A DNA stretch of 64,000 bases. Source: an uncultured delta proteobacterium (GTDB lineage: Bacteria > Desulfobacterota > DSM-4660 > Desulfatiglandales > HGW-15). Under the pieces are notes generated by a model. It had not been told where the DNA came from, made no database searches, and saw only the letters and a program-made list of their open reading frames with translations. Positions 1 to 64,000 of the stretch are shown here, one piece after another. The stretch spans positions 40,918 through 104,917 of the forward strand of contig CAVPDE010000011.1 in the NCBI GenBank assembly GCA_963702565.1, written 5' to 3'. How positions within the stretch are numbered: the stretch's first letter is position 1; the number at the start of each line of letters is the position of its first letter. The position numbers and the translations under genes were made by a program.

Positions 1-183
1 CTTCCGAATCAAGTGGATCTTGTCCAGATCCCACAGAGCCCACTGGCGCGAGGATCCATGCCCGCTCGCATCGCGTAAAGAAGGGCTGACGTGTCCTCTC
101 TCGATGTACGAGAGCAGTTTTCTCACGGGCATCCTGAGAATCTTTGCCACTTGGGGTGTGGTATATGTGTCTTTAGGGCTCAT
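1..183 (-). CDS. MerR/excisionase-type helix-turn-helix protein, 5' part only (gene continues beyond the left edge)
   Basis: Not in the ORF track because there is no stop inside the window. Reverse-strand ATG at 181-183, with 61 codons open to the edge: MSPKDTYTTPQVAKILRMPVRKLLSYIERGHVSPSLRDASGHGSSRQWALWDLDKIHLIRK. The pattern YTxxQVAKIL..R.L..Y.ERG..P...G.R....DL resembles MerR/HTH_17 N-terminal DNA-binding domains. Confidence 0.4.
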   Translation of the reverse strand, partial: MSPKDTYTTPQVAKILRMPVRKLLSYIERGHVSPSLRDASGHGSSRQWALWDLDKIHLIRK

Positions 184-377
184 CTTTCTATTTCCAGTAA
201 TAGAAACAGAATAATACTAATTGTCAAGAGAAATCGAGCGCCACTATCGAAATTATGAAGGCCGGCGAAACCATCAAAAGGGGACCCTAGCCCCCCAGGC
301 CCCCTCGAACATGAGATCGGAACGCGTGATAGGATCCACCCGCCCAAAACTCGACTAGCACTGTGTCCTGATGAACG

Positions 378-406
378 TTGACATATGCCGTCATTTCCTA
401 TAGTTT
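378..406 (+). promoter_or_regulatory. Sigma-70-like promoter candidate (TTGACA, 17 nt, TAGTTT)
   Basis: Perfect -35 TTGACA at 378-383, a 17-nt spacer, then TAGTTT at 401-406 (an alternative TATAGT at 399-404 gives a 15-nt spacer). It sits about 65 nt upstream of the hairpin+T5 at 473-507. Confidence 0.4.
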
Positions 407-472
407 GCTCACAGTCCTGAGCACATTACTCATCGCTTAGAAGAGGGTAGGATGGACACATTGAGCCTATAG

Positions 473-507
473 CCCCATTTCTCTGGTTCTGGAGAGATGG
501 GGTTTTT
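473..507 (+). terminator. Intrinsic-terminator-like hairpin with T5 tract, overlapping the RBS and first ATG of the downstream gene
   Basis: CCCCATTTCTC (473-483), loop TGGTTCTG, GAGAGATGGGG (492-502; 10 of 11 complementary), then TTTTT at 503-507. Confidence 0.6.
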
Positions 508-1297
508 GATGATATATGAGTTAACTCCTCAGGATGTTCCAATCCTTCCGGATGTGGAGCGCGATACTTTATCTGGCGCACGGTGTTTAAAGGAGCGACT
601 GACTTTGAGCACTATCTTGGACGCTTTAAGAGAAGTGGAAAGAGAAACAGCTCAACGGGCTCAACAGCCTAGCCCCTTGCCCGACAATTCTCTGGCGAGA
701 ATACTGGCCGAGAAGAGAAATAGAGAAGTATTTCGACGGCTGGTGATTGTCATTGCAATCCTTTTTCTTGCAGGAACGGGGGTGACGATCACCCTCGGTC
801 ATAGGCTCTTTTCCTCTAAAGACAATGTTTCACCGCCAAAGATTGCTGCGGTTCCGGGAAAGGGCAAGGAGATCAATCCTCCTACCGTTCCTATCAGACA
901 AAGAGAGGAAGCACCCAAGCCCTCAAACGTGGTGAACAATCCTGACTCTGAACCTCAAAGGTTGACCGAGAGAGAGGAACCAATCCCTTTCCCATCGAGA
1001 GATGAGACAGCTCTTTCTGTGATGGCGAAAGCGGTGCAGAAACCTGCTCCGCAGATCCCCACAAAACCATCCTCTGCAATTGAACCAAGGAGGAGTGAAG
1101 CAATTATCCCCGACTTGGAACTACAGGCCATTGTGTGGTCTGAGGACCCGAAAAGCTGCTCCGCGATGATCAATGGGCGCCTCGTTCCATTAGGAGGGGA
1201 GGTAGGGGGATTCACTGTTGATGAGATCGGGCGGAATTATGTCTCAGTGAAATCAGGGCTCCGGAGCGGAAGGCTAAGAATGATAGGGTCGAGATGA
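497..1297 (+). CDS. Membrane-anchored protein with a GspB-like (type II secretion protein B type) C-terminal domain
   Basis: ORF track. It has one central TM helix (LVIVIAILFLAGTGVTITL) and a Pro/Glu-rich linker. The C-terminus LQAIVWSEDPKSCSAMINGRLVPLGGEVGGFTVDEIGRNYVSV matches the GspB-type pattern. In-frame ATG 509 is the more likely start, because 497 lies inside the terminator stem. Confidence 0.5.
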   Translation: MGFLMIYELTPQDVPILPDVERDTLSGARCLKERLTLSTILDALREVERETAQRAQQPSPLPDNSLARILAEKRNREVFRRLVIVIAILFLAGTGVTITLGHRLFSSKDNVSPPKIAAVPGKGKEINPPTVPIRQREEAPKPSNVVNNPDSEPQRLTEREEPIPFPSRDETALSVMAKAVQKPAPQIPTKPSSAIEPRRSEAIIPDLELQAIVWSEDPKSCSAMINGRLVPLGGEVGGFTVDEIGRNYVSVKSGLRSGRLRMIGSR

Positions 1298-1365
1298 GAA
1301 CCTGCGGAGCACCTGCCTGTTATTTGGATCGGAGTTTTGGGTTGTTTAAAAGATGAGGTGAAACA

Positions 1366-1554
1366 ATGGAAACTGTTCTGGACGTTAAGATTAAGCTATC
1401 CATCCGGACTGACAAGAGAACCGTTGAGAAGGAGCTTGGGAACTTAGATGAGCTTAGATGGTTTATGAACGAATTCTTTTCATCCGTGGCGGAACGAAGA
1501 TCTTCCAAAAAGCTCCTTCGTTATGTGGGACCCGAGAGACGGATGCGACTTTGA
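1366..1554 (+). CDS. Hypothetical small protein (62 aa)
   Basis: ORF track. GAGGTGA lies 5 nt upstream of the ATG. No family recognised. Confidence 0.3.
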   Translation: METVLDVKIKLSIRTDKRTVEKELGNLDELRWFMNEFFSSVAERRSSKKLLRYVGPERRMRL

Positions 1555-1651
1555 ATTATCCTAGATCACATGCCCTCCTGGCTAGGGACCTGGAGGTTAC
1601 CAGTTCGCTTCTGGTGACGGTTTCAGCGTCTGCGCAGCCGAATAGGGTAAG

Positions 1652-2038
1652 GTGATCCGTGTCGTCGACGGAGACACAATAAAGATCAAGGGTGCTTCAG
1701 GCGAGATGACCGTCAGGCTTGTTGGCATTGATGCTCCTGAAGTCTCCCACAAGAAGAGAGAACCCGGACAGCCATTCAATCAGCAAGCAACAAAGCATCT
1801 CGCTGGATTGGTGCTCAACAAGACCGTAGATATCAAAGAGTATGGTCAGGACAGATGTGGCAGAATCCTTCACGTTGTGTCCCTCGCTGGAAAGAACATC
1901 AAGCTTGAAATGCTGGAGGAAGGATTTGCAGAGGTCTACCTTCGGGACTATGAGACAGTCCCTGCGCTCCACCAAGGTCTCAAAAGGTACTTCACTTTTT
2001 ACAACAGTGAGCGCCCGCATCAAAGCCTCGGCGAATAA
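1652..2038 (+). pseudogene. Thermonuclease (SNase-like) fragment fused in frame to the last ~30 codons of an IS3-family transposase
   Basis: Residues 1-96 (VVDGDTIKI...VRLVGIDAPE...GRILHVV...LEEGFAEVY) match the staphylococcal-nuclease fold pattern. From about nt 1940 the frame reads RDYETVPALHQGLKRYFTFYNSERPHQSLGE, the typical C-terminal YN..RPH..LG motif of rve/IS3 OrfB. No signal peptide is present, and a stop lies 2 codons upstream of the GTG start. Confidence 0.6.
1940..2038 (+). mobile_element. IS3-family transposase 3' remnant (C-terminal tail only)
   Basis: FYNSERPHQSLG motif. No catalytic DDE region, no OrfA and no recognisable inverted repeat are left. Confidence 0.55.
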
Positions 2039-2115
2039 TTGTGATGAAAAGCTGGCTAGAATGGTGAAAATGGGCCTTAAGACAGCCTGAACTGGGAAAG
2101 GAGGTTAATGGGGAG

Positions 2116-2238
2116 ATGAAGAAACTCATTCTTGTATTTCTGCTAGCCAGCATCTTCTCAGTGCCTCATTTGTCAAATGGGGCCTCTATTGATTTCACCA
2201 TACCAGGGGCACCGGGAAATCTCAGAGTTGAAGATTGA
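2116..2238 (+). CDS. Possible 40-aa signal-peptide ORF (or the 5' stump of a secreted protein gene)
   Basis: Below the ORF-track size cut-off. AAGGAGG lies upstream of ATG 2116. The peptide is MKKLILVFLLASIFSVPHLSNGASIDFTIPGAPGNLRVED, with TGA at 2236-2238. Confidence 0.25.
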   Translation: MKKLILVFLLASIFSVPHLSNGASIDFTIPGAPGNLRVED

Positions 2239-2294
2239 CAAGGTTTTTGGCTTTATTTCACCCACGTTCCGAAATATCCGATTCGGAGGATCGC

Positions 2295-2513
2295 ATGACC
2301 GCAGCCGTAGAAGTTCATGACAAGCGTTTCGGGGTCATAGCTGTTGAAAAAGGGTTTATCACCAAGGAAGAGCTTTTTGAAGCCCTGAAAATTCAGGTGG
2401 AGGAAGACCTATCGGGAGAGGCTCATAGCCTTATTGGGGTTATCCTCATCAAACTTGGCTATCTTACCCGTGAGGAAGCAGATGCTGTCCTTCTTGCTAT
2501 GAAGAGGAAGTGA
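2295..2513 (+). CDS. Small protein with two G-(I/V)-x-x-x-K-G-(F/Y)-(I/L)-T-x-E-E repeats (reminiscent of GspE/MshE N-terminal domains)
   Basis: ORF track 2235-2513. Internal ATG 2295 is preceded by GGAGGA (2285-2290). Repeats: FGVIAVEKGFITKEELFEAL and IGVILIKLGYLTREEADAVL. Confidence 0.4.
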   Translation: MTAAVEVHDKRFGVIAVEKGFITKEELFEALKIQVEEDLSGEAHSLIGVILIKLGYLTREEADAVLLAMKRK

Positions 2514-2619
2514 GTGAAGTGACTATGTATGATCAATTCAATTTTGGTGACTGGTGAGTACTCCCCAACAGAGTTCCTTCACAGAGTGTTGGGTAGGGCT
2601 TGCTTCAAAAGGAATCGAT

Positions 2620-3654
2620 TTACCGTCTTTCTATCCCTCTTAGAAGCTCCAGATCGTCTAAGGCTTTTCCCGCCCCAACAGCCACAGCAGTCATTGGGTC
2701 TTCTGCGACATTTACGGGAAGGTTTATGACCGACCTCAGGAAAGAACTCATGTTCTTGAGCAAAGCCCCACCGCCAGCCAGCATGATCCCTTTATCCAAA
2801 AGGTCAGCTGCGAGTTCAGGGGGTGTTCGTTCTAGGATTGTCAACACAGCTCCAGAAATAGCATTGAGTTGCTCTTCCATCGCTTCCCTAACCTCGCCAG
2901 AATCTATCGTTAAAGCCTTGGGGACACCACTGGCTAGATCCCTTCCTTTTACTTCAACCCTTTCCAAGCTACCATCGGGCTGTGCGTTACCAATGGACAT
3001 TTTTATAGCTTCTGCTGTGCCTAACCCTATCATTAGGCGGTATTTCCTTTTGATGTATTCCAGGATGGATTCATCCATTTTGTCCCCGGCAACCCGTAGA
3101 GAAATGCTGTCAACAATGCCGCCAAGTGAGAGGACAGCGACTTCGCTAGTGCCACCACCGATATCCACAATCATGCTGCCTCTGGCTTCAGATATTGGGA
3201 GCCCTGCTCCTATCGCAGCAGCCATCGGCTCCTCGATAAAGTGCACTTCTCTAGCTCCTGCCAACCCGGCTGATTCCAGAACCGCTCTCTTCTCCACTTG
3301 AGTGATACCGCTAGGCACCCCAATGATTGTTCTTGGTCTCACAAACCTGCGTCCGGCATGTGCCTTCCTGATAAAATAGCCGAGCATCGCTTCTGCGACT
3401 TCAAAGTCAGCTATCACTCCATCCATCATTGGACGGATCGCAGTGATATTTTCAGGCGTTCTCCCTAGCATCAATTTGGCTTCTTTGCCCACTGCAAGGA
3501 CTTTCTTGCCATTTCCGTTTCCATTTTTCATAGCCACAACAGACGGTTCGTTCAGTACAATCCCTTTCCCCTTCATGTAAACAAGGGTGTTGGCCGTACC
3601 TAAATCAATCGCCAAGTCATGGGAGAAGATCCCTAAGACAGATCGCAAAACCAT
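2620..3654 (-). CDS. mreB: Rod-shape-determining actin homolog MreB
   Basis: 344 aa. Motifs: DLAIDLGTANTLVY, NEPSVVA, IVDIGGGTSEVAV and LAGGGALL. No mreC/mreD follows it. Confidence 0.95.
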   Translation of the reverse strand: MVLRSVLGIFSHDLAIDLGTANTLVYMKGKGIVLNEPSVVAMKNGNGNGKKVLAVGKEAKLMLGRTPENITAIRPMMDGVIADFEVAEAMLGYFIRKAHAGRRFVRPRTIIGVPSGITQVEKRAVLESAGLAGAREVHFIEEPMAAAIGAGLPISEARGSMIVDIGGGTSEVAVLSLGGIVDSISLRVAGDKMDESILEYIKRKYRLMIGLGTAEAIKMSIGNAQPDGSLERVEVKGRDLASGVPKALTIDSGEVREAMEEQLNAISGAVLTILERTPPELAADLLDKGIMLAGGGALLKNMSSFLRSVINLPVNVAEDPMTAVAVGAGKALDDLELLRGIERR

Positions 3655-3723
3655 AGTTCTTCCTTTCTTCCTTGGAGTAGCTGTTGTGCTTCGATAGGGT
3701 GAGTCGTTGGACCATCTATCCTA

Positions 3724-3960
3724 TCATTCAGGAAAAGAAGTCCTCTTCTTGTTCAGCCATGGATTGAATCCAAGAACTTTCACTACTCTTCTTTTTGTGT
3801 CGAGCCGACAGGGTTTCCCAGCTTCTATTCTGCCCAAGGTGAGTAACGATACGCCAGCCCTTCTGGCCAGTTCGGACTTGCTGATCATCAATCTCTCTCT
3901 TGCTGCCTTCAGTGGGTTGCTGGTAGGAATTTTCACCACCCCTTTCAAATCGTGATGCAT
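3724..3960 (-). CDS. XRE-family helix-turn-helix transcriptional regulator
   Basis: LKAARERLMISKSELARRAGVSLLTLGRIEAGK is a Cro/C1-type HTH. I trimmed the track ORF (to 4059) to internal ATG 3958-3960. Confidence 0.75.
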   Translation of the reverse strand: MHHDLKGVVKIPTSNPLKAARERLMISKSELARRAGVSLLTLGRIEAGKPCRLDTKRRVVKVLGFNPWLNKKRTSFPE

Positions 3961-4082
3961 AATTATATTTACTTTCGATACTATTTGCAATAAAATAACC
4001 TCAATTATATTACCTAGGTGAGATAACAAGATGTTGGGTAAAAGAGAGAGATCCAACACAAAATGTAGACAACTTCGCCAAA

Positions 4083-4424
4083 GTGACCGCAGCTCAAGTT
4101 ATGGGACATCCGATGGACTATCTCTTGAACTCCAATAGGAACTCTCCCCGGTCATCACCAAAAGAGAGAAGAAAACATCCGAGGGAAGACTGTTTTATTG
4201 AAGTGAACTATATGGCACGGGACCGTTGGTATAAAGGCTCCATCCGAAATATCAGTGAAGGCGGCGCTTACATCCGAACCTTTCCGAGCAGGAAGTTTTC
4301 TTCGGGAGAGGATATCTTTCTGATTGCTCGAATCAGGGTTTTGCGTGAGCAACTCAGGGGCAGGATCGCTTGGATGGGTGCAAATGGTGTAGGGGTAGAG
4401 TTCCAGCCCACAGAGTGCATCTAA
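4083..4424 (+). CDS. PilZ-domain protein (putative c-di-GMP receptor)
   Basis: RRKHPRED (RxxxR) and NISEGGAYI (D/NxSxxG) occur at PilZ spacing. The start is uncertain: GTG 4083, ATG 4101 or ATG 4113. Confidence 0.8.
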   Translation: MTAAQVMGHPMDYLLNSNRNSPRSSPKERRKHPREDCFIEVNYMARDRWYKGSIRNISEGGAYIRTFPSRKFSSGEDIFLIARIRVLREQLRGRIAWMGANGVGVEFQPTECI

Positions 4425-4629
4425 GCTTTATCTGCACTAACCTGGGAACCCGATCAAATCTTCTTATCAAGTAAGATCAATTTCAAGACAGGGTCAGCAA
4501 TGGCTTCGTCTTTCTTTTCCCTTTTGAATTCCACTTACGTTTGCTAATCGCTTGCCGAGGAACGTCGGGAACACGGGATCCCACTTACAACTTCGATACG
4601 AAATCTAGCTCAGCCCCTCACTTCGCTAT

Positions 4630-4917
4630 TCAAAGAATCCTTCGCCCATAATACCTCAGGCGATATGGCGCAAGGCTCATAAACACGCAAGCCATGAATC
4701 CTATCGGATGCCTGATTGCGGCATGGATATTCGCCTTCACCTCCCTCCATACCCACCACTGGCTTCTATCCCCTAGGTGGTACAGTTCATGACGGATGAC
4801 GAACCTCTTTACACATCCCGGAAGGTCTTCTCTCACATGCACCCGCTGCTGGTCGGGCATGGCAAGCCCGAATCTAGGATACAGGTCCTCTTTGGTCCGA
4901 TAGATCACTTGTTGCAT
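4630..4917 (-). CDS. Hypothetical small protein with an HExxH motif (possible metallopeptidase-like)
   Basis: ORF track. It contains FVIRHELYHLGD. No further family assignment is possible. Confidence 0.4.
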   Translation of the reverse strand: MQQVIYRTKEDLYPRFGLAMPDQQRVHVREDLPGCVKRFVIRHELYHLGDRSQWWVWREVKANIHAAIRHPIGFMACVFMSLAPYRLRYYGRRIL

Positions 4918-5200
4918 AGTGAATTCCGATCATCTGCGGGGTTCGAAACATCACCTTATAACATAGGGCAGGTCTGACTGGATGTCACAGCCTTATTCCG
5001 GGACACCGTATAGAGGAGTGTTTTCACGGCTGACCGTTTGATTGCCGCTCGCGCGTTCTAGGCCTTTGTGGGCTCGGATACCGGCAATTGTGGCACGCTG
5101 GGCGACTGTAGCGTCCCCCATCCGTCGGAGACCTCCAGACCGGAGAATCCCGTTTGGGCACATTGTGCCCAAAATGAAAGAAAAAGGGATAAAACCAAAG

Positions 5201-5237
5201 AAAAAACCCCTTGACTCCACTATGGAAAATCAAGGGG
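5201..5237 (-). terminator. Intrinsic terminator downstream of the tRNA pair
   Basis: On the minus strand: CCCCTTGA, a 15-nt loop, TCAAGGGG, then TTTTTT (plus-strand arms 5207-5214 and 5230-5237, A6 at 5201-5206). Confidence 0.6.
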
Positions 5238-5249
5238 TTAAGTAGTTCT

Positions 5250-5325
5250 TGGCAGTCCCAAGGGGAATCGAACCCCTGTCTTCGCCGTGAGAGGGCGATA
5301 TCCTAGACCGCTAGACGATGGGACC
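5250..5325 (-). tRNA. tRNA-Glu (anticodon CTC), CCA encoded
   Basis: The reverse complement reads GGTCCCATCGTCTAGCGGTCTAGGATATCGCCCTCTCACGGCGAAGACAGGGGTTCGATTCCCCTTGGGACTGCCA. The cloverleaf folds, with anticodon stem TCGCC/GGCGA, loop CTCTCAC and T-loop GGTTCGATTCC. Confidence 0.9.
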
Positions 5326-5329
5326 GTTT

Positions 5330-5403
5330 TGGCTGGGGGAGAAGGATTCGAACCCTCGTAAACGGGGCCAGAACCCGTTGTCCTGCCGCTGAACGATCCC
5401 CCA
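5330..5403 (-). tRNA. tRNA-Gln (anticodon CTG), CCA encoded
   Basis: The reverse complement reads TGGGGGATCGTTCAGCGGCAGGACAACGGGTTCTGGCCCCGTTTACGAGGGTTCGAATCCTTCTCCCCCAGCCA. Acceptor TGGGGGA/TCCCCCA, anticodon stem ACGGG/CCCGT, loop TTCTGGC. Confidence 0.9.
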
Positions 5404-5438
5404 GCGCTGGTCGGTAATTTGGCTAAATCCAGGGGAAA

Positions 5439-5444
5439 TGTCAA
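5439..5444 (-). promoter_or_regulatory. Possible -35 box (TTGACA) of the tRNA-Gln/Glu promoter
   Basis: TTGACA on the minus strand lies about 35 nt upstream of the tRNA-Gln 5' end. The -10 region (AAATTA/CAAATT) is poor. Confidence 0.3.
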
Positions 5445-5548
5445 GGGGAAAAAGAGGAGATCACCGCAGAGAACGCTGAGAACGCGTAGAAATGATTGTG
5501 GATGTGGAGGAAGAAGGAAGGAAGAAACAGCCCGGGAACGGCAACCTG

Positions 5549-6868
5549 CTAAGGGGTGGGCGCAAGGTTGAAAGGCTTGGCGTAGCCTGTCATTTCTACA
5601 TAACCGACCCCAGAAACAGGGTTTTGCCCTGAGCGGCCGGAAACCATCACGCTCCCTTCCCAGTAAGTAACTCTTGTGGACTTTTCCGTGATCAGTTCCT
5701 GATCAGGCAAAGCTGGAACGATGGACAGTTCCAGGTTCAGGGGAGTGACCCGAATCCTCCAGCGGGCAGGATAGGTGGCTCCGCTGCGGGGGCTTTTCCA
5801 CCTCTCCAGGACTTCGACCTGGAAATCGCTGTTCGAAAGCCGGATGGCCTCCCCTGAAGCCTTCACGAAAGTGCCGCTTGAAGATGCGCTATTCGGGCCG
5901 GCCTTTTGCCGAAGGAGATAAATCATCAATTCCGTCCGGTCTTCCAACTGCAGGCTGAACCAGTCCCAACCCTCCAGATCGTCTTCTAAGGGAGCGCTGC
6001 TAAATTCGTGATCCATCCAGGCCGTGCCCCTTACAGGAACAGCCGTTCCACGCAGGGTGATCGATCCCTCGGCTTCGAGCCGTGTGGCGGAGTAATAGCA
6101 GCTCGCGCTCTCCCGTCTTTTGCCTTTGATGCTGTATCCTTCTTGACCATGAGCTGCAAGAGGTTTTGCGGCTTTGCAAAGAAGATCGAGAGAGAATTCT
6201 TTTGCCGAAGCATTTAGCCGGTGATGATCGAATTGAATCAGGGTGGACCAGTTCCCGATGAAGACGCGGGTGTCCTCCTGATCCTGAGTCATACCGGCAA
6301 GACCTGCGCCGCTTCGGGCCACGCGTTCGTCAAGGTGAAACCGTTTCGTCTCCAGGTCCGACAGGGCGGCGTGGGCAAGGAAAATATCCTTTGTTCTCCA
6401 TGCCGATGGGTTCTTGGGCCAGGTTTTCTCTGAACCGGGCTCTGCGATCTGGGTGCGGAAAAAGGTCAACTGAAATCCGTAGCGCTTCCCGGATGGAGTG
6501 CCCACATTGCCCGTGTAGTACCACCACTCTGTTCGAAAGTCAGGGTGAGCCCCGTGATCTCTCGGAAAAACAAAATCGCACGGTCCTGTCACGGACCTGA
6601 AGTCCGAGGCGCCGACGGGCGGCGTGAAATTGAGAAGGAAAAAGATGAAACAAGCGCCCAGAGATGCCGGGCTTCGCGCCGCGGCGCCCAAATCCGAAGC
6701 ACCCGCCTTCGCAGCGCCGCTACGGCGGGGCAGGCGAAATCCGAAATTCGAAACAAATTCAAATGACCAAAACACCAATGATTTAAACAAGCTCAAAACC
6801 AAAACAGAAACTTTGCTTAAGAGAATTCCGGTAATTTCAAAACGGGCCGTAAAGAACACTCCTTTCAT
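5549..6868 (-). CDS. AttH-like / CrtC-N-terminal (lipocalin-like) family protein, partner of the upstream ABC exporter
   Basis: The FPRDHGAHPDFRTEWWYYTGN hallmark is present. A signal-peptide-like SLGACFIFFLLNF follows TTG 6689-6691, which I consider the likely true start. Codons 1-59 of the track ORF translate a low-complexity repeat spacer. Confidence 0.8.
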   Translation of the reverse strand: MKGVFFTARFEITGILLSKVSVLVLSLFKSLVFWSFEFVSNFGFRLPRRSGAAKAGASDLGAAARSPASLGACFIFFLLNFTPPVGASDFRSVTGPCDFVFPRDHGAHPDFRTEWWYYTGNVGTPSGKRYGFQLTFFRTQIAEPGSEKTWPKNPSAWRTKDIFLAHAALSDLETKRFHLDERVARSGAGLAGMTQDQEDTRVFIGNWSTLIQFDHHRLNASAKEFSLDLLCKAAKPLAAHGQEGYSIKGKRRESASCYYSATRLEAEGSITLRGTAVPVRGTAWMDHEFSSAPLEDDLEGWDWFSLQLEDRTELMIYLLRQKAGPNSASSSGTFVKASGEAIRLSNSDFQVEVLERWKSPRSGATYPARWRIRVTPLNLELSIVPALPDQELITEKSTRVTYWEGSVMVSGRSGQNPVSGVGYVEMTGYAKPFNLAPTP

Positions 6869-6869
6869 T

Positions 6870-9461
6870 TCAATGCTCCTTGAGAACCAGGGCAGGGGAA
6901 GACTTCACTACGAGGCGGACAGCCGGAAGAGCCGCAACAAGGGCAGTTCCCAGAATGAGCGGCAGGGAAACAAGAAGCGCTTTCCAGTCCACCACATACA
7001 GGAAGGTCCAACCGAAGGACTGCAAGTTGATCACGTCAATCAGCAGGTGGGCCATGAGGAAGCCGCATACCAGCCCGACAGTTTCACCTGTGACCACCAT
7101 GAGAACCGCTTCCCAGAAAATCATGGAGCGGATCTGTCCGGATCCTGCGCCGATCGCTGCCAGTGTGTTCAGTTGCCGGATTCTTTCCAGGACAAGAACC
7201 GTGAGCGTGGTCGTGATGCCGAGCCCTGCAACGACAAGGGCGATCAGAAGCAGTACCGTGGTCACGGCAAAGGTTTGATCAAAGACCTCCAGGATTTCCT
7301 TCCTCAGTTCTACTCCCCCAATCATTTCGATAGGGTGCTCCCTGGCACAGCACCTGAGAACCTCGGCACGGAGGCGATCCGTGGCTTCCTTCAGATCCTT
7401 GGGAGGCTTGCTGAAAAAGAATCGCGCCCCGCTCCACGCCATGTCCCCGGTGACGGCCTGGAAGCGGGAAAGATCCGCATAGACAATACCGCCTCGGGTC
7501 CTGTAATCCCGAAAGACTCCCAGGATCGGAAGGTCAAGGGAGCCGGCTCCTAGTCCCACCTGGAAGCGCTGACCTCTGCCGAGGCCGGTCTGGTTCGTGA
7601 AGACCTCGGACACAAGCACCCCGTTTCCTCTAATGAGGTCAGCCGTGATCGCTCCCATGTCTCCATGCAACAAAAGGAAGTGAGCGTGACGGAGAAGGGA
7701 ATCAAAAGGAACCGCTTCGAACTCGAAGGGAACTTTTCCAAGACGGAGTTCAAGATGCCTGTAGGGCATAATCTCCGCGCCCTGGATCTGCTTGAGCCCT
7801 TCCACAGCCTTGGAAGGAAGAGGATCCTGGTAGAGATTAATTCCGGCCATCTTCGGCCGAAGGAAGAAATCGCCTGCCAGGGTTTGGTAGACCCACATGG
7901 AGACCGTGTGCCTGAAGCTGTGAACCATGATGACAAGAGCGACAAACAGAGCCATGGCAGTGACCAGGGCGCCCACGGAGATGGCGGTGCGGTTTCCTGC
8001 ATCGCGCATGTATCTTGCCGCAAGGAAGGCCGGCTCTCCGGCAATGCGACGAAGGAGAAACGGGAGTGAAGAGCCGATCCACCGAAGCACAGGCGTGCAG
8101 AGGAGAGAGAAGCCGATAACCAGGCAGAGGATAGACACGTACCCGGCCACAGGAAACCCCGGAAGCCCGGGCAGGTTTGCGAGGGGCCAGGAAAGTCCGA
8201 TCAGCATAAGCCCGAGAATAGGCCAGCGATAATCGCCTTGTGTCACCCCTGCGGCGGATTCATGGGTCATCATGGCTTCACGCGGCGCTATGCGGGTTGC
8301 CAGGAGGGCGGGTCTGGAAGCTGCAGCGCAAGCCACGAAAAGGGTGACACAGAAGGAGAGGAGGATCTCCCAGGGATCCAGAACCAGGTTCTCTACCCGG
8401 ACCCTCACAAACAGGTTGGTGATCGTACTGCTCACTCCCTGCACCAGGTAGTTGACGAGAAATGAGCCGATCGGGATGGCCATGAACCACCCCAGGAGCC
8501 CCAGAAGCAAACCCTCGCAGAGAACGATAGCAAAAATCATCCGGGAGGAAGCCCCTAGAGAGCGCAAAACAGACAGTTCTCGTCGCTGTGAGGCGGCGTT
8601 GAGAGAAACAAGACTGTACACCAGGAACATGCCTACAAAGAGAGAGACGAAGCTGAGCATGGACAGGTTGAGCTGATACGCGTGGATCATGTTCTGTCCT
8701 GATTCCCTGGTCTCGACCGGAGCCTCGAGACGGACGCTTGGGGGAAGAAGGGTCCGGAGATTGTCCAGGTCGTGCGGGGTTGCTCCGGCCTTGAGGCGAA
8801 GATCAATGCGGTCCACCCAGCCCTGTAAGCCGGTGAACTCCTGCATAGTGGCCAGATCCGCGATGGCCACATACCCTCCTTCGACCAGAGAGAGGCCATA
8901 TTCCTCCAGAATGCCGACGACCGTGAACTGAGAGATCTGGTTCACGTGCTCGAGGGTCACCGTTTGACCCGGGCCGAGACCCAGTTGACGGGCAAGGCGG
9001 TGGCTCAAGAGAAGGGTGTTGGGCGAAGTCACAACCTGGAGCCAGATGCGGGAGATATCGCCTGAAGACGACGCTATTTGCCAGGACCGGAGAGGGAAAT
9101 CCAGGATGGGATCAAGGCCGACCATGAGAAAAGGTTCTTCGTCCCGGCCGGCCATCGTGACATAGCTGGAAATGAGAGGCGAAGCCGTTTCCACCGCAGC
9201 ATGGGACCAAAGCGCTGCAACCAGATCCTCCTGGACCCGGCCGCCGGATCGCACCACGGTGCTGTCTGCGTGACCGCTCAGGAGATCAAAGGTTCTGGTG
9301 AAGGAATCCATGGAGGCGTCCACAGCGAGACGCACACTGGTGAACACCGCGGCACCGAGCGCAATACCCAATATCACCGCGAGAACACGCCAGGGATGAG
9401 TGAGCAGATGACGCCAGCTGAATCCCTTCAGGAGGCGGAGGAAAAAGATCAATCGTCGCAT
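6870..9461 (-). CDS. ABC transporter permease with duplicated FtsX-like domains (MacB/AttFG type)
   Basis: About 860 aa with two FtsX-type 4-TM blocks. The start was moved to ATG 9459-9461, which overlaps the upstream stop (TGATG). Confidence 0.9.
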
Positions 9462-10159
9462 CAAGGGGCCTCGGTGATCCTGCCGTCTCTCAGGCAGAGA
9501 CGAAGGGTGGCGCAATGGTCTGCCAGGGTACTGTGCGTCGCGAGAATGATGGTCCTGCCGAAACGGCGATTCAGTTCTGCAAGAAGTTCAATGACTGCTT
9601 GGCCGTTGCCGCTGTCCAGGTTCCCGGTCGGTTCGTCTGCAAGAATAATGGCCGGTTCGTTGATCAAGGCACGCACAATGGCCGTGCGCTGCATCTCACC
9701 GCCGGAGAGCTGGCTGGGGTAATGGGTAAGGCGGGAGGAAAGATTCAACCACTCCAACCATTCCAGGGCTTGCTTCTTGAATTCTTCATAAGGCCGGCCT
9801 GCCAGGAGGGCAGGAAGGCAGACATTCTCAATGACCGTCAGGGTGGGCAGCAGGTTGAAGGTCTGGAATATCATTCCCACCACTTTTCTCCGATAGTCGG
9901 TGAGCTCATGAGGGCTCGCTTTCTGGAGATCCTGGTTGGCGACTCTGAGCGTGCCTCTTGTGGGCTGGTCAAGGCCGCCGAGCAGGGCGAGCAAGGTGCT
10001 CTTGCCTGAGCCGCTGTTCCCTTTCAGGACGACCAGTTCACCGGGAGCAATGCGGAGGTCGATGTTCTCCACGCCGATGACCTCGGTGGATCCCAAAGGG
10101 TAGATGCGCGTGAGCCCTTCAGCAACGATGAGAGGATTTGTAGAAGGATCCGTCATCAT
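9461..10159 (-). CDS. ABC transporter ATP-binding protein (LolD/MacB-type)
   Basis: Walker [10 protein letters not shown], signature LSGGEMQR, Walker [12 protein letters not shown]. Confidence 0.95.
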
Positions 10160-10213
10160 ACGACCCCCATGGCCTCAGCCATCCGTTTCAAAAAGTTAAC
10201 GTGCTACGAGAAA

Positions 10214-11188
10214 TCAAGATTGACCGACCACTTTCCAGCACCGCACCCTGTGGTCATCCCCTACGGGATAGAACTTGATTTCTTCAATCCTGCAGCGATT
10301 TTCGACCAGAGGACATCTTCCCTGGAACTTGCAACCGGGCGGGGGATTGAAGGGGCTCGGCACATCCCCTGCAAGCTCTACAACCTCCAGAGAGCTTTCC
10401 TTTCCAGGAGCGGGCACAGCCGAGAGGAGCGCGAGGGTGTAAGGGTGAAGCGGTCGGTCGAACAATTCTTCAGTGGGTGCATACTCCATGATGTGACCGA
10501 GATACATGACGGCGACCCTGTCACTGATGTAGCTCACGACATGGAGGTCGTGGGAGATGAAAAGGTAACTGAGCCCAAGACGGCTCTGGAGTTCCTTGAG
10601 CAGGTTGATGATTTGGGCTTGGATGGAAACGTCCAGGGCTGAGACCGGTTCGTCGCAAATGATGAGTGAAGGCTCTACGCTGAGCGCCCTCGCAATGCCA
10701 ATCCTCTGCCTCTGACCGCCGCTGAACTCATGGGGATAACGATCCGCGGCAGAAGGAGCCATACCCACCATGTTTAGAAGGTTTTCGACCCGCATCCTTC
10801 GTTCAGCGCGATTCCCGACCCTTATCGTTCTCCGCCCCTCCTCGATCGACTGGCCGACTGTCATCCTGGGATTCAGGGAGCCGAAGGGGTCCTGGAAGAT
10901 GATCTGCATCTCTTTTCTGAGAGGCAACACTTCTTTTTGAGAGAGAGGGGCAATGTCGCGGCCTTTGTAAAAGATAGTCCCTTGATCGGGCTCCAGGAGC
11001 CTCAGGATAAGTCTGCCGATCGTCGATTTCCCGCACCCGCTTTCTCCGACCAGACCGAGGGTCTTGCCCTGATCGATGGCGAAATCAACGCCGTCCACGG
11101 CTTTGACCCAGCCGATGACCTTTTGCAGAAAACCTCGGCGAACGGGGAAATATTTTCGGAGACCTCCGACTTTGAGCATGATGGTCAT
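10214..11188 (-). CDS. Oligopeptide/dipeptide ABC transporter ATP-binding protein (OppF/DppF-type)
   Basis: GESGCGKST, FSGGQRQR, and the C-terminal oligopeptide-transporter extension (HPYT...C..RC). Confidence 0.9.
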   Translation of the reverse strand: MTIMLKVGGLRKYFPVRRGFLQKVIGWVKAVDGVDFAIDQGKTLGLVGESGCGKSTIGRLILRLLEPDQGTIFYKGRDIAPLSQKEVLPLRKEMQIIFQDPFGSLNPRMTVGQSIEEGRRTIRVGNRAERRMRVENLLNMVGMAPSAADRYPHEFSGGQRQRIGIARALSVEPSLIICDEPVSALDVSIQAQIINLLKELQSRLGLSYLFISHDLHVVSYISDRVAVMYLGHIMEYAPTEELFDRPLHPYTLALLSAVPAPGKESSLEVVELAGDVPSPFNPPPGCKFQGRCPLVENRCRIEEIKFYPVGDDHRVRCWKVVGQS

Positions 11189-11345
11189 TAGAAAGTGCCT
11201 AAAGTGAGCTAAAGTGTCTAAAGTTGAAACCCTAAAACCGTAAACACGAAAGCGCGAAAGTAGGAAAGCACGAAAGAAGAGGGGAGTTCTATTGAAAACA
11301 GGTCATTCCTTTTCGTGTTTTCGACCTTTCGTGTCTTTGTGGTTG
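11189..11345. repeat. Composite spacer element: CTAAAGTG-unit array (11194-11224) plus an NNNGAAAG / CTTTCGTG inverted-array hairpin (11245-11342)
   Basis: AGTGCCTAAAGTGAGCTAAAGTGTCTAAAGTT, then CACGAAAG CGCGAAAG TAGGAAAG CACGAAAG, a ~25-nt centre, then CTTTTCGTG TTTTCGAC CTTTCGTG TCTTTGTG. The right arm overlaps the last 13 codons and the stop of the upstream ATPase gene. Confidence 0.85.
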
Positions 11346-12322
11346 TCCCTTCTCGCATAAAGGACGGGACAGCGGCTCAAGTGGCCGTCGCCATAATCGC
11401 AAAGGTCCGGAAACTCGATGCGACATGTTTCTCTCGCGTATGCGCACCGGGGATGAAAAGGACACCCTGGGGGCCTGAAAGCCGCATCCGGCACAGTTCC
11501 CGGAATGCTATGCAGAGTCCCGCCCCTCTTGGAGCGATGAGGAAGGGAAGCGAGGAGTCCCATGGTATAGGGATGACGAGCGTCTCCGAAAATCGTTGCT
11601 GTTGCCCCCTGCTCCGCGATTAATCCCGCATACATGACGTAAATTCGGTCGGCAATGTTGGACACCACGTTCAGATCATGGGTGATGTAGAGCAGCGACA
11701 TGCCGCGCTTTTTTTGAAGTCTTGCGAAGAGATTGAGAATCTGCCGCTGAATGGTTACGTCGAGAGCTGTTGTCGGTTCATCGGCGATGACGAGATCCGG
11801 ATTGCATGCCAGGGCCATGGCGATCATGACTCTTTGTCGCTGGCCACCGCTCAATTGATGCGGGTAGTCGTTGATCCTCTCCTCAGGAGAAGGGATGCCC
11901 ACATCGCGCAAAAGCTGTAAACACCTCTCCTGAAGCTCCGCTTTTCCCATGTGCTCATGCACGAGAATCGCCTCTTTGATCTGATCACCAACCGTGAAGA
12001 CCGGATTGAGGGAAGTCATAGGTTCCTGGAAAACCATGGCAATGCGGCTTCCCCGGATCTTCTGCATTTCCTCTTCCCCGAGTTCTAACAGGTTTCTGCC
12101 ATGAAAGAGGATCTTGCCGCCGGCGATTTCGCCGGGAGGCCGGGGAATGAGGCCGAGAATCGTGAGGGCTGAGACGGTCTTGCCGCAACCCGACTCACCG
12201 ACGAGGCATACCGTCTCTCCCTTGCGGATGTCATAGCTCACTCCGTCCAGGGCGTGAGCCAAGGTCTCATCGCCCCGGAAGTGGACCTTCAGATCCTGAA
12301 CGGATAATAAGAGGTCTTTCAT
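11303..12322 (-). CDS. Oligopeptide/dipeptide ABC transporter ATP-binding protein (OppD/DppD-type)
   Basis: [17 protein letters not shown] and HPYT. The basic C-terminal tail [13 protein letters not shown] is encoded by the repeat arm. Confidence 0.9.
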
Positions 12323-12323
12323 T

Positions 12324-12364
12324 AGTGCCTAAAGTGTCTAAAGTGAGCTAAAGTGTCTAAAGTT
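12324..12364. repeat. CTAAAGTG-unit array (4 units), left inverted repeat of the 4HB cassette
   Basis: AGTGCCTAAAGTG TCTAAAGTG AGCTAAAGTG TCTAAAGTT. It abuts the ATG of the OppD-type gene. Confidence 0.85.
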
Positions 12365-12387
12365 ATAAAAACAAGAACCAGAAGAGC

Positions 12388-12741
12388 CTATCCAGCTTTC
12401 CCAATGGAAGTGAAAATTGCTAAGAGCTCGCTGCACTCATCGTGGTCAGCCTTCAGTTCCCCCCAAGGGATCCAACCTGTCTCTTTGATGACTTCCAGCC
12501 AATACTGTGTTTCGCTAGCCTCAGTCTCACATATGGAAATCCTATTCTTGAAATCAGCCCTGCTTCTTGCTCTATTTGCTTCACGGTAATTTGCCCCGAT
12601 TGATGTACCGGACCTGGTCATTTGGTTCTTGACGACTCTACCCTCTGGTGTGTTGGGTAGACGTGTTGACAGCCGAATAATCCGGACGCCGAACAGAAGC
12701 GTTCGACGCTCCAATTCCTTTGCGAATTCCTTATTCTTCAT
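12388..12741 (-). CDS. Four-helix-bundle protein (23S rRNA intervening-sequence protein / S23p family, Avd-related)
   Basis: 117 aa. SGTSIGANYREANRARSRADF and ETQYWLE are characteristic of this family. It is inserted between the permease and ATPase genes of the peptide ABC operon. Confidence 0.8.
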   Translation of the reverse strand: MKNKEFAKELERRTLLFGVRIIRLSTRLPNTPEGRVVKNQMTRSGTSIGANYREANRARSRADFKNRISICETEASETQYWLEVIKETGWIPWGELKADHDECSELLAIFTSIGKAG

Positions 12742-12755
12742 GTTTTGACCTTCAA

Positions 12756-12829
12756 TTTTAGCTCACTTTAGCCTCCGGCCTGTAGGGCCTACGGCCCGGA
12801 GGGACACTTTAGTTCACTTTAGGCACTTC
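12756..12829. repeat. Reverse-oriented CACTTTAG units split by a GC-rich hairpin, right inverted repeat of the 4HB cassette
   Basis: TTTTAGCTCACTTTAG (12756-12771), the GC hairpin CCTCCGGCCTGTAGGGCCTACGGCCCGGAGG, then ACACTTTAGTTCACTTTAGGCACTT (12804-12828). Confidence 0.85.
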
Positions 12830-13996
12830 TCAGTATCTTTCCCTCAGCTTCGGATTCAGAATGTCCCGCAAGCCTTCACCAAAGAGGTTGAAGGACAGGA
12901 CGACGATGAGAATGGCAAACCCGGGCACAAAGGTCAGCCACGGCGCATCGAAGATGAACCTCTTTCCATCGGATAGAATGTTGCCCCACGTCGCGTGGGG
13001 CGGCGGAACTCCGAAACCGAGAAAACTCAATCCAGCCTCGGTCAAAATCGCTCCTGCAATGCCGATGGTGGCGGAAACGAGGACAGGCGCGATTGCATTG
13101 GGAATCATGTGGCGGAAGATAATCCGCAGATCATTGACGCCCAGGGCCCTCGCAGCAGTGACAAAGTCCTGTTCCCTCAGGGAGAGAAATTCAGCCCGGA
13201 CAAAACGAGCTGTCCCTTCCCAGCTGGTGAGGCCAATGACGATCATGATGTTGTAGATGCTCGGTGGAAGCAGCGCGACCACGGTGAGGATCAGGAAGAA
13301 ACTGGGGAAGCAGAGCATGATGTCCACAAATCGCATGATCAGGGTGTCCACGGAAAAGGTTCCCGCAAAAAGAAAGCGGATCCACGGGTACCGGTGGAAA
13401 GTCCTATTTCTTGATAGGGCCACAAGGGCTAATGCAACAAAACACAGGATCACTCCGACAGGCAGATTTCCTGCGGCCAGGAATCCGCCTCCAATGAGGA
13501 GGAAGAAAGAGGCGAGCACGTGGTATACCCTGACAGGCCTTTCACCGTAATACCCTGAGAGGCCACCCATGAGGATTCCGACGAGTACAGAGATTCCTAC
13601 GGCAACGAAACCGACAGTCAAAGAAACCCAAGCCCCCTGGAGCATCCTTGCGAACACATCGCGACCCAGTTCATCGGTGCCAAAGAGATAAATTCCCAAC
13701 GCAGGAATTTCCTCCGGCCGCAGAACCGCTGCGATCGGGTTTGAAAGGGGAGGCCTCAACTTCTCAGGAAGGCGCACGAGCGATGGATCGATGGCAGGTT
13801 TTGTGCCCGATGTCAGCCACACCCCTGCGAGAGCGATGAGAAAGAAAAGAACAAAGATCAAGAATCCAGCCAAAGCGAGCTTGTTCTTCTTCAGCAGCCG
13901 CCAAGCTTCTTCCCAGCGCGAACGCCGAGGCATAAGAGGAGCTTCAGGGACAGAAGTTGTTTGAGGCGTGTTTTCGATCATGACGGTGAGCACCAA
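12830..13996 (-). CDS. Peptide ABC transporter permease (OppC/DppC-type)
   Basis: Binding-protein-dependent transport inner-membrane motif (EAARALG-like: TAARALGVNDLRIIFRHMIPN). The start is uncertain: TTG 13996 or ATG 13981. Confidence 0.9.
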   Translation of the reverse strand: MVLTVMIENTPQTTSVPEAPLMPRRSRWEEAWRLLKKNKLALAGFLIFVLFFLIALAGVWLTSGTKPAIDPSLVRLPEKLRPPLSNPIAAVLRPEEIPALGIYLFGTDELGRDVFARMLQGAWVSLTVGFVAVGISVLVGILMGGLSGYYGERPVRVYHVLASFFLLIGGGFLAAGNLPVGVILCFVALALVALSRNRTFHRYPWIRFLFAGTFSVDTLIMRFVDIMLCFPSFFLILTVVALLPPSIYNIMIVIGLTSWEGTARFVRAEFLSLREQDFVTAARALGVNDLRIIFRHMIPNAIAPVLVSATIGIAGAILTEAGLSFLGFGVPPPHATWGNILSDGKRFIFDAPWLTFVPGFAILIVVLSFNLFGEGLRDILNPKLRERY

Positions 13997-14011
13997 ACAT
14001 CAAGATGCAAC

Positions 14012-14135
14012 CATGAAAGCGCGAAAAGCAGAAAGCACGAAAGAAGAAGAGGGTTCTGCTGACAAAAGGTCATTCTTTTTCGTGCTTTTATCCTTTCGTG
14101 TTTTCGTGGTTCTCTTCTTGGCATTTTAGGCATTT
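14012..14135. repeat. Second copy of the NNNGAAAG / CTTTCGTG inverted-array hairpin (14012-14109) plus a degenerate reverse CATTTTAGGCA unit
   Basis: CATGAAAG CGCGAAAAG CAGAAAG CACGAAAG ... CTTTTTCGTG CTTTTATC CTTTCGTG TTTTCGTG. It aligns over its full length with 11245-11342, roughly four-fifths identical by eye. Confidence 0.85.
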
Positions 14136-15095
14136 CTACAGTCTTATCCTCGGGTCAACGACGAGATACAGAACATCCGAGATGAAAGTCCCGATAAGTA
14201 CCAGCACTGCCGAGATGAAGTTTACGGTCAGGATCACAGGATAATCCCTTGCAAGAATCGCCTCATAAGCCATCCGCCCCAGTCCGGGCCAGGAGAAAAT
14301 GGATTCGATGATGACTGAGCCTCCGATCAACCCGGGCAGGACAAGACCAAACATGGTGACAAAGGGCAAAAGGGCATTGCGAAGAGCGTGCTTGTAATGA
14401 ACCTGCTCTGCAGGGAGGCCTTTTGCCTTGGCCGTTCTCACATAGTCCTGACCCTCCACCTCGAGCATCTGCCCGCGCACATAGCGGGTGAGCACGGCAA
14501 TGCCGCCTACAGCACCCAGAACGGACGGCAGGAGCAAATGCCAGATCCGGTCCATGACCATTCGAACCCAGGACGTATCCCCCAAGCCGAAGGTCTCCAT
14601 GCCTATGACGGGGACTTGGAAGCGATTCACTACAATAATGATGAGAATGTAAGCAAAAAAGAATCCGGGAATAGAAATGAGGAGGTAAGAAAGAAAAGTC
14701 GTAGACCGGTCGTAAATCCCTCCTCTGTGAATGGCCGCACGGATCCCGATGGGGAAGGAAAGAGTCCATGTGAGAATGGTCCCGACAATGAAGAGGGGAA
14801 GACTGTTCAGAAATCGTTCCCAGATCTTGGTCAGTACAGGCTGGTTGTCTTTCCAGGATACCGTTCTGCCTGTAACAAGATCTCTGTGGTAGTAGAGATA
14901 TTGGATGTGGAGGGGTTTGTCGAGGTGGAAGGCTTTGCGGAAACGTTCCACGATCTCAGGAGTGAAGCGGGGGTTGAGAGGGTCTACCTGGCTCGGTTTG
15001 CCGGGCGCGAGATACACAATGAGAAAAGAGACGATGGAAACGAAGAAGAGGGTGACGATCTTCTGGATGATGCTTCTGCCGATGAAAGAAAGCAT
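14136..15095 (-). CDS. Peptide ABC transporter permease (OppB/DppB-type)
   Basis: 319 aa, six TM segments, and the YVRTAKAKGL motif typical of OppB/DppB. Confidence 0.9.
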   Translation of the reverse strand: MLSFIGRSIIQKIVTLFFVSIVSFLIVYLAPGKPSQVDPLNPRFTPEIVERFRKAFHLDKPLHIQYLYYHRDLVTGRTVSWKDNQPVLTKIWERFLNSLPLFIVGTILTWTLSFPIGIRAAIHRGGIYDRSTTFLSYLLISIPGFFFAYILIIIVVNRFQVPVIGMETFGLGDTSWVRMVMDRIWHLLLPSVLGAVGGIAVLTRYVRGQMLEVEGQDYVRTAKAKGLPAEQVHYKHALRNALLPFVTMFGLVLPGLIGGSVIIESIFSWPGLGRMAYEAILARDYPVILTVNFISAVLVLIGTFISDVLYLVVDPRIRL

Positions 15096-15100
15096 AACAA

Positions 15101-15231
15101 ATGCCTAAAGGGAGAAGAAGTGTCTAAAGTGAACTAAAGTGCCTAAAGTTAAAAACCGAGTGACGAGTCAAGCAAACAAGATACAACGGACAACGGACCA
15201 CTGACTGCGGACAACCGACAACGGACAACCT
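15101..15231. repeat. CTAAAGTG-unit array (15101-15150) plus seven direct heptamers ACAACGG-type (15183-15231)
   Basis: ATGCCTAAAGGGAGAAGAAGTGTCTAAAGTGAACTAAAGTGCCTAAAGTT, then ACAACGG ACAACGG ACCACTG ACTGCGG ACAACCG ACAACGG ACAACCT. Confidence 0.85.
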
Positions 15232-15265
15232 GTTAAAAGCTAGAAACCAAAGCTTCCATCTGAAA

Positions 15266-17416
15266 CTAGCCCTCCGGACTGAAGGAGGGCGCTTCCGGCA
15301 ATTTGATCCACCTGTTGAAATAAAAAGTGTAGTTGCCGGTCTTTGTGGGTGTGATCTTTCTGTATGCGACCTTGCCTTGGGAATCCACGTCCTTGATGAC
15401 GATGCGCTTGTCCAGGATGGCGCTCCACTTGCTTACGTAAAGAAACGTGTAGGGTTGCTCAAAGGCGATGATTTCATGAAGCCGATGGCAGAAAGAAGCC
15501 TGACGCTCATGGTCATATTCTTGTCTGATCCTGACAATGAGGTCATCGGCTTCCTGGTTCCTGAAGCCTACAAAATTGAGCTGATAGGGATTGGTCTGGC
15601 TGGAATGCCAGATCTGATAAAGATCCGGCTCAATCCCCATTTGCCAGCCCAAAATCAGCGCATCGAAATCGAACTTGTTGACTCGCTCCTTGATAAAGAC
15701 CGACCATTCAAACACAGCCGTCCGGACGTCGACTCCGATTTGTCTCCAGGCATCCTGAACAATGGTCATCACGGATTTGCGAATGTCATTCCCGCTGTTG
15801 GTAATCAGGGTGAACTGGAGCTTTTTCCCATTTTTCTCCAGCCAGCCTTCCCCATTCTTCCGCCAGCCCGCTTCTTCCAACAGCTTCAAGGCCCCTGCCG
15901 GGTCATAAGGTATGGGTTTCAGATTTTGATTGTAATAGTCCGTCTGCTTCACAAAAGGCCCTGTGATCTTTTCCCCTTGACCATAAAGCACGTACCGGAT
16001 GATCTTGTCCAAATCGACGGCCATGCTCAGGGCGGTTCGCACTCGACGGTCGTCAAAAGGGGCCCGGCGAAGATTATAGCCGATGTAAGAGTAGCCGAAA
16101 GAAAGCCCTGAGAAACTCTGGTACCGAGGATCATGCTCAAGGCGTTCCACCTGATGAGGTTGAACGCCGTATTCATCGGAGGTCCCGGCATAGAACTCCA
16201 TCTCCTGGGTCAGGAGATCGGGGATGACCCGAAATGCATAGCGCTCGTAGTTCGGAGCGCCATCCCAATACTCATTGAAGCGGTCCAGAGTGATGTACTG
16301 ATCGGATTTCCATTCGCGGAATACGAAAGGGCCGCAGCCAATGGGTCGGCGGTTGAACTGGCTATCTCTCATAGAAAACTTCGCGGGATCCGCACCCCGG
16401 CTCAGCGCCTCCTTTTTAAGCGCTTCGGCATTGAGGAGATGCTCGGGAAGGATATCCATGCCCCATGTTCCTATGGCAGGAGAGTAGAGGCGCTTGTAGA
16501 CAATGCGCACCGTCAGAGGATCAAAAACGTCGACCTGCTTGACCGGTTCGTAGTCCGGAACCCGGGGAGACAGGTTCCTGGGATCCATGATGGCTTCGTA
16601 GGTGAATTTCACGTCATCCGCTGTGAAGGGATGGCCGTCGTGAAACTTCACATTCGGTCTCAGACGGAAGAGGATGATAGGGTTGTGCTCAAGGGGGGGG
16701 AGGATTTCCTTTGCCCATGTTTTTAGGTTTTCCTGAGAAGGTTTAACCCTCTCATCCGGATCAGTACTGAGAAACATGTGTGAAGGAAGGGAACTGAAGT
16801 AGCTTTCTCCGAGAAGGCTGGAAAGGTTTACAAAAAGGTCTTGATCGACTTGATGCAGAACCAATTTAATCCTGCAAGGGGCCTGAACACGGATGGTAAT
16901 TTCACTGCCTTCGTCTCCCTCCTTGCCCTTTACAACTCGTTTGGTCTGGAACTCTTGGGGCGGAACAAAGGAAATCTCCTTGATGTTTTCAACTGAGGTT
17001 CGGAGTTTTGCGTTGCTCTGGATACCGCCTGACTTGGCTTGACGGAGCAACCCGATGACCTCATCAGGGCTTGCCTTCCCAAGGCTGGGAATCTCGGCCG
17101 TCTCATTACAGTAAAAGTATGCCTCCTCATAGATCTCCCAAGAGGTTGCAAGACGGCCTCTGAAACGAAGGTCTTGGTCTCGATCAATGAGACGGTCAAA
17201 GACAAGGTTTTCTATGGCGCTGCTGGCACTGTCCGATGAGAGAATCGGGTTCAGGATCGCGGCATCACCGATGGAAGCGGTGATGTATTCCTTGAGACGA
17301 TCCGGGTTCCCCCGGGTTTGGTCTTCGTAGGTAGGCACCCAGAAATAAGACTGGAGCAGAAGAAGGATGAGCAGAAGAGGAGCTAGGATCAAGATTGTAC
17401 GGACGGAGAACCGCAT
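15266..17416 (-). CDS. Peptide ABC transporter substrate-binding protein (family 5, OppA/DppA-like, unusually long at 716 aa)
   Basis: N-terminal signal/anchor LILAPLLLILLLL. The SBP_bac_5 pattern runs throughout (FHDGHPFTADDVKFTY, ITLDRFNEYW). Confidence 0.85.
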   Translation of the reverse strand: MRFSVRTILILAPLLLILLLLQSYFWVPTYEDQTRGNPDRLKEYITASIGDAAILNPILSSDSASSAIENLVFDRLIDRDQDLRFRGRLATSWEIYEEAYFYCNETAEIPSLGKASPDEVIGLLRQAKSGGIQSNAKLRTSVENIKEISFVPPQEFQTKRVVKGKEGDEGSEITIRVQAPCRIKLVLHQVDQDLFVNLSSLLGESYFSSLPSHMFLSTDPDERVKPSQENLKTWAKEILPPLEHNPIILFRLRPNVKFHDGHPFTADDVKFTYEAIMDPRNLSPRVPDYEPVKQVDVFDPLTVRIVYKRLYSPAIGTWGMDILPEHLLNAEALKKEALSRGADPAKFSMRDSQFNRRPIGCGPFVFREWKSDQYITLDRFNEYWDGAPNYERYAFRVIPDLLTQEMEFYAGTSDEYGVQPHQVERLEHDPRYQSFSGLSFGYSYIGYNLRRAPFDDRRVRTALSMAVDLDKIIRYVLYGQGEKITGPFVKQTDYYNQNLKPIPYDPAGALKLLEEAGWRKNGEGWLEKNGKKLQFTLITNSGNDIRKSVMTIVQDAWRQIGVDVRTAVFEWSVFIKERVNKFDFDALILGWQMGIEPDLYQIWHSSQTNPYQLNFVGFRNQEADDLIVRIRQEYDHERQASFCHRLHEIIAFEQPYTFLYVSKWSAILDKRIVIKDVDSQGKVAYRKITPTKTGNYTFYFNRWIKLPEAPSFSPEG

Positions 17417-17420
17417 AAGA

Positions 17421-17680
17421 AGTGCCTAAAGGGAGAAGAAATGTCTAAAGTGCCTAAAATAGAAAACCAAAACCACAACCACGAAAACACGAAACTATGA
17501 AAACACGAAAAAAAGAAATGCCTAAAGTGAGAAAACCAGTGACAAGTGACAAGTAACAAGTGACAAAACGAGCGAAAAATAAGAACAACTAAAAAAGGAC
17601 TACTTGTCACTCGTTACTTGTGACTTAAAGATCAACGGACAACTGACCACTGATAACGGTGAACCGTGAACGATGAGCAG
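17421..17680. repeat. 260-bp composite element upstream of the SBP gene: CTAAAGTG units, a CACGAAAA half-array, a GTGACAA/TTGTCAC hairpin and seven ANAACNG heptamers
   Basis: Modules: 17421-17460 units; 17477-17515 CACGAAAA x3; 17538-17572 AGTGACAAGTGACAAGTAACAAGTGACAA facing 17600-17626 CTACTTGTCACTCGTTACTTGTGACT (about 20 of 22 complementary); 17632-17680 TCAACGG ACAACTG ACCACTG ATAACGG TGAACCG TGAACGA TGAGCAG. Confidence 0.85.
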
Positions 17681-17757
17681 CCTTTGGCTCTCAGTCTATC
17701 AGAAAATTGAAATCATGCAATTGGTAAAGTCAGGGAATTGTGGTATGAGGCTCTGTT

Positions 17758-18720
17758 ATGTTTGAAGTTCTTGAGACAGCCTGGAATGTGGCCGCAAAGA
17801 GCCGCCATGTCCGGATCAACCATGAGGCGCTGGAGAAATTCAGTCAGGAATTGGCGGAGGGCGGTCTTCCCGGACCGAACTGGGATGCGGAGCATCACTT
17901 TAAGGGAAGCGATGAAGAGACGGTCGCCTATCTCCTTGCGGTGGACACCGTCAATTTCTGTTTCTGGCCTCCTCCTGGGCAGAAGAAATGGGAAATCTTG
18001 TATAAAGGGAAACCCTATTCGGGATACTACGGACTGGCTGTCTCGTTCAAGAAAGCGCTTGAGTCAGGGATTCCTCTCGGCGACTCCTCTTTCCTGGCTG
18101 CTCTAACCTTAAAGCAACTCGATGACATTTTCTCAGGAAAAGGGGTTTTGCAGCTTCTGGACGAACGCCTGGCAAACCTGCGGGAGCTGGGCAGGGTGCT
18201 CCTCAGCGAATACAGGGGGCAGGCTTGCGAATTGGTGGCAGCCGCCGGGGGTTCGGCAATCAGGCTGGTGCAGATGCTTGGCAGGGATTTCCCCTCTTTC
18301 CGCGACCAGGCGACCTACGAAGGCGAGAGCGTGTTCTTTTATAAAAGAGCCCAGTTATTTGCCGCTGACCTGCACGGAACCCTTGGCGGCAAAGGGCTGG
18401 GGAGTTTCACCGACATGAAAGAACTCACGGCCTTTGCAGACTACAAGCTGCCTCAGGTGCTTCGCCACGTTGGGGTGTTCGAATACGCTCCTGTCCTTAT
18501 GGAGAAGGTGGACCGCATGATATACCTCGAGCCGGGGAGCGAGGAAGAGGTCGAGGTCCGGGCCAACACGATCTGGGCCGTGGAGCTCCTTCGCCGGGAG
18601 ATGAATCGTCTCGGGAAAGAGGTTCATGCGAGCGAGATCGATTGGCTTCTGTGGAATCTGGGGCAAGACGACCGATTCAGAGCAAAGCCGTACCATCGGA
18701 CAGTGACGATATTCTACTGA
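17758..18720 (+). CDS. Queuosine-salvage family protein (DUF2419 / Qng1-like)
   Basis: DTVNFCFWP, FFYKRAQLFAADLHG and LTAFADYKLPQVLR match the DUF2419 pattern as I remember it. Confidence 0.6.
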   Translation: MFEVLETAWNVAAKSRHVRINHEALEKFSQELAEGGLPGPNWDAEHHFKGSDEETVAYLLAVDTVNFCFWPPPGQKKWEILYKGKPYSGYYGLAVSFKKALESGIPLGDSSFLAALTLKQLDDIFSGKGVLQLLDERLANLRELGRVLLSEYRGQACELVAAAGGSAIRLVQMLGRDFPSFRDQATYEGESVFFYKRAQLFAADLHGTLGGKGLGSFTDMKELTAFADYKLPQVLRHVGVFEYAPVLMEKVDRMIYLEPGSEEEVEVRANTIWAVELLRREMNRLGKEVHASEIDWLLWNLGQDDRFRAKPYHRTVTIFY

Positions 18721-18722
18721 GC

Positions 18723-18948
18723 GCCTAAAGGGAGAAGAAGTGTCTAAAGTGAACTACGCGCAGCGCAGGCGCTTGCGCCGCGTGAAGTGCCCAAAGTTGG
18801 AAGAAAGGTAAGAACAACCACGAAAACACGAAAAGAGGAAAGCACGAAAAAAGAAGAGAGGTGGCACGGGCAAGCTGTGCTTGCCCGTGGTATAGAGTAG
18901 TGGACGGGAGGAAGAAAACACGGATAAGCAAGGCTTGTCCGTGCCACC
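18723..18948. repeat. Composite element in the convergent gap: CTAAAGTG units, a GC hairpin, a CACGAAAA half-array and two related 11-bp hairpins
   Basis: Modules: 18723-18755 units; 18756-18785 GC hairpin; 18826-18870 CACGAAAA units; CACGGGCAAGC-TGT-GCTTGCCCGTG (18873-18897); CACGGATAAGC-AAG-GCTTGTCCGTG (18920-18943). Confidence 0.8.
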
Positions 18949-18992
18949 AGAACAAGGCTTAGGGTCCGTTTACCGTGCGCCGTGTCCCGATT

Positions 18993-20333
<1,341 letters not shown>

Positions 20334-20340
20334 TCACTCC

Positions 20341-20447
20341 CTGAAATCGGATGGAATCCGATTTCAGATAACGCTCCCAGTCTGCGGGAGCTAGAAGTCC
20401 TGCCTTCGGCAGGACGTTTTATGAAATCCGCCACGGGCGGATTTCAT
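20341..20447. repeat. Array of four consecutive perfect hairpins in the metK-ahcY spacer
   Basis: Hairpins: 12-bp CTGAAATCGGAT/ATCCGATTTCAG (20341-20367); 6-bp GCTCCC/GGGAGC (20373-20391); GTCCTGC-C(TTCG)G-GCAGGAC (20397-20415); 12-bp ATGAAATCCGCC/GGCGGATTTCAT (20421-20447). Confidence 0.85.
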
Positions 20448-21637
20448 TATTTCACCGCTTTCTTCAGATCTGCTACCGCGTCCAGTTTCTCCCAGGTGAA
20501 TTCCGGGAGCTCTCGGCCGAAGTGACCATAGTTGGACGTCTTTCTGAAAATAGGTCTCAAGAGGTCGAGCCGCTCGATGATCGCTCTGGGCCGAAGGTCG
20601 AACACCTTCTTGACCACCTGCGTCAACTCCGCATTGGACAAAACGCCTGTGCCGTAAGTCCCGACCATGACAGAAACCGGTTGGGCGCGGCCGATGGTGT
20701 AGGCCACCTGGATTTCGCACTTCTCAGCCAGACCGGCGGCGACGATGTTCTTGGCAATGTAGCGGCACATGTAGCAGGAACTCCGGTCCACCTTGGAAGG
20801 ATCCTTTCCCGAGAAGGCGCCTCCCCCGTGGTATCCAAAGCCGCCGTAAGTGTCCATGATGATTTTTCTGCCGGTCAACCCGCAGTCTCCCAACGGCCCT
20901 CCAACGACAAAACGGCCGGTGGTATTGATGAAGAACTGGGTCTCCTTGTCCAGCATGGATGCGGGAATGACCTTCTTGATGACCTCTTCGATAATGGATT
21001 CCCGCAGCGTGTCGTAATCCACTTCCGGGTTGTGCTGAGCCGCGATGACCACAGCGTGCGCCCTGAGCGGCTTTCCGTTGATGTACTCCACAGTGACCTG
21101 GGATTTTCCGTCCGGTCTCAGCCAGGGCAGCTTGCCGGACTTGCGCACGTGGGCCAACCTCTGGGTCAACCCGTGGGCGAGAAAGATGGGCATGGGCATC
21201 AGGGGTTGGGTGTCCCTGCACGCATATCCGAACATAAGCCCCTGGTCACCGGCTCCCTGGTCTTCTTTATAAAGGCCGGCACCGTTGACGCCGATGGCAA
21301 TATCCGGCGACTGCTTGTCAATGGAAGTGATCACTGCGCAGGTCTCCCAATCAAATCCCATAGAGGAGTTCTTGTAGCCGATCTCCTTGATCGTCTGGCG
21401 AACGATCTCGGGCATCTCGACGTAAGCGTTGGTGGTGATCTCGCCTGCAATCACGGCCATGCCCGTGGTCACGAGGGTCTCGCAGGCCACTCGGGCCTTC
21501 TTGTCCTGTTCCAGAATGCTGTCCAGGATGTGGTCGGAAATCTGATCCGCCACTTTGTCCGGGTGACCTTCTGTCACGGACTCGGAAGTGAACAGAAAAG
21601 TCTCGGACTTGGGATCGGTTTTGCTTTCAATGGTCAT
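20447..21637 (-). CDS. metK: S-adenosylmethionine synthase
   Basis: [19 protein letters not shown] and GGGAFSGKD. The start was moved to ATG 21635-21637, which has GAGAGAGGA upstream; the track ORF extends 19 codons further. Confidence 0.95.
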
Positions 21638-21674
21638 AGTCTTGTCCTCTCTCAAATTAAGTTTTCTATCGCTT

Positions 21675-22523
21675 CTATCCCTTGCCAAGCACACAGTTGT
21701 CTATGAGCCGTGTCTTTCCCACTCTGACGGCAAGGGCCAACAAGGTTTCACCTCTCAAAGTATCCACGTCGTCCAGGGTAACAGGATCGCAGAGACTGAC
21801 GTAGTCGATCTGGGTGTAAGGGTGGCTTCGAACCAACTCCTCGATGGCTTCCTTGATCGTGGCCGACCGAGTCTCCCCCTTGCCCAGCATTTCCTGCGCA
21901 AGGTCCATGGATTTCTTGAGACAGAGGGCCGACTTTCTTTCTTCGCTGTTGAGGTAACTGTTGCGGGAGCTCATGGCCAGGCCGTCCGATTCCCGGTAGG
22001 TGGGCACCCCCAAGATTTGGAGGTCCATGTTCAGGTCCCTGACCATGCGGCTGATGACCGTGAGCTGCTGGTAATCCTTCTGGCCGAAGACAGCCAGGTG
22101 AGGCTTTGTGATGTTGAAGAGCTTGGCAACAATCGTGGTCACCCCGTCAAAATGGGTCGGTCTGGAGAGGCCGCAAAGATGCTTTGTCACCTTCTCGACA
22201 GACACTCTGCTTTCAAAACCCTCCGGGTACATCTGGTCAACGGCCGGAACAAAAGCGATGTCCACACCGACCTGCTGTGCTTTTGCCAGGTCTCCTTTCA
22301 GATCCCGGGGATACGCGGCCAGGTCTTCTTTGGGACCGAATTGCATGGGATTCACAAAGATACTGATGATCACGACGTCGCAGTGCTTTCTGGCGACTCT
22401 CATCAGTTCCAGGTGCCCTTCGTGGAAGAAGCCCATGGTGGGGACGAACCCGAGAACCTTTCCGGCCAGTCTCAGTTCTTCTGCCTTTTGCTGCATCAAC
22501 TCCGTTTTTTCAATAATCTCCAT
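21675..22523 (-). CDS. panC: Pantoate--beta-alanine ligase
   Basis: [15 protein letters not shown] and FGQKDYQQ. Confidence 0.95.
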
Positions 22524-22546
22524 TCGCTTTAACCTCGGCGAGGCGA

Positions 22547-23188
22547 TCAGCTCTTCCTGGAACCGGCAGGGACATAGTACTGGACCCCTGATTTCATGGT
22601 GAGAATCTGTTGGACCAGGTCTTCGAAGTCCTCGGGCACATGAACGAAATCGATTTCCGAGGCATTGATCACGAGCAGAGGGGAATCGTCATAGTGAAAG
22701 AAGAACTCGTTGAAGGCCTGGTTGATCCGATCCAGATACTTGAAACTCACGGCCTTCTCGTATTTCCTTCCCCTTTCGCTGATCCGCTCCATCAGGGCGT
22801 CGGTCGTTGCCTGAAGAAAAATGACCAGGTCAGGCGGAGTGACTCTCTTCTTAAGAATCCCGAACAACTGCTCGTAGAGCCAGTAGTCGCTGTCTTCCAA
22901 GTTCACTCGCGCAAAGATCCTGTCTTTGTCAAAAAGAAAATCCGCTACGGTGACTCTGCTGAAAAGATCGATCTGGGCCAGGTCTGAAGCCAGATGGTAT
23001 CGCCTGAGAAGGAAGAAAACCTGGGTCTGAAAGGCGAACTTTTTGGGATTCTGATAAAAATTGATGAGGAAGGGATTCTCATCCACATCCTCAAGCAGAG
23101 CCTGGCCGTTCATTTTTTCGGCGAGCATTCTAGCAAAGCTCGTCTTGCCGACCCCAAGAGGTCCTTCGATGGCAATATACTGGTGCAT
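22547..23188 (-). CDS. Deoxynucleoside kinase family protein
   Basis: IAIEGPLGVGKTS P-loop, DENPFL..FY and FQTQVFFLLRR (dNK family pattern). Confidence 0.8.
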   Translation of the reverse strand: MHQYIAIEGPLGVGKTSFARMLAEKMNGQALLEDVDENPFLINFYQNPKKFAFQTQVFFLLRRYHLASDLAQIDLFSRVTVADFLFDKDRIFARVNLEDSDYWLYEQLFGILKKRVTPPDLVIFLQATTDALMERISERGRKYEKAVSFKYLDRINQAFNEFFFHYDDSPLLVINASEIDFVHVPEDFEDLVQQILTMKSGVQYYVPAGSRKS

Positions 23189-23277
23189 CTTGACGTCGCC
23201 CGAATCCTTCTAAAAGACTGGCGCTCTCACATGGAAGCGCCCGCCGTGTCGCATTTGACAAATTTTGTATGTTATTC

Positions 23278-24132
23278 CTAACCGGAAGATTTGTCAAGAA
23301 GCGGGCGGACAGCTTCAGTGAGGCTGATAAAATCGTCCATGCTGAGTGTCTCGGCTCTTCTCTGAGGGTCTATGGCACAGTGCTCCATGGCGTTCAGAAG
23401 GCTCTGAACTCCCCAGGATGGGAACGTGCCTCTCAGGGAGTTGAGGAGGGTTTTCCGCCGATGAGCGAAAGCCGCGCGAACCACCTTCCTCAAGGAATCT
23501 TCTGAATCCACCCTTCCGGGAAAAGGTCTTGAGAATTCAAACTGCACGACCGTGGAACTGACTTTCGGTTTGGGGAAGAAGGCTTGCCTGGGCACTTCAA
23601 GAAGCGGTGAAAGGCGGGCATGATACTGAATGAGAACAGTGAGAGCGCCGTACTGCTTGTTTCCCGGAGAGGCGGTCAGCCTGGCGGCCAGTTCGTGCTG
23701 AAGGGTGAGGATGGCTCTGGGAATAAACTCCCGGTTGCGGATCAGCATTTCAATGAGGGGGGAAGAAATATTGTACGGAATGTTCCCGATGACTTCGATC
23801 TTTTCTTCCGAAAGCGGGGCCAAGTCCAGTTTAAGGATGTCTTCGTGAATCAGGGTGACGTTCCCTATCCCTTCGCGGCGGAGATCGGCTCTGAGCTTCT
23901 CGGCAAGAGTTCCATCTTTTTCAACAGCGATCAGGTGCCGGACACAGGACGCGAGAGGAAAGGTCAAGGCTCCCGTCCCCGGCCCGATCTCGAGGACCGT
24001 GGAGCTCTTGTCGAACTTGGCACTGGACAGGATCCGTTCGATGAGGAGCGGGTCTCTCAGGAAATGCTGGCCGAGGCTCTTCTTGGGCCTGAAGGGGCTG
24101 GAGCGCCTCGGGGAGTAGCGTTTCTTGTTCAT
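23278..24132 (-). CDS. rsmA: 16S rRNA (adenine1518/1519-N6)-dimethyltransferase
   Basis: KKSLGQHFL and [12 protein letters not shown]. The start was moved to ATG 24130-24132, which overlaps the tsaD stop (ATGA). The 116 upstream codons of the track ORF run through tsaD out of frame. Confidence 0.9.
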
Positions 24133-25151
24133 AGGATGGGAATGTCTTCTATTGGATATCTGGACTTCACATCCAGGGACAACTCCGCACGCTCTCCCCT
24201 GGAAATCCTGTGATAGCCGGCAAGAGCGATCATGGCGCCGTTGTCGGTGCAATAGGCCGGCCGGGGGGTGTAGAAGGCCATTCCACACTGGGAGGCCAGA
24301 TCCTTCACCCTGTCCTTCAGAGCCTGATTGCACGCCACTCCGCCGGCGACCACGATGGAGCGCACCTTGGTTCTCTCTGCGGCGGCGATGGTTTTTTCCG
24401 AAAGGACGTCGATCACCGCTTCCTGAAAGGATGCGGCGATATCCGCCATGGACACTTCTTTCCGCCCGTTCTCCTGCCATTTCTTGACATAGAGCGCCAC
24501 GGCGGTCTTGAGCCCGCTGAAGCTGAAATCCAGGGAATCAGGCCCCAGGTAAGCCCTGGGGAAACGGATCCGGTCCTTGTTCCCGGACCGGGCGAGATTT
24601 TCAATTACCGCCCCACCGGGATATCCCAGGCCAAGGATTTTAGCGACCTTGTCAAAGGCTTCGCCCGCGGCATCGTCCAGGGTTTGGCCCAGAGGGGTGT
24701 AACGACCGATGCCTTCCACGTGGTACAGGGTGGTGTGGCCGCCTGAAACGGTGAGGACCACGAAAGGGAAAGACGGGGTTCTTTCTTCCAGGAAAATAGA
24801 GAGGATGTGGCCTTCGAGATGATTGATCCCGACGTAGGGGATTTTCAGAACGTAAGAGAAAGCTTTGGCAAAATAGAGACCCACCAGCAGAGACCCGATC
24901 AGACCCGGGCCGACGGTGACCGCGATGCCGTCGAGAGCTTTTCGGGTGATGCCGGCTTGATCGAGCGCCTGATGGACGACAACGTTGATCTTCCCCAGGT
25001 GTTCCCGCGAAGCGAGTTCAGGAACGACTCCGCCGTAAGGGTGATGAAGCTGCACCTGCGAGTGGACGACACTGGACAGAACTTTGCTCCCGTCCATCAT
25101 CACTCCTGCGGAGGTGTCATCGCATGAGGTGTCAATGCCGAGGATCATCAT
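24129..25151 (-). CDS. tsaD: tRNA N6-adenosine threonylcarbamoyltransferase
   Basis: [17 protein letters not shown] and SGGHT. Confidence 0.95.
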
Positions 25152-25187
25152 GGGTGCTCGCCGTTCACACGCTGAGGCATGGCGGTT

Positions 25188-26000
25188 TCATCCCGCATTC
25201 TTGGATTTGAGTTTTCTCTTGAGCTTGCCCCACGTCCCTTCCTTTGTGACTTCCAAAAGGATGACCGTAATGTTGTCTCCTCCGCCTCCGCGATTGGCCT
25301 CGTCGATCAGAACCTCCGCTTTTCTTTCAAGGGAAATGGAGAAATCGTCCAGAATGGTCTTGATGGAGGGTTGAGGGACGAAATTCGTGAGTCCGTCGGT
25401 GCACATGAGGAGAAGGTCCCCCGCCTCAGGACGGATGGGGCTGACGAACACGTTGACCTTCTGAGTCAGGCCGAGCACTCTCGTCAGGATATTCTTGATC
25501 AGGGGGTTGCTTTCTTCAGATTGACCGATCAACCCGATGCTCTTTTGCTCCGCCTCCATGGAGTGTTCCTCGGAGACCTGGATCAGCCGGCCATGATCGA
25601 AAAGATAAACCGGGCTGTCGCCTACATTGGCGACCCAGAGGACATCCTTGTCCACAAGCAGAGCCGATACCGTGGACCCCATGCGATGATACTGGGGCTT
25701 CTTTTGACCCTCATGGATCAGCATGTTGCACAACACAATGGAGTTGATCAGGTGCTTGGCGTTGTCGGAGATGTCCCGGTCGATCGGGGACAGGAAGGGC
25801 GGAAAATTCCCGCTGCGCACTTTCCGCCAGTAGTCGGACATCGTGTGGACCACCATCCGGCTCGCCACTTCCCCAGCCTTGTGGCCGCCCATTCCGTCGG
25901 CCACCACGTAGAGATCAAGAGCCGGATCAACGAAGAAGCTGTCTTCATTGATCTTGCGTTTGAGACCCTTGTCCGATTTCCCTATGGTTTCGATCTTCAT
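25188..26000 (-). CDS. PP2C-family Ser/Thr protein phosphatase (Stp-like)
   Basis: RKINEDSF, VADGMGGH, and GGGDN in the C-terminal part. Confidence 0.9.
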   Translation of the reverse strand: MKIETIGKSDKGLKRKINEDSFFVDPALDLYVVADGMGGHKAGEVASRMVVHTMSDYWRKVRSGNFPPFLSPIDRDISDNAKHLINSIVLCNMLIHEGQKKPQYHRMGSTVSALLVDKDVLWVANVGDSPVYLFDHGRLIQVSEEHSMEAEQKSIGLIGQSEESNPLIKNILTRVLGLTQKVNVFVSPIRPEAGDLLLMCTDGLTNFVPQPSIKTILDDFSISLERKAEVLIDEANRGGGGDNITVILLEVTKEGTWGKLKRKLKSKNAG

Positions 26001-26033
26001 ACAATCAACTGCAGGCAGAAGCCTCCATTTGCA

Positions 26034-26604
26034 TTACAACGTGAGATAGGGTTTCATCCTCGCGTAGAACTTGGGACCGATGCCGGGGATTCCCATGATC
26101 TCGTCCAGGCTTTTGAAGCCCCCGCGCTTCGCTCGTTCCTCCACAATGGCCTTTGCCGTGTTTTTCCCTATGCCCGGCAGAGCCGTGAGCCCCTCCTCGG
26201 ACTCGGTGTTTACCGAGATGGGAAGCCCAAGCGTGATTTTGTAGAAAGAAGGGATCTCATGGGGCTGAACCCTCAGGGCTCCTCCCTCCTTTGTCACGGA
26301 GATCCCGGAATTGGGGATGAGGGGCAGATCCGGGGGCGGAAGTTTCCCTTCCCGAAGCCCCCCGGCCTTCTGGATCAACTCGCCAAGGGTGGGGGCGTCA
26401 CAAAAGGAATAGACGCCGGGGTGACCTGATCTCTCCTTCGATATGGACATAGACAGGGGACAGGCAAGGAAGAGTCTCCGCCCCATGCCTGTAAGGCGCA
26501 GGCTTCAGCAAGTGAAGCAGGAAAAGGATCAGGAGAAGAACCCATAGCCCTGGGGTTCCGTCACCGATCCTCTGTGGGGCCGTTTTCCAGCTCAAAGGCT
26601 TCAT
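26034..26604 (-). pseudogene. comEA: ComEA-like DNA-binding protein (TM + SLBB + tandem HhH), interrupted by a 1-nt frameshift
   Basis: Track ORF 26398-26643 carries the TM helix and VYVHIEGEIRSP. Track ORF 26034-26486 carries HPGVYSF...AGGL and LPGIGKNTAKAI...IPGIGPKF. The two frames join as GEIRSPGVYSF if one C of the CCCC run (plus-strand GGGG 26417-26420) is removed. Confidence 0.7.
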
Positions 26605-27793
26605 GAAGAACGCGCACCGCCAGCTCCGTGTATTTTTCTTCAAGGATGCAGGATATCTTGATTTCCGAGGTGGTGATCATGAGGATGTTGATGTTTTCCT
26701 TGGCCAGGATGTGAAACATCTTCTGCGCGACGCCCGCGTGGTTTCTCATGCCCACACCCACGATGGAGACCTTGGAAATATTCTCATCGCCCAGAACCTT
26801 CTCCGCCCCGATCTGCCTGGCCACTTCGCTCACGAGCTTCATGCTCTTCTGGAAATCCGGTTTGGGCACGGTGAAGGTCAGGTCCGTGCTTCCGTCCTCG
26901 CTCGTGTTCTGGACGATCATGTCGACAATGACGCCCGCTTTGAATATGGGCTCGAAAACCCGAGCTGCGGTGCCCGGCCGGTCCGGCACCCTTTTCACGG
27001 TGATCCGCGCTTCATTCTTGTTGTAGGCGACTCCTGAAACCAGAACCTTTTCCATATCCTTTGTTTCTGCTACCACCATCGTACCCCTTTCTTGCGTAAA
27101 GGTTGATCGGACATGAATGGGCACATTGTACTTCTTGGCGAACTCCACCGAACGGATCTCAAGCACCTTGGCCCCGAGGCTGGCCAGCTCGAGCATCTCG
27201 TCATAGGAGATGGCATCCATCTTCCGGGCCCTGGGGCAGATGTTGGGGTCGGTGGTGTAGACGCCCTTCACGTCGGTGTAGATCTCGCACACGTCCGCAT
27301 GAAGAGCGGCGGCCAGGGCCACGGCCGTGGTGTCTGAGCCGCCCCGGCCCAGGGTCGTGATGTTCCCCTTCTCATCCAGCCCCTGAAAACCGGCCACCGC
27401 CACAATGCGGTTTTTCTCCAGCTCCTTGAAGATCCTTGTGGCATCGATCTCCTGGATTCTCGCTTTGCCGTAGAGCTGATCCGTGCGGATCGCCGCCTGG
27501 AACCCGAGAAGAGACCGCGCATCAAACCCCATGGACTTCAGGGCCATGGCGAAGAGCGCCACGGTCACCTGCTCGCCCGTGGCCATGAGCACGTCCAGCT
27601 CCCTCGGATCCGGCTCCTCGCACATCTCCTTGGCCAGGCGAATCAGGCCGTCGGTCTGGCCGGCCATGGCGGAGAGGACCACCACCATGCGGTTGCCCTG
27701 TTTGTAATCCTCCAGAACCCTCTTGGCCACATTCCGGATCTTCTCGATGCTGCCGACCGATGTTCCTCCGTACTTCTGAACGATGAGTGCCAT
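26561..27793 (-). CDS. lysC: Aspartate kinase
   Basis: [21 protein letters not shown] and C-terminal ACT domains. The start was moved to ATG 27791-27793. Confidence 0.95.
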
Positions 27794-27967
27794 AACCCCC
27801 CTCGGTACATCCCGTAATCCCGGGGCGGGCCGACAAGGTGCAGCGGCAAGAGCCCCAAAAACAATTGTCGCAATATACACAATGATGGAGACGGAAACAA
27901 GCCCTCAGTGTCAGGGCTACCGCTCAGGGGCAAGGCCCGCCAAAAACACGGCGGGTAAATGCACGGT

Positions 27968-28471
27968 TCAAGGGGAGGTGGGGCAGGAATGAAAACTTGA
28001 AAGCGTTAGGTGCGCCATGATTTCAAACGCTCTGGTATGGCGGCCGGAGAGGATGAGGGTGCGGCGATGATCGTCAAGGATGAGCAGCTTGACCATGAGA
28101 GTCTGTTCAGGAAGGATTTCCGGCCACCGGTCGGCCCACTCCAGGACGACCACCCCGCCGCTGTAAATCATTTCTTCAATGCCTGCGGCGAGCGCTTCAT
28201 CCAGGGTTCCCAGCCGGTAGACGTCCATGTGAAACAGGGCGGCCCTGCCCTGGTACTGGTTGACGAGAGTGAAGGAAGGGCTGGTCACGATCGTTTTGGG
28301 GTTCACTCCGAGGCCAAGGGCAATCCCTTTGGTGAGCCAGGTTTTGCCGCTTCCCAATTCACCCACGAGGCCGACCACATCGCCCTCCAGGAGGAGACGC
28401 CCTATCTCTTGACCGACTCGAATCGTGTCCTGATCCGACTCCGTCGTGATCGTGAAAGTCTTTTCTTCCAA
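27968..28471 (-). CDS. tsaE: tRNA t6A37 biosynthesis ATPase TsaE
   Basis: GELGSGKTWLTKG, SPSFTLVNQY and EWADRW. Confidence 0.9.
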   Translation of the reverse strand: MEEKTFTITTESDQDTIRVGQEIGRLLLEGDVVGLVGELGSGKTWLTKGIALGLGVNPKTIVTSPSFTLVNQYQGRAALFHMDVYRLGTLDEALAAGIEEMIYSGGVVVLEWADRWPEILPEQTLMVKLLILDDHRRTLILSGRHTRAFEIMAHLTLSSFHSCPTSP

Positions 28472-28538
28472 ATCCGTGATAAGGGGTCCTTTTCAACTAA
28501 GCGTTCGAATGCAGTCCTGTGGCCGTGGCACCATGAAT

Positions 28539-28613
28539 AAGCAGTATGAAGTAGGCCGTATGCAGTAAGGAGGAAGCTCGCGGGCTAACTGCCTACTGCT
28601 TACTGCGTACTCC
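28539..28613. repeat. Inverted arrays of GCAGTA-type / TACTGC-type heptamer units
   Basis: AAGCAGTATGAAGTAGGCCGTATGCAGTAAGGAGG, the centre AAGCTCGCGGGCT, then AACTGCCTACTGCTTACTGCGTACTCC. Confidence 0.7.
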
Positions 28614-28675
28614 CTATTGGAGCACTGCGGATCAGCCCTAGCTCAAATGTTTCTAAACATCATGCAGTGAGATTC

Positions 28676-30292
28676 TCACCGGGGACTCCAAAGAGGCTGG
28701 TGAAAGTCTTGTTCCATGGGGGGCTGCTTGAGCGGCCATTCGGCCCGTGCCAGAGAAGAAGCCAGCCCAGGGATGACATCGAGAAGTTCACCGGCCAGGA
28801 TGCCGGACTGTCCCATGTCCTCGGAAAGCCGATCGGCAGCCAGCCCGTGAAGGTAGGCCCCGGCAGCAGCAGCTTTGGCCGGGGGCCATCCTCTTGCGAG
28901 AAACCCGCCGATGAGCCCTGTCAGCACATCTCCGGAACCGCCGCTGGAGAGAGCAGGATTCCCTGTGGGGTTGATGTGGATCTGCCCCTCGGGCTCAGCA
29001 ATGACCGTACGAGCCCCCTTCAAGACAAGACAGCACCTATGCTTCTGAGCAAAAGCTTCTGCGACGCCGATTCGATCGGCTTGAACCTCGGAGTTGCTGA
29101 TCCCGGCCAGCCTTGCCATTTCACCAGGGTGAGGGGTCAGGACCACTCGGCCCCTGCACTTGTCCAGGACGCCCAGATCAGAGGAAAGGGCATTCAATCC
29201 GTCCGCGTCAATCACCATGGGTAAAGGGCACCCGGCCACGATTCTCCTCACGAGTAAGCTTGTCTCCGCGTGAGTCGAAAGCCCGGGCCCGATAGCCACC
29301 GCTGTCTTGCCCTTCATAAGTCTGAAGATTTCTTTCTCCGCTTCCAGGGAGAGACTGGATTCCGCAGTCTCGGGCAGGGGGAAGGTCATGGCCTCGGTCA
29401 GCTTGTTTTCCAGAATGGGATTGAGACTTCGAGGGATGCCGAGAGTCACGAGGCCTGCTCCGGCCCTGAGAGCGCCGAGGGAGGTGAGGGTTGCGGCTCC
29501 TGTTTTCCCTGTCGATCCTGCGAGAACGAGCAGGTGACCCCTGTTGCCCTTGTGGATGTCCGGTTTTTCTGAAGCGATGAGATCATGGAAATCCCCGGCT
29601 CCGATCAAACGGTAACGGCCGGGGATTCGTTCGACTACCGCGTCAGGGATTCCGATGTCGATTTGAACCAGTCGGCCCACCAGACCGGCACCCGGGAAAA
29701 CCAGTTGCCCAACCTTGGGGAGACCGAAGGTGATAGTCAGGTCGGCCTGGACAGCGACCCCCATGACCTGCCCGGTGTCGGCATTCAAGCCGGACGGGAT
29801 ATCGATCGCTGTCACGGGTTTGTTCGCCCTGTTGAGGTCGTCTATAACCCGGGCATAGAACCCTCGGACCGATGAATTGAGCCCTGTGCCCAGAAGGCCG
29901 TCGATGATGAAGTCGCAATCTTTAAGCAGGCGCCGCTGCTTTTTCCATTGCGCCTCAGAGGTCACTTCCAGAAGGTCCAGGCCCATCCGCCTGAGGATTT
30001 GGAGATTGATGAGGGCATCCCCCGCTATTTTACTGAATTCCGCAAGAACCAGGACCGTCACCTTGAGCCCGGCTTCGGAGAGAACCCTCGCCATCACGTA
30101 ACCGTCCCCACCGTTGTTCCCTCGACCGCAGAGAATGAGCACTCGGGAATGAGGGGGTGGAGCAAAGTGAGCCAGAAACACCCTGCTGGCTCCCCTGGCA
30201 GCGTTTTCCATGAGGACCACACCGGGGATGCCGATTTCCTCTATCGTGAGGCGGTCCATCTCTTGCATTTCAGAGGCTTTGACCAATCTCAT
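28676..30292 (-). CDS. nnr: Bifunctional NAD(P)H-hydrate repair enzyme (epimerase + ADP-dependent dehydratase)
   Basis: The YjeF-N pattern (GRGNNGGDG) and the YjeF-C carbohydrate-kinase pattern (GGSGDVLTG) are both present. The start was moved to ATG 30290-30292. Confidence 0.9.
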   Translation of the reverse strand: MRLVKASEMQEMDRLTIEEIGIPGVVLMENAARGASRVFLAHFAPPPHSRVLILCGRGNNGGDGYVMARVLSEAGLKVTVLVLAEFSKIAGDALINLQILRRMGLDLLEVTSEAQWKKQRRLLKDCDFIIDGLLGTGLNSSVRGFYARVIDDLNRANKPVTAIDIPSGLNADTGQVMGVAVQADLTITFGLPKVGQLVFPGAGLVGRLVQIDIGIPDAVVERIPGRYRLIGAGDFHDLIASEKPDIHKGNRGHLLVLAGSTGKTGAATLTSLGALRAGAGLVTLGIPRSLNPILENKLTEAMTFPLPETAESSLSLEAEKEIFRLMKGKTAVAIGPGLSTHAETSLLVRRIVAGCPLPMVIDADGLNALSSDLGVLDKCRGRVVLTPHPGEMARLAGISNSEVQADRIGVAEAFAQKHRCCLVLKGARTVIAEPEGQIHINPTGNPALSSGGSGDVLTGLIGGFLARGWPPAKAAAAGAYLHGLAADRLSEDMGQSGILAGELLDVIPGLASSLARAEWPLKQPPMEQDFHQPLWSPR

Positions 30293-30671
30293 CGTTTCCC
30301 TCAAGGACCACCACAGCCATACCGTAGCGGCCTTCATCGGAAAGGCTCAGGTGAAAACGGGTGATCTGTTTTTCACGGCAGATCTCCGAGGATCTGCCCT
30401 GAAGTCTCAGGGCGGGCCGCCCTCCAGGGTGGTGGAAGACCTCAATGTCCCGCCACCGGATCCCTCTCCGCATTCCAAGCCCGATGGCTTTGGAAAAGGC
30501 CTCCTTGGCTGCGAATCGAAGAGCCAAAGGAGAGGCCGGGTACGCTCTTTTGAAGCAAAACTCCGCTTCCTGGTCCGTGAAAACTCTCTTCACGAAACGA
30601 TCTCCCCACCTCTGGAGCACCGTTTCCAGGCGCTGGATATTCACGAGATCAATGCCCACACCAAAGATCAT
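30270..30671 (-). CDS. acpS: Holo-[acyl-carrier-protein] synthase
   Basis: MIFGVGIDLV, FAAKEAFSKA and LSLSDE. Confidence 0.9.
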   Translation of the reverse strand: MIFGVGIDLVNIQRLETVLQRWGDRFVKRVFTDQEAEFCFKRAYPASPLALRFAAKEAFSKAIGLGMRRGIRWRDIEVFHHPGGRPALRLQGRSSEICREKQITRFHLSLSDEGRYGMAVVVLEGNDEIGQSL

Positions 30672-30677
30672 TGAAGA

Positions 30678-30882
30678 AGTGCCTAAAGTGTACTAAAGTG
30701 TCTAAAATGCCTAAAGTTGAAAAAGAGAATACAGAATCAAAAGAATGGAGTGTTGGAGTAGTGGAGTGATGGAGTATTGGGTTTAAACCAGTACTCCAGT
30801 GCTCCAACGCTCCATTACTCCATGCTATTAACAGCAACGGACAACTGACTATTGATCACGGACTCCAGGCAACAAGCAACCT
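30678..30882. repeat. Composite spacer element: CTAAAGTG units, a TGGAGTNN / NNACTCCA inverted arrays hairpin and seven heptamers
   Basis: Modules: 30678-30718 units; 30745-30780 ATGGAGTG TTGGAGTA GTGGAGTG ATGGAGTA TTGG; centre GTTTAAA; 30788-30823 CCAGTACT CCAGTGCT CCAACGCT CCATTACT CCAT; 30834-30882 GCAACGG ACAACTG ACTATTG ATCACGG ACTCCAG GCAACAA GCAACCT. The element ends one nucleotide before the pdxJ stop codon. Confidence 0.85.
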
Positions 30883-30883
30883 G

Positions 30884-31603
30884 CTAAAAACCCTTCACCA
30901 GTTCCACCATCTCCCTGACGGCCCGGTCAAAGCCGACGTAGATCGCTCTGGCCACAATGCTGTGCCCGATGCTGTACTCCTCGACCTTGGGCAGGGCTTT
31001 GAATCTCTGCACGTTGACGTAGTTGAGACCATGTCCTGCGCTGATGCCCAAGTCAACTCTCGCGGCGGTTTCGGCAGCCCTTGCAATCCTGTCGAATTGC
31101 CTGCGGGCCTCTGACTCGGATCGGGACTCGGCATAGTGCCCCGTGTGTATCTCCACAATATCAGCTCCAATAGCGTGACTGACTTCAATCTGCGCCGGAT
31201 CAGGGTCCACGAAGAGGCTCACTTCAATCCCTTTCTGCTGGAGCTGACGAATCACCTTCTTGTAGAGACCTGCCTTGGCTTTGACGTCCAACCCGCCCTC
31301 TGTGGTGAGTTCTTCTCTTTTCTCAGGGACCAGGGTGACGAGATCCGGTTGGATCCTGCGCGCAATCCGAACCATTTCAGAGGTTGCCGCCATTTCCAGG
31401 TTCAGTTTGGTCTTGACGACCTGGCGAAGCAGGAGCACATCTCTGTCCTGAATGTGACGCCGATCCTCTCTCAGGTGACAGATGATTCCAACGGCACCGG
31501 CCAGCTCTGCGATTCCTGCTGCTATGACCGGGTCAGGCTCGGTAATCCCCCTTGCCTGCCGAACCGTAGCCACATGATCCACATTGACGGCTAAACGCGC
31601 CAT
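30884..31603 (-). CDS. pdxJ: Pyridoxine 5'-phosphate synthase
   Basis: LAVNVDHVATVRQARG, HLREDRRHI and IEIHTG. Confidence 0.95.
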   Translation of the reverse strand: MARLAVNVDHVATVRQARGITEPDPVIAAGIAELAGAVGIICHLREDRRHIQDRDVLLLRQVVKTKLNLEMAATSEMVRIARRIQPDLVTLVPEKREELTTEGGLDVKAKAGLYKKVIRQLQQKGIEVSLFVDPDPAQIEVSHAIGADIVEIHTGHYAESRSESEARRQFDRIARAAETAARVDLGISAGHGLNYVNVQRFKALPKVEEYSIGHSIVARAIYVGFDRAVREMVELVKGF

Positions 31604-31654
31604 AGCTTCCCTCCCGTCTTGAAAAGCCCCCTCTCCTCGTGCTTTGAAAGAAAA

Positions 31655-32095
31655 TCAATCCTCCATCACAAGGGTCATGAGCCTGTTTTCTTCCCTTCTC
31701 ATCCGAAGTGCTTGTTTCGAAGAACCCTCGTGATCATGCCCCAGCAAATGGAGAATGCCGTGGATCAGGAGCCGGTCCACGGTGCGCTGGAGAGGTTCCC
31801 CCAACTCCCGGGATTCTGAAAGGGCTGTGTCCATGGAGATGACCACATCCCCGAGCATGCCTGACGGGAGGTGAGGGGAGGAGCCGGAGAGCATGGGAAA
31901 TGCCAGGACGTTGGTCGGGCCCTGTCTCTTGAGGTACTGTTGATTGAGCTCCGCGATCCTTTTATCATCGGTGAACAGGACGCTCAGCTCACCCTCATGA
32001 AAGTCCAAGTCTTCTAAGAGTCTCCTCAACTTCCGCTTTATCGTCCGGCTTGCGAGTCCCGGAATCTTCCGCTGGAACGTGATCTGAACTTCCAT
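31655..32095 (-). CDS. ybeY: rRNA maturation endoribonuclease YbeY
   Basis: HGILHLLGHDHE metal-binding motif. It overlaps the upstream gene's 3' end by about 100 nt if ATG 32095 is used. Confidence 0.9.
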   Translation of the reverse strand: MEVQITFQRKIPGLASRTIKRKLRRLLEDLDFHEGELSVLFTDDKRIAELNQQYLKRQGPTNVLAFPMLSGSSPHLPSGMLGDVVISMDTALSESRELGEPLQRTVDRLLIHGILHLLGHDHEGSSKQALRMRREENRLMTLVMED

Positions 32096-34520
32096 TTTTT
32101 GCCTTCTTGACTTGGCCTGGGACCGTCTCAGGATACTCGATGCGATGATGAAAAATACCGCTCAGGGTCTTGTTGAAGCCCTTGGCGATCTCGTGAAGAT
32201 CCTTCAGGGTGAGTTCGCAGGCGTCCAGCTGCCCGTCGGAAAAGACCTTGTTGATGATCTTTTGCACCATGCCCTGGATGCGGGCCGGGGTCGGGTCAAC
32301 CAGAGATCTTGAGGCGGCCTCGACCATGTCGGCCAGCATGACAAGACCGGCTTCTTTGGTTTGGGGCTTCGGGCCGGGGTAACGGAAATCCTCTTCTTTG
32401 ATTTCAGTGACCTTTCCACTCTTGGAAAGCTGCCGCTCCTGAGCCTTGTGATAAAAATAGGAGATCAGGCTGGTCCCGTGATGCTGCTGGATGATATCGA
32501 TAATTTCTCTCCCCAGCTTTTGTTCCTTGGCGAGCTCCACGGCATCTTTGACATGGGAGATCAGGATCAGGCTGCTCATGGAAGGGGCGAGCTTCTCGTG
32601 CTTGTTCTCTGCCCCGGCCTGGTTTTCGATGAAGTAGAGGGGCTTTTTCATTTTTCCGATGTCATGGTAATAGGCGCTCACCTTGGCCAGAAGCGGATTG
32701 GCATGAACGGCTTTGGCCGTCGCCTCCACCATGTTGCTGATCACCACGCTGTGATGGTAGGTCCCCGGAGCCTGCACCATGAGCTCTCTCAGCAAAGGCT
32801 GATCCATGTTGCTCAGTTCGAGCAGCTTGATGTCCGTCGTGAAACCGAAAGCAATCTCCACGAGAGGCAGCACGCCGGTGGCGACGATACCCGCCAAAAG
32901 GCCTCCCATGAATCCTGTCAGGGAGGCAACGACGGCATCCAGCGTGTAGAGCCTTCCGTAGATCATCTGAACGGCAAGGCTCAAGATGATATTGATCAAT
33001 CCCGTCATGAGTCCGGCTTTGATCAGGATGACCCGCTCGGTACAATGTCTCACCCCGTAGGCCGCGACCAGGCTGCTGACAAAGAAGTAGACGAAAAGCT
33101 CCACCCTTGCGCCGGTGGCAAGGGAGGCAAAGACCGAGATGATCAGTGCAAAGGATGCGGCCGCTCCTACGCCCTGAAAGATGGAAATGAGCATGGCCCC
33201 AACCGCCACGGGCACTCCAAAAAGGAGAGCCTGAGAGGAGAGGTACGGGAAGCCCCGCTCGATCTCTCCGGCCACGAAATTGTAAGTCCAGGTGATCAGG
33301 AAAAGAGAAAGGAAGACCGAGGCGTCGAACAGAAGGTCTGCCGTGGATTTCGTTCTCATGAGCCCGACAAAATAGATGGAGGCAAAAAGAATCCCGATCA
33401 GGATGGCCATGGCCGGGATGCGGCCGATCAGGTCGATAGGGCGGAAGGTCTTGGTCTCCGCTTCGAGTTTCAGGACGTGCTCCGGGCCGATTCTCTCGCC
33501 CTCACGGACGATCATTTCCCCTTTCTTGATTTTGAAGAAGACTGGTTTCACAGTCTCTCTGGCAATCTCTCGTCTGGCTTCGGTCTCTCGCTGGTTAAAG
33601 GTGAGGTTGGGTCTGACCAGCGACTGGGCAAGTTTAATAGCCGCTTCAGCGATTTCAGCAGGGACTGCTTTGTCCTGCAGAACCTTGCTCTGATTTCTGA
33701 TGTAATTCCGTGCGGCCTGAAGATCAAAGAACCGGTCAAGATCCGTGACGGTGCTTTCCTTCTTGGAATAGATCTCGTGAAGAACAATGCCGCCCCGGTC
33801 CATGTGGGTTTTCATGGCCGTCTTACTCGTCACCACTCCCCGTTCCGAGATCTCGGTCACGAGGGTGATGACGCTTTCCTCTAAGGCAGAAGAAAACCCG
33901 AGGCGGGCGAGATGGTCAAATAGCCGATCGTCTACAGGGATCTCCATGATCCCGAAGAAGCGGTCTCTCGCCAGCACGTAAGCCTCGGGCTTTGGAGAAA
34001 GAGCCCTGTCCGGGGAAGTGCTGCTGCCGGCCCCCTGCCCGTTTTGGGCAGCGGCGTTCTTGAGACTATCCCTGGCCAGGTCAAAGGCTTCCCGGATGGA
34101 GGGGATCAGGTTCAGGGCAGAACCGTCAAAGTCGTAAACCATCTGGACTTCACGGCTTGCCTTTTCTCTGTCTTTTTCAGTCAGATCTTTGTTTTCCACG
34201 AGGAAGTCTTGAGACGCCTTGATCCCCCTGCTGGCCACATCCCCGACCTTGTAGGAGGGCGATCTAGTCAGCACATTTGGGGAAAGTAGTACGGCAACCA
34301 CCAGGCTGATGAAAATCAAGGTGATCCATCGGAGCCTCGCAGGGTTGACTTGCTGCCCCAGAAAAGCCCTCAGTTTCGCCCTGAGGTTGGCCTCCTGCTC
34401 GGGTTTCTTTCGAGGATTCAAACCTGAAATCGGTCTAACTTTTAATTTATCTGGCATACTCTTTTTAAAATACCCCGCAATCTGGAGGCCGGGGAAGAAA
34501 ACCGGGTGCGAAACCGTCAA
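31995..34520 (-). CDS. 7TM-receptor HD-domain phosphohydrolase (PgpH/YqfF type)
   Basis: 841 aa with an extracytoplasmic domain, a 7-TM block and a cytoplasmic HD domain (HHSVVISN...YYHDIGK). Confidence 0.85.
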   Translation of the reverse strand: MTVSHPVFFPGLQIAGYFKKSMPDKLKVRPISGLNPRKKPEQEANLRAKLRAFLGQQVNPARLRWITLIFISLVVAVLLSPNVLTRSPSYKVGDVASRGIKASQDFLVENKDLTEKDREKASREVQMVYDFDGSALNLIPSIREAFDLARDSLKNAAAQNGQGAGSSTSPDRALSPKPEAYVLARDRFFGIMEIPVDDRLFDHLARLGFSSALEESVITLVTEISERGVVTSKTAMKTHMDRGGIVLHEIYSKKESTVTDLDRFFDLQAARNYIRNQSKVLQDKAVPAEIAEAAIKLAQSLVRPNLTFNQRETEARREIARETVKPVFFKIKKGEMIVREGERIGPEHVLKLEAETKTFRPIDLIGRIPAMAILIGILFASIYFVGLMRTKSTADLLFDASVFLSLFLITWTYNFVAGEIERGFPYLSSQALLFGVPVAVGAMLISIFQGVGAAASFALIISVFASLATGARVELFVYFFVSSLVAAYGVRHCTERVILIKAGLMTGLINIILSLAVQMIYGRLYTLDAVVASLTGFMGGLLAGIVATGVLPLVEIAFGFTTDIKLLELSNMDQPLLRELMVQAPGTYHHSVVISNMVEATAKAVHANPLLAKVSAYYHDIGKMKKPLYFIENQAGAENKHEKLAPSMSSLILISHVKDAVELAKEQKLGREIIDIIQQHHGTSLISYFYHKAQERQLSKSGKVTEIKEEDFRYPGPKPQTKEAGLVMLADMVEAASRSLVDPTPARIQGMVQKIINKVFSDGQLDACELTLKDLHEIAKGFNKTLSGIFHHRIEYPETVPGQVKKAKNGSSDHVPAEDSGTRKPDDKAEVEETLRRLGLS

Positions 34521-35548
34521 GAACCCGTCTGAGCGGGTAGAATTTTTCGCTTTACCGCTGATTTCTTCTGGCTTTCCAGCTTGTCGTAAGCGTCTATGAT
34601 TTCCTGTACCAGGGGGTGGCGGACAACGTCTTCCCTGGAGAAATTGATAAATTTTATTCCTCCGATTCCATGCAGAATCTCCCTGGCTTCGATCAATCCC
34701 GACGTTTTCCCTTCGGGGAGGTCTGTCTGGGTCACATCCCCTGTGATCACCGCTTTTGAGCTGAATCCTAGTCGGGTGAGAAACATCTTCATTTGTTCCG
34801 TGGTCGCGTTCTGCGCCTCATCGAGAATCACGAAAGAGTCATTGAGGGTTCGGCCTCTCATGAAGGCCAGAGGAGCCACCTCGATGACTCCTTTCTGCAG
34901 GAGCCGGGAGGCGTCTTCAAAATCCATCATGTCGTGGAGAGCATCATAGAGAGGCCGGAGGTAGGGATTTACCTTCTCGTAGAGATCGCCGGGCAAAAAT
35001 CCCAGGTGTTCTCCTGCTTCGACGGCAGGTCTCGTGAGCACGATTCGCTTCATCTCTTTCTTGACCAGGGCTGCCACAGCCATAGCCATGGCAAGATAGG
35101 TCTTTCCTGTGCCGGCAGGCCCGATTCCAAAGACGATATCATAGGCCCGAATGCTGTCGATGTAGGCTTTCTGATTGATGCTCTTTGGCGCGATGACTGT
35201 TTTTCCTGATCCCACATAAACCCGGTCCATGAAGATTTTCTTGAGGCTGGCGGATTGATCGCTGCTCAGGATCCGGATCGCATATTCCACATCGTTCCGG
35301 TAAATGGGGTAATTCTGGTGAATGAGGTCGTAGAGCTGATTGAGGATATTCTCAGCCATCTCGATCTCCCAGTCCCCGCCTTCCAAAATCACCTCGGTAC
35401 CCCGAACGTTGGCGGAGAGCCCGATTTTGTTTTTCAGGGCCTGAAGGTGAGCATTTTGCTCGCCACAAAGTAGCCGGACCAGATCCGGATCAGGAAAGGA
35501 AAGTTTCTTCACCATCCTGGACGCCTGTTTCGCCGAATGACCTCCCAA
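34517..35548 (-). CDS. phoH: PhoH-family ATPase (YbeZ-like)
   Basis: GPAGTGKTYLAMA, ILDEAQN and an N-terminal KH-like region. An alternative start is ATG 35515. Confidence 0.9.
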   Translation of the reverse strand: MGGHSAKQASRMVKKLSFPDPDLVRLLCGEQNAHLQALKNKIGLSANVRGTEVILEGGDWEIEMAENILNQLYDLIHQNYPIYRNDVEYAIRILSSDQSASLKKIFMDRVYVGSGKTVIAPKSINQKAYIDSIRAYDIVFGIGPAGTGKTYLAMAMAVAALVKKEMKRIVLTRPAVEAGEHLGFLPGDLYEKVNPYLRPLYDALHDMMDFEDASRLLQKGVIEVAPLAFMRGRTLNDSFVILDEAQNATTEQMKMFLTRLGFSSKAVITGDVTQTDLPEGKTSGLIEAREILHGIGGIKFINFSREDVVRHPLVQEIIDAYDKLESQKKSAVKRKILPAQTGS

Positions 35549-35624
35549 TCGAGTCTCCTATTCAGTGACCTCTGATGACTTCCTTTCAGCGTTTGGTGAT
35601 GCATGGGGCGGCATGTCAAAGAGC

Positions 35625-35652
35625 ATCTTAATACCACGAGGCCGTATTTCAA
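35625..35652 (-). promoter_or_regulatory. Weak sigma-70-like promoter candidate for the phoH-pgpH-ybeY operon (TTGAAA, 16 nt, TAAGAT)
   Basis: On the minus strand: TTGAAA (35647-35652), a 16-nt spacer, then TAAGAT (35625-35630). The AT island lies directly upstream. Confidence 0.3.
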
Positions 35653-35680
35653 GCAAGAAAATCCGGTGGCCATTTCACAA

Positions 35681-35782
35681 ACTTAGAATAAAAATTAATA
35701 TTTTAAAATAAAAAACATTATTTTAACTAATTTTATAATATGTCATTAAGTAATAATATAATAGAATTCAATATTATAAATT
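35681..35782. other. ~100-bp extremely AT-rich island in otherwise GC-rich DNA
   Basis: ACTTAGAATAAAAATTAATATTTTAAAATAAAAAACATTATTTTAACTAATTTTATAATATGTCATTAAGTAATAATATAATAGAATTCAATATTATAAATT. By eye it has very few G/C. Confidence 0.9.
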
Positions 35783-35809
35783 CCGCTAGCACAAAAGCAT
35801 GGAGGGTCA

Positions 35810-36261
35810 TCAGGGCAAACGAGTCTTACCCCTCACCATGGAGGCGAATATTCCGCCGAAGCACAGGGTGCAGAAAAGAAGAAAAAGAACTCCGAAGCTT
35901 TTGACGAGAGCCGGGTAAGTGACTTCGCTGATCTCAACCCGGCCGATGAAAAGCGCGAACACGACCGTGGCCGTGCCCATGCTGATCATCATTCCCAGGA
36001 GCCGCATGGTCCGAACCGCCCCGAAAGCGAAAACCTTTTTCTGCCGTAGAAGAGGTCCGCAAGCCTCCCAAAAGGCACGAGGCAAACGGCTGAGGCCAGG
36101 AGATAAGCCGTAGGAATCCAGGTCAGGATCACCGCGTCGATCTTAAACTCCCTGGCTATGGCCGGGAGAGCCAGGTTGATGGACGATCCCATGAAAGGGG
36201 TCATGAAAGAGCTGAGGATGGCGATGATCAGCGCAGCGCGTCGTAGGCTCGGTGGATACAT
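35810..36261 (-). pseudogene. MFS transporter remnant (N-terminal ~70 aa joined out of frame to the C-terminal ~85 aa, with the middle deleted)
   Basis: Track ORF 35989-36318 (from internal ATG 36261) reads MYPPSLRRAALIIAILSSFMTPFMGSSINLALPAIAREF...PFGRLADLFYGRKR, an MFS TM1-TM2 pattern. Track ORF 35810-36085 reads like the last two or three TM helices. The total is far shorter than a 12- or 14-TM MFS protein. Confidence 0.65.
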
Positions 36262-36449
36262 GAAGCCAATGTAATAGAGGATTTGCCGTCTGTAAATCAG
36301 TTTCCCTTTGCACCCCAATCAAGACAGCGAAAAAGGCATATCCCTTGCCCTGTGAGATGTACTGGTTCCTCCTAACGCGACGAGCGGAGGCGCCTCCTCT
36401 TGACAAGAATCATATTGCACCCCATGGAGTTGTGCGATATGAGTTTCTT

Positions 36450-39072
<2,623 letters not shown>

Positions 39073-39132
39073 TCGGAGCATAAACGTCTTGGAGGGCTTC
39101 TGACAGGGCGACAAAAAACGGTCCCATAATCC

Positions 39133-39169
39133 CCGGTTCAGCGGCGGTGATACGCCGCCGCTGAACCGG
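39133..39169 (+). terminator. 15-bp perfect hairpin after katG (no U-tract)
   Basis: CCGGTTCAGCGGCGG, loop TGATACG, CCGCCGCTGAACCGG. Confidence 0.45.
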
Positions 39170-39487
39170 AACGTTATGCTAGTCATAGACTAAGGTAACT
39201 CTTCTGCTTTTCATTCGCCTTCGCCAGGATACTCTGCAGCTTGCTGCAGAGAGGATCGGCCTTCGCCAAAGGCTTCGGCCCGATAAAATGGCGAGGCGAC
39301 CGCGCTGTAGCTCGTGAGAGCGAAGGCGGGTGGGGCTTCGGCGCAATTCCGCTCCAGAGATACCCCGCAGCAACACCCTCATTCCATGGTAAATCCAAGG
39401 CAGACCAGACACGGCAAACCGCAGATTAGGGAGAAGATCGAACTCTTTGCGGGGTGAGCCTCTTTTGTAAATAAAACTTAGAGGCCC

Positions 39488-39534
39488 TTGACAAAGTTTG
39501 GCTGCTCATATTAAGTTAGCCGTACCTAACTTAA
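39488..39534 (+). promoter_or_regulatory. Promoter (TTGACA 39488-39493) overlapped by a DtxR/IdeR-box-like palindrome TTAAGTTAG-CCGTAC-CTAACTTAA (39511-39534)
   Basis: Perfect 9-bp inverted arms lie 14 nt upstream of the dtxR-family ATG. They resemble the iron-box consensus TTAGGTTAGCCTAACCTAA. Confidence 0.6.
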
Positions 39535-39547
39535 TGGGGAAAATGCC

Positions 39548-40003
39548 ATGGCTTCGAAAACAAATCTCACCTCACAGATGGAAGATTATCTGGAAGCCAT
39601 CTACCATCTTTGCAGGGACGAGGGCGTGGCTCGAGTCAAAGCCATTGCTGATCGACTCGAAGTGACAACTCCGAGTGTTGTCGGCGCTATCAGAAAGCTC
39701 AAAGATCGCAATCTCGTGATTCAGGAGCCCTACGGTTATGTGCGGCTCACAATGGAAGGCGAGGAGATCGGAGGTGCGATCAGCCACAATCATGAAGTTT
39801 TGAGCGACTTTCTAAAGGAGATTCTGGGGTTGGACCATGAGACGGCTTCAGTGGATGCCTGCAAGATTGAACACGCCGTGAGCGCTGAAACCGTGAGGCG
39901 TCTGCGTGCGGTTGCGGAGTTTATCAGGCAAGAACCCCAAATCAACGTGGACTGGGAAAAGGAGTTCAAGCGCTTTTACCGCGAGTACCTGAGGAGGCTC
40001 TAG
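39548..40003 (+). CDS. DtxR/MntR-family metal-dependent transcriptional repressor
   Basis: EDYLEAIY, RVKAIADRLEVTTPSVVGAIRKLKDRNLV (winged HTH), and a dimerisation/metal-site region HNHEVLSDFL...CKIEH. Confidence 0.85.
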   Translation: MASKTNLTSQMEDYLEAIYHLCRDEGVARVKAIADRLEVTTPSVVGAIRKLKDRNLVIQEPYGYVRLTMEGEEIGGAISHNHEVLSDFLKEILGLDHETASVDACKIEHAVSAETVRRLRAVAEFIRQEPQINVDWEKEFKRFYREYLRRL

Positions 40004-40005
40004 AG

Positions 40006-40245
40006 TTGATCACGACGCTGGAAAAAGTCAAAGAAGGAATGTCCGCCGTGGTGAAGCAGGTCCATGGGGGTCACAAAATCCGTCAGAGGCTTGGCGGCCT
40101 GGGCATCCACGTAGACGACAGCCTGAAAGTTCTTCGCACGGGCTTTCTGGGAGGACCTGTCTTGATTGAGGTTCATGGGACTGAGGTTGGGATCGGTCAA
40201 GGCATGGCTGAGAAGATCGAAGTGGAAGTAATGGAAGAAGTATGA
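40006..40245 (+). CDS. feoA: Ferrous iron transport protein A
   Basis: 79 aa with the FeoA SH3-like pattern (L..V..G....V..V.GG...R.RL..LGI..G..L.V). TTG start with GAGGAGG 8 nt upstream. Confidence 0.85.
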   Translation: MITTLEKVKEGMSAVVKQVHGGHKIRQRLGGLGIHVDDSLKVLRTGFLGGPVLIEVHGTEVGIGQGMAEKIEVEVMEEV

Positions 40246-42164
40246 GAATCGCTCTTGTTGGACAACCGAATTGCGGAAAAAGCGCTCTCTTCAACAGCGT
40301 GGCCGGATACAAGACCATCGCCTCCAACTTTCCGGGCACCACAGTGGATTGTGTTATGAGCCCGGTCAAATTGAACGGGGACAGCTTCACGCTAGTCGAT
40401 TTGCCTGGGATTTATTCTGTTTCCTCTTCAGAAAGAGAGGAGATCTTGGCTCGCCGGTACCTCATCAAGGAGAGACCGGATTTGGTGATCAATATCCTGG
40501 ATGCGTCCGTGCTGTCCAGGAGCCTCGAACTGACCCTTGAGCTTCTGGAACTCAAGATTCCTCTGGTCATATGCCTGAATATGATCGACGAAGCAGAAAA
40601 GAAGGGCGTGGAGATCGACGTGGGCCACCTGTCCCAGGAGTTAGGAGTCCCTGTGATTCCTACCATCGCGATTCGAGGGCAAGGAGTTCCGGAGCTCTTC
40701 CAGTCAGCCCTGGAGACGGCGAAAAGAGGAACTGCAGGCACGATTCATTTTCTGTCCCTGGATGTGGAGCGCGTGATTTCAGAACTTGCGGATCTTCTTG
40801 GGGTTGCCACAGCAAGGAGGCTGGGAGTGCCCCAGAGGTTCCTGGCCATTAGGTTGCTTGAACAGGACGAGGAGTTCGAGCAAGCCGTGCGAGAAATCAA
40901 CCCCGGTATCATGGGCGACGTCGAACGTTTACGAAGCATGCTATCCGAGTGCCACGGAAGGCCTTCCGATATGGTGGTGTCGTCGGAACGGCATTCCCTG
41001 GCCATGAACCTTTTTGAGCACGTGGCCAAAGTCAAACCACGAGGTGCAAAGCCTTTCAGGGAGCAAATCGACAAATACCTCATGCATCCTTACCTGGGGT
41101 ATGTGTTACTTGGGGGGATTCTCTTCTCCTTTTTCTGGATGGTTTTCAGTCTTGGCAAGCACATCGAAGAACCGATCCTCTCCTTGTTTGAGCAATTCGC
41201 AGCTTACCTGGGTGTGCACCTCAGCAAGGAGTCCCTTCTGTTCACCGTCGTTAACGGTTTGATCCAGGGCTTTTCGGGGGGCATTGGAATCGTCTTGCCT
41301 TACCTGATCCCATTTCTCTTTGGACTTTCCCTGCTGGAAGACATTGGATACCTTCCAAGGGCCGCTTTCCTCATGGATTCCATTATGCACAGCATCGGGC
41401 TCCACGGGAAATCCATCATCCCCTTTGTGCTGAGCTACGGCTGCAATGTTCCTGCGATCATGGGCGTGAGAATCATGGAAAGGGCCAGGGACCGTTTTAT
41501 CACCGCCGTTCTCGTCACCCTCATTCCCTGTGCTGCGCGGACGACCGTCATCTTCGCCCTGGTGGCTTTTTATCTCGGACCTCTTAAGGCCCTCTTGCTT
41601 TATGTTCTCAACGTCGTGGTCATCGCAGCGTCAGGCAAGATCCTTTCACGCTTCATGCCCGAGGTCTCCCCGGGGATGATCCTCGAAATGCCGAGCTACA
41701 GGTTACCGCAGTTCTCAGCCGTGATGCGGAAGGTTTGGTTTCGCCTGCGGGAATTTATCCTGATCGCCTGGCCTATTCTGATTGCGGGAAGCGTCATCCT
41801 GAGCCTCCTGGAATATTTTCATCTTGCCGATCGCATCAACGGGATCCTCTCTATTTTCACCAGCGGGCTGCTGGGCCTTCCCTCAGCCGTAGGCATTACC
41901 CTTATTTTCGGCATCTTGAGAAAGGAGCTGGCCATCATCATGCTGGTCCAGGCTCTGGGGACAAGCAACTTCTCTTCCGCCATGACAGGGGAACAGATGA
42001 TGGTTTTCACGGTCTTCAGCCTCTTCTACATCCCCTGCCTTGCCACTCTGGGCATGCTGCGATCCACCATCGGGAACCGCGGCATGCTCTTCACCCTCTT
42101 TTTTACCACCGCCATCGGCACGCTGATGGCCCTGGCCATGCGAGTTCTTTACTGGGCCTACTGA
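40242..42164 (+). CDS. feoB: Ferrous iron transporter B
   Basis: An N-terminal G-domain (GQPNCGKSALFN, DLPG) followed by a polytopic membrane domain. ATGA overlap with feoA. Confidence 0.95.
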   Translation: MRIALVGQPNCGKSALFNSVAGYKTIASNFPGTTVDCVMSPVKLNGDSFTLVDLPGIYSVSSSEREEILARRYLIKERPDLVINILDASVLSRSLELTLELLELKIPLVICLNMIDEAEKKGVEIDVGHLSQELGVPVIPTIAIRGQGVPELFQSALETAKRGTAGTIHFLSLDVERVISELADLLGVATARRLGVPQRFLAIRLLEQDEEFEQAVREINPGIMGDVERLRSMLSECHGRPSDMVVSSERHSLAMNLFEHVAKVKPRGAKPFREQIDKYLMHPYLGYVLLGGILFSFFWMVFSLGKHIEEPILSLFEQFAAYLGVHLSKESLLFTVVNGLIQGFSGGIGIVLPYLIPFLFGLSLLEDIGYLPRAAFLMDSIMHSIGLHGKSIIPFVLSYGCNVPAIMGVRIMERARDRFITAVLVTLIPCAARTTVIFALVAFYLGPLKALLLYVLNVVVIAASGKILSRFMPEVSPGMILEMPSYRLPQFSAVMRKVWFRLREFILIAWPILIAGSVILSLLEYFHLADRINGILSIFTSGLLGLPSAVGITLIFGILRKELAIIMLVQALGTSNFSSAMTGEQMMVFTVFSLFYIPCLATLGMLRSTIGNRGMLFTLFFTTAIGTLMALAMRVLYWAY

Positions 42165-42189
42165 GAAAAGGCTGCCCAGGGGCGAATGA

Positions 42190-42695
42190 ATTTTGCCGAG
42201 CCACCTCAGAAATCCGGTGCACCTGGAATTTGCCGAGGTGAACGTGAATGAATTGCTGAAACGAAGCCTCATGTTGAGCCAGCACAAAATGACACTTCAG
42301 AACATCCAGGCGAAGACAGAGCTGGATTCCAAGATCCCCTGATCCAAGGGGACTTCAATCAGCTGCAGCAGGCCGTCATCAACCTGCTATTCAACGCTAT
42401 TGACGCCATGCCGGACGGAGGGACCCTTGTCCTTGCCAGCGCTTTCAACCCCAAGCTGAACGTCGTGGAAATCAGAATCAGCGACACGGGCTGCGGCATT
42501 TCCAAGGAAAGCCTGCCTCACATTTTTGAGCCTTTTTTTACCACCAAGACCGAGGGCAAGGGACTGGGCTTGGGCCTTTCCACGGTCTTCGGGATCGTAG
42601 ACAGGCACAAGGGCACCATTGAGGTGAAAAGTGAGATCGCTCAAGGCGCAGCGTTTATCACCAGGGTGCCCGTGGGTCCCAAAGGTCCGGTCTAA
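42190..42695 (+). pseudogene. Histidine-kinase 3' remnant (catalytic ATPase domain only, plus a frameshift in a C-run)
   Basis: One frame reads FAEVNVNELLKRSLMLSQHKMTLQNIQAKTELDSKIP then a stop. The next frame reads LIQGDFNQLQQAVINLLFNAIDAMPDGG...DTGCGI...FFTTK...GLGLGLS (N, G1, F and G2 boxes). No HisKA or sensor region remains. It starts right after the feoB stop. Confidence 0.75.
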
Positions 42696-42949
42696 AAGGG
42701 CCTTTTCCCGCAGCAGCTCCCCGGGCCGCTGCAACCGGCGGCCTGGCCAGGGGATGATCCGCAGCAGGCCGTATCACCGGGACCCGGCATGCTGTTTCGC
42801 GCCGTACCCGATAAGGAAGATGGCGCCGAAAGAAGTCTCTTCACGTTGCGGCTTCCGCAGGCCCGGCACTCCGGCTGGTCAGAGGAACTGGCTACAAGGA
42901 TTTCGCTCACCTTTCCGCAATCAATGCACAGAAAATCAAAAAGAGGCAT
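42692..42949 (-). CDS. FmdB-family zinc-ribbon protein with a Cys/Gly-rich tail
   Basis: MPLFDFLCIDCG...CRACGS (CxxC...CxxC), with the tail ACCGSSPGQAAGCSGPGSCCG. Confidence 0.8.
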   Translation of the reverse strand: MPLFDFLCIDCGKVSEILVASSSDQPECRACGSRNVKRLLSAPSSLSGTARNSMPGPGDTACCGSSPGQAAGCSGPGSCCGKRPF

Positions 42950-42960
42950 CTCCTCCTCCT

Positions 42961-43434
42961 TTATGCCGCTTTGTCCGGCCGTGCTTCCTCGTACTCCTTG
43001 ATGGCCTTTTCCAGGGTTTTGACAGCTAGCCGGATGCAGTGCTGCTTCTGATCCGGAATTTGAACCAGTCGCCGAAAGACGTCCCGGTCCTTGACTTCCA
43101 AGGCCTCGGAAAGAGTCTTCCCCCTGACGAGATCGGCAAGGGCCATGGCAGCGGAAACAGCGCCCGGGCAGCCAAGGACTTGGTATTTTGCGTCGGCAAT
43201 TCGGCCCTTATCCACTTTGATGAAGCACTTCATGGTGTCTCCGCAGGGGCCGGTTAGTTCCGTGACATGATTCGCCCCTTTCAGGGGCCCAAGGTTTGGC
43301 TTTTTCAGAAAATAGTTAATGGCTTCCTCCGCGTATCCGGAAGAAGAAAGCATTTCACGAATGCTGGCAATCTCATTCTGATTAGAAAGTGTCTCCTGCT
43401 CCATGGTCGTATCCCTGTCTAGTGATGCGCGCAT
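42961..43434 (-). CDS. IscU/NifU-N-terminal-like iron-sulfur cluster scaffold protein
   Basis: GPCGDTM, LGCPGAVSAAMALA and QKQHCIRLAV (three conserved Cys). The likely start is ATG 43404. Confidence 0.75.
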   Translation of the reverse strand: MRASLDRDTTMEQETLSNQNEIASIREMLSSSGYAEEAINYFLKKPNLGPLKGANHVTELTGPCGDTMKCFIKVDKGRIADAKYQVLGCPGAVSAAMALADLVRGKTLSEALEVKDRDVFRRLVQIPDQKQHCIRLAVKTLEKAIKEYEEARPDKAA

Positions 43435-43802
43435 CCGCCCTGGCCTTGGTGTCCAGCACAGGTCATATTCACGGAAAACTCGGGGAGCTTACCGGATTTC
43501 ATGTATTCGAGATTCTGTTTCACGCTTCCCTCCACTGCCCTGAAGACGCGGACCCCTTGAGCCTGAAGCCTCATGAGGGCGCCGCCCCCTATCCCGCCCA
43601 CAACAATCGCATCCACAGGGTTGCCGGCGAGGGCCTTCATGGGCTGACACTGACCATGCGCATGGTGGGCGTCTCTGTTGCCGATGGTTTCGAACTCTCC
43701 GCTCGTGCTGTCGAGAATCACAAAAGAAGGAGCTGAGCCGAAATGTCCATAGACCTGGCTTTCAAGTCCTTGATCCACTTGAACCGGAAAAGCAATCTTC
43801 AT
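43419..43802 (-). CDS. NifX/NifB-C-terminal-like (dinitrogenase FeMo-cofactor-binding domain family) protein
   Basis: MKIAFPV...HFG.AP.F...D and VDAIVVGGIGGGA. The start was moved to ATG 43802. Confidence 0.75.
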   Translation of the reverse strand: MKIAFPVQVDQGLESQVYGHFGSAPSFVILDSTSGEFETIGNRDAHHAHGQCQPMKALAGNPVDAIVVGGIGGGALMRLQAQGVRVFRAVEGSVKQNLEYMKSGKLPEFSVNMTCAGHQGQGGCAHH

Positions 43803-43878
43803 ATACAATTCCCTCCGTAGCAATTTTCAGATTATTAAACTAAAAAAACCATCCCCTCCTGTCAAGAGAGGGGTGCCC

Positions 43879-44382
43879 TTAATCATCTCTTCTGAAGCGA
43901 TCATCGGACTTCTTCGCTTTGGCCATTCCTCGAACCTGTTCCAGCCAGCCGATTCGACAGTTCTCCTGATGGTCGAATTCAGGGACATAGGGTTTGATGT
44001 CCAGCAGAGGCGTACCGTCGAGGATGTCCACGTTCTCAATGTCCAGAGTGTATCCTCTGACTTGGACAAGCCGGACGATGGAGAGCCCGATCGGATTGGG
44101 CCGCTTTGGGGCTCGTGTGGCAAAGACGCCTCTTGGCTCGGAATCAAGGAAAGGAGTAACAATAAGCTTGTACCCGCGGCTCTCATGAAAGTGGTAAAGA
44201 AGAATGAGGTGGGAGAAACCGTCAAGATCCTTCAGCCCATCAGCAAATTCCTGAAAGAGTTCCACGGTGCCGCGGATTCCTGCTGCGCCCGAAGGCTGGA
44301 TGGGCATGTTCTCCAATTCTTTAAAGGGCGTGCGAATGATACCGATGGAACGATAGACAATGCCTTCAATTTTCTTTTCCAT
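43879..44382 (-). CDS. trmO: TsaA/YaeB-family SAM-dependent methyltransferase (TrmO-like)
   Basis: IGIIRTPF, FSHLILLYHFH, RPNPIGLS and DGTPLLDIKPY. Confidence 0.75.
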   Translation of the reverse strand: MEKKIEGIVYRSIGIIRTPFKELENMPIQPSGAAGIRGTVELFQEFADGLKDLDGFSHLILLYHFHESRGYKLIVTPFLDSEPRGVFATRAPKRPNPIGLSIVRLVQVRGYTLDIENVDILDGTPLLDIKPYVPEFDHQENCRIGWLEQVRGMAKAKKSDDRFRRDD

Positions 44383-44400
44383 GATCGCTTGATCCTTGTT

Positions 44401-44871
44401 TCACGAGCGAAGCGTCGCAGTCAGCCTCAGAGCATGAAGCAGGAGATCCAGGGCTTCCAGGATGCTGCGGGTCGCAATGTCCGCCGCCATGAGCGTTTCA
44501 ACCGTGGCTCCCTCCTCCTGAATCACGGCGATCCCCAGAACCGTCTCCTTGAGCATCAGGGCATCGTTGCGGCCATTCCCCACGCTGACGGTTTTCTGCA
44601 ATCCCAGCTGCCGGACATAGTCTGCCTTGGCTCGGGTCTGATTTTCTTTCCCGATGACCACAACCTCACACGGGATGCCGGTCATTTCTTTCTGAACACT
44701 TCCGAAAGTGTCCGCCGTGAGGATGTGGATCGACAAACTCTTTGAAAGCTTTTCTAACCGTTCCCTCACCCCGTTAATCAGACGACCGTCACAGGCAATG
44801 GTCCCGTTGTAGTCAAGCACCAGATGGGAGAGAAAAAGCGTCTTGTAGCCTGGGATCGCTTCTTCCAGCAT
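44401..44871 (-). CDS. HAD-superfamily hydrolase (soluble P-type-ATPase-like)
   Basis: LVLDYNGT (DxxGT-like), and VGNGRNDALM (GDGxND-like). Confidence 0.7.
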   Translation of the reverse strand: MLEEAIPGYKTLFLSHLVLDYNGTIACDGRLINGVRERLEKLSKSLSIHILTADTFGSVQKEMTGIPCEVVVIGKENQTRAKADYVRQLGLQKTVSVGNGRNDALMLKETVLGIAVIQEEGATVETLMAADIATRSILEALDLLLHALRLTATLRS

Positions 44872-44917
44872 AGGAGCACGTCTCCTGAAGTGATTTGGCC
44901 TTGGAGCGTATCAGTCC

Positions 44918-45859
44918 TTATTGCTGCACGCAAGGTGTGACTCCAATTTCGGTTTTCTCCTCTGAATCATCCTTTTTCATCGGAGTGACATCCTTCGCGG
45001 TTTTTTGAATGATGGTTTTCACAACGTTCTCAAATTCCTTGTTAAAGGGATTGCTTTTTCCCATCAGGTCGTCGAGTCTGCCCAGATCCCCTCTTTGAAC
45101 CACCTCCGGCTCAATGGGCAGGCTTCCGAGGAGAGTCAGGTTTTCTTTTTCCGCTGTGAGCTGCCCTCCCCGGCTCTTGAACAGATCGATCCGCTTTCCG
45201 CAGTGAGGGCACTCGAGGCCGCTCATGTTCTCCACGAGGCCAAGGATCTCCATTTTTACCAAACGGCAGAAGTTGATGGATTTCCTGACGTCCGCAAGAG
45301 AGATTTCCTGCGGCGTGGTGACGATCACTGCCTTGGCATCAGGGATGGTCTGGGCTACCGTCAGCGGTTCGTCTCCGGTGCCCGGAGGAGAGTCAATGAT
45401 CAGATAGTCGAGATCCGACCAGTCAATGTCGGATATGAACTGGCGGATCACGCCGATCTTGATCGGGCCTCTCCAGATGGTGGCCAGGTCTTTATTCTCG
45501 CCCATAAGGGATTCGATTGAAATCACCTCTAGGTTACTCAGAAACTGGACAGGAACAGCCTTGCCTTGGCGCCCCGAAGGTTGGAGACCTCCTTTGAGGC
45601 CGAGTAGTCTCGGAATGCTGGGACCATGGAGATCCACATCCATGAGTCCGACTTTGTACCCCTTGGTTGCCAGAGAAACAGCGAGGCAGGCGGCGATGCT
45701 GCTTTTCCCCACTCCCCCTTTTCCACTCATGACAAGGATTTTATTTTTGATATGCGCAAGACGCTCTTTAATCTCCTGATCCTGCATGGAGTGCTTGTCT
45801 TCTTGTTCTTTGTGCATCGGAAAATGATCTTTTTGTCCCATACTGCTATAACCCTCCAA
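44918..45859 (-). CDS. Mrp/NBP35/ApbC-family Fe-S cluster carrier ATPase
   Basis: SGKGGVGKSS deviant Walker A, and CPHCG in the C-terminal half. Confidence 0.9.
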   Translation of the reverse strand: MEGYSSMGQKDHFPMHKEQEDKHSMQDQEIKERLAHIKNKILVMSGKGGVGKSSIAACLAVSLATKGYKVGLMDVDLHGPSIPRLLGLKGGLQPSGRQGKAVPVQFLSNLEVISIESLMGENKDLATIWRGPIKIGVIRQFISDIDWSDLDYLIIDSPPGTGDEPLTVAQTIPDAKAVIVTTPQEISLADVRKSINFCRLVKMEILGLVENMSGLECPHCGKRIDLFKSRGGQLTAEKENLTLLGSLPIEPEVVQRGDLGRLDDLMGKSNPFNKEFENVVKTIIQKTAKDVTPMKKDDSEEKTEIGVTPCVQQ

Positions 45860-46276
45860 TCATGAATCTTTATTGAATTTTGTTTTTTCCCCAAAGGGTT
45901 TCTTAGAATCCATCGGCTTCAGTCGATCATGGAATTCGGCCGTGTTCGAACCGGGCATCAGGTATTTTGAATGGGCCAGTGTTCCATCCAGGTAGGCGTT
46001 CAGCACCGCTTCCGGCTGACCTGAAATGCCCTGGATGAGCTCGATTCCGGAAGCTTTCAGCAAATCGGAGAAATGGCGGGTCACTGCGCCGCAGATCAGC
46101 GTATCGACGCAGAGATCCTGAATTCTCAGACACCGCTGGGACAAGTCCCTCTCATCCAAATAGATCTCGAAGCGGGACGTCGGGCTCTTTTCATTCAACT
46201 CAACGACCATGAGCCTCGATGCCGTGTCCAAGACGGGCGACACTTTGTTTTCCCAGACCGGTATGGCTATTTTCAT
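45860..46276 (-). CDS. NifX/NifB-C-terminal-like domain protein (second copy)
   Basis: MKIAIPVWENKVSPVLD... and ICGAV. Its stop abuts the Mrp start. Confidence 0.7.
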   Translation of the reverse strand: MKIAIPVWENKVSPVLDTASRLMVVELNEKSPTSRFEIYLDERDLSQRCLRIQDLCVDTLICGAVTRHFSDLLKASGIELIQGISGQPEAVLNAYLDGTLAHSKYLMPGSNTAEFHDRLKPMDSKKPFGEKTKFNKDS

Positions 46277-46324
46277 TGGAAAGCACCCCTTGAGTTTCTT
46301 TTCCTGGCTTTGCCCTCTCTATAC

Positions 46325-46681
46325 CTAGTGGCCTTCCACGTTTGCTTCCGTGGCTTCACCGTATTTCCCGTTCATGAAGGCGGCTATGGCATCACCGATT
46401 TTGCCTTTCACACCTACAACGACCTTGACCCCTGCGGCCTTAAGCACTCTAAAGGCCTTGGGGCCGCAGTTTCCCGTGAGGACCACATCGGGCTTGTGAA
46501 CCAGGACATTTTGAGCCGACTGGATTCCTGCACCCTGGGCGAGGTCCAAGCTTTGACTGTTCGCGGCCACATCGAAGCTCATGGTTTCGGTATCCACGAC
46601 AAGAAACTTGGGCGCCCTTCCAAGCCTGGGATCGATCTGAGCATTCAGATCATCGCCCTCGGTGGTGACTGCAATTTTCAT
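46325..46681 (-). CDS. NifX/NifB-C-terminal-like domain protein (third copy)
   Basis: MKIAVTTEGDDLNAQIDPRLGRAPKFLVVD and VVLTGNCGPKAF. The start was moved to ATG 46681. Confidence 0.75.
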   Translation of the reverse strand: MKIAVTTEGDDLNAQIDPRLGRAPKFLVVDTETMSFDVAANSQSLDLAQGAGIQSAQNVLVHKPDVVLTGNCGPKAFRVLKAAGVKVVVGVKGKIGDAIAAFMNGKYGEATEANVEGH

Positions 46682-46750
46682 CTCTCTTGTCTGTCCTCCT
46701 TTGACCATACTCGCGCGCATTCCACTTGCACCATCGCTATCCTTTGCTAG

Positions 46751-46766
46751 AGCACCTTTCGTGCCA
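46751..46766 (-). promoter_or_regulatory. Sigma-54 (-24/-12) promoter candidate TGGCACG-AAAG-GTGCT
   Basis: The minus strand reads CTGGCACGAAAGGTGCTC, with GG and GC at the canonical 10-nt spacing, about 70 nt upstream of ATG 46681. Confidence 0.7.
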
Positions 46767-46872
46767 GTTTAGGAAGAAATGTGCCTAGGCTGGCAACAAG
46801 CTGAAATTTCATTTGAAATTGTTTATGTGTTGCAAAGGAGGAAAGGAGACGTGGTTTGGGATACTTCAATTA

Positions 46873-46899
46873 TGCAATACGGGAAACTCCATTATTGCA
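46873..46899. promoter_or_regulatory. Possible enhancer (UAS) palindrome TGCAATA-N13-TATTGCA
   Basis: Perfect 7-bp inverted arms lie about 110-150 bp upstream (minus-strand sense) of the -24/-12 element. Confidence 0.35.
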
Positions 46900-46952
46900 G
46901 AAGTGCAGTGTGTTATGGGGCTGTTTTCTTTCGATCACCGCCAAGCCCTAAC

Positions 46953-48299
46953 TCATGACAGAACCTGTTTTTCGGGAGGCTCGATGTGGAGGCGTTTCAT
47001 TTTGCGCCACAGGGTCGTCGGGTGGATGCCCATCTCCGCAGCCGTTGCGGCTCTGTTCCACTGATTGCGCTTGAGGACCTCTCGAATGTAACTACTTTCC
47101 ATCTCACCCAAGGAGGACGGCCTGGTTTCCGGGGGTCGGTTCATCCTGCTCTCCTCCGAGTTCCTGAAGAAATCCGGGAGGTGTTCAATACCGATCGTTC
47201 CGTTCTTGCAAACGACCGTGGCGTACTCGATGATGTTTTCCAGCTCCCGGACGTTTCCTGGAAAATCATGGGACATGAGGATGGGGAATGCTTCGGGGGA
47301 GAGGCCCTGGATCTCCTTGCCGCTCAGACGGCAGAATTTCCGTATGAAGTGTTCCACCAGGATGGGGATGTCTTCTCTCCTGTCGCGCAGAGGAGGAAGA
47401 ACGAGCTTGACCACGTTGATGCGATAGTAGAGGTCCTGTCTGAACTTTCCTTCTTCCACCAGGCTCTGGAGGTTTTTGTTTGTAGCGGCAACGATCCGGA
47501 CATCCGTTTTCAGAAACTTCGTGCTTCCAAGGGGCTCATAGGTCTTATCCTGAAGCACTCGAAGGAGGCGAACCTGCAGGGCAGGAGAAATGTCTCCGAT
47601 TTCATCGAGAAAGAGGGTCCCTCCATTGGCCACGGCTAGCCGACCGGGCTTGTCTTTGAAGGCCGTGCTGTGGGCGCCTTTTTCGTAGCCAAAGAGCTCC
47701 GATTCCAAAAGGGTGTCAGGCAGAGACCCGCAGTTGATCGTGATTAGAGGCCCTGTCTTCCTCGGGCTCAGCGCGTGAATCGCCTTGGCGAACAGCTCCT
47801 TGCCCGTGCCGCTTTCGCCCTCCAACAGAATCGTGGCGTCGCTTTCTGAAATCTGCTCCAGGATCCCGAAAAGCCTGCGCATTTCTTTGTTCTTGCTGAT
47901 GATGTCCTGGAAAGAGTGACGCTTTGTAAGCTCTTTGCGAAGTTCTTCGACCACGCTCAAGTCTCGAAAGGTTTCCACCCCCCCGATGACGGAATCCTGT
48001 TCATCTCTTAGCAGGGCCGTGGAAATGCTGACAGGGACTCGTTCTCCGTGAAGGTTGACGATGTAAATGGATTGATTCAGAACGGGGTGGCCTGTAGCCA
48101 TGGTGTGTTTCAGAGAGCAGCGATTTTCGCAAATACTGGCTCTGAACACTTCCCAGCATTGACGGCCGATGGCTTCTTCTTTCTTAATCCCTGTAATTTT
48201 TTCTGCAGAGCGGTTGAAAGAAGTGATCTTCAAATTCGAGTCCACCGTAAAAACGCCATCTGCGATGCTGTCGAGGATGATCTGCGTCCGGTTTTCCAC
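46953..48299 (-). CDS. PAS-domain sigma-54-dependent (NtrC/Fis-family) transcriptional activator with an atypical GAFTGA loop
   Basis: It has a PAS domain (SFNRSAEKITG) carrying CWEVFRASICENRCS, an AAA+ domain (GESGTGKE, RIVAATN, R-finger RREDI) and a C-terminal Fis-type HTH (AAAEMGIHPTTLWRKMK). The GAFTGA position reads GAHSTA. Confidence 0.85.
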   Translation of the reverse strand: MENRTQIILDSIADGVFTVDSNLKITSFNRSAEKITGIKKEEAIGRQCWEVFRASICENRCSLKHTMATGHPVLNQSIYIVNLHGERVPVSISTALLRDEQDSVIGGVETFRDLSVVEELRKELTKRHSFQDIISKNKEMRRLFGILEQISESDATILLEGESGTGKELFAKAIHALSPRKTGPLITINCGSLPDTLLESELFGYEKGAHSTAFKDKPGRLAVANGGTLFLDEIGDISPALQVRLLRVLQDKTYEPLGSTKFLKTDVRIVAATNKNLQSLVEEGKFRQDLYYRINVVKLVLPPLRDRREDIPILVEHFIRKFCRLSGKEIQGLSPEAFPILMSHDFPGNVRELENIIEYATVVCKNGTIGIEHLPDFFRNSEESRMNRPPETRPSSLGEMESSYIREVLKRNQWNRAATAAEMGIHPTTLWRKMKRLHIEPPEKQVLS

Positions 48300-48318
48300 A
48301 TCCTATCCTCTTTAGGCC

Positions 48319-49626
48319 CTATTCTCCCTCATCATCTTCTTCGTCAAAGACGATCTCGTCCCTCTCGTATTGGGCATCCCGCAGGGCATGGGCTTTTTCC
48401 ACTTCCTCTTCGCTCCAGGGCTCCACAATGAGCGAATCAGCCACTAGCTCCCACAAGTACTTGGTCTCAATGTCCAAGCCGAATTCTTTGGTCAGGCCTT
48501 TCATGATCTGGTCACGGCAATTGTGGCAGGGGGTAATGACCAACTTTGCTCCTGTGTCCCTGATCTGTTGCGCCTTAACCCTTCCGTAGTAAATTCTTTC
48601 GTCCGAGTAAGGCATGGCCCATGCGCCGCCGCCGGCGCCGCAGCAGTAGTTGTTCATCCGGTTGGGGTACATTTCCACATAATGCTCGCAGCACTGCTGG
48701 GTGATCCACCGGGGCTCTTCAAAGTAGCCATGGCCGAAAGCCTTCTGGCCTTTCCTTCCGTAATTGCACGGGTCATGCACGGTCGTGAGTTCTTCGTGGA
48801 TGGTTTTGTCCAGTTTGATTCTTCCCGTCTCGATGTATTCTTTCAGGAGATCGTGGACCGATACGACCTTGTATTTCTTGAAAACTTCGGGAAACCAGTT
48901 TTGCAGACCAAGCCTGGTCGCGTAGTAAGCGTGCCCTCACTCGGGCAAAAGGAGCGTCTTACACTCCAGCCTCTCCATGTGCTCGACGATACGACCCACG
49001 AGCGTCTTCATGGACTCATCATCTCCTGAGAAGAGCCCCCAATTGACTCCTTCCCAGTTGTACGAAGGTACGGTCCAGTCCTCCTTGGCCGCATAAAAGA
49101 TGCGCCACCAGAACTTCATGTCATCCGGCTCCCCAAAGGGTTCTTTGGAGTTGATTGTGACGAGGACGTTGGCTCCCTTTTTATCCACAGGCACATAGAA
49201 CCCAGGGAAACCATCCGCTTCGAGCTCTTTACCGAGGTCAGCGAGGAGGAAGAGAAAATCCGGTTTGGGAATGCCGAGGTTGTTCCCTCTTTGAAGGTCC
49301 ATGACCACGCCCTTGTGGATGGGGCCCGGGACCTTGTCTCTTTCGCGAAGGGTTCTGGCTCTTCGCATCATCTTGAGGATTTCCACTCCCTGAGGGCACG
49401 CGTATTCGCAACGGCCGCAGAGGGTGCAGATCCAGGGGAACCTCGAATCAATGAGTTCCTGGTCTAATCCCAGCGCAGCCATGCGGACAGCCTTTCTGGG
49501 GTCCATGTTGTCAACGCCTGTGACTGGGCAACCGCTCGCGCAGGTGCCGCAGGTGAAACAGACATCCGCCCACTCAGGGGACACTCTCAGTTTGCTCTCT
49601 TTTCGGTTAATGACCAAAGGTTCCAT
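48319..49626 (-). CDS. HdrD/GlpC-like Fe-S oxidoreductase (2x[4Fe-4S] + CCG domain), selenocysteine-containing (in-frame TGA 48937-48939)
   Basis: Track ORFs 48937-49626 and 48319-48780 are in the same frame and are separated only by a TGA plus 52 open codons. The read-through sequence is ...LLLPE-U-GHAYYATRLG...DPCNYG...NYCCGAGGG...PCHNC (C-x40-CC-x37-C-x2-C). The hairpin GACCA-GGCT-TGGTC lies 18 nt after the TGA. Confidence 0.75.
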
Positions 49627-49723
49627 TCAATTTCTCCTTTACGTATTAACATCCTGGGCCTGCAAACACTCTACGCCTTCATTCCGCCGTGTCTCTTGAG
49701 GGCGTGGAGCAAAAACCAGCATT

Positions 49724-50113
49724 TCAACGGCTCAGGAATTCCTTGATCTTCGCGAGAAGTTTTTCTTTGTCCACGGGTTTGTCAAAAAAAGCGTCAGGGC
49801 TGAAGTACTCCTGGTCTCTCTCTTTTTCATATCGGACCCCCAATTCGTCCGCCATGCCCGAAATCCCGATGATTGGCGTCTTCTTGAGATCCGGGTCTGT
49901 TTTGATCCGCTTGCACACTTCAAAGCCCGAATACAGGGTCTCCATCATCACGTCGAGCAGAATGAGGTCCGGATGCTCTTTTTGAGCCAATTCCACGCCC
50001 TTTTTCCCGTCTTGTGCCGTCAGCGTGCCGAACCCATTTCGTTTCAAGAACGTTTCAGTGGTGAAAAGGTAATCGGGGTTGTCATCGATGATCAATATCT
50101 TCTTGGATCCCAT
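49724..50113 (-). CDS. Stand-alone response-regulator receiver protein
   Basis: KKILIIDDNPD, ILLDVMM and PIIGISGM (CheY-like fold signature). Confidence 0.9.
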   Translation of the reverse strand: MGSKKILIIDDNPDYLFTTETFLKRNGFGTLTAQDGKKGVELAQKEHPDLILLDVMMETLYSGFEVCKRIKTDPDLKKTPIIGISGMADELGVRYEKERDQEYFSPDAFFDKPVDKEKLLAKIKEFLSR

Positions 50114-50152
50114 GTTCTTACCTCTCTTTTTTCAATACAGGCAACGAAAGTC

Positions 50153-50995
50153 CTAATATTCGGGAGGCATTTGTTTAAGTTGAGCCAGTGAGAAAACAGG
50201 TCCATCCTTGCACACATACTGGTCTCCGATGTTGCAGCGACCGCAAATGCCGATGCCGCACTTCATACGCATTTCCAGAGAGAGAATGATCCTGTCCGGG
50301 GGAAACCCCAGTTTCTCCAGCACCGGTTGAGTGAACTTGATCATGATCGGAGGTCCGCACACAATGGCTATGGCATTGTCTGCGCTCTTGATTTTCTGCT
50401 CCGTAATCGTGGGCACAAATCCGGTGTTGTATTTCCAGCTCGGATCGTTCGTGCTGTCCACGGTGATGTGCATGTGAATATCGTCCCTCCGCTCCCAAGC
50501 GGCGAGTTCCTCCTTGTAAAGGAGCATTCCCGGGCTTCGGGCTCCGTACACCACCGTGATGTCCTTGAATCGCGACCGGTTGTCCGGATGAAGCATGTAG
50601 ACAATGCTGGAGCGAAGGGTGGTGAAAGCGAAACCGCCGCCGACGATGACCACATTCTTTCCCTCCATCTCCTCCCAGGGGTACCAGTTTCCCAGAGGGC
50701 CGCGGATCCCCATCACTTCGCCCTCTTTCATGTTGTGAAGGTAGGTGGTCACCTGGCCGACCTTGTTCACCGTAAAGGTGACAAATCCTTTTTCCGTAGG
50801 GGAAGAGGCGATGCCGATCGGGATCTCTCCTTTCCCTGCTATGGAGAGCTCTGCAAACTGACCCGGAGTATAGGCGAACTTCCTTTCGTCCTCAGGATCA
50901 AGGAAAACGAACCTGAAAGTCTTCAGGTTTTTGTCTTCGGTCTCCGTGACGATCTTGTCGATTCGGACCGGGTAAGGAAGATAGGGATTTTGCAT
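50153..50995 (-). CDS. FAD/NAD(P)-binding oxidoreductase with C-terminal [2Fe-2S] (AsrB / sulfhydrogenase-gamma / FlxA-like)
   Basis: PGQFAELS, GEIPIGIAS, GPLGNWY, VVIVGGGFAF, and C-terminal RMKCGIGICGRCNIG...VCKDGPVF. The start was moved to ATG 50995, since upstream codons translate a repeat. Confidence 0.8.
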   Translation of the reverse strand: MQNPYLPYPVRIDKIVTETEDKNLKTFRFVFLDPEDERKFAYTPGQFAELSIAGKGEIPIGIASSPTEKGFVTFTVNKVGQVTTYLHNMKEGEVMGIRGPLGNWYPWEEMEGKNVVIVGGGFAFTTLRSSIVYMLHPDNRSRFKDITVVYGARSPGMLLYKEELAAWERRDDIHMHITVDSTNDPSWKYNTGFVPTITEQKIKSADNAIAIVCGPPIMIKFTQPVLEKLGFPPDRIILSLEMRMKCGIGICGRCNIGDQYVCKDGPVFSLAQLKQMPPEY

Positions 50996-51018
50996 CAGAC
51001 TCACACTCCTTCTCCAAG

Positions 51019-51104
51019 TTGGAGTAATGGAGTACTGGAGTAGTGGAGTGTTGGGAATCGCAGTTCTGTTCACTCCATTACTCCATTACTCCATCATTCC
51101 ATCC
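51019..51104. repeat. TGGAGTNN / NNACTCCA-type inverted arrays (8-nt period)
   Basis: TTGGAGTA ATGGAGTA CTGGAGTA GTGGAGTG TTGGG, a centre, then CACT CCATTACT CCATTACT CCATCATT CCATCC. Confidence 0.85.
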
Positions 51105-51107
51105 TTA

Positions 51108-52142
51108 TTATCCGTTCATCAATTCAAATACTTTTCGAATATCGATGTTGACGGGGCAGAACTGGACACATCGCCCGCACCCGACGCATGCTGGCCCGTT
51201 CCCGTACTTGTCCACGTAATACTTCAGCTTGTGCATAAACCGCTGCCTGACCCTCTGAAGCTTCTTGTCCCGGGGATTGTGGCCGGACCCATGAAGGGTG
51301 AAGAGCGGGAACATGCAGGCATCCCAATTCCGGATCCTGTCCCCTTCTTTTCCTGACACTTCGTCCTGGATGTCAAAGCACCAGCAGGTGGGACAGAGAA
51401 ATGTGCAGGTTCCGCAGTTGATGCACGCAAAAGAGACTCTCTCCCAGAAAGGGGCGTTGAAAAGCTCATTGACCGCTTTCTCCCGGAGGTGATCCACGTG
51501 CACCCTGGAGGAGTTTTTTTTCTCCGCTGCTTTTGGAAGGCTTAGCGCCTTCTTGAAGAGGGAGTCGGCTGCCTCTGAACCCAGCTCGACCTTTTCCAGG
51601 AAAGCCTCGCCTTTGGGCGTGAGGCTTCTCACCAGGAAGCGGTCGCCCAGGTCGACCATGAGCGCATCCAGACCTTTCTCGCTGAAGGGGCCGCTTCCCA
51701 CAGAGGTGCAGAAGCAGGAGGCGCAAGGGTCGTTGCATCCGAAGCCGACAAGGGTGGTGGTTTCCATGCGGCGGACCCACCACGGGTCCTGGAACTGAGG
51801 ATTGTCGAAATTGATCCTCACCAACTCAAAGGCAAAAGCGTCGCAAGGCCTTATTCCCACGATCACCTGGGGAGAAAAGTCCTTCGGTGCCTCCTTGACG
51901 ACGTGCGCGTCCCCTTTGCTCTCGTCCAGAGTGTACTCGAACATCCGCTCTGACTGCGGAAGCATAACCGATTTCGGGGAAAGCCTGGTGTTCTGGAATT
52001 CAAAATTGGGTTTGCGGCCTGTTTCCAGAAGCCTGAAGTTGTGGAAGTCCCCCTCCTTCACAGGGACATACACTTTGTAAACGCCTTGCAGCCTTTGTAG
52101 TGCCTCAGTCCATTGTTCCTTGCTGAATGATTTTTTAAGCAT
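51108..52142 (-). CDS. 4Fe-4S dicluster protein (AsrA / sulfhydrogenase-beta / FlxB-like)
   Basis: CINCGTCTFLCPTCWCFD and CVGCGRCVQFCP. 344 aa, paired with the AsrB-like subunit. Confidence 0.75.
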   Translation of the reverse strand: MLKKSFSKEQWTEALQRLQGVYKVYVPVKEGDFHNFRLLETGRKPNFEFQNTRLSPKSVMLPQSERMFEYTLDESKGDAHVVKEAPKDFSPQVIVGIRPCDAFAFELVRINFDNPQFQDPWWVRRMETTTLVGFGCNDPCASCFCTSVGSGPFSEKGLDALMVDLGDRFLVRSLTPKGEAFLEKVELGSEAADSLFKKALSLPKAAEKKNSSRVHVDHLREKAVNELFNAPFWERVSFACINCGTCTFLCPTCWCFDIQDEVSGKEGDRIRNWDACMFPLFTLHGSGHNPRDKKLQRVRQRFMHKLKYYVDKYGNGPACVGCGRCVQFCPVNIDIRKVFELMNG

Positions 52143-52154
52143 AGCATGAATCCT

Positions 52155-52264
52155 TAGGAGTATTGAATGCTGGAGTAATGGAGTACTGGAGCGCTGGAGT
52201 AATGGTGGAATAAAGAAAAAGAGGATACCCAGTACTCCAAGACTCCATCACACCATCACTCCAT
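52155..52264. repeat. TGGAGTNN / NNACTCCA-type inverted arrays (third copy)
   Basis: TAGGAGTA TTGAATG CTGGAGTA ATGGAGTA CTGGAGCG CTGGAGTA ATGGTGGA, a centre, then CCCAGTACT CCAAGACT CCATCACA CCATCACT CCAT. Confidence 0.85.
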
Positions 52265-53215
52265 TTATTTGACAAACTCGTTATAGTCGTCCACTCGATA
52301 AACATCCAGAGGCGGCCGCTGATCCATGCGGGTCCCTGCCTCCCAGCCGAAGAGCTCAAAAGCATCCTTGTTCAGCTTCTTGGTGAACTGCCTCATGGAG
52401 ATCCCCACGGGGCAAACCCTCTCACAAGCACCGCAGTCCGTGCACCTCCCGGCACAATGATAAGCCCGCAAAAAATGAAAGGTCATGGTATCCACGGGAT
52501 CCGTGCTTTTCCCTACCCACTGGGGCCGCGACTCATCGACGAAGCAAGTGGGGCAGTAGCAGAGCGGGCAAACGTTTCGGCATGCGTAGCACCGTAGGCA
52601 GGATGAAATAAGCTGGGTGAAAAACTTCCGCTTTTCTTCGGGGCTCTTCTTTTCCAACACCTCAATGTCTTTGAAGGGGTTGACGCCCTCCTGTTCAGGA
52701 ACCGGGTCAGCGACCATCTCGTCGTATTCGACGGGATTTCGATGAAGGCAAGTGGCGCAATTGGTCCTCAAGAAATCCTTTTTCTTAAAGGTCTCCTGAA
52801 AACCGTTTCCGCTCACCGTGAAGGAGTCATTGGTTTCAGTGACATCGAGAATCTCCTTGTTCCCCATCGTTCTCTTCACCGCTCGGTGGTCGATCATGCC
52901 GGTGCAGGGAAGGCCCACGATGTAGAGCTGTTCCCGCTTAATCTGGTTTTCGATGATGTGGGTCACGATGTTCCTGGAATTGCATCCATTGGCGACAATC
53001 CCGACGCGGTCGGTCCGCTTGGTCAGGTAATTGCAGAGGTTCAGACCGCAGTGGCTGTCCCAGTGAAGCAAGTCGACCTCCGCAGGATTCTTGACCAGCA
53101 CTGGTTCATTCATCATGGGCACTGAGCCCTTCCGGTAGCCGATGAAAACGTCGACCGTTCCCTTTTCCAGGAGCTTTCGAGCGATGTCTCTGATTTTCTG
53201 GGTATACTCAAGCAT
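52265..53215 (-). CDS. Fe-S cluster-binding oxidoreductase subunit (FlxC-like)
   Basis: CLRCYACRNVCPLCYCPTC and CTDCGACERVCP. The ATG at 53213-53215 overlaps the mvhD stop (TGATG). Confidence 0.65.
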   Translation of the reverse strand: MLEYTQKIRDIARKLLEKGTVDVFIGYRKGSVPMMNEPVLVKNPAEVDLLHWDSHCGLNLCNYLTKRTDRVGIVANGCNSRNIVTHIIENQIKREQLYIVGLPCTGMIDHRAVKRTMGNKEILDVTETNDSFTVSGNGFQETFKKKDFLRTNCATCLHRNPVEYDEMVADPVPEQEGVNPFKDIEVLEKKSPEEKRKFFTQLISSCLRCYACRNVCPLCYCPTCFVDESRPQWVGKSTDPVDTMTFHFLRAYHCAGRCTDCGACERVCPVGISMRQFTKKLNKDAFELFGWEAGTRMDQRPPLDVYRVDDYNEFVK

Positions 53216-53658
53216 CAAACCACCTCAGCTCTTCTCTTAACAAGATAAGTTGCCTGACCGGTCTCCTTGACCGCCTTGATGACTTCGGTGGCAACCTCCA
53301 CGAACTTGGTTGCTTCGGCAGAGGAAATCCACGAAAAGTGCAGTCTTCCCGGTTCCAGCCCCACATGCTCGATCAGATTCTTGAACAGTGCGAACTTGCG
53401 TCTTGCGAAGTAATTACCTTCCAGGTAATGGCAGTCGCCGGGGTGTCAGCCGGAAACCCAAACACCGTCGGCGCCGTGTCGGAACGCGGCGAGGATGAAT
53501 TTGGGGCTCACCCGGGCAGAGCAGGGCACCCGGATAACCCGGATATTGGACGGGTACTGGAAGCGGCTGACCCCTGCCAGGTCTGCCGCTCCGTAGCTGC
53601 ACCAGTTGCACAAGAATGCGGTTATCTTAGGCTGCCAGTCGTTCATAGCTCTCTCCAA
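53215..53658 (-). CDS. mvhD: MvhD/FlxD-like [2Fe-2S] electron-transfer subunit, selenocysteine-containing (in-frame TGA 53446-53448)
   Basis: Track ORF 53446-53658 ends ...[12 protein letters not shown]. The same frame stays open for 76 more codons: [51 protein letters not shown]...; G-U-HPGDCHY is the Cys/Sec position of MvhD. The hairpin ATTACC-TGGAA-GGTAAT lies about 20 nt after the TGA. Confidence 0.8.
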
Positions 53659-53732
53659 CGCACTCGAATAATATCACCAAAAGTTTTCTTCCCGTCGGCA
53701 CTTGGTTGAATCTCTTCAATCGGAAGTCGCTT

Positions 53733-53813
53733 GTTGCAGGTCGCAGGTCGCAAAAGCAAATCCAGAAAATCCTTTCCATCACCACGGGCAACGTGCAACG
53801 CGCCACCTGCAAC
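53733..53813. repeat. Heptamer-period inverted arrays in the hdrA-mvhD spacer
   Basis: GTTGCAGGTC GCAGGTC GCAAAAG, a centre, then GCAACGT GCAACGC GCCACCT GCAAC. GTTGCAGGT (53733-53741) and ACCTGCAAC (53805-53813) are perfect complements. Confidence 0.75.
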
Positions 53814-56800
53814 TTACATTTCGTTAATCATCGCCATGATCTGCCCTTCCTCGAATCCCTTGAGGTTGAGCGCTCCTGAGCGGCAGGAAGCCACGCAAAG
53901 ACCGCAGCCTTTGCAGAGCACCGGGTTGACCTCCGCCTTACCCGCGAAAGGCCCCTTCTGAATAAAAGAGGGCGCCGAGTAGGGGCAAATCTCCACACAG
54001 ACCCCGCAGCTGCTGCAGACGGCAGGGGTCGTGTAGGCGACCATGCCGCTCACAGAGATAGTCTTTCTGGCCAGCAGAGTGACCGCTCTGGAGGCGGCTG
54101 CCTGGGCGTGGGCCACCGACTCATCGATGGGCTTTGGATAGTGCGCCATACCGCAAAGGAAGACCCCGTCCGTGGCAAACTGGGATGGGCCCAGCTTGGC
54201 GTGAGCCTCCACAAAGAACCCGTCCTCGCTCACGGGGACCTTGAAGAACTGGGCAAGCTTTTCGTCCTTGTAGGGAACGATGGCCGAGGCCAGGGCAACC
54301 AAACCCGCCTTGATCAGGATGGGCCGCTGGAGCACATGATCCATCACCTCGATCTCAAGTCCCTCTGTACCGGCGGAGACTTTCGGTTTCTGAGAAACAG
54401 AGAACCGGATGAAGAGAATCCCCGCTTCTCGCGCCTTCCTGTAAAGGAGTTCCCGCTCGCCGTAGGTTCGGATGTCCCGGTTGAGAATGTAAACATCCAT
54501 GGCTGGGTTCAGCTCTTTGAGGTGGAGGGCGCTTTCAATGGAGTGGGTGCAGCAGACTCTCGAACAATAGGGTCTTTGCGGTTCGCGCGAGCCCACGCAC
54601 TGGATGAACACGGCGGTTTGAACCTTCTTGAGCGATGGGTCGTGATCGATGAATCTGCGGTCCAACTCCTGGTGAGTCACCACCAGGGGATTTTTCCCAT
54701 AAAGGTACTCCTCGGGCTTGTACTCACAGCATCCCGTGGCCAGCACGGCGATTCCGTGGTCAATGGTTCCCTGGAGGGTACTGGACTGAAACGTGGACTT
54801 GAAGTTTCCGACGAACCCTTCGACCTGGGTCAGCTCGGCTCCGAGGTGGACGCGGATGTTTTTGTCACCCTGGACCGACTGCACAAGGTCCCCCAGGTTT
54901 TTCTGGATATCTTCTCCCTGCCACGTCCTGTAAAGGTTTAGGGCCTGACCGCCGAGCACGCGGGATTTTTCGATGATGTCCACCTCATAGCCCTGGTCGC
55001 TCAAGGTCTTTGCCGCCACCATCCCGGAGATGCCGCCACCGACCACGAGCGCCCGCTGGTTGATATCCAGGACAGCCTCAGGGAGGGATTCCATGAGAGC
55101 CACCTTGGCCACGGCCATGCGCACGAGGTCTTTGGCTTTGTTCGTGGCCTCCTGAGGATTGTCTTTGTGGACCCAGGAGTCCTGGTTGCGGATGTTGGTC
55201 ATCTCGAAGAGGTACTTGTTCAGCCCGGCGTTGACAAGGGTTTCCTGAAAGAGAGGCTCGTGGGTCTTGGGCGTGCAGGCCGCCACCACGATCCGGTTGA
55301 GGGCGTTCGCCCTGATCACCTGGGCCATGGTGTCCTGAGTGTCCTGCGAGCAGGAGTAGAGGTTGTCCGCTACGTACTCGACGTAGGGAAGCTTCTTCGC
55401 ATAGTCGCGCACAGCCGGTACATCCACCACGCCGCCGATGTTGATGCCGCAATTGCAGACAAAGACGCCGATGCGAGGCCGCTCCCCCCGAATGTCTATC
55501 TGCTCGGGCACCTCTTTCGCTTTGGTCAGCGTATTGCGCGCGCTACTCAAAAGGCCTCCTGCTTGGGCAGCCGCCGAACTCGCTTCGATCACGGACTGGG
55601 GAATGTCCTTGGGTCCCTGGAAAGCCCCGCACACGTAAATGCCTTCCCTGGAGGTAGCCACTGGAGCAAAAGAACCGGTGCGGCAGAATTGCGATTCGGT
55701 GAGGTCGATGTCGAGCTTGTCGGCCAATTCCACGACCTCCGGCGAGGTCTCCATCCCTACGGAAAGGACGACCATGTCAAAAGCCTCTTGGCGCAATTCA
55801 CCGTTTTCAGTGGCATACTTGACGCTGAGATCTTCGGACTGCGAGACGGCCTCCACGGAGTGAACGCGGGACCGGATGAAGCGAACGCCGTGTTTTTCCC
55901 GGGCCGCGTCATAGTACCTTTCGAACTCCTTTCCGTGGGTCCTCATGTCCATGTAGAAGATGGCGCAATCGAGATCAGATCCTGAATGCTCCTTGGCGAT
56001 GACCGCCTCTTTGATGGCATACATGCAACAGACGGAAGAACAATAGGGATGGTCACACTGATGCATGTCCCTGGACCCGACGCACTGGAGCCACGCGATT
56101 TTCTTGGGCTCCTTGTGATCGGACATGCGGGCGAGATGCCCCAGGGTAGGACCGGACGCTGAAAGGATCCTCTCGAACTCCATGGAGGTGACCACGTTCG
56201 GAAGCTTGGAGTAGCTGTAAGTATCGTACTTGGAGGGGTCAAAGGGCTGAAAGCCCGGTGCAAGGATGATGGCCCCTACTTGTACCGTCGTCCTTTTTTC
56301 CTGGTCATCAAATTTGATAGCTCCTGAGGAACAGAATTTCTCGCAAGCTTTGCACTTACCTTTTTCGAAGAAAATGCAGTTATCTTTGTCGATGGCATAT
56401 TTCAGAGGCACGGCCTGGGCGTAAGGGACATAAATGGCTTTCCGCTTGATCAAGCCTTCATTGTAATCGTCTTCAACCTTTTTGGGACATTTCTCAGCGC
56501 AGGTACCGCAACCAATACACTTCTCAGGGTCCACGTATCGCGGATGCTGCAGAATGTCCACTTGTAGATTTCCGGGCTCTCCCCTGACATTTAGAACTTC
56601 TGAAAGCGTAAGCAATTCGATGTTTAGGTGCCGGCCGACCTCGACCAGTTTGGGGGAGATAATTCACATCGCACAATCATTAGTGGGAAACGTCTTATCC
56701 AGTTGGGCCATGACCCCGCCTACAGACGGGGACTTCTCAACGAGGTAGACGTGGTAGCCGGAATCTGCCAGGTCAAGCGAGGCTTGCATCCCTGCAATAC

Positions 56801-56846
56801 CACCGCCGACGACCATTACTGATCCTGTGGGTTTATGGGACATCAT
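53814..56846 (-). CDS. hdrA: Large HdrA-like flavoprotein (HdrL-type, two FAD/NAD dinucleotide-binding regions), selenocysteine-containing (in-frame TGA 56664-56666)
   Basis: Track ORFs 56664-56846 and 53814-56615 are in the same frame. The read-through sequence is VVGGGIAGMQASL...KTFPTNDCAM-U-IISPKLVEVGRHLNIELLTLSEV, the known Cys/Sec site of HdrA. There is a second GGGISGMVAA motif mid-protein, several CxxCxxCxxxCP ferredoxin motifs, and about 1010 aa in total. Confidence 0.85.
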
Positions 56847-56891
56847 TCTGCTCCTTGAAATTGTTTGAGACGCGGAGGGCTCAGCTTGTGA

Positions 56892-56920
56892 AACATAGTT
56901 CTGAGGCGGAGAGTTGTCAA
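56892..56920 (-). promoter_or_regulatory. Sigma-70-like promoter candidate for the hdrA operon (TTGACA, 17 nt, TATGTT)
   Basis: On the minus strand: TTGACA (56915-56920), a 17-nt spacer, then TATGTT (56892-56897). AAGGAG lies 5 nt upstream of the ATG at 56846. Confidence 0.5.
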
Positions 56921-57120
56921 CCGAAATATCCGTGAAACTACCTGAAAAACTTAAGGATTCATACTCATAGGGTAGTAATCAGGATATCATCCGAGCCGTC
57001 TGGAATTAAGTCTCTTCCAAATGTTTGATGATGATAGAAAGGCCAAATCATCGAGAAGGCATTCCGGGATTGGTCGTGCGATGAGGGCTGGAATTCGGGT
57101 TAAGAAAAAGGCAAGAGGCT

Positions 57121-58188
57121 CTAAGATTGCGGAAGAGGTAATATGATTCTGAACGTGCTTCCCTTGCCGGGGCTGCTGAGGACCTCGATTCTGCCGTCGT
57201 GCTCCTTCACGATTTCATGAACCACCATGAGCCCGAGGCCGGTGCCGTCGGTTCCCTTTGTGGAGAAGAAGTGGGTGAAGATTTTCTCACAGGTGGTGTC
57301 GTCCATCCCAATCCCGTCATCGACCACCTCCAACATGAGATGGCGACGGTCATAGAAATCGGCTTTCAAAGTGACGGCGTGAGAGTCTTTTCCTTTGTCC
57401 CTGCGGCACGCTTCCAGCGCATTGGAAAGTAGGTTGATCAACATCCGGCGCATGGCCCCGGGATCCATATGAACCACAGGAAGGCGTGGGTTGGAGTTTG
57501 CTCTCAGTTTGCACTCGATGGACTGAGCTTTTTCGTAAAAAAACGCAATGGACTCCATGAGCATTTTATCAAGGACAACTGCTTCATAGACCGGCTTTCT
57601 TTTCTTGGTGGAATAAAGGATATTCTGGACCAGGCCGGAAATCTCCTGGATGTTTTTCTTGACCACAGACCATCCTTTCTTCATCAGTTCCTGATCTTGG
57701 TCCTTCAGCGCTTCATCCACCACATAGGCGCCCCCCTGGAGACCCTCCAAAATGTTCTTGATATCATGGGAAAGGATCGCCACAGACTGGCCGAGGAGAG
57801 TGAGTCCCTTCTGGGCCTCTTTCACTTTGCTGATGTTGGACGACAGCTCCAGAACAGCGACTACATTGCCCAGGGCATCCGTAATGGGGGAAGAGTAAAT
57901 CACCACGTGGACGGGTTCCCTTCCGCCCAGATGCACGACCTCTTCGCTTACGTGGGCCTTCTTGTCCTGAAAGGTTTCCCAGACCGGGCAGGAAGAGCAA
58001 CGGACGGAACTCCTTAAATAGACTTCATGGCACTTCTTGCCGATTGCCTCGCCGAAGTCATTCCGAAAGGTCTGGTTGGTTTGCAGGATGGTGAAAGATC
58101 GGTCTTGAATGGAGACATAGCATGGGAGCAGATCGACAATCGCCTTGTACCCAAGGTCAAGGAGTGTGGGATGGCTATTCTCGCCCAT
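57121..58188 (-). CDS. Cytoplasmic sensor histidine kinase with a Cys-rich PAS domain
   Basis: PAS domain with PCY...C-x10-C-x2-CP, HisKA (LSHDIKN) and HATPase_c (DDGIGM, FFSTK, GTGLGL). Confidence 0.9.
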   Translation of the reverse strand: MGENSHPTLLDLGYKAIVDLLPCYVSIQDRSFTILQTNQTFRNDFGEAIGKKCHEVYLRSSVRCSSCPVWETFQDKKAHVSEEVVHLGGREPVHVVIYSSPITDALGNVVAVLELSSNISKVKEAQKGLTLLGQSVAILSHDIKNILEGLQGGAYVVDEALKDQDQELMKKGWSVVKKNIQEISGLVQNILYSTKKRKPVYEAVVLDKMLMESIAFFYEKAQSIECKLRANSNPRLPVVHMDPGAMRRMLINLLSNALEACRRDKGKDSHAVTLKADFYDRRHLMLEVVDDGIGMDDTTCEKIFTHFFSTKGTDGTGLGLMVVHEIVKEHDGRIEVLSSPGKGSTFRIILPLPQS

Positions 58189-58235
58189 TGTCCAGCAGTC
58201 TCCAGAAGGTGTAAACGAGGAAAACTTGTCCTGCG

Positions 58236-58628
58236 CTATTTCAAGGCGTTCCGTATTGCTTCCAGGATCTCATCAGGCTCAGGCGGTTTCTCGATGTAGG
58301 CCGCGGGCTCGGGGATTTTCTCCCCCTTGTATTCATCCAGCACTTTCTGGGAGTGGAAAAAGGTTTTCTTGGAGAGCGCCGAGAGCATGATCACAGGAAT
58401 CCCCTTCAGTTCAGGGTCGTTCCTTAACTCGCGATAGAGGTTGATCCCGCTCTCTTTGGGCATCATGATGTCCAGGATAATGAGAGCCGGCCTGCTCTTG
58501 CGGGCCACTTCCAGCCCCTGGAAACCGTCTTGAGCCGTGAGAGGCTTAAAGCCGTTGGTTTCCAGCAGGGTGGTGATGAAGGTTCTCATGTCCAATTCAT
58601 CATCAACGACAAGGACTTTCTTCGCCAT
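58236..58628 (-). CDS. Stand-alone response-regulator receiver protein
   Basis: KKVLVVDDELD, IILDIMMP and PVIMLSA. Confidence 0.9.
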   Translation of the reverse strand: MAKKVLVVDDELDMRTFITTLLETNGFKPLTAQDGFQGLEVARKSRPALIILDIMMPKESGINLYRELRNDPELKGIPVIMLSALSKKTFFHSQKVLDEYKGEKIPEPAAYIEKPPEPDEILEAIRNALK

Positions 58629-58693
58629 CTTTAGACTCCTTCCAAAATGGGGTCAGATTATCTCTCTGCTCATTCGAACACCGAGGATGCCCC

Positions 58694-59197
58694 CTAGTAC
58701 ATGCTTCCAGGCAGAGTGAACTGTTTTGCCGGATTGCGGATCGCGATGACATGGCAATGGGCGTATTTGGAGACATTGCCCACCGTGCTTCCGTGAACCA
58801 TGCGATCCTGTTCAGCTTTGCCGAGGGCCCCCATGACGATCACATCAATGCCGTTTTTCTTCGCATAACGGATGATTTCCACATCGGGCGACCCGCTCTT
58901 GACAACGAACAAGTAGTTCTTGAAATCTCCGAGCTTCTTCTCGTACTCTTTCTTGAGCGCCTCTCTGGCCCGCTTCTCCACGTCTTCGTCATAGAAGGCC
59001 TCGCCGCCGGGAGCCCCTGAAGGAACATGTTCGTCAACCACATTCCTCAGATAGGAATAGGAGGAGTGGGGAACATGAAAGATGTGGAGCTTGGCGCCAT
59101 GCTTCTTCGCAAGGTCGAAGGCGTGCAGGAAAGCGATGTTGGCGTCCTCTGAAAAATCCGTGCAAAAAAGGATGTTTTTGTACTCTATCATAGTCAA
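58694..59197 (-). CDS. Universal stress protein (UspA family)
   Basis: ILFCTDFSE, and VIVMGALGK...GSTVGNV (an ATP-binding G-2x-G-9x-G(S/T) type motif). Confidence 0.85.
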   Translation of the reverse strand: MTMIEYKNILFCTDFSEDANIAFLHAFDLAKKHGAKLHIFHVPHSSYSYLRNVVDEHVPSGAPGGEAFYDEDVEKRAREALKKEYEKKLGDFKNYLFVVKSGSPDVEIIRYAKKNGIDVIVMGALGKAEQDRMVHGSTVGNVSKYAHCHVIAIRNPAKQFTLPGSMY

Positions 59198-59220
59198 CCC
59201 CTCTCAGAAGTAATGATGTG

Positions 59221-60366
59221 TCATGCGGAGGGCTTCTTATCGGGAAGCCTCACCCTGAAGACCGTCCCCTTCCCTTTTTCGGACGAGACGTCAATGACCC
59301 CTCCGTGCTCATCAACGATTTTCTTGGCGATCATCAAGCCAAGGCCCGTGCCCCTCGAACCCTTTGTGCTGAAAAAAGTCTGAAAAATTTTCTTTCTCGT
59401 CTCTTCATCCATGCCGCAGCCATTGTCCGTCACCTGGTATTCCACGGCCCACCCCTCGGGCTTTAACGTCCGGAGGGACACCTCGCATGTTTTTGAAGCG
59501 CAGGAAATGTCCGTGCATGCATCAATCGCGTTGGTCACCAGATTGAGGAGAACCCGGTGAATCCCTTCGCGGTCAAACCACGCGTGTGCTAAACCCTGAT
59601 CCGGTGCGATCTTTAACGCAACACCCGTCTCTGAGGCACGGGAAAGCATTAGATCATAAACCTCCTTGGCAGGTCCATTCGGATCGCAGAGTTGCACCTC
59701 AGGCTCCCTCTCCTTGGCGTAGTTCAGGAGATCCACCGCCATGCCTTTGATCTTTTGAACGTTCCCCTTGATCATTTGCCAGCCCTGGCTGAGATAGGTC
59801 CTGTTCTCCAGATCAATGCCTTTTTCAAGGACGTACATCCCACCCGTCAGACCGGCGGTGATATTCTTGATGGCGTGGGCCAACCCTGCCACGGTCTGGC
59901 CCACAGCCGCAAACCTTTCCGCTTCCACAAGCTTCCGGCTCTTTTCTTCAACCAGCGTCTCCAGGTTTTCCGTGTACTCCCTGAGCCTCTTTTTGTATGA
60001 AAGCTTCTCCAGTGCCCTTCGAAGGGCAATGTCGAGCGTTTCATCGTGGATGGGCTTTGTGATGAAATCAGACGCATCGTACTTGAGACTCTGTATGGCA
60101 AGCTCCATTTCGCCGTGTCCTGTGATCATGATGACTTCGGTGTTGGGGCTTTCTGCCTTAATGCGCTTGAGCAGTTCGATCCCATCCATCCCGGGCATCT
60201 TAATGTCGGTGAGAATGACCTCGGGACCCGCTTCATGGAAAACCCGAAGCGCCTCTTCACCGTTTTCAGCGGTCAGCACCCGGTAGCCCCGGTCGGCCAG
60301 AGAGATGCCCAGGACTTTGAGAATGCCCGGTTCATCATCCACAAGGAGCAATTGCTTTTCCATCAA
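59221..60366 (-). CDS. Hybrid response regulator-histidine kinase (REC + HisKA + HATPase_c)
   Basis: LLLVDDEPG and ILTDIKMPGMDG, then GLAHAIKN, then DNGCGM, FFSTK and GTGLGL. Confidence 0.9.
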   Translation of the reverse strand: MMEKQLLLVDDEPGILKVLGISLADRGYRVLTAENGEEALRVFHEAGPEVILTDIKMPGMDGIELLKRIKAESPNTEVIMITGHGEMELAIQSLKYDASDFITKPIHDETLDIALRRALEKLSYKKRLREYTENLETLVEEKSRKLVEAERFAAVGQTVAGLAHAIKNITAGLTGGMYVLEKGIDLENRTYLSQGWQMIKGNVQKIKGMAVDLLNYAKEREPEVQLCDPNGPAKEVYDLMLSRASETGVALKIAPDQGLAHAWFDREGIHRVLLNLVTNAIDACTDISCASKTCEVSLRTLKPEGWAVEYQVTDNGCGMDEETRKKIFQTFFSTKGSRGTGLGLMIAKKIVDEHGGVIDVSSEKGKGTVFRVRLPDKKPSA

Positions 60367-61850
60367 GCCTCGTGAATCCGGGGAAACCTGATGATAAAGG
60401 TCGCCCCTTCCCCTTCCTTGCTTTCCACCTTGATCGTGCCGTCATAATCCTGCACAATGCCGTAACTGATGGAGAGACCGAGCCCTGTCCCCTTGCCCAC
60501 CTTCTTGGTCGTGAAGAAAGGTTCGAATATCCTGTCGAGAAGGGGTTCAGGGATTCCGATGCCGGTATCGGTCACTTCAATGGCGACCATCTCATCTTCA
60601 ACCTTTGTTTTCAAGATGATCCGTTTCACTTCTTCCTTCGGGGCTCTTTGCTCCCCTTTCTTCTCGATGGCGTCTCTGGCATTGATCAGGAGGTTGACGA
60701 AAACCTGCTCCAGCCGGTTGGGATCAGCCAGAACCGCGGGAACATTCTCATCAAGGTCCTCCACGACCTCGATTTCCCGCAACTTCAGTTGCTGCTTGAA
60801 AAAGTCAACCGCCCGTCTCAGGACGTTGTTGACCTGGACCTTCTCCTTTGCCACGTCTGATTTCCGGCCGAACTCCCTCATGTGGCCGATGATTTTGGAT
60901 GCCCTGTCCACGTGGGTGTCAATCTCTTCGGCCATGGTCCTGAGAATGTCTGTCCTCATCGGCTCCCCGTTGTCGGCCTTTCTTCGCAAGAAGCTGCTTG
61001 CCGTCTTAATGACCGAGAGGGGCTGATTCAACTCGTGGGCAACGCCCGTGGCCATCTCTCCCAGGGTGGCCATTTTGCTCGCCTGGATCAAGTGCTGCTC
61101 GGCCATCAAACGCACCGTGATGTCGCTGGCGGTCACAAGAAGAACCTTCCAGCCGTTGAATTCAGAGGAAGAAATGTGAATGCTGACATAGATGACCTTC
61201 CCGTCCTTGCGTACCTGTCTTGCCCGGTCGATGATGTTGGTGGTTTTGAGACTGACCTCATAGCTCTTCCGATCGTTGCCCTCGAATAGATCAAGGAAGG
61301 AGGTCATATAAATCTCCTCTTTGGAGAACCCATACACGGCTGCAACGCTTTCATTGCAGTCGAGGACCTTGAGGTTCTGCGCGTTCAAAACAAAGACCGG
61401 GTTCGGGATCGTGTTGAAAATGATCCGGTATTTCTCTTCTGATTTTCTTGCCTCCCTTTCGAGGGACTTCATCTGCGTCAGATCGAGGCTCATTTCCATT
61501 GCCGCGATCACCTCCCCTTTATCGTTCTTGAGGGGGGAGGTCTTCACCAGCCAGTAGGTCTCGGTGCCCTCCTTGGTCACGGCCTGTTCTTCGCTCACAT
61601 GGGGTCGTCCGTCTTCAAAGGTCTTGAGGACAGGGCAGTTAGGGCATTTTTCGGAACGGCCTTTGTAAGCCTTGAAGCAGAAATCCCCCGGTTCTGGTGA
61701 GAACATCTTTTCGAACTCCCGGTTGTATCTCAGGAGCTTCAGATCCCGATCCTGGACCGTGATGTAGCAGGGAGACTCCTCAAAGAGGGTCTGGTATTCG
61801 TTCTGGTGGCGATTGGATGATTCTTGTTTAGCCTTGATCAAAGGGTCCAT
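60363..61850 (-). CDS. Sensor histidine kinase with two PAS domains, the first Cys-rich
   Basis: PAS1 with PCY...C-x11-C-x2-CP (paralogous to 57121-58188), then PAS2, HisKA (GVAHELNQP) and HATPase_c (DTGIGI, FFTTK, GTGLGL). Confidence 0.9.
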
Positions 61851-61916
61851 CGAATTGATCGCATCCTTTTTTTTCGATTCCGCCCTCGCCTGGGGTAACG
61901 CTCTCCGGTCGCCCTC

Positions 61917-63200
61917 TTACTCCTCTTCTTCGTCCTCCTTGGGGAGCATATGTTCCGGGATCACCATGTGTTCGGAAATCACTTCCTTGAAGTGGACGGC
62001 CTTGATGTCGAGCTTGTGCTCCTTGGCCAGGTCCCGGATCTGGTCGATGCAGTTGTGGCAGGGGACGAGAACCAACTTGGCGCCTGTTTCGCGGATCTGG
62101 TCGGCTTTGACTTTCCCCGAGGCCAGGCGATACTTCTTCATTTCGCCGCCCATGGGCATGGCACCGCCGCCGCCGCCGCAGCAATAGTTGTAGTTGCCCT
62201 GGTATTTCATAGGGCGAAAATCCTCGGAGACCAGTTCAGCCAAATGCCGGTTCTTTTCTGCAAGCCCTCCGCTCCGGATGACATTGCAGGGGTCCTGAAC
62301 CGTTGTGGGCACTTTGATCTTCTCTTTGAGCTTGATCCGGCCGTCCCGGAGGTAGTCGTGAAAGAGCTCCACGGAGTGAATCACTTCCTGTTTCGGCTCG
62401 TATCCCAACCAAATGGGCGCTTCGTACCGAAGCGCTCGATAGGCGTGGCCTCACTCGGTTACGGCGACTTGTTTCACCTCCAGTTCCTCGGCTCGCTTGA
62501 AGGTGTTCTCCACGATCATGCGGGCGGTAGGCGCATCATTGATGAACATGGCCAGGTTCGTGTCGTCCCATCCCTTCTCGCTCGGGACCGTCCAGTCCTC
62601 ACCGGCCACCGCGAAAATCTTGGCCACCTCCATGATGTCCTGGGGATAGAACTTGGGCTCCCTGGCGTTGACCGTGTACATGATCTTGGCCCCCTTCTTG
62701 TCGATGGGGATCTTGAGACCTACCACTTCAGCCGCAGCTTCCTCCTCGCACCACTGGATGGTTTCGACCCAGTCCTCCTTGGACACGGCCATCTGGTTGC
62801 CGGTCAGCTTGTAGTTTTCAACGGCTTTCTTGAGACCTTCGGGAGCGATTCCCAGAGAGGTCAGCAGGCCCCTCAGGGTGGAGATGAGGAAGCCGATATC
62901 AATGCCAAAGGGGCAGTAAAGCGTGCAGCGCCTGCACATGTTGCACTCGTAGTAAATGGTCTTGTAAATCTCTTGGAGATACGCCTTGTCCACCCGGCCT
63001 TTTTTCTTGAGCAGGTCTCTCAAAAATCTCACTTTGTAGGCGGGGATCATTTTGGGATCTTTCCCGCTCGCCAGATAGAAGTGGCAGGTGTCGGCGCACA
63101 TGCTGCAGTGGGTGCAGGTTTCGATCCACGTCTTCAAACGGGCACCCAATCGGGGTTTGAGGAAATCCATGATCGCTTTCGGGTTCACGTCTTCAGTCAT
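61917..63200 (-). CDS. DsrK/HdrD-like Fe-S oxidoreductase (2x[4Fe-4S] + CCG domain), selenocysteine-containing (in-frame TGA 62451-62453)
   Basis: Track ORFs 62451-63200 and 61917-62408 are in the same frame. The read-through sequence is ...QVAVTE-U-GHAYRALRYE...DPCNV...NYCCGGGGG...PCHNC. The hairpin GCGCTTCG-GTA-CGAAGCGC starts 15 nt after the TGA. AAAGGAG lies upstream of ATG 63200. Confidence 0.8.
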
Positions 63201-63246
63201 AGAACAACTCCTTTAACCAGGAAAATCTCTTTCAAAACCCACCAGG

Positions 63247-63912
63247 CTATATTGAGTATCCTCTTCTTCCGAATTCGATGCCGCTGGCTGCCCGGGAGAA
63301 GAAGAAAAGCACGGAGTGGGAGAGTCTTGTAAAAGGGATCAGGATGAGCATGAGCTCTGCGGAGAGAACATGAAAGAGCCTCATGTTGTCACCGAGAAAC
63401 TTGATGCTGTCCACGGTCCCGTGAGTGAGGAAATAGCCGGTCAGGAAAGGGAGGACCGTCACCACGATGAGGAGGTAATCGCCAGCCGTGGTAAGGAGGC
63501 GGAGATCGGGCAAGAGTGCCCTTCTCAGGATGAAAAAAATGGCGATCGCAAGAAGGAGCAGCGTCATCCAGTCCGCCCATTTATCGGGGATAGAGGACCA
63601 GGACCACCCGAAACGCGATTCTTCCCAAAGGGAGACATGGCCTGCCAGCCAAATGGGCACCACAATGAGGCAGATGTGAAAAAGGTAGACACAGATAATG
63701 AAAACAGGGTTTTTTTTCACTGTCACATTGAGAGGCAGCAGCCACCGGGCCAAGGTGGCGAGAATGTATTTCACGCTGAAATAATTGTAGAGGGGCTTAT
63801 CCTTTGTCCGGGCGACAAAGATGAATTGGGCCATGCGGATCAGTGTTCCCATGATGAAGACAAGAAAGGCGATCCACAATAGGGGTCCTTCTGCGAACGA
63901 GCTCAAGTCCAT
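63247..63912 (-). CDS. NarI-family membrane cytochrome b-like subunit (DsrM/HdrE/HmeC-like)
   Basis: 221 aa with five or six TM helices and conserved His in TM2/TM5 positions (FHICLIV, FHVLSAE). It lies immediately upstream of the DsrK-like gene. Confidence 0.65.
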   Translation of the reverse strand: MDLSSFAEGPLLWIAFLVFIMGTLIRMAQFIFVARTKDKPLYNYFSVKYILATLARWLLPLNVTVKKNPVFIICVYLFHICLIVVPIWLAGHVSLWEESRFGWSWSSIPDKWADWMTLLLLAIAIFFILRRALLPDLRLLTTAGDYLLIVVTVLPFLTGYFLTHGTVDSIKFLGDNMRLFHVLSAELMLILIPFTRLSHSVLFFFSRAASGIEFGRRGYSI

Positions 63913-64000
63913 AGTCTTGTCACTCTCCTTCCTTCAAACGGCGTGTCGTTGCAATCTTTCCATTTCGTGGGAGCAAGAAACCCTTGGTTAGACGGGCAAG

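Follow-up and report, generated by a model that had tools for sequence, protein, structure and literature searches.

What kind of system is encoded by the eight co-oriented genes at positions 42692–46720 of the window, a 64 000-nucleotide stretch of contig CAVPDE010000011.1 from an uncultured delta proteobacterium? The original prediction labelled them a NifX-like cluster of unknown role, which overlooks the orange protein (ORP) cluster described in Desulfovibrio, with its Fe–S-sensing activator OrpR and its carrier MrpORP. Judging from homology, the locus is very probably an orp operon of a Desulfobacterota lineage and the same kind of system as the orp cluster of D. vulgaris Hildenborough (DvH). 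The window copy is a reduced variant of the Desulfovibrio ORP cluster, already known from sulfate reducers, and not a new pathway.

Gene content of the cluster

All eight genes lie on the minus strand and are tightly packed, with intergenic gaps of 11–76 nt; upstream of them follow a −24/−12 element, a dyad (46873–46899) and an activator gene, in the arrangement first noticed in the sequence. That the eight genes form one operon is supported. The features are as follows (related loci are given below by our locus numbers, e.g. L085).

46953–48299, minus strand: OrpR-type enhancer-binding protein (EBP) with PAS sensor, AAA+ sigma-54 interaction domain and Fis-type HTH (Pfam PAS_9; Sigma54_activat, 222 bits; HTH_8)
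46863–46909, no strand: predicted upstream activating sequence (UAS), an imperfect dyad with core TGCAATA-N13-TATTGCA (dyad and conservation)
46794–46806, minus strand: candidate IHF-like site that we infer between UAS and promoter, TTTCAGCTTGTTG, two mismatches to WATCARNNNNTTR
46751–46766, minus strand: sigma-54 −24/−12 promoter TGGCACGAAAGGTGCT (TGGCAC-N5-GTGCT; motif match and conservation)
46325–46681, minus strand: g1, orange protein (ORP/Orp8) homologue, single DiNase (Nitro_FeMo-Co) domain (Pfam, 69 bits; PDB 2WFB)
45860–46276, minus strand: g2, divergent DiNase-fold protein (DiN2), conserved directly upstream of mrp (Pfam sub-threshold; family profile)
44918–45841, minus strand: g3, Mrp/NBP35 Fe–S carrier ATPase, corresponding to MrpORP's P-loop domain but lacking the C-terminal DiNase domain (NCBIfam MrpORP; ParA/NUBPL, 300 bits)
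44872–44946, minus strand: junction at which ∼3.7 kb is absent relative to L085 (blastn)
44401–44871, minus strand: g4, small HAD-superfamily protein, P-type ATPase P-domain- or SerB-like (DxxGT, GNGxND; weak matches)
43879–44382, minus strand: g5, short YaeB of archaeal type, consisting of the SAM-binding TrmO_N beta-barrel domain alone (TrmO_N, 147 bits)
43419–43802, minus strand: g6, DiNase-domain protein (DiN3) with His/Cys-rich loop and tail (Nitro_FeMo-Co, Pfam, 78 bits)
42961–43404, minus strand: g7, U-type (IscU/NifU-N) Fe–S scaffold with three Cys, Asp and His ligands (NifU_N, 90 bits)
42692–42949, minus strand: g8, FmdB-family CxxC...CxxC zinc ribbon with Cys/Gly-rich tail (Zn_ribbon_8, 44 bits; TIGR02605)

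These matches to Pfam, NCBIfam and structure profiles bear out the families first proposed for the eight proteins, and metallocluster handling as their general theme is supported. We assign the cluster to the ORP system because g1 matches 2WFB, the Mrp protein matches MrpORP, the activator carries the OrpR sensor signature and close relatives have full ORP clusters. The likeness to the DvH cluster was traced through the D. gigas ORP structure, the NCBIfam MrpORP model and the published OrpR motif. The top PDB match of g1 is 2WFB, the D. gigas ORP (E = 5.6e-21); its start is probably the ATG at 46681 (MKIAV, with AGGAGG in front) rather than 46720. All three small DiNase proteins (g1, g2 and g6) match the C-terminal part of the MrpORP model. 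The g2 protein scores 22.5 bits in Pfam, below the gathering score of 26.3, but a profile of its family (20 sequences; the family is found in 24 related loci) matches the DiNase-fold PDB entries 1O13 and 1T3V with an E-value of 1.7e-10. The g3 protein has both the Walker A motif GKGGVGKS and the CPHC motif and scores 383.5 bits over positions 2–262 of the 365-position MrpORP model, under the equivalog cut-off of 450 because its second (DiNase) domain is missing; it is 88% identical to residues 1–298 of the fused MrpORP (414 aa) of L085.

For g4 the HAD matches are weak (Pfam, E = 0.009; P-type ATPase P-domain, E = 4e-6; SerB structures, E = 1e-4); orthologues are found in the ORP clusters L084, L085, L101, L113 and L115. 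The ligand motifs of g7, read from its translation, are GPCGD, GCPG and HC. A near-identical ORF to g8 is found in L085, and the gene also occurs in L001, L043 and L094. Comparison of orthologues gives likely starts at 45841 (Mrp), 43802 (g6) and 43404 (g7).

A reduced cluster

The closest comparison is L085, a syntenic locus with 80–92% amino-acid identity, in whose fused MrpORP the published motifs CxHFGHC, TPPPHxPG and CDH are present and which also encodes two Orp3/4-like proteins (CbiA plus two Fer4 domains). The same full-cluster features are found in L001, L084 and ∼20 metagenome loci, and the order DiN1-DiN2-Mrp...(HAD)-YaeB-DiN3-IscU-FmdB recurs in relatives, so the genes are co-conserved elsewhere, as the original prediction required. 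Relative to L085 the window lacks Orp3 and Orp4, one DiNase (ORP) paralogue and the DiNase domain of MrpORP: window positions 46293–44947 correspond to L085 2016–3362 and 44871–42691 to L085 7048–9233, and the segment absent at the junction holds the MrpORP DiNase domain, the orp3-like and orp4-like genes and a metallo-beta-lactamase-like gene. The missing Orp3/Orp4, the only demonstrated clients of MrpORP, count against the ORP reading; they could be located elsewhere in the genome.

These losses would fit a decaying, non-functional remnant of an ORP cluster, and the neighbourhood also looks rearranged: a histidine-kinase gene is truncated (42408–42695), katG is split (36877–39046) and feoAB has been inserted. 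We nevertheless regard decay as highly improbable: all eight ORFs are intact, as are promoter, UAS and RBS, which match the consensus of the relatives, and L090, an independent lineage, is also reduced, with an unfused Mrp and no Orp3/4. Purifying selection still acts on the seven shared genes that were compared, all with dN/dS values of 0.03–0.16 against L085 (e.g. 0.105 for g4, 0.12 for g5, 0.047 for g6, which is 92% identical to its L085 orthologue, and 0.033 for g7).

Neither did we find support for the suggestion that the cluster serves the Fe–S and Sec enzymes next door. A generic NifX/NafY-type line for assembling metalloclusters and delivering them to adjacent Fe–S or selenocysteine redox enzymes would account for the DiNase, Mrp and IscU-type components, and among the neighbours there is indeed an HdrD-like ORF, which contains an in-frame TGA, as well as genes for an HdrA-like protein and AsrA/B-like Fe–S proteins. 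It is very unlikely, however, as the flanks change between relatives while cluster and promoter stay constant: a pyridine-nucleotide disulphide reductase in L085, AhpC in L001, PIN toxins or other EBPs in others, and an MTHFR-Hdr cluster in L089 and L090. The Hdr-like genes of the window are only 40–44% identical to those of L090 and are therefore paralogues, not conserved partners. According to the literature, the DvH OrpR regulon consists of the orp operons only, and the clients shown for MrpORP are ORP proteins. As originally stated, there are no nitrogenase genes, and no nif genes were found, among the ∼40 window ORFs scanned against Pfam.

Promoter and upstream activating sequence

The reverse complement of 46751–46766, TGGCACGAAAGGTGCT, has one mismatch to TGGCAC-N5-TTGCW and predicts a transcription start near 46740, with a 5′ UTR of ∼59 nt. 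The motif alone is no more than chance in the window (three matches at one mismatch or fewer, against 2.1 expected); what counts is its position, together with its conservation in relatives. By our own arithmetic, the 271-nt intergenic region should hold ∼0.005 matches on the correct strand. The motif is found at −85 from the ATG, or a few nucleotides off, in nearly all close relatives, and also in the diverged L089, L090, L115, L124 and L134. The dyad has longer arms of 22 nt each (46863–46884 and 46888–46909, 77% complementary), and its centre precedes the predicted transcription start by ∼146 nt. Among the ∼40 related loci whose upstream sequence is long enough, most keep promoter and UAS at the same positions, with the arm TGCAAT at −218 and the arm ATTGCA at −197 relative to the ATG.

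In a set of 33 distinct upstream sequences (∼62% mean identity), conservation is highest in the promoter and the two dyad arms, at 0.95–0.98 against a background of 0.57: of the 272 6-mers in the intergenic region, that of the promoter ranks first (0.98), and the arms reach 0.95 and 0.96, compared with 0.69 for their spacer. This footprint supports the earlier proposal of a sigma-54 promoter with the palindrome as its upstream activating sequence. The IHF-like site shows a local conservation peak at TTTCA...TG (mean 0.72), and it occupies a position comparable to that of the IHF sites that function in the orp promoters of DvH. The coding strand showed no sigma-70-like promoter, and a search for Rfam elements found none. 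The UAS differs from the DvH OrpR site GGGCGYRTTTTGCGCCC, which counts against the ORP reading. In the distant L134, a perfect TGGCAC-N5-TTGCT and a GTTGCA-N14-TGCAAC dyad lie between an OrpR-type gene and ORP genes.

The adjacent activator

The sensor motif of the EBP, C48-W-E50-x6-C57-x3-C61, fits the OrpR signature C-x-E-x6-C-x3-C, with the same spacing as C52/E54/C61/C65 of DvH OrpR; according to published work, all OrpR homologues share this spacing, and redox control depends on it. Full-length identity is 62, 56 and 51% to PAS-Cys EBPs by ORP clusters in the distant L136, L134 and L081. The PAS-Cys EBPs adjoining ORP clusters in three distant lineages carry GAFTDA or GAFTGA, and DvH OrpR has GAFTDA, whereas alignment to ZraR shows GAHSTA in the L1 loop of the window protein. 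In GAFTGA, it is the Phe and Thr residues that contact region I of sigma-54; in PspF, changes at these positions abolished open-complex formation.

That the adjacent activator drives the cluster is likely, yet not secure, given this loop and the different EBPs found in other relatives. The operon might be sigma-54 dependent with another EBP binding the dyad, while the GAHSTA protein, making no productive sigma-54 contact, acts as a repressor or modulator, as a mixed-hexamer partner or on other targets. GAHSTA is absent from all 150 best family representatives, nearly all of which have Phe or Tyr at the third loop position (a few degenerate loops excepted). A different EBP, a 510-aa protein that has the canonical GAFTGA, takes the place directly upstream of the same promoter cassette in at least seven distinct related contigs (L099, L103, the L106 group, L119, L122, L123 and L125), and in 26 loci the upstream gene encodes no EBP. 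The window EBP gene starts 19 nt after the HdrD-like gene and may share its transcription unit. We still hold another activator to be unlikely. PAS-Cys OrpR-type EBPs adjoin ORP genes in the window, L090, L126, L134–137, L081 and, from the literature, DvH, a recurrence across phyla that is otherwise hard to explain; the window has no orthologue of the 510-aa EBP. Of the 120 closest 90%-identity clusters, 110 keep GAHSTA, which means that selection acts on the loop; the OrpR-type HTH (GIHxTTLWRK) is conserved, and TTGCA/TGCAA dyads also accompany the GAFTDA member in L134.

The YaeB-like gene

The earlier call of a TsaA/TrmO methyltransferase went too far for g5. Its best structure match is AF_0241 (E = 4e-28), and neither g5 nor any of 90 homologues has the DPRxxY motif; E. 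coli TrmO needs the DPRxxY C-terminal domain for m6t6A formation (tRNA methylation), and a tRNA role for g5 is therefore itself unproven. The gene, perhaps together with the HAD gene, could be a passenger, i.e. a housekeeping RNA or protein methyltransferase with no ORP role. For about 70 of 80 species-representative homologues (61–71% identical), no gene of the DiNase, Mrp or Orp3/4 type lies within 10 kb, and immediate neighbours span 169 unrelated Pfam families. In L087, which shares downstream synteny with L085, the homologue (86% identical) lies beside FmdE and an MFS transporter without ORP genes, and the ORP clusters L113 and L090 lack the gene. This alternative is possible but doubtful: the gene is found inside or beside ORP genes in varied arrangements and phyla (the window, L001, L084–86, L094, L137, where ORP is only 48% identical, L043, the archaeal L051, L060 and L081), three of 142 immediate neighbours are Nitro_FeMo-Co proteins (∼0.2 expected by our own estimate), and only 18 nt separate it from the HAD gene. 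Its purifying selection and the missing tRNA-methylation domain also speak against a passenger.

Proposed function

By analogy with the Desulfovibrio literature, from which redox sensing, DNA binding by the window EBP, cluster transfer and any physiological role are taken, the EBP would sense low redox potential through a [4Fe-4S] cluster on the PAS-domain triad C48/C57/C61, with E50, bind the TGCAAT-N15-ATTGCA dyad and activate sigma-54 RNA polymerase at the promoter, probably aided by an IHF-induced bend. A single transcript would encode the orange protein g1, the DiNase-fold cluster-binding proteins g2 and g6, the Mrp ATPase g3, which may carry a bridging [4Fe-4S] cluster on its CPHC motif, the scaffold g7 and three accessory proteins (HAD-like, short YaeB and FmdB). 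Together the products may assemble Fe–S or heterometal-sulfide clusters, hold them and pass them from one to another in strict anaerobiosis. From this copy the Orp3/Orp4 MinD-ferredoxin ATPases, one ORP paralogue and the MrpORP DiNase domain have been lost. Even for D. vulgaris the physiological role of the ORP system is not settled; one proposal there is a link to cell division. Two features appear to be new: an activator clade with GAHSTA instead of the sigma-54-contacting GAFTGA loop, and a ‘TrmO’ that is an archaeal-type short YaeB without the DPRxxY domain, recurring in ORP clusters of several phyla.

Gene content and identity of the cluster

On sequence grounds, the cluster on the minus strand of 42692-48299 is a relative of the Desulfovibrio ORP (orange protein) cluster and a member of the known ORP/OrpR kind. 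Its nine ORFs all have the same orientation: an OrpR-type sigma-54 activator gene (EBP; 46953-48299), and eight genes (g1-g8) encoding ORP, DiN2, Mrp, a HAD-like protein, a YaeB/TrmO-like protein, DiN3, an IscU-type scaffold and FmdB. The gaps between the cluster genes are 11-76 nt, and the arrangement is therefore operon-like. Alignments of orthologues give the following likely starts.

46681, minus strand: ATG of g1 (ORP), behind AGGAGG
45841, minus strand: start of g3 (Mrp)
43802, minus strand: start of g6 (DiN3)
43404, minus strand: start of g7 (IscU-type scaffold)

The family assignments of the original prediction are borne out by Pfam and NCBIfam with two caveats: g2 as a single sequence scores 22.5 bits against a Pfam threshold of 26.3 (its family profile is clearly of the DiNase fold and matches 1O13, E 1.7e-10), and the HAD assignment of g4 comes from weak matches. 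The translation of g7 contains GPCGD, GCPG and HC, that is, the three ligand Cys together with the Asp and His of a U-type scaffold (NifU_N, 90 bits); the window ORFs that were scanned include no cysteine desulfurase partner for it. In the 76 nt that separate the YaeB-like gene from DiN3, a hairpin with a T-run behind it (43853-43871, minus strand) could be an internal attenuator, although such sites are no more frequent in the region than expected by chance. Terminator-like hairpins in the region number nine against 8.1 expected, so we claim no internal terminator.

The small proteins had been described as NifX-like members of a cluster of unknown role, which is right for the family (Nitro_FeMo-Co, the DiNase domain); the cluster as a whole reads as an ORP system. 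The best PDB match of g1 is 2WFB, the D. gigas orange protein (E 5.6e-21, 78 bits, top of six matches), and all three small DiNase proteins match the C-terminal domain of the NCBIfam MrpORP model. The Pfam domain is common to NifX, NafY and the C-terminal domain of NifB, which are FeMo-cofactor carriers, but a nitrogenase or nifB/nifEN context is absent here. As stated in the original prediction, the window holds no nitrogenase genes: none of nifHDK, nifB and nifEN was found among the window ORFs scanned, nor in related loci. A nitrogenase-type reading is rejected because nif genes are absent and the nearest structure to g1 is an orange protein.

The orp gene cluster of Desulfovibrio vulgaris Hildenborough (DvH) is said to have been described, as DVU2103-DVU2109, by Fievet et al. 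in 2011. The window cluster shares with it an orange-protein homologue, other proteins with a DiNase domain and a carrier of the Mrp/NBP35 type; a sigma-54 promoter that has a palindrome upstream of it and an element at the position of IHF; a cognate activator of the PAS-AAA+-HTH type that has the Cys triad; and occurrence in anaerobes only. The orp genes of DvH are arranged in two operons, which are driven from sigma-54 promoters with the help of IHF and of OrpR as cognate activator; the ORP complex has MrpORP (DVU2109) as its Fe-S carrier (PMC6345978, PMC8359166, PMC3897727). The two divergent operons of DvH contrast with the single operon here. The window cluster also differs in having no Orp3/Orp4, an Mrp without the DiNase domain, a different UAS sequence and the additional HAD-like protein, short YaeB, IscU-type scaffold and FmdB ribbon. 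The single operon, the truncated MrpORP with Orp3/4 absent, the different UAS, the GAHSTA clade of activators described below and the extra HAD-YaeB-DiN3-IscU-FmdB module are new variant features.

The top NCBIfam match of the window Mrp is MrpORP (383.5 bits, cut-off 450; it covers positions 2-262 of the 365 in the model). It shares with the MrpORP proteins DVU2109 and Dde_3202 a P-loop domain with a deviant Walker A and a CxxC, but its N-terminus is rich in His, and the four Cys found there in MrpORP are missing.

Relatives, gene losses and selection

The close relatives of the locus are metagenome contigs. The reference among them, L085, is collinear with the window at the DNA level, with proteins 80-92% identical, and carries a full cluster in the order ORP, ORP paralogue, DiN2, fused MrpORP, two CbiA+2xFer4 proteins (Orp3/4-like), a metallo-beta-lactamase-like gene, HAD, YaeB, DiN3, IscU and FmdB. 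Its MrpORP (414 a.a.) is a true two-domain protein in which the published motifs CxHFGHC, TPPPHxPG and CDH are all present. This canonical order is common to L085, L084, L001 and about 20 more loci retrieved with g1, so the genes are indeed co-conserved elsewhere.

Relative to L085, the window lacks the segment corresponding to L085 1440-2015 (the ORP paralogue) and that corresponding to L085 3363-7047 (the DiNase domain of MrpORP, orp3, orp4 and the lactamase-like gene). The window Mrp stops nine residues past the linker/breakpoint, and the DiNase domain that is present in the L085, L084 and L001 orthologues is missing. A tblastn search of the whole window with the L085 Orp3 and Orp4 proteins returned trivial motif matches only; the two proteins may be encoded outside the 64 kb. 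A separate lineage (L090) is also reduced, with EBP, ORP, DiN2, an unfused Mrp, a DiNase protein and IscU, which indicates that reduced forms are natural variants. The dN/dS values against L085 (0.03-0.16 for all seven genes compared) argue against decay of the cluster.

Predicted promoter and upstream activating sequence

The intergenic region between the EBP gene and g1 contains the following features.

46863-46909: UAS, an imperfect dyad with 22-nt arms (77% complementary), whose core is TGCAATA-N13-TATTGCA at 46873-46899
46794-46806: putative IHF site, TTTCAGCTTGTTG
46751-46766, minus strand: -24/-12 element, TGGCACGAAAGGTGCT as reverse complement, one mismatch to TGGCAC-N5-TTGCW
near 46740: predicted transcription start

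By itself the promoter motif is not above chance, as the window has three matches (with at most one mismatch) against 2.1 expected; on the right strand of the 271-nt intergenic region, by our own arithmetic, about 0.005 matches are expected. We accept the element as more than chance because it is conserved among the relatives. In most of the loci that extend far enough upstream (about 40), the -24/-12 motif is found at about -85 from the ORP start codon, and the TGCAAY and ATTGCA arms at about -218 and -197. Conservation was scored over 33 distinct upstream sequences (mean identity to the window about 62%, range 36-89%): it is 0.98 for TGGCAC and 0.95 for GTGCT, 0.95 and 0.96 for the two UAS arms, 0.69 for the UAS spacer and 0.57 for the rest. 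Among 272 six-nt windows TGGCAC ranks first, ATTGCA fourth and TGCAAT seventh. Both the sigma-54 promoter and the palindrome of the original prediction are thus upheld, by sequence and by this conservation.

The TTTCAGCTTGTTG patch has two mismatches to the IHF consensus and moderate conservation (0.72); it sits between UAS and promoter, as the functional IHF sites of DvH do. The UAS centre is near -146 from the predicted start, and the EBP sites of DvH are at -131 and -88. A consensus scan of the coding strand found no sigma-70-like promoter, and Rfam, with matches up to E 1 allowed, showed no riboswitch (e.g. of the Moco type) or other element, either in the 5' UTR or in the rest of 42000-50000.

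The likely activator and its GAHSTA loop

The adjacent EBP resembles OrpR (DVU2106) of DvH in its domain order, in its PAS motif C-x-[E/D]-x6-C-x3-C and in adjoining ORP genes. The PAS domain of OrpR carries a [4Fe-4S] cluster as sensor of redox potential, for which C52, C61 and C65 are needed, and residue 54 is a conserved acidic one; the window EBP has C48, E50, C57 and C61 with identical spacing. The Cys motif is retained in 117 of the 120 closest EBP homologues, and full-length identity to PAS-Cys EBPs flanking ORP genes in distant lineages is 62% (L136), 56% (L134) and 51% (L081). In the L134 locus, the stretch between the EBP and ORP genes contains a sigma-54 promoter without mismatch and the dyad GTTGCA-N14-TGCAAC. 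The window system differs from that of DvH in its dyad (TGCAAT-N15-ATTGCA rather than GGGCGYRTTTTGCGCCC) and in gene order, the EBP gene being upstream and co-directional whereas orpR lies between divergent operons.

A third difference is in the L1 loop, which on alignment to ZraR is GAHSTA and not GAFTGA (47660-47680, residues ~207-212); the loop of DVU2106 is reported as GAFTDA, and those of the three distant EBPs are GAFTDA in two and GAFTGA in one. The rest of the canonical Sigma54_activat domain is intact (222 bits). The Phe and Thr of GAFTGA touch region I of sigma-54, and changes there in PspF abolished open-complex formation. GAHSTA occurs in the window EBP and in 110 of the 120 closest 90%-identity clusters (P0121-P0240), but in none of the 150 best representatives of 50% clusters, nearly all of which retain Phe or Tyr at that position. 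A few relatives have degenerate L1 loops (e.g. GADATG in P0247). The literature searched contained no mention of "GAHSTA" in this sense.

It had been predicted that the adjacent activator drives the operon. The EBP is of the OrpR type and is the likely activator; the altered loop and the presence of another EBP next to the cluster in relatives make this part of the prediction less secure. An OrpR-type EBP lies directly upstream of the promoter cassette in the window, L090 and L126, but a different EBP of 510 a.a., with a canonical GAFTGA and a different HTH, is directly upstream in at least seven distinct contigs, and unrelated genes are found there in 26 loci. As the gene directly upstream of the conserved cassette thus varies among close relatives, we keep the alternative that another EBP, and not the adjacent GAHSTA protein, is the real activator, although we consider it unlikely. 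Of the EBPs upstream of ORP genes that were matched by phmmer, 12 are this 510-aa EBP and not OrpR orthologues.

The 510-aa EBP (loci L099, L103, L106, L108-L112, L119, L122, L123 and L125; e.g. L106:3589-5121) has an HTH containing ...NPSTLRYRMNQLG and an N-terminal domain without a Pfam match; no orthologue was found in the window.

The YaeB/TrmO-like gene

The product of g5 (167 a.a.) consists of the TrmO_N beta-barrel only (PF01980, 147 bits; TIGR00104, 134 bits against a cut-off of 93), and its closest structure is archaeal AF_0241 (E 4e-28). The database protein P0001 is 100% identical to it. The SAM-contact positions (Q, R, D, K) are apparently filled, as judged by eye from the sequence. 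It shares the N-terminal SAM-binding beta-barrel domain with E. coli TrmO (YaeB, the tRNA m6t6A37 methyltransferase) but lacks the C-terminal DPRxxY domain and groups with archaeal-type, AF_0241-like proteins; DPRxxY is absent from g5 and from all 90 homologues collected. In E. coli TrmO this domain is required for m6t6A formation; archaeal-type YaeB lacks it, no m6t6A has been found in archaea, and the authors suggest another substrate (PMC4132733). The TsaA/TrmO assignment is sound for the domain; the label "tRNA methyltransferase" is therefore unproven.

The TrmO-like gene is found inside or beside ORP genes, in varied arrangements, in the window, L001, L084-86, L094, L137, L043, L051 (archaeal), L060 and L081. 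The best TrmO match in the species-representative genome set is 71% identical, and about 70 of the 80 representative homologues have no ORP-type gene within 10 kb; L087 retains the TrmO-like gene without any ORP genes. An ORP-like neighbourhood as the rule for close TrmO homologues is rejected, since it applies to about 10 of the 80 representatives only and the neighbouring Pfam families are heterogeneous. The TrmO-like/ORP linkage is recurrent but facultative. The literature searched contained nothing on TrmO/YaeB linked with NifX-type or Fe-S proteins. We give about even chances to the reading that g5 encodes an accessory, ORP-associated SAM-binding protein; that it is a passenger in the operon seems to us rather unlikely.

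In a distant ORP cluster (L137, ORP 48% identical), YaeB-like ORFs at 13755-14288 and 18088-18471 are interleaved with Orp3-like and Mrp genes, and in an archaeal MAG (Baldrarchaeum, L051:9683-12019) the order is YaeB-DiNase-Mrp. In the window, adjacent SAH hydrolase and SAM synthetase genes lie at 18993-21694 (minus strand), about 22 kb from the cluster; we found no evidence of a link between this pair and the YaeB-like protein.

Flanks of the cluster

The cluster had been proposed to serve the neighbouring Sec and Fe-S enzymes. This is not supported, because the flanks differ among relatives, and the Hdr-like genes of the window are mere paralogues of those beside the EBP in L089 and L090.

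Two listed ORFs at 48319-49626 (minus strand) are one HdrD-like frame of 435 codons (Fer4_8 and CCG domains) with an in-frame TGA at 48937-48939 (context ...LLLPE*GHAYY), which makes selenocysteine a candidate. Between the end of this frame and the EBP start there are 19 nt, and the two genes may therefore be co-transcribed. For the HdrA-like gene (53814-56819, minus strand), the tblastn match to the HdrA-like protein of L090 starts at 56819, about 200 nt before the ORF itself begins (56615), implying one or more in-frame stops, possibly Sec. A FlpD/MvhD-like ORF lies at 53257-53646.

On the other side, synteny with L085 and L090 (PhoH, 7TMR-HD, etc.) resumes at 35542. This implies that feoAB, a dtxR-like gene and a KatG-like gene came in by an insertion or rearrangement, which also truncated a histidine-kinase gene. 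The remnant of the latter (42408-42695, plus strand) encodes the last 95 residues (HATPase_c), is convergent with the cluster and overlaps the FmdB stop; L001 and L084 have a full RR-PAS-HisKA-HATPase_c gene (524-588 a.a.) at this position. Genes for a DtxR-type iron-dependent repressor, FeoA and FeoB (39548-42164, plus strand) lie between the ORP cluster and PhoH (34547-35542). The PhoH-to-cluster interval holds just two genes in L090 and ZnuA and Fur genes in L085; the block therefore looks like an insertion of metal-uptake genes. Overlapping ORFs at 36877-38382 and 38300-39046 (plus strand) both match the peroxidase family, suggesting a frameshifted KatG-like gene or a sequencing error. CooT or FmdE-zinc-finger genes are found near the clusters of relatives.

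Implications

ORP is among the few anaerobe-specific metallocluster systems that have a dedicated redox-sensing regulator. The window locus and its relatives show that it is widespread in uncultured Desulfobacterota and beyond, and that it is modular: neither Orp3/Orp4 nor the fused MrpORP domain need be present. Judged by the reduced forms, the candidates for an essential core are now fewer, namely ORP, DiN2, Mrp, one more DiNase protein and a scaffold of the U type. The short YaeB SAM-binding protein (from a large archaeal-type family) and the small HAD-like protein are candidate new components.

In a bolder reading, which we regard as very unlikely, the short YaeB would be a SAM-dependent ORP component that does not act on tRNA and, separately, the GAHSTA EBP would work with His in place of a near-invariant Phe. 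The partners of YaeB would be the HAD-like protein, DiN3, the IscU-type scaffold and the FmdB ribbon, and its target might be a sulfide or ligand of a cluster, which it would methylate, or an ORP protein, which it would modify. If true, this would place a step that depends on SAM in the chemistry of heterometal/Fe-S clusters in a system other than nitrogenase. A well-populated clade of GAHSTA EBPs above a strongly conserved -24/-12 promoter is a natural experiment on the sigma-54 contact loop. None of these points overturns current understanding; the GAHSTA loop and the YaeB linkage are of interest to specialists in sigma-54 regulation and anaerobic Fe-S biogenesis.

Follow-up and report, generated by a model that had tools for sequence, protein, structure and literature searches.

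The 'Fe-S oxidoreductase (GlpC)' selenoprotein family of the Deltaproteobacteria reportedly goes back to Kryukov and Gladyshev in 2004, and the FlxABCD-HdrABC system of Desulfovibrio, an NADH dehydrogenase / heterodisulfide reductase, is said to have been described by Ramos et al. in 2015. HdrB and HdrD each contain a pair of complete CCG motifs and bind two noncubane clusters, which split CoM-S-S-CoB homolytically. Bacterial selenoproteome surveys include the Fe-S oxidoreductase family, as an initial annotation of the DNA studied here had noted, and give its motif as 'UGH' (PMC1794560, PMC13188914); a GlpC selenoprotein has been described in hdrA operons (PMC1794560). For DsrK, HmcF and TmcB, found in the membrane complexes of sulfate reducers, the conserved cysteine of GECGH or T/GECGH has been proposed to be catalytic, with this degenerate second site acting in the reduction of the DsrC trisulfide (PMC10861901). 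BamD of class II benzoyl-CoA reductase is an HdrBC-fusion subunit that docks on the HdrA-like BamE and provides a high-potential output; it has a His-ligated noncubane cluster and an occluded heterodisulfide site, and it binds ETF (bioRxiv 10.64898/2026.04.10.717634). In mycobacterial EtfD (PDB 9OJN) it is His583 that ligates the noncubane cluster (PMC13083937).

The window, meaning the whole stretch of DNA that was analysed, is 64,000 nt long and comes from an uncultured delta proteobacterium (GCA_963702565.1, contig CAVPDE010000011.1, positions 40,918-104,917). It contains two related selenoprotein genes, paralog 1 and paralog 2, of which the first is composed as follows.

48319..49626, minus strand: coding sequence of paralog 1, an HdrD-like (HdrC+HdrB fusion) Fe-S selenoprotein (translation, Pfam, AF2)
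49384..49569, minus strand: ferredoxin-type domain, residues 20-81, with two CxxCxxCxxxCP motifs (2x[4Fe-4S], HdrC-like; Pfam Fer4_8)
48937..48939, minus strand: TGA selenocysteine codon, residue 230, LLLPE-U-GHAY (ortholog and Cys-homolog comparison)
48903..48921, minus strand: SECIS hairpin GCGACCA-GGCU-UGGUC(U)GC (local fold, covariation)
48505..48783, minus strand: single complete CCG domain, C287/C328/C329/C367/C370, a noncubane [4Fe-4S] binding motif (Pfam, alignment)
48322..48429, minus strand: conserved C-terminal helix and acidic tail (EPWSEEEVEKAH...DEEDDEGE; homologs, AF2)

The coordinates and counts of the initial annotation hold; the minus strand is a detail that it left out. Read from 49626 to 48319, the frame consists of 435 codons and a TAG stop, and its sole interruption is the TGA at 48937-48939. 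This terminates an upstream ORF of 229 aa (48937..49626), which is followed, after 52 open codons, by an ORF of 153 aa in the same frame (48319..48780, GTG start), and translation confirms that the two join to give a protein of 435 aa. The ferredoxin and CCG domains that had been claimed are both present. The CxxCxxCxxxCP motifs are at C23-C33 and C67-C77, the Fer4_8 match to residues 20-81 has a value of 2.2e-11, and HdrC chains in the PDB match this part of the protein with E-values of 1e-12 to 1e-14. The one CCG domain (2.4e-10, residues 282-374) reads D-P-C287-x40-C328C329-x37-C367-x2-C370 and aligns with the C-terminal CCG domain of HdrB and with the D2 ligands of EtfD (PMC13083937). Mapped by alignment, paralog 1 would appear to bind cubane [4Fe-4S] clusters at two sites and, through its one complete CCG motif, a noncubane [4Fe-4S] cluster. 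In the AF2 model (pLDDT 87.7) a helix is predicted at residues 406-422; the C-terminal tail is common to paralog 1 and the HTH-less homologs P0078, P0115, P0117 and P0118, and the match of the orthologous loci extends to residues 428-433.

Paralog 1 belongs to the already known 'Fe-S oxidoreductase (GlpC)' selenoprotein family, having the U-G-H motif (LLLPE-U-G-H-AYY), an in-frame UGA at the Cys column of its homologs, and dicluster ferredoxin and CCG domains recognized by Pfam. The name GlpC, also used in the initial annotation, is a misnomer: paralog 1 scores only 35-42 bits where the cut-offs for true GlpC are about 279 (PRK11168, 41.9 against 278; TIGR03379, 35.2 against 279.9), and these matches are in the ferredoxin part only. 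The top NCBIfam models are HmcF, TmcB and DsrK, for all of which it is under the equivalog cut-off (211.6 against 750, 188.3 against 735, and 163 against 400, respectively). Its closest full-length relatives are up to 67% identical. Most Cys relatives have an N-terminal HTH_17/MerR-type domain, and DNA-binding domains are absent from paralog 1 and from 78 Sec orthologs.

On comparative evidence the UGA at 48937-48939 is recoded as selenocysteine, which would make paralog 1 a real Sec-containing HdrD-type Fe-S protein. In other genomes 78 orthologous loci from several orders were scored (63-96% identity), and every one keeps the TGA. The 52 codons that come after it are free of further stops in 75 distinct sequences, and the variation in these codons is concentrated at third positions, a coding-type pattern. 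The view that a coincidental stop is very unlikely is thus borne out. The initial annotation had suggested that Sec and Cys homologs be aligned, and when this is done Cys stands opposite the Sec in 92 of 120 full-length homologs that are more distant; there are Cys-type homologs encoded by a single ORF. Conservation of the column stands in part, with Cys in most homologs; in the HTH-fused relatives about 22% have Ser, Leu or another residue, which would indicate that the residue is dispensable in those proteins.

The hairpin GACCA-GGCT-TGGTC begins at the 18th nucleotide past the TGA, where it had been placed before. In its extended form, GCGACCA/UGGUC-U-GC, it has seven pairs and one bulge, its apical loop GGCU begins with GG, 23 nt past the UGA, and its local fold is -8.4 kcal/mol; 48903-48921 is therefore a stem-loop shortly after a UGA with G in the apical loop, as in a bacterial SECIS. 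Pairing holds in 92% of cells across 69 distinct orthologous sequences, against only 26-38% in slid controls. Three pairs have compensatory double changes (CG to UA in 20, GC to AU/UA in 7, CG to GC in 8), and the covariation score was reached by none of 500 shuffles, which settles the SECIS prediction that had been proposed as a check. The hairpin sequence is absent from the Cys-encoding homologs. Fold z-scores for the 60-90 nt after the TGA are not significant (+0.28, -0.77), so the hairpin is established by covariation instead. There is no match to a SECIS family in Rfam, either across the whole window at the gathering threshold or in 48800-49000 at E<=10, a result that is uninformative. 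Lying 17 nt downstream, the hairpin would help in the recoding of the UGA.

The same E-U-GHAY context had been noted in the second gene.

61917..63200, minus strand: paralog 2, an HmcF/TmcB-like Sec protein (translation, NCBIfam HmcF)

Indeed the TGA at 62451-62453 is in the context VTE-U-GHAY, and 107 Cys homologs have TECGH. The protein scores 454 bits against NCBIfam HmcF, for which the cut-off is 750. There is a strong SECIS hairpin, GCGCUUCG-GUA-CGAAGCGC, with a fold z-score of -3.4, and both TGA and hairpin are kept in loci L088 and L089.

In paralog 1 the Sec, residue 230, is 57 residues N-terminal of C287, the first CCG cysteine, in agreement with the initial count; in EtfD this spacing is 56. 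The phmmer alignment to EtfD chain 9ojn_A pairs U230 with C581, H232 with H583, and A233 with C584. Of the EtfD distal-cluster ligands C503, C538, C581 and C584, only the position of C581 is occupied, by Sec, and that of C584 is Ala (PMC13083937). The first CCG half-domain of paralog 1 keeps only U230 and a non-conserved C222. By this alignment the Sec would be the sole remaining ligand position of a degenerate CCG half-domain, bearing out the suggestion that it might map to the degenerate first CCG site (EtfD alignment; PMC10861901; PMC13083937). The alignment and the spacing equate the Sec with the first Cys of the CxxC that ends the first CCG motif. Placement at the 'CC' of that motif (xUG ~ CCG) was also considered and was rejected, since both oppose it. 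A PDB profile search (alignment A1) did not extend the EtfD/HdrB alignment over the Sec region, while single-sequence phmmer did. The best structural matches of the AF2 model found by Foldseek are EtfD, LutA, HdrB and HdrC, with EtfD at the top (TM 0.69) and HdrB chains at target TM values of 0.60-0.66 over about 300 columns.

The P-E-U-G-H motif equals the (T/G)ECGH of DsrK, HmcF and TmcB. The Sec would seem, from the alignments, to replace the Cys that is thought to do the disulfide chemistry, and it may well be placed beside the noncubane cluster. To call the role of the Sec unknown, as was done at first, was too pessimistic, as the equivalent Cys is proposed to be catalytic in these three proteins (PMC10861901).

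Around paralog 1 the genes are arranged as follows.

46953..48299, minus strand: PAS / sigma-54-interaction / HTH_8 activator, GTG start (Pfam)
49724..50113, minus strand: stand-alone response-regulator receiver gene, between flxA-like and paralog 1 (Pfam Response_reg, 2.6e-19)
50153-51073, minus strand: flxA-like gene (FAD/NAD-binding and Fe-S; Pfam)
51108-52142, minus strand: flxB-like gene (Fer4_22; Pfam)
52265-53218, minus strand: flxC-like gene (Fer4; Pfam)
53814..56846, minus strand: HdrA-like flavoprotein, a selenoprotein (translation, Pfam Pyr_redox_2 and Fer4)

The HdrA-like gene has an in-frame TGA at 56664-56666 (TNDCAM-U-IISPK) and a hairpin, CUGGUCG-AGGU-CGGCCGG, 18 nt past the UGA; PMC13188914 lists a CxxU motif for HdrA. 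About 19 loci share the order hdrA(Sec)-flxC-flxB-flxA-paralog 1, another 6 have frhB-hdrA-hdrC-hdrB-paralog 1, and in about 27 the gene is alone, divergent from acyl-CoA dehydrogenase and carboxyltransferase. The HTH-fused Cys relatives are within hycI-glpC-hdrA-mvhD-mvhG-mvhA operons. A receiver gene is at the same position in L005 and in the JGI contigs L001-L003 and is absent from most other such operon loci; in L014-type loci a receiver domain is fused to the upstream HdrA, and P0115 adjoins a cluster rich in two-component genes. That paralog 1 could be an ortholog of BamD was considered and rejected: the upstream regions examined hold hdrA/flx, hdrABC, or acyl-CoA dehydrogenase and carboxyltransferase, and none of them fits bamBC.

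The conserved partners of paralog 1 are the upstream hdrA-flxCBA or hdrABC genes, not the neighbouring sigma-54 regulator. As had been stated, paralog 1 has no membrane partner, its neighbours being the receiver and the sigma-54 activator; only paralog 2 adjoins a hydrophobic protein (221 aa, 63247-63912). The gap of 19 nt to the activator is as first described, but the start is not the ATG: the in-frame start is the GTG at 48299, which the ATG at 48301 overlaps in another frame. The activator is probably co-transcribed with paralog 1 here. The functional link between enzyme and regulator that had been suggested is not conserved, as a homolog of the activator comes after the gene in only about 5 of the loci with downstream sequence (L007, L016, L017 and L020 among them). 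A scan of the window for sigma-54 promoters gave 28 matches against 30 expected, none of them upstream of paralog 1 or hdrA; one good match is upstream of a NifX-like gene.

We consider it somewhat more probable than otherwise that paralog 1 serves an NAD(P)H-linked Flx-HdrA complex as its disulfide-reducing subunit, equivalent to HdrBC, using Sec and a single noncubane cluster. Paralog 1 would replace HdrBC in a flavin-based electron-bifurcating complex fed by NAD(P)H, docked as its thiol/disulfide-reducing, high-potential output subunit on the HdrA-like selenoprotein of the upstream gene. From the HdrA flavin, electrons would reach the noncubane cluster by way of the two cubane ones. The selenolate beside the noncubane cluster would then attack a disulfide or trisulfide, for example of DsrC, another protein or a low-molecular-weight disulfide, and the transient Se-S bond would be resolved by two successive transfers of one electron, in line with ferredoxin:thioredoxin reductase and the mechanism proposed for DsrK.

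A wider reading, which joins several such elements, is offered tentatively, its parts being at present rather doubtful as a set. It would have Flx-HdrA bifurcation proceed without HdrB and HdrC in a cytoplasmic, NAD(P)H-fed complex, the high-potential branch ending in an HdrD-like selenoprotein made of one polypeptide. With one noncubane [4Fe-4S] cluster and the adjacent selenolate, this subunit might reduce a disulfide or trisulfide in the manner of ferredoxin:thioredoxin reductase. The SECIS might constrain the protein, in that Gly/Ser and Leu/Phe changes after the Sec would track compensatory changes in the stem. The repeated occurrence of receiver, sigma-54 and HTH modules, fused or adjacent, could mean that the branch doubles as a redox signal.

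Several observations count against parts of these proposals. In the 6 loci with a complete hdrC-hdrB pair before the gene, paralog 1 adds to HdrBC and does not replace it. The roughly 27 loci in which the gene is alone beside acyl-CoA dehydrogenase and carboxyltransferase count against the Flx-HdrA model. Counting against disulfide chemistry are the Ser, Leu or other residues in about 22% of the closest Cys-type relatives, and the homologous BamD/EtfD site, which binds no disulfide and passes electrons to or from ETF.

The alternative that survives best, although it is unlikely, is an electron relay without disulfide chemistry, in which a high-potential electron would pass between the noncubane cluster and a soluble carrier such as ETF, as in BamD and EtfD/EMO; the His of U-G-H would complete the coordination of the cluster, and the Sec would tune or shield it. 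H232 aligns with EtfD His583, to which the 'non-catalytic' nature of cluster D2 is due (PMC13083937), the His-ligated cluster, occluded site and ETF binding of BamD (bioRxiv 10.64898/2026.04.10.717634) fit this as well, and so do the Ser and Leu variants and the acyl-CoA dehydrogenase, a typical ETF donor, next to some 27 Sec orthologs. However, Sec is costly and yet kept in 78 of 78 orthologs, and Sec/Cys pairs mostly mark redox-active nucleophiles. With all the other distal-cluster ligands lost, the Sec alone cannot hold that cluster. In DsrK, which reduces the DsrC trisulfide, a catalytic role is proposed for the same motif (PMC10861901), and no etf genes adjoin paralog 1 in the window.

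It is improbable that the Fe-S/Sec module is primarily a sensor of the thiol/disulfide or redox state, signalling to the receiver, the sigma-54 activator or a fused HTH domain. The position of paralog 1 between a receiver gene and the PAS-sigma-54 activator, with its 19-nt gap, would suggest such a role, as would the HTH_17/MerR-type domain of most Cys relatives, the receiver fused to HdrA in L014-type loci and the two-component genes beside P0115. Against this, neither paralog 1 nor any of the 78 Sec orthologs has a DNA-binding domain, the activator follows the gene in only about 5 loci, the receiver is confined to the closest relatives, the one good sigma-54-type promoter match precedes the NifX-like gene and not paralog 1, and the HTH-fused relatives sit inside hdrA-mvhDGA enzyme operons.

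That the TGA is a true stop, giving two proteins (ferredoxin-like, 229 aa, and CCG, 153 aa) or a pseudogene, is exceedingly improbable and already contradicted by the data: gene callers split the locus likewise in public metagenome contigs, the window has no detected tRNA-Sec or sel genes and the hairpin no Rfam match, but the 52 codons from the TGA to the next start are conserved as protein with third-position bias and without stops in 75 sequences, the TGA is invariant in 78 loci of several orders, single-ORF Cys homologs exist, the hairpin has compensatory changes, and in-frame TGAs at known Sec positions, each followed by a hairpin at an equal distance, occur in hdrA and paralog 2 as well.

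For the reading of paralog 1 as a disulfide-reducing subunit, the natural Sec/Cys exchange at (T/G/P)ECGH is of wider interest, since it gives independent comparative support to the role proposed for this lone residue, that of catalytic nucleophile in the one-cluster reductases like DsrK, HmcF, TmcB and HdrD. If this is true, the chemistry is carried by what is left of the second CCG motif rather than by a second cluster, which bears on the terminal step of sulfate respiration. Paralog 1 is a soluble, membrane-free member of the family encoded with HdrA/Flx partners, and could be easier to study than DsrMKJOP. Public data split it and about 80 orthologs into two ORFs each, which should be merged.

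In comparison with the methanogen HdrBC and HdrD proteins (PDB 5ODC and others), the fold of paralog 1 covers HdrC and both halves of HdrB, the C-terminal CCG motif is likewise complete, and docking on an HdrA-type flavoprotein is similarly predicted; whereas HdrB and HdrD have two complete CxnCCGxmCxxC motifs, the first of these is reduced to a single Sec in paralog 1. BamD and EtfD share the HdrBC-fusion architecture, and their His adjoining the noncubane cluster may have a counterpart in H232, which aligns with EtfD His583, but their distal [3Fe-4S] cluster has four Cys ligands, of which paralog 1 keeps one position, they exchange electrons with ETF and have no Sec at this site, and EtfD has a membrane domain, unlike paralog 1. 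The two cubane sites, one CCG motif and (T/G)ECGH of DsrK, HmcF and TmcB are the same in paralog 1, with Sec in place of Cys and Pro in place of the Thr or Gly before the Glu; a membrane cytochrome b subunit (DsrM, HmcE or TmcC) is adjacent to those genes, while none adjoins paralog 1.

As in the Desulfovibrio FlxABCD-HdrABC system, FlxA-, FlxB- and FlxC-like genes are beside hdrA in the window and a cytoplasmic disulfide-reductase module is in the same cluster. The gene order is different, with a receiver gene inserted, no separate flxD/mvhD gene was identified in the window cluster, and a fused HdrD-like selenoprotein is present where Desulfovibrio has hdrB and hdrC. Paralog 1 is like the GlpC selenoprotein family in domain make-up, U-G-H motif and association with hdrA operons, its closest full-length relatives being in hycI-glpC-hdrA-mvhD-mvhG-mvhA operons of the type described for Syntrophobacter and Desulfotalea. 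There the gene precedes hdrA, whereas paralog 1 comes after the hdrA-flx genes, and paralog 1 is without the N-terminal HTH domain and has the conserved C-terminal helix and acidic tail. The partner in those operons is an Mvh hydrogenase and here it is a Flx-type (NAD(P)H-linked) module.

A single gene interrupted by a selenocysteine (Sec, U) codon, as proposed in the initial annotation, is real: one frame of 435 codons runs from 49626 to 48319 on the minus strand, and its translation is broken only by TGA 48937-48939. This gene, paralog 1, joins two mechanical ORFs separated by 52 open codons:

48937..49626, minus strand, mechanical ORF of 229 aa, upstream half of paralog 1
48319..48780, minus strand, mechanical ORF of 153 aa, downstream half of paralog 1

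A good match to a Shine-Dalgarno sequence, AAAGGAGA, is present 5' of the ATG, and a stop codon close upstream of this start means that there is no hidden N-terminal extension. Pfam identifies a 4Fe-4S dicluster domain (residues 20-81) and just one CCG domain (residues 282-374); CxxCxxCxxxCP occurs twice (C23-C33 and C67-C77) and the CCG motif is D-P-C287-x40-C328C329-G-x37-C367-x2-C370. Sec is residue 230, in LLLPE-U-GHAYYATR, 57 residues N-terminal of C287.

A scan of one genome per species found 80 loci encoding the whole protein (63-96% identity), from Desulfatiglandales (including strain NaphS2), Desulfobacterales, Desulfarculales, Desulfobaccales and related MAGs. TGA is present in 78 of the 78 loci with a locatable motif, in the context ...LLLPE-(stop)-GHAY.... 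None of the 75 distinct sequences has a further stop in the 52 codons after TGA, and variation at codon positions 1, 2 and 3 in these sequences is 0.05, 0.09 and 0.28 for codons 1-17 and 0.21, 0.13 and 0.50 for codons 18-52, the third-position-heavy pattern of translated sequence. Single-ORF full-length homologs are known at up to 67% identity, mostly with Cys in the Sec column. Two separate proteins or a pseudogene are ruled out by the invariant TGA, the coding pattern free of further stops and the Cys homologs.

The hairpin GACCA-GGCU-UGGUC reported initially is the core of a longer stem:

48903-48921, minus strand, paralog 1 SECIS hairpin GCGACCA-GGCU-UGGUC(U)GC, supported by covariation

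The folding energy of this hairpin by itself is thermodynamically unremarkable; the SECIS case rests on covariation. An 8-pair model of 69 distinct orthologous sequences has 92% of its cells paired; sliding the 3' partners by 1-3 columns lowers this to 26-38%, and the covariation score was reached by 0 of 500 shuffles. Three pairs show double compensatory changes with few or no unpaired cells: 20 sequences have U-A for C-G, 7 have A-U or U-A for G-C, and 8 have G-C for C-G. Some stem changes replace residues just after Sec (Gly to Ser in RLGLQ/RLSLQ, Ala to Gly, Leu to Phe) and are accompanied by changes in the opposite arm (alignment A2 columns 30/37 and 26-27/40-42), which for RLSLQ and Leu to Phe are synonymous; this coupling indicates that RNA structure constrains the paralog 1 protein sequence. 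The apical loop starts with GG, 23 nt after the UGA, which fits the usual bacterial SECIS geometry. The hairpin sequence is absent from the Cys-encoding relatives, and an Rfam search gave no match at the hairpin.

Other Sec genes are present in the window:

63200..61917, minus strand, paralog 2, HmcF/TmcB-like, TGA 62451-62453 in VTE-U-GHAY
53814-56846, minus strand, HdrA-like Sec gene 5' of paralog 1, in-frame TGA 56664-56666 in TNDCAM-U-IISPK

The paralog 2 hairpin, GCGCUUCG-GUA-CGAAGCGC, is stronger (z = -3.4), lies at the same distance from its TGA as that of paralog 1, and is retained in the homologous loci L088 and L089. The HdrA-like gene has a CxxU motif, TNDCAM-U-IISPKLVEVGRH, with the hairpin CUGGUCG-AGGU-CGGCCGG 18 nt after the UGA. 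The start given to this gene in the mechanical ORF list, TTG 56615, is too late. In L088 (7001-15323), P0115, a Cys-type relative of paralog 1 lacking the HTH domain, is directly 5' of a cluster syntenic with 57121-63912 of the window (membrane protein, split Sec HmcF-like gene, PAS kinase, hybrid regulator-kinase, Usp, receiver, kinase), so the two paralog types are linked in another genome too.

The top curated models for paralog 1, HmcF (212, equivalog cut-off 750), TmcB (188, cut-off 735) and DsrK (163, cut-off 400), all score far under their cut-offs. True GlpC models match the ferredoxin part only, at 35-42 bits against a cut-off of ~279, which makes 'GlpC' a historical label and not a function. 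The AlphaFold2 model (mean pLDDT 87.7) best matches the soluble portion of EtfD from mycobacteria (TM 0.69), followed by LutA, HdrB chains and HdrC chains; ~300 columns align to HdrB, so that both half-domains are covered. This is the architecture of HdrD, in which HdrC and HdrB are fused. Another reported Sec-containing HdrD is HdrD4 of Desulfobacterium autotrophicum (PMC2702500). Selenoprotein catalogues include 'Fe-S oxidoreductase (GlpC)' among 25 bacterial families, and a 2026 review, which has the function as uncharacterised, gives the family motif 'UGH' as 'predicted with high confidence' (PMC13188914). That the nearest full-length relatives are located in hycI-[Fe-S oxidoreductase (GlpC) family member]-hdrA-mvhD-mvhG-mvhA operons makes paralog 1 a member of exactly this family.

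Most full-length Cys-type relatives (P0001-P0120; loci L085-L087, L090, L091) are 480-490 aa, with an N-terminal HTH_17/MerR-like DNA-binding domain, in hycI-[HTH-HdrD-like]-hdrA-mvhD-mvhG-mvhA operons. To our knowledge, there is no explanation for the fusion of a DNA-binding domain to an HdrD-like enzyme subunit. The Sec column holds Ser, Leu or another residue in ~22% of these HTH-fused relatives (Ser in 15; also Leu, Gly, Ile, Val, Tyr, Ala, Thr; e.g. P0017, P0019, P0024), which retain the full CCG motif. Codons checked in L090:6001-7449 and L091:6001-7467 read TCG and CTG; Ser and Leu are therefore real substitutions, not mistranslated TGA.

Whether Sec falls at the degenerate CCG site, a question raised initially, is answered affirmatively by alignment to EtfD and by the ECGH motif of DsrK, HmcF and TmcB. 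By phmmer, U230, G231, H232 and A233 align with Cys581, Pro582, His583 and Cys584 of EtfD (PDB 9OJN), and the first Cys of the intact CCG motif follows 57 residues later in paralog 1, 56 in EtfD. In that structure the distal cluster, which belongs to the first CCG domain, is ligated by Cys581 and Cys584, and the noncubane [4Fe-4S] cluster, in the second domain, has His583 as its completing ligand (PMC13083937). By this alignment U-G-H is what is left of the first CCG motif at its CxxC end, and would border the noncubane cluster that survives. Work on DsrMKJOP noted independently that DsrK, HmcF and TmcB have only one CCG motif and, of the missing one, retain a single strictly conserved Cys (in GECGH or T/GECGH); this Cys was proposed to be essential for disulfide/trisulfide reduction and possibly to bind the cluster (PMC10861901). 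Paralog 2 has T-E-U-G-H and paralog 1 P-E-U-G-H. By analogy with ferredoxin:thioredoxin reductase, Sec could plausibly act as a nucleophilic selenolate beside the single noncubane cluster. Its invariance in 78 orthologs argues for a chemically demanding role in this clade.

The minus-strand order in the window is hdrA-like (Sec, 56846-53814), flxC-like, flxB-like, flxA-like (FAD/NAD-binding), receiver, paralog 1, followed by:

start 48299 (GTG), minus strand, PAS/sigma-54 activator, 19 nt 3' of paralog 1
46751-46766, minus strand, near-consensus sigma-54 -24/-12 element TGGCACGAAAGGTGCT, between the activator gene and a NifX-like gene (start 46720)

The 19 nt gap reported initially stands; the ATG start at 48301 does not, being out of frame, opening only a short ORF and overlapping the true GTG. 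Enzyme and activator may be co-expressed in this genome, but the functional link is not a conserved one: a sigma-54 activator is 3' of the Sec ortholog in only ~5 loci. Matches to -24/-12 are no commoner than chance across the window, with the element at 46751-46766 the one near-consensus match in the region; its place before the NifX-like gene suggests that it is the NifX/Mrp/NifU-like Fe-S cluster genes further downstream, not the selenoprotein gene, that the activator drives.

The conserved link of the Sec orthologs is to HdrA-type flavoproteins. In context A (~19 Sec-ortholog loci) the order is hdrA-flxC-flxB-flxA-paralog 1, mostly without a receiver gene. Context B (6 loci) has frhB-like, hdrA with a fused receiver domain, hdrC, hdrB and the ortholog. 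In L014 (1000-4431; also L016, L020, L021) the HdrA-like protein with the fused receiver is 1143 aa, and hdrC, hdrB and the Sec ortholog come after it; the stand-alone receiver gene of the window is similarly placed. In context C (~27 loci, including L008, L012, L013, L015, L019, L022-L037 and L040-L042, in genomes of Desulfatiglandales and of Desulfobacteraceae type) the ortholog is a stand-alone gene, divergent from those of an acyl-CoA dehydrogenase and a carboxyltransferase that may be glutaryl-CoA dehydrogenase and glutaconyl-CoA decarboxylase.

The evidence best supports a reading in which paralog 1 is equivalent to HdrBC and serves an NAD(P)H-linked, bifurcating Flx-HdrA complex as its high-potential output subunit. 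Sec and the one noncubane cluster would then reduce a disulfide or trisulfide. Context B already contains hdrBC, and there is no hdrA nearby in context C, where the acyl-CoA dehydrogenase neighbourhood hints at an ETF-linked role. In BamD and EtfD the homologous site exchanges electrons with ETF without disulfide chemistry. These contexts and precedents, with the non-Cys relatives, leave an ETF-type electron relay and a redox sensor as rivals to the output subunit.

Earlier publications cover the selenoprotein family, its UGH motif, its association with hdrA operons and the catalytic proposal for the Cys equivalent to Sec. What is new is a well-supported family member with ~80 unannotated orthologs, in an Flx-type rather than Mvh-type operon, the covariation evidence for its SECIS, and the explicit residue mapping onto EtfD. 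For the output subunit reading, FlxABCD-HdrABC of Desulfovibrio is a precedent. HdrBC on HdrA is likewise a precedent, as is BamD on BamE (bioRxiv 10.64898/2026.04.10.717634).

Follow-up and report, generated by a model that had tools for sequence, protein, structure and literature searches.

What do two cysteine-rich PAS kinases encoded between two redox modules sense, and where does their signal go? In the window, the whole 64,000-nucleotide stretch of DNA analysed here, a TmcC/HdrD-like (DsrMK-like) pair and an HdrL-MvhD-Flx operon flank five minus-strand genes, defined by ORFs and Pfam domains (Table 1). A sequence-only reading had proposed the order PAS kinase, REC-kinase hybrid, universal stress protein (Usp), stand-alone receiver and PAS kinase, with redox modules on both sides and no DNA-binding output. 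ORFs and Pfam agree with this order; the upstream flank has a TmcC/HmcE-like anchor and an HdrD-like CCG protein, the downstream flank has HdrL, MvhD and Flx-like genes, and none of the five genes has a Pfam DNA-binding domain. The membrane anchor scores 211.8 bits with the NCBIfam TmcC model, below its cutoff of 240, and 158.8 bits with HmcE. HATPase_c is above the Pfam cutoff in all three kinases, and HisKA is above it in the first kinase (HK1) and below it in the last (HK5; 20.1 vs 26.9). H-box histidines and N and G boxes are present, placing these proteins by sequence in the kinase class, with predicted activity. The start of the hybrid overlaps the stop of HK1, and its receiver is similar to AtoC/NtrC-type receivers. 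The stand-alone receiver REC2 keeps DD, D53, S83 and K114 intact, and Usp shows a G-x2-G-x9-GS motif of the ATP-binding type.

Table 1. Features of the kinase island and its surroundings, in window coordinates.
Feature	Coordinates	Strand	Remarks
TmcC/HmcE/DsrM-type membrane anchor	63247..63912	-	First gene of probable operon; NCBIfam
HdrD/DsrK/TmcB-like Fe-S + CCG protein	61917..63200	-	Two halves, with Fer4_8 and CCG domains; read-through translation
HK1, soluble kinase, PAS(4-Cys)-PAS-HisKA-HATPase	60363..61850	-	495 aa; Pfam PAS_4, PAS_9, HisKA, HATPase_c
HK1 Cys-PAS	61458-61805	-	
HK1 Cys codons	C28 61767-61769, C58 61677-61679, C69 61644-61646, C72 61635-61637	-	
REC-kinase hybrid	59221..60366	-	N-terminal receiver, DHp, HATPase; Pfam
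Usp, universal stress protein	58694..59197	-	Pfam Usp 1.3e-24
REC2, stand-alone receiver	58236..58628	-	Pfam Response_reg
HK5, soluble kinase, PAS(4-Cys)-HisKA-HATPase	57121..58188	-	355 aa; Pfam PAS_4, HisKA, HATPase_c
HK5 Cys-PAS	57814-58152	-	
HK5 Cys codons	C23 58120-58122, C53 58030-58032, C64 57997-57999, C67 57988-57990	-	
HdrL/HdrA-like flavoprotein	53814..56846	-	Start ATG 56846; in-frame TGA 56664-56666 (DCAM-U-IISPK)
MvhD-like gene	53215..53658	-	In-frame TGA 53446-53448 (VSG-U-HPGDCHY)
Three Flx-like Fe-S / FAD-NAD oxidoreductase genes	50153..53218 (52265-53218, 51108-52142, 50153-51073)	-	
REC3, stand-alone receiver	49724..50113	-	REC2 paralog, 36% identity to REC2
Second HdrD-like CCG protein	48319..49626	-	In-frame TGA 48937-48939 (E-U-GHAY)
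OrpR-type sigma-54 activator	46953..48299	-	PAS-AAA+-HTH, no receiver; PAS with C48-x8-C57-x3-C61, E50
Sigma-54 promoter-like site TGGCACGAAAGGTGCT	46751..46766	-	31 nt upstream of orp7-like start codon
orp7-8-9-like operon	44918..46720	-	Two Nitro_FeMo-Co (orange-protein-type) genes + Mrp/NUBPL P-loop ATPase

Both PAS kinases begin with a PAS domain bearing the motif C-x29-C-x10-C-x2-C; the four cysteines of the sequence-only reading were thus recovered, and its x10/11 spacing was replaced by x10 in both proteins. The two domains are 29% identical over 132 aa (E = 1e-21) and score 51.9 bits (HK1) and 35.6 bits (HK5) with PAS_4, above the cutoff of 23.1. The AlphaFold2 model of HK1 (pLDDT 95.5) shows a canonical PAS fold, with Foldseek TM-scores of about 0.7-0.8 to LOV and NifL PAS domains, and the Cys-PAS is predicted to be a canonical cytoplasmic PAS. 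One cysteine is placed just before A-beta and one at the start of E-alpha, and the CxxC lies at the F-alpha N-terminus, immediately before helix 59-66 of the model. A LOV or flavin PAS was rejected: GXNCRFLQ with its flavin-contacting Arg, Gln and Asn is absent, the motif here being G-x-x-C-[YFH]-x-x-Y-K with no Arg after Cys, and LOV structures match in fold only (13-20% identity, Foldseek). A PDB profile search with the Cys-PAS returned generic PAS domains only, and neither a solved structure nor a paper on the family was found in the PDB and the literature searched.

Conservation of the cysteines in orthologs, a check set beforehand, held up. All four are kept in 16/16 HK1 orthologs from Thermodesulfobacteriota species genomes (50-88% identity) and in 10 of 12 HK5-like partners, the other two having Gly at the first position. 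High-scoring domains from 80 metagenome loci were CCCC in every case (94/94), the first cysteine being part of the search pattern and the remaining three lying outside it. Read from these sequences, the four-cysteine pattern is not a product of chance. The genomes of the ortholog group all carry sulfate-reducer lineage names, and it is for this group that restriction to anaerobes is shown. At E <= 1e-10 the Cys-PAS family comprises 8,874 cluster representatives. In its best 150 proteins, the triad occurs in 264 of 333 full-length domains, with spacing of exactly x10/x2 in 252 of the 264, and 132 domains, about half of the best matches, carry the fourth cysteine ('PC'), which is almost never found without the triad (two such domains among the listed patterns). 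In the four-Cys subfamily the motif is followed by a conserved His (78%) and Glu; Pro follows the last cysteine in 79% of members, and tandem Cys-PAS copies are frequent. These comparisons place the domain in a PAS family that is large, uncharacterised and marked by a rigid C-x10-C-x2-C triad.

Across genomes the kinases keep their linkage to Hdr-type redox modules. Of the genome loci with an HK1 ortholog, 10/16 have an HdrD-like gene, as do 40 of 57 informative metagenome loci, and the three informative genome loci that lack one carry an HdrL-like gene instead. The TmcC-like anchor is kept upstream of HK1 orthologs, the REC-kinase hybrid is the next gene 3' of HK1 in 47/49 informative metagenome loci, and Usp is retained in the conserved block. 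In other genomes an ortholog of the receiver REC3 directly follows the HK5 ortholog, at loci L045, L048, L051, L054, L055 and L084.

PAS domains with four cysteines that bind an Fe-S cluster are known from NreB-type oxygen sensors, the analogy drawn by the sequence-only reading. As a family assignment this failed, since motif, spacing and kinase core all differ. Among NreB oxygen/sulfide sensor kinases, that of Staphylococcus carnosus has CX2CX11CX2C and a [4Fe-4S] cluster, that of Bacillus licheniformis has CX2CX11C and [2Fe-2S], the NreB core is of the HisKA_3 (DesK) type, and the Fe-S ligands sit in the segment preceding a short F-alpha helix (PMC13478379). Like NreB, HK1 and HK5 are soluble kinases with an N-terminal PAS and cysteines in the pre-F-alpha segment, the cluster being shown for NreB and putative in HK1 and HK5, and their x10/x2 spacing approaches the x11/x2 of the last three S. 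carnosus cysteines. Unlike NreB, they match HisKA (PF00512) and no HisKA_3 in Pfam, and their first cysteine belongs to a 'PC' before A-beta rather than to an upstream CxxC. The PDB profile search detected no specific sequence relationship to NreB. No NreC, NreA, nitrate or sqr-pdo genes were seen in 43.8-64 kb of the window, and the island, whose neighbours are Hdr/Tmc/Flx genes, yielded neither a LuxR-type regulator nor a GAF NreA.

The closest tested precedent for the kinase Cys-PAS is OrpR, not NreB. In Desulfovibrio vulgaris Hildenborough, the sigma-54 activator OrpR (DVU2106) senses redox through a PAS domain with a [4Fe-4S] cluster; the triad C52/C61/C65, with D/E54, binds this redox-sensitive cluster, and mutation of the triad abolishes redox control (PMC8359166). 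The C-x8-C-x3-C PAS that had been claimed for the sigma-54 activator of the window is there (C48, C57, C61). Set against the published description of OrpR, this activator has the same spacing, an acidic residue at C+2, the PAS-AAA+-HTH architecture and an adjoining orp7-8-9-like operon. That operon is preceded by a sigma-54 promoter-like site, with no second one on the gene strand over the last 20 kb; window-wide, such sites are as numerous as expected by chance. Architecture, motif, neighbouring operon and promoter-like site all agree with the OrpR type, and by synteny the activator is likely an OrpR ortholog serving the adjacent orp-like genes, which corrects its likely role.

In a profile-profile alignment (hhalign, 97% probability) the three Cys columns of the kinase triad coincide with those of the OrpR-type triad. 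Both are cytoplasmic PAS domains with these cysteines between E-alpha and the start of F-alpha, and OrpR is from an anaerobic sulfate reducer, as the genomes with HK1 orthologs are by name. They differ in spacing (C-x10-C-x2-C vs C-x8-C-x3-C), in the fourth cysteine before A-beta, where the OrpR-type activator of the window has Asp, and in output, a histidine kinase rather than an AAA+ activator. On spacing and output HK1 and HK5 were rejected as OrpR-type members; their Cys-PAS may work like that of OrpR without belonging to it. That the spacing is unlike both experimentally characterised Fe-S PAS motifs counts against a cluster.

We give about an even chance to HK1 and HK5 being Fe-S redox-sensing PAS kinases that feed a branched phosphorelay to stand-alone receivers and are linked genetically to the TmcC/HdrD module. 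As to cofactor and physiological signal, we infer that the N-terminal PAS most likely ligates a putative iron-sulfur cluster, probably [4Fe-4S], through its four cysteines, and that oxidation or loss of the cluster, or ligand exchange, would alter autokinase activity. Because the kinase system is probably co-transcribed and co-inherited with the TmcC/HdrD-like quinol-linked CCG module, it may be tuned to, or control, Hdr-type thiol/disulfide energy metabolism. Instead, the four cysteines could make up a structural Cys4 site for zinc or another non-redox metal that stabilises the E-alpha/F-alpha loop in this PAS subfamily, the real signal being another ligand in the PAS pocket. The rigid x10/x2 spacing suits such a site, the conserved His and Glu could serve that ligand, and the two to six tandem copies per protein, commoner for structural motifs than for sensor cofactors, also fit it and count against the Fe-S reading. 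We nonetheless consider a structural site unlikely, as the OrpR triad at the equivalent position binds [4Fe-4S], and mutating it abolishes redox control (PMC8359166). In half of the family there are only three cysteines, an unusual number for structural zinc but one known from Fe-S sites where one position is open or non-Cys, and the Pro after the last cysteine may echo the 'CP' motifs of ferredoxins. The literature search gave a single zinc-binding PAS, WalK, whose ligands are His, Asp and Glu, not Cys.

A metal-free thiol switch appears distinctly unlikely. Here the F-alpha CxxC, possibly with the other two cysteines, would pass between dithiol and disulfide (or persulfide/polysulfide) and report the cytoplasmic thiol/disulfide or sulfane-sulfur state that the neighbouring CCG-domain (HdrD/DsrK-like) enzymes process. 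A CxxC at a helix N-terminus has thioredoxin-like, redox-active dithiol geometry, which again counts against a cluster; the kinases keep their genetic linkage to HdrD/TmcC-like and HdrL modules, and Hdr/DsrK modules are known to reduce disulfides or trisulfides. The quinone-linked thiol-switch kinases ArcB and RegB are anchored in the membrane and use one or two cysteines and no metal. HK1 and HK5 resemble them in that cysteines would report respiratory redox, being in a probable operon with a quinol-linked membrane module, and differ in being soluble with four invariant cysteines, more than a dithiol switch needs. Moreover, the triad is shared with the experimentally Fe-S-binding PAS of OrpR, and NreB and OrpR, the only kinds of Fe-S PAS sensor in the literature searched and both of the characterised Cys-rich PAS sensors found, bind Fe-S.

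As to output in the preferred Fe-S scheme, we infer the phosphotransfer partners from gene order and similarity. HK1 would phosphorylate the receiver of the translationally coupled hybrid; the hybrid and HK5 would both act on REC2 and REC3, a wiring proposed because the related kinase cores (DHp + CA, 33% identical between HK5 and the hybrid) and the paralogous receivers fit. The receivers may work through protein-protein contacts, or their targets may be regulators encoded elsewhere. Single-domain-receiver multi-kinase networks (LvrA/LvrB, DivK-type) are likewise without DNA-binding output. The likeness is one of architecture only: the hybrid matches Leptospira LvrB weakly (125 bits, cutoff 500), REC2 is a weak DVU0259/DivK-type match (95 bits, cutoff 160), and scores so far under the cutoffs make neither protein a member. 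The sequence-only reading had let the signal leave through stand-alone receivers, the hybrid or the sigma-54 activator; stand-alone receivers, including REC3, are the more plausible exit, and the activator is an unlikely one because it has no receiver domain (Pfam). That the kinases feed this activator, which would then control the Hdr/Flx/DsrMK-like operons, is highly improbable, even though it lies on the same strand 9 kb away and OrpR-type PAS activators occur inside the HK1 islands of L004 and L014 and near several metagenome islands. It has an OrpR-type sensor PAS of its own and directly precedes the orp-like operon with its sigma-54-like site. HdrL, by contrast, is preceded by a sigma-70-like promoter and no sigma-54-like site, and the region upstream of the tmcC-like gene runs beyond the window.

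The TmcC/HdrD-like (putatively Sec-containing) quinol-linked module might also be the input device of the PAS kinases rather than their target, a very doubtful proposal. In that role the module would shuttle electrons between the menaquinone pool and the Cys/Fe-S site of the kinases, or act on them by reducing a disulfide or persulfide. If true, a dedicated Hdr-type redox relay would read the respiratory chain directly and feed a branched phosphorelay, a new membrane-redox-to-two-component coupling in anaerobes. Should the C-x10-C-x2-C PAS bind a cluster, a cofactor and a signal class would become predictable for thousands of unannotated "PAS domain S-box" kinases (the 8,874 representatives at E <= 1e-10). 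To our knowledge, little is known about the regulation of Hdr/Flx/Tmc-type energy modules in sulfate reducers, for which the conserved block tmcC-like, hdrD-like, HK1, REC-kinase, usp, REC, HK5, REC is a genetically testable candidate regulator.

The HdrD-like gene upstream of HK1 has a confirmed in-frame TGA at 62451-62453 in the context E-U-GHAY. It is a candidate selenocysteine codon, and a hairpin (62417-62435) lies 15 nt downstream of it.

The N-terminal PAS domains of the sensor kinases HK1 and HK5 are 29% identical (E = 1e-21) and have in common four cysteines spaced C-x29-C-x10-C-x2-C, at C28, C58, C69 and C72 in HK1 and at C23, C53, C64 and C67 in HK5. The sequence-only reading had recognized the four cysteines in both kinases, but the spacer it gave as x10/11 is x10 in each. 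It had also made its redox-sensor proposal depend on conservation of these residues in orthologs. When one genome per species was scanned, all four were kept in each of 16 HK1 orthologs (50–88% identity), which come from MAGs or isolates named Desulfobacteraceae, Desulfatiglandales, Desulfococcaceae, Desulfosalsimonas or other Thermodesulfobacteriota, and in 10 of 12 HK5-like partners, the remaining two having Gly at the first position. Across 80 metagenome loci (59–99% identity), 94/94 high-scoring domains read CCCC, a count obtained with a search pattern that included the first cysteine and not the other three. No N-terminal hydrophobic segment was found in either kinase sequence and the PAS starts almost immediately, which suggests that both are likely to be soluble cytoplasmic sensors.

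AlphaFold2 run with 8 sequences gave a poor cysteine region (pLDDT 69), and a 47-sequence alignment, used instead, yielded a confident canonical PAS model (pLDDT 95.5, pTM 0.87). The first cysteine of the model lies just ahead of strand A-beta (model residues 15–19), the second opens a short helix (44–47), and the CxxC pair occupies the loop directly ahead of helix 59–66. Foldseek matches were generic LOV, NifL, VqmA and DosP PAS domains at 12–20% identity, with TM-scores mostly of 0.7–0.8 (0.60–0.83 across the 50 matches listed); neither Foldseek nor a PDB profile search found a solved structure carrying the cysteine motif. The nearest experimentally examined precedent is OrpR of D. vulgaris, whose PAS triad binds a redox-sensitive [4Fe-4S] cluster (PMC8359166). 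The three columns that hold HK1 C58, C69 and C72 also hold the cysteine triad of OrpR-type PAS domains (MAFFT; hhalign, 97% probability), whereas OrpR-type domains have Asp at the column of the kinases' fourth cysteine. In NreB, an oxygen-sensor kinase, the Fe-S ligands are spaced CX2CX11C(X2C) and lie in the segment ahead of the short F-alpha helix (PMC13478379), and the cysteine site of HK1 and HK5 is in this same pre-F-alpha segment. Motif, kinase core and partners all differ from those of NreB and place the two kinases outside the NreB family, and they fall outside the OrpR family as well. Their cysteine-lined site is a third version, after those of OrpR and NreB, in one and the same region of the PAS fold.

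Among the possible cofactors, flavin in a LOV-type domain was rejected because of the motif, and c-type heme because of the absence of CxxCH, the last cysteine being followed by Pro. We give about an even chance to the prediction that the HK1/HK5 PAS is an Fe-S sensor. The PAS could instead hold a structural zinc site, which we consider unlikely, and a metal-free dithiol or persulfide switch appears slightly less likely still.

A HMMER scan with an 8-sequence profile against 1.84 billion cluster representatives returned 36,482 matches at E ≤ 1e-3, 8,874 at E ≤ 1e-10 and 453 at E ≤ 1e-30. In the best 150 proteins the C-x10-C-x2-C triad is present in 264 of 333 full-length domain matches, with exact spacing in 252. 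A "PC" cysteine precedes A-beta in 132 of these triad domains, the others having Asp (53), Tyr, Phe or Glu in that column, and the first cysteine almost never occurs without the triad (two domains among the patterns listed). The idea that Asp provides a fourth ligand in three-Cys members was set aside, as Asp is the general PAS consensus at this position. Tandem Cys-PAS domains are frequent (three-Cys then four-Cys, four-Cys twice, up to six copies). A histidine kinase is the recognizable output in 72 of 149 family proteins, and we suspect that many of those with no recognizable output are truncated contig-end fragments. The genomic context of P0178, a frameshift-rich metagenome contig, gave no information. 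No NCBIfam or Pfam model specific for the four-Cys PAS was found, tblastn against plasmids gave generic PAS matches only (25–32% identity, in aerobes), and the searchable literature held nothing on the CX10CX2C-variant motif or on Cys-rich or Fe-S PAS kinases beyond NreB and OrpR. Fe-S PAS sensors as a kind are already known, and the four-Cys system is in no way mechanistically startling; the PAS variant described here is uncharacterized and apparently very large, and it differs in its motif and in having a kinase as output. It offers a predicted cofactor for many PAS kinases.

All genes in the 44–64 kb portion of the window lie on the minus strand. The gene content of the island had been described correctly from sequence, with ORFs and domains as stated, and a domain search detected no DNA-binding domain in any of its five proteins. 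From the tmcC-like gene to HK5, genes overlap or are separated by gaps of 23–66 bp, and no convincing intrinsic terminator was found between them; these features argue that the block is likely one operon. The HK1 stop overlaps the start of the REC-kinase hybrid, and the two genes are translationally coupled. ORF callers split or shorten the four redox genes that contain an in-frame TGA, which in each falls at a catalytic or cluster cysteine position of relatives. In Desulfobacterium autotrophicum, selenoproteins are known from the HdrD-like, HdrL and MvhD families (PMC2702500), and a G+C-rich hairpin at 62417-62435, 15 nt past the TGA of the first HdrD-like gene, resembles a bacterial SECIS. 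Upstream of the tmcC-like gene in L002, a homologous locus from a close relative, are a GAF-HD (HD-GYP-like) signalling protein and an ADP-ribosylglycohydrolase (5580-6821); the counterpart of this region falls past the window end.

Features of the island and its flanking redox genes, with in-frame TGA codons
Feature	Position	Strand	Remarks
TmcC/HmcE/DsrM-type membrane protein	63247-63912	-	
HdrD/DsrK-like Fe-S + CCG protein (first HdrD-like gene)	61917-63200	-	read through in-frame TGA
TGA, first HdrD-like gene	62451-62453	-	E-U-GHAY
HK1	60363-61850	-	PAS_4, PAS_9, HisKA, HATPase_c
REC-kinase hybrid	59221-60366	-	
Usp	58694-59197	-	
REC2	58236-58628	-	stand-alone receiver
HK5	57121-58188	-	PAS_4, HisKA, HATPase_c
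HdrL	53814-56846	-	275-bp spacer separates it from HK5
TGA, HdrL	56664-56666	-	DCAM-U-IISPK
MvhD	53215-53658	-	three Flx-like genes next
TGA, MvhD	53446-53448	-	VSG-U-HPGDCHY
REC3	49724-50113	-	second stand-alone receiver
Second HdrD-like gene	48319-49626	-	
TGA, second HdrD-like gene	48937-48939	-	E-U-GHAY
PAS-AAA+-HTH sigma-54 activator	46953-48299	-	
Two Nitro_FeMo-Co genes and Mrp/NUBPL ATPase	downstream of sigma-54 activator	-	

Linkage of this PAS variant to Hdr-type energy genes is conserved in sulfate-reducer lineages. An HdrD-like gene, usually with a TmcC-like gene, is found in the HK1 locus of 10/16 species genomes; three of the other six loci have an HdrL-like gene instead, and in the remaining three the upstream sequence is truncated no more than 1.7 kb from HK1. 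The association survives rearrangement, since in L011 and L015 the order is HK1, REC-kinase, REC, TmcC, HdrD, Usp, Usp, REC. Metagenome loci have an HdrD-like gene in 40 of 57 informative cases and the REC-kinase hybrid immediately downstream of HK1 in 47 of 49. The four-Cys PAS kinases offer a testable handle on regulation of the Hdr/Flx/Tmc modules.

Past HK5, a PAS kinase and a sigma-54 activator gene take the place of hdrL in L022, a metagenome contig 98–100% identical to the window from hdrD through HK5. L001 has the same continuation, and its activator bears a receiver of the NtrC type at the N-terminus. The more distant L002 and L026 (83–92%) have hdrL past HK5, as in the window. This difference of L022 and L001 from the window marks the HK5-hdrL spacer, 56847-57120, as a rearrangement breakpoint. 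In six loci (L045, L048, L051, L054, L055 and L084) a receiver 59–72% identical to REC3 directly follows the HK5 ortholog, whereas REC3 of the window sits 7 kb away from HK5 inside the Flx/Hdr operon, with the Flx-like genes on one side and the second hdrD-like gene on the other; REC3 and REC2 are paralogs (36% identity). From these gene orders, the HdrL-MvhD-Flx block looks to have been inserted into an older signalling unit ending with REC3. The next ORF after the REC3-like receiver in L048 and L051 is of MerR HTH type.

The sigma-54 activator of the window has the PAS-AAA+-HTH architecture of D. vulgaris OrpR (PMC8359166). Its PAS contains the C-x8-C-x3-C motif noted earlier (C48, C57 and C61, with E50). 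It stands directly ahead of two Nitro_FeMo-Co genes and an Mrp-type ATPase, the composition of orp7-8-9 in the D. vulgaris orp locus. A sigma-54 promoter-like site, TGGCAC-N5-GTGC (46751-46766), lies 31 nt before the first Nitro_FeMo-Co gene and is the only one on that strand in 20 kb. Considering motif, architecture, operon and promoter-like site, we interpret the activator as an OrpR ortholog whose targets are the orp genes, and 44918-48299 as a complete orpR/orp7-8-9-like locus with two orange-protein-type genes and the Mrp/NUBPL ATPase. Upstream of the orpR-like gene lies the second HdrD-like gene, and a divergent orp3-5-like operon was not seen there. After the orp-like operon come a protein with a TrmO-type tRNA methyltransferase N-terminal domain (43879-44382) and a small unannotated ORF (44401-44871).

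The suggestion that this activator, 9 kb away, could be an exit for the kinase signal was not supported: it lacks a receiver, both a sensor PAS and an adjacent target operon are already its own, and no sigma-54-like site was found upstream of hdrL, where there is a sigma-70-like promoter instead. Only 88 nt upstream of the tmcC-like gene are inside the window, so this search covers the hdrL side. We propose that the PAS of HK1 and HK5 would bind an Fe-S cluster, probably [4Fe-4S], through four Cys ligands, and that its redox or ligation state would set kinase activity. HK1 would then phosphorylate the AtoC-like receiver of the REC-kinase hybrid, whose core is 33% identical to that of HK5 across DHp and CA; hybrid and HK5 may converge on REC2 and REC3, which would act through protein-protein contact. 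Receivers of the REC2/REC3 type adjoin a MerR-type ORF or an OrpR-type activator in some relatives. Sigma-54 activators with an OrpR-type C-x8-C-x3-C PAS lie inside the HK1 island of two genomes (L004, 5157-6899; L014, 11519-13225), so that both cysteine-PAS types co-occur repeatedly. In one genome (L013, about 11477-11923), the sigma-54 promoter-like site TGGCATCATTCATGCA stands directly downstream of the HK1/REC-kinase hybrid pair together with an orange-protein-like gene, an arrangement that hints at a tie between this pair and orp genes.

Follow-up and report, generated by a model that had tools for sequence, protein, structure and literature searches.

We propose that the locus analysed here is probably a two-gene operon encoding a membrane-bound redox module, in which a candidate NarI-type cytochrome b is paired with a cytoplasmic Fe-S protein that is very probably a genuine selenoprotein of this architecture. 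The locus lies on the minus strand of a 64-kb stretch of DNA (64,000 nucleotides, hereafter the window), and its features are collected in Table 1. The membrane gene comes first, preceded by a GGAG ribosome-binding site; the Fe-S gene follows after 46 nt, a gap that contains AAAGGAG. The Fe-S gene starts with ATG at 63200, ends with TAA at 61917-61919 and comprises 428 codons, the sole interruption of its frame being a TGA (...QVAVTE-U-GHAYRALRYE...). An earlier, sequence-only reading of this DNA had described this layout; all of its coordinates were verified, and the acidic tails that it had noted, KEDEEEE in this Fe-S protein and FDEEDDEGE in paralog 1 of the window, were both found in the translations. 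When the translated N-terminus of the Fe-S protein was inspected by eye, no twin-arginine or signal-peptide-like sequence was seen, which supports a cytoplasmic location. The two-gene composition also held in the 96%-identical ortholog L001, where no additional redox subunit is encoded upstream of the module. In L001 and the other near-identical loci, L034-L036, genes for cytochrome c or Hmc subunits are absent from the flanks.

Table 1 Positions of the features of the redox module and of related or neighbouring genes in the window.
Feature	Position	Strand	Basis or remark
Membrane subunit, 221 aa	63247..63912	minus	TmcC/HmcE-like cytochrome b, NarI superfamily (predicted)
His79	63676-63678	minus	candidate heme ligand
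His92	63637-63639	minus	candidate heme ligand
His181	63370-63372	minus	candidate heme ligand
His199	63316-63318	minus	candidate heme ligand
Putative cytoplasmic Fe-S selenoprotein, 427 aa	61917..63200	minus	TmcB/HmcF/DsrK/HdrD-type
Cys29/32/35/39	63084-63116	minus	fits [4Fe-4S] cluster
Cys86/89/92/96	62913-62945	minus	fits [4Fe-4S] cluster
UGA, predicted Sec250 in VTE-U-GH of Fe-S gene	62451..62453	minus	Sec/Cys comparison
Putative SECIS hairpin, 8-bp stem, GUA loop	62417..62435	minus	23 nt from UGA to apical loop
Cys305, Cys340-341, Cys381/384	62049-62288	minus	sole complete CCG motif
PAS histidine kinase (first kinase)	60363-61850	minus	Pfam domains
Receiver-kinase hybrid	59221-60366	minus	Pfam domains
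Universal stress protein	58694-59197	minus	Pfam domains
Receiver	58236-58628	minus	Pfam domains
Second PAS kinase	57121-58188	minus	Pfam domains
HdrA-type CxxU gene	TGA 56664-56666		in-frame TGA at known Sec position
Paralog 1, UGH Fe-S protein	48319-49626		TGA 48937-48939, known Sec position

The sequence-only reading had also held that the TGA is decoded as selenocysteine, and comparison with homologs supports this. Around 40 in-frame TGAs lie between two long open stretches in the window, so a split alone is not rare; the case for Sec is built on homology on either side of the codon and on comparative data, not on the split ORF. Cysteine stands at the Sec codon in all full-length homologs bearing the GH[AGSC][YFHW] motif (112/112). 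At 33 orthologous, species-level genome loci the codon is TGA in 24 and TGC or TGT in nine. A true stop in orthologs had been named as one of the observations fatal to the claim; what we found instead is a frame that stays open and conserved 3' of the codon in all 33 loci.

Public gene calls (GenBank NTV33553.1 and JGI) present the Fe-S gene as a 249-aa '(Fe-S)-binding protein' plus a separate CCG ORF of ~160 aa, while an exact sequence look-up of the membrane protein gave no record. These calls agree with a reading in which the TGA is a true stop that separates a 249-aa ferredoxin-like protein from a ~160-aa CCG-domain protein, the hairpin downstream of it being a terminator or attenuator; a consensus scan does mark this hairpin as terminator-like. 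We consider such a split very improbable. The 42 nt from the TGA to the first possible start encode GHAYRALRYEAPIW, which is conserved in Sec and Cys forms, no Shine-Dalgarno-like sequence can be read ahead of that downstream start, and all Cys homologs are single polypeptides. Moreover, the T-run 3' of the hairpin is weak (CCATTTGGTT) and the hairpin decays exactly where TGC or TGT stands for TGA; an intrinsic terminator was rejected. The lone in-frame stop could also be taken for a nonsense mutation in a pseudogene, a reading of negligible probability that the comparative data effectively refute: the identical TGA recurs in 24 species-level genomes, among which the C-terminal part is 75-95% identical and all CCG cysteines are intact.

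Recoding of the UGA as Sec by SelB would be directed by the hairpin, a prediction supported by how this element behaves across orthologs. The hairpin, GCGCUUCG-GUA-CGAAGCGC, begins 15 nt past the TGA. Its 71-nt context has a folding z of -2.85, and none of 200 shuffles folds as well (0/200). In first-order Markov sequences modelled on the window, a perfect 8-bp hairpin begins ~10 times in every 64 kb, which corresponds to an expectation of ~0.3% in the ~22 nt permitted for a SECIS. Third-codon-position entropy in the 25 TGA sequences is 0.07 bits within the hairpin versus 1.03 bits in flanking codons; the corresponding values for the Cys loci are 1.12 and 1.14 bits. The hairpin is whole in 24 of the 25 TGA sequences, the remaining one (L002) keeping seven of eight pairs (199/200 pair cells paired overall), and is degraded in eight of the nine Cys loci, the exception, L021, carrying an intact 'fossil' hairpin. 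Synonymous sites are thus near-invariant here only together with TGA.

The analysis of SECIS covariation across orthologs that the sequence-only reading had called for gave a divided answer: conservation is tied to the TGA, but no compensatory change was found in the hairpin, six pairs never varying and two varying by wobble only. Support for the hairpin hence comes from its TGA-linked conservation and not from covariation. Published rules for bSECIS elements ask for a loop of 3-9 nt, an upper stem of 4-16 bp, a G within the first two loop positions, a UGA-to-loop spacing of 16-37 nt and an MFE <= -7.5 kcal/mol (PMC13188914). With a GUA loop, 8 bp, 23 nt and -11.6 kcal/mol for the hairpin alone, the element lies within all of these limits, and its identification as a bacterial SECIS is supported by its fit to the published model; a search of Rfam returned no match to the hairpin at the gathering threshold or at E up to 10. 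No tRNA-Sec was found within the 64-kb window. Sec use by the organism would gain indirect support from two more Sec-type genes of the window: paralog 1 and the HdrA-type CxxU gene, the latter with a predicted SECIS-like hairpin after its TGA.

The membrane subunit appears nearest to TmcC and HmcE rather than to DsrM, below the curated NCBIfam cut-offs: TmcC (NF045723) was matched at 8.2e-63 (212 bits vs a cut-off of 240) and HmcE (NF045716) at 1.5e-46 (159 bits vs 275). The window protein itself reached 14.8 bits against PF02665, under the Pfam gathering score of 22.9, and 54 of 66 family members matched this model at E < 0.01. When a profile of the 66-homolog alignment (27-67% identity) was compared with PDB sequences, it matched NarI of E. 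coli (1q16_C; E 4e-8), with which the motifs that carry the histidines, FHIG, LH..L.G and PF..L.H, align. Conservation of the heme-ligand histidines had been proposed as a check on the NarI-type assignment, and it was borne out: H79, H92 and H181 do not vary among the 66 homologs, and conservation of H199 reaches at least 90%. A NarI-type diheme cytochrome b (PF02665) is expected to have four such histidines on two helices, and all four found here align with the heme ligands of NarI, which Bertero et al. 2003 reportedly give as H56/H66/H187/H205. This superfamily membership suggests a candidate five-helix NarI-type cytochrome b, whose four histidines would be placed so as to bind two b hemes. 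The AF2 model of this subunit, built with 25 close homologs, had a pLDDT of 57, too poor for a fold search.

The catalytic subunit had been described as DsrK/HdrD-like. What stood is an HdrD-type Fe-S/CCG protein, with Fer4_8 and CCG domains in Pfam; what did not is the choice of relatives, since the protein would be nearest to HmcF/TmcB rather than DsrK, below every curated equivalog cut-off, and has one complete CCG motif only. The NCBIfam scores, which serve as a proxy for family placement, were 3.8e-136 for HmcF (NF045711; 454 bits vs a cut-off of 750), 2.6e-128 for TmcB (NF045724; 428 bits vs 735) and 8.9e-55 for DsrK (186 bits vs 400); a neighbour-joining tree of the orthologs was computed without bootstrap support. 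Fourteen cysteines, the 13 of the motifs and the one at position 250, are invariant across 57 sequences. The CCG domain in Pfam covers residues 300-388 only. The segment 160-290 has no Pfam CCG match, the other cysteines of this pseudo-domain being lost, and comparison of residues 160-292 with the CCG domain by hhalign detected no internal repeat in global or local mode. Judged by its cysteines, the protein is of the kind with a single complete CCG motif, as in DsrK/TmcB/HmcF, not two as in HdrD, and this five-Cys motif is predicted to hold a noncubane [4Fe-4S] cluster.

Proteins of the DsrK/TmcB/HmcF type are defined by a pair of CxxCxxCxxxC motifs, a single complete C-Xn-CCG-Xn-CxxC motif and the Cys of T/GECGH; the latter shows strict conservation across DsrK, HmcF and TmcB, is regarded as the remnant of a second CCG motif, and is probably catalytic and essential for disulfide/trisulfide reduction (PMC10861901). 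The present Fe-S protein has each of these elements, with position 250 at the T/GECGH site. For structural comparison, AF2 was run on P0001, a Cys homolog 80% identical to the window protein, giving a pLDDT of 90. The model matched M. smegmatis EtfD best (E 2e-13, 384 columns), LutA second, and HdrB over ~288 columns, and EtfD (9ojn_A) was also the best PDB sequence match of the Fe-S protein. From the alignment to 9ojn_A, the HdrB fold match and the published motif analysis (PMC10861901), Sec appears to sit at the first Cys of a lost CxxC. Sec250 would thus be the lone remnant of a degenerate first CCG domain and correspond to the Cys of T/GECGH in relatives.

We see roughly even chances that the module functions as a quinol-linked disulfide or polysulfide reductase. 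In our model, electrons from menaquinol would enter the b hemes and be relayed by the two cubane clusters to the noncubane one, which together with the selenol would reduce a cytoplasmic disulfide, persulfide or trisulfide via a transient selenenyl-sulfide. The proposed reaction would parallel those of DsrMK with DsrC-trisulfide and HdrED with CoM-S-S-CoB, and it might also run in the reverse direction. Pereira et al. reportedly observed in 2006 that menadiol does not reduce the b hemes in the Tmc complex of D. vulgaris, which weakens the assumption of a quinol donor for Tmc-like modules. In an unlikely alternative, electrons would cross the membrane from periplasmic cytochrome c3 and hydrogenases to a cytoplasmic acceptor as in Tmc, with the cytochrome partner encoded elsewhere and no exchange with menaquinone. 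TmcC and TmcB/HmcF are indeed the top-scoring curated families, and a TmcA-like tetraheme cytochrome c3 gene adjoins the module in L003, L025 and L038. However, the scores fall under the TmcB and TmcC equivalog cut-offs, 31 of the 33 genome loci, including L001, lack a c-type cytochrome gene in their flanks, and no gene recognisable as TmcD-like adjoins the module.

The structural matches raise a further alternative, that the module feeds electrons into the membrane in the manner of mycobacterial EtfD, GlpC or LutA, from a cytoplasmic donor through the CCG cluster and the b hemes to menaquinone, and that no disulfide serves as its substrate. In structure and in PDB sequence the top match is EtfD, in which a cytochrome b is fused to an HdrC/B-like protein, with LutA second. 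We nevertheless hold electron input to be quite unlikely: Sec/Cys pairs at a single position that is not a ligand typify thiol-based redox catalysis, the T/GECGH residue has been linked to disulfide/trisulfide reduction (PMC10861901), and no etf, glp or lut genes adjoin the module.

Several known systems share parts of the arrangement proposed here. In DsrMK of DsrMKJOP, the menaquinol:DsrC-trisulfide oxidoreductase (PMC10861901), a diheme cytochrome b is likewise combined with a cytoplasmic Fe-S protein that has two cubane clusters, one noncubane cluster and a GECGH Cys at the position of Sec here. The present module differs in its preference for HmcF (454 bits) over DsrK (186 bits); no dsr-type function occurs among the annotated ORFs of the window, and no dsr genes flank the module in the loci. 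HdrDE of Methanosarcina likewise consists of a membrane cytochrome b and a catalytic subunit of the HdrD type, and it couples disulfide reduction to an electron carrier in the membrane, as proposed for the module here. In HdrD both CCG motifs are complete, giving two noncubane clusters; in the present protein the first motif would be degenerate, with Sec alone left. TmcABCD and HmcABCDEF of Desulfovibrio contain the same pair of cytochrome b and CCG protein, with a single CCG and a T/GECGH motif, and hmcEF has the same order of membrane subunit gene and Fe-S subunit gene. Unlike in these complexes, no TmcA/TmcD or HmcA-D is evident at the locus, as is also the case in 31/33 orthologous loci, and Sec stands in place of Cys. 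HdrF2 of Desulfobacterium autotrophicum, reported as a selenoprotein (PMC2702500), and mycobacterial EtfD (PDB 9ojn) similarly combine transmembrane and HdrC/B-like (CCG) parts, but as single fused polypeptides tied to GlpAB or ETF, whereas here there are two genes and no such partners nearby.

Selenoproteins of this kind are not new. An 'Fe-S oxidoreductase (GlpC)-like' selenoprotein family with a UGH motif was described by Zhang et al. 2006 (PMC1794560), its motif is given in a review (PMC13188914), and Desulfotalea psychrophila DP1009 is an example (PMC1914089). Sec-containing HdrD/GlpC-like UGH Fe-S oxidoreductases have thus been known since at least 2006, in sulfate reducers and bacteria related to them, and the present locus adds a member, with VTE-U-GHAY in a protein that has Fer4_8 and CCG domains. 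Shared with that family are the HdrD/GlpC-type Fe-S protein, one Sec in U-G-H, occurrence in Deltaproteobacteria, Cys homologs and a bacterial SECIS. The literature stresses a soluble glpC-hdrA-frhD-frhG-frhA operon; in contrast, the Sec protein here has a membrane cytochrome b of its own as partner, and HdrA/Mvh genes do not adjoin it.

The genes downstream of the module encode a signalling cluster (Table 1) and are associated with it by conserved neighbourhood. In 15 of 33 loci (59-96% identity) the first kinase is found 3' of the Fe-S gene, and L020 has a truncated long form of it. The module might serve as the redox input of this cluster, in that the state of the quinone pool would set that of thiols/disulfides or metal clusters in the PAS domains of the two kinases. 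Consistent with such a link, the order of membrane gene, Fe-S gene, kinase, receiver-kinase, universal stress protein, receiver and kinase is kept in full in most of the 15 loci, the stretch from the Fe-S gene to the first kinase contains no terminator-like site, and the PAS domain of each kinase has four invariant Cys (C-x29-C-x10-C-x2-C) together with one invariant His. We judge this role improbable, however: the cluster is missing from about a dozen loci with enough flank and from the distant modules L037 and L038, and regulator genes beside their target operon are common. In D. vulgaris, for instance, the genes rrf1 and rrf2 lie downstream of hmc. A stronger version, in which the module would not be primarily respiratory and would act as a sensor front-end that enzymatically couples the menaquinone pool to the PAS thiol or metal-cluster state, strikes us as decidedly improbable; if true, it would represent a catalysed version of quinone sensing.

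Selenocysteine usually replaces only catalytic redox cysteines. The natural Sec/Cys exchange at T/GECGH would provide independent support for this Cys as catalytic, and it agrees with the recent proposal that in DsrK/TmcB/HmcF a lone Cys is, in addition to the noncubane cluster, a redox-active catalytic residue. The clade, with 24 Sec orthologs, nine Cys orthologs and one fossil SECIS, offers a clean natural setting in which to follow how Sec gives way to Cys and how a SECIS decays. Because of the split annotation in public records, the selenoprotein is under-reported in dozens of Desulfobacteraceae/Desulfatiglandales MAGs. Apart from these points, nothing sets the module apart within its known class.

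As for paralog 1, the second UGH Fe-S protein in the window, it adjoins HdrA-like and flavin/Fe-S genes, which is the classical context, and a candidate SECIS could be read off its sequence.

The two-gene layout, in-frame TGA and hairpin described by the sequence-only reading were all confirmed in the sequence, and the acidic tails it cited occur in the translations of both the Fe-S protein and its paralog 1. In a 96%-identical ortholog (L001) and three metagenome contigs encoding an identical 249-aa product, a PNPOx-like gene lies upstream of the membrane gene and is transcribed divergently from it. The gap of ~300 nt between them carries a promoter-like TTGACT...TATATA, identified by eye. 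Thus, the pair heads an operon of its own. In these four loci it has no HmcA-D, TmcA or TmcD gene attached, and the bare two-gene module also occurs in Desulfocarbo indianensis, as a Cys form of 53% identity.

Features of the selenoprotein genes and their neighbours (window positions)
Feature	Position	Strand	Description
Membrane gene	63247-63912	minus	221-aa hydrophobic product; GGAG ribosome-binding site ahead
Spacer between the two genes	46 nt	minus	contains AAAGGAG
Fe-S gene	ATG 63200 to TAA 61917-61919	minus	428-codon frame
In-frame TGA of Fe-S gene	62451-62453	minus	sole interruption; ...KQVAVTE-U-GHAYRALRYEAPIWLGYEPK...
SECIS hairpin	62417-62435	minus	perfect, GCGCUUCG-GUA-CGAAGCGC; 15 nt past TGA 62451-62453
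Genes downstream of Fe-S gene			PAS histidine kinase, receiver-kinase hybrid, universal stress protein, receiver, second PAS kinase
HdrA/HdrL-like selenoprotein gene	TGA 56664-56666; ORF 53814-56615 + ~104 codons upstream	minus	Pyr_redox_2, Fer4
Paralog 1	48319-49626	minus	TGA 48937-48939; LLLPE-U-GHAYY

A search of 5.8 billion proteins gave 2408 homologs of the Fe-S protein. Among the 120 matches listed, all 112 bearing the motif (GH[AGSC][YFHW]) have Cys at the TGA position, as TE-C-GHA[YF]. The closest relatives among these matches, P0043 (95% identity) and P0064 (91%), are 249-aa products ending exactly in ...VTE, and are the same gene, cut short by gene callers. Public annotation (GenBank NTV33553.1 / NTV59257.1; JGI contigs L034-L036) likewise shows the selenoprotein gene as two ORFs, a '(Fe-S)-binding protein' of 249 aa and a CCG ORF of 155-163 aa, and labels the membrane gene 'nitrate reductase gamma subunit'. 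This two-ORF record of 61917-63200 is a mis-annotation.

Scanning one genome per GTDB species yielded 33 orthologous loci. Of these, 32 come from MAGs. Two of the MAGs carry the labels Anaerolineales (L021) and Pseudomonadota (L023), and the others Desulfobacteraceae, Desulfatiglandales or 'Deltaproteobacteria'; the remaining locus, L025, is from Desulfovibrionales strain Dsd-1. The codon is TGA in 24 loci and TGC or TGT in nine. Since the downstream frame is open in every locus and the C-terminal part it leads into shows 75-95% identity, both a true stop and a pseudogene are effectively excluded. With Cys at this position in the homologs, the proposed decoding as Sec stands. In a rough NJ tree without support values, the Sec forms make up one clade nested among Cys outgroups, with Cys forms at three or more positions inside it. 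The 64-kb window holds no tRNA-Sec gene; two further genes in it have TGA at known Sec positions (paralog 1 and the HdrA-type gene), so the organism evidently uses Sec.

The hairpin alone folds at -11.6 kcal/mol, and its 71-nt context (z = -2.85) was more stable than 200 of 200 shuffles. In random sequences from a first-order Markov model of the window, a perfect 8-bp hairpin starts ~10 times per 64 kb, and one would fall within the SECIS-compatible window by chance in about 0.3% of cases. Rfam has no family for the hairpin. In the 25 TGA sequences (window plus 24 loci), mean third-codon-position entropy is 0.07 bits in the hairpin versus 1.03 in flanking codons, compared with 1.12 versus 1.14 in the nine Cys sequences (eight distinct); the stem has decayed to 2-6 of its 8 pairs in eight of nine Cys loci. 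The TGC ortholog L021 (L021:1864-1930) retains the hairpin unchanged, as a 'fossil' SECIS, which indicates a recent Sec-to-Cys replacement. This situation has been described for other families by Zhang et al. 2006 (PMC1794560). The Anaerolineales label of this MAG may be a binning error. Comparison across orthologs, suggested earlier as a search for covariation, found no compensatory changes in the stem (six pairs invariant, two with wobble changes only). Therefore, support for the hairpin comes from TGA-linked nucleotide conservation, not covariation. Because it tracks the TGA and fits a published bacterial SECIS model (3-nt loop starting G-U, 8-bp stem, 23 nt from UGA to loop, MFE below -7.5 kcal/mol; PMC13188914), its assignment as a SECIS is upheld.

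The membrane protein matches the NCBIfam families TmcC (8.2e-63, 212 bits, cut-off 240) and HmcE (1.5e-46), and weakly Pfam Nitrate_red_gam. In an exhaustive search, its homologs amounted to 564 representatives (E up to 0.001). As proposed, the family is related to NarI: a search with its profile recovers E. coli NarI (1q16_C; E 4e-8), and PF02665 matches 54 of 66 homologs. In these 66 of the 564 representatives (27-67% identity), H79, H92 and H181 never vary and conservation of H199 is 90% or more, in keeping with the predicted heme-binding subunit. In the profile alignment with 1q16_C, FHIG, LH..L.G and PF..L.H line up with the NarI motifs that carry heme ligands H56, H187 and H205, and H92 lies next to H66, another NarI heme ligand.

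By Pfam, the Fe-S protein has a 4Fe-4S dicluster domain at residues 26-100 and a single CCG domain at 300-388. Its NCBIfam matches are led by HmcF (3.8e-136, 454 bits) and TmcB (2.6e-128, 428 bits), with DsrK far lower (8.9e-55, 186 bits); none of the three scores reaches the respective equivalog cut-off. Residues C29/32/35/39, C86/89/92/96, C305, C340-341, C381/384 and position 250 are invariant across 57 sequences. The same Cys pattern is described for DsrK, HmcF and TmcB: besides two cubane clusters and a noncubane CCG cluster, these have in T/GECGH a Cys that is strictly conserved, regarded as a remnant of the second CCG motif and as probably indispensable for reducing disulfides or trisulfides (PMC10861901). 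The window's Sec occupies the position of that Cys, and the natural occurrence of both residues there supports a catalytic role of the Cys. The earlier DsrK/HdrD-like label holds for the two-cubane/one-CCG pattern common to DsrK; as closest family, HmcF and TmcB outscore it. Comparative data show the pair to encode a Sec-containing TmcB/HmcF-like protein together with a NarI-type cytochrome b.

Flanking multiheme cytochrome genes are absent from 31 of the 33 genome loci. A TmcA-like tetraheme c3 gene adjoins the pair in a few relatives, upstream in L003:82-516 and downstream in L025:7272-7766 and in a more distant module, L038:6477-6854; therefore, the family spans versions with and without cytochrome c. 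A Tmc-like conduit for electrons from periplasmic cytochromes would suit these relatives and the TmcC match, and is unlikely for the loci whose flanks hold no such gene. In the only solved structure detectable by sequence, EtfD of mycobacteria (9ojn_A), the residue aligned with the Sec is the first Cys of TCPHC, where the first CCG-like domain ends. An AF2 model of P0001, an 80%-identical Cys homolog (pLDDT 90), matches M. smegmatis EtfD (E 2e-13) and LutA, as well as the HdrB subunits of four complexes (TM about 0.61 when normalised to HdrB). Therefore, the C-terminal two-thirds is predicted to be a double-CCG-domain fold; the first pseudo-domain matches neither the Pfam CCG model nor, by hhalign, the second domain. 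EtfD/GlpC-like electron input into the quinone pool could be read from the EtfD matches, and is slightly less likely still, given that Sec/Cys exchange at a lone non-ligand residue typifies thiol-based redox catalysis.

We hypothesize instead that electrons from menaquinol would reach the noncubane cluster by way of the b hemes and two [4Fe-4S] clusters. The selenolate would attack a putative cytoplasmic disulfide or trisulfide substrate, and the selenenyl-sulfide so formed would be resolved in cluster-mediated one-electron steps. This would parallel HdrED, and DsrMK with DsrC-trisulfide (PMC10861901); the reaction may equally proceed in the opposite direction.

No terminator-like site separates the Fe-S gene from the first downstream kinase. 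This kinase is present in 15 of 33 loci, mostly as part of the whole gene order seen in the window; L020 additionally has it as a truncated long form. It has ~760 aa in L011, L016, L022, L032 and L033 (e.g. L016:7383-9665), where a transmembrane segment is added at the N-terminus together with a further domain; the window form is soluble, with 495 aa. Kinases 60363-61850 and 57121-58188 (minus) have an N-terminal PAS_4 in which four Cys (C-x29-C-x10-C-x2-C) and one His are invariant (16 and 10 sequences, respectively, counting the window's own), which suggests a metal, Fe-S or thiol-switch sensor. That the module itself is the sensor input of the adjacent kinases is the least likely of the three functional alternatives; it would agree with the shared gene order and leave the loci lacking the kinase unexplained. 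In L023:7396-8841 and L028:4558-6003, Sec forms without the kinase cluster, HdrC-like (CxxCxxCxxxCP) and HdrB-like (two CCG-type motifs) genes lie directly downstream.

'Fe-S oxidoreductase (GlpC)' selenoproteins were reported from Syntrophobacter, Desulfotalea and Desulfovibrio in 2006-2007 (PMC1794560, PMC1914089), and a 2026 review enters them under the motif 'UGH' (PMC13188914); Desulfobacterium autotrophicum is reported to carry Sec in HdrD4 and in HdrF2, which is membrane-fused (PMC2702500). The studied gene shares the UGH motif and superfamily of the GlpC selenoproteins. Its conserved signalling neighbours are less described, as is its partnership with a TmcC-like cytochrome b encoded by a gene of its own.

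Paralog 1, 34% identical to the studied protein with the same U-G-H motif, best matches HmcF (1.8e-62) and lacks a membrane partner. Upstream of it are the HdrA-like selenoprotein gene, three flavin/Fe-S genes (50153-53218) and a receiver gene, a classical glpC-hdrA type context. Its candidate SECIS, GACCA-GGCU-UGGUC, 17 nt past the TGA, is absent from the MFE fold. In the HdrA/HdrL-like gene, the TGA falls in FPTNDCAM-U-IISPK, the CxxU motif of HdrA, and a 7-bp hairpin with an AGGU loop begins 15 nt past it; read as Sec, it therefore extends the 933-aa ORF to about 1040 aa or more. A sigma-54 activator whose PAS domain has C-x8-C-x3-C follows paralog 1 (46953-48299, minus). Just downstream of this regulator (44918-46720, minus) lie genes for an Fe-S cluster carrier ATPase of the Mrp/NUBPL type and for two small proteins, one without a Pfam match and one matching the dinitrogenase FeMo-cofactor-binding family (Nitro_FeMo-Co); these proteins may be related to cluster assembly.
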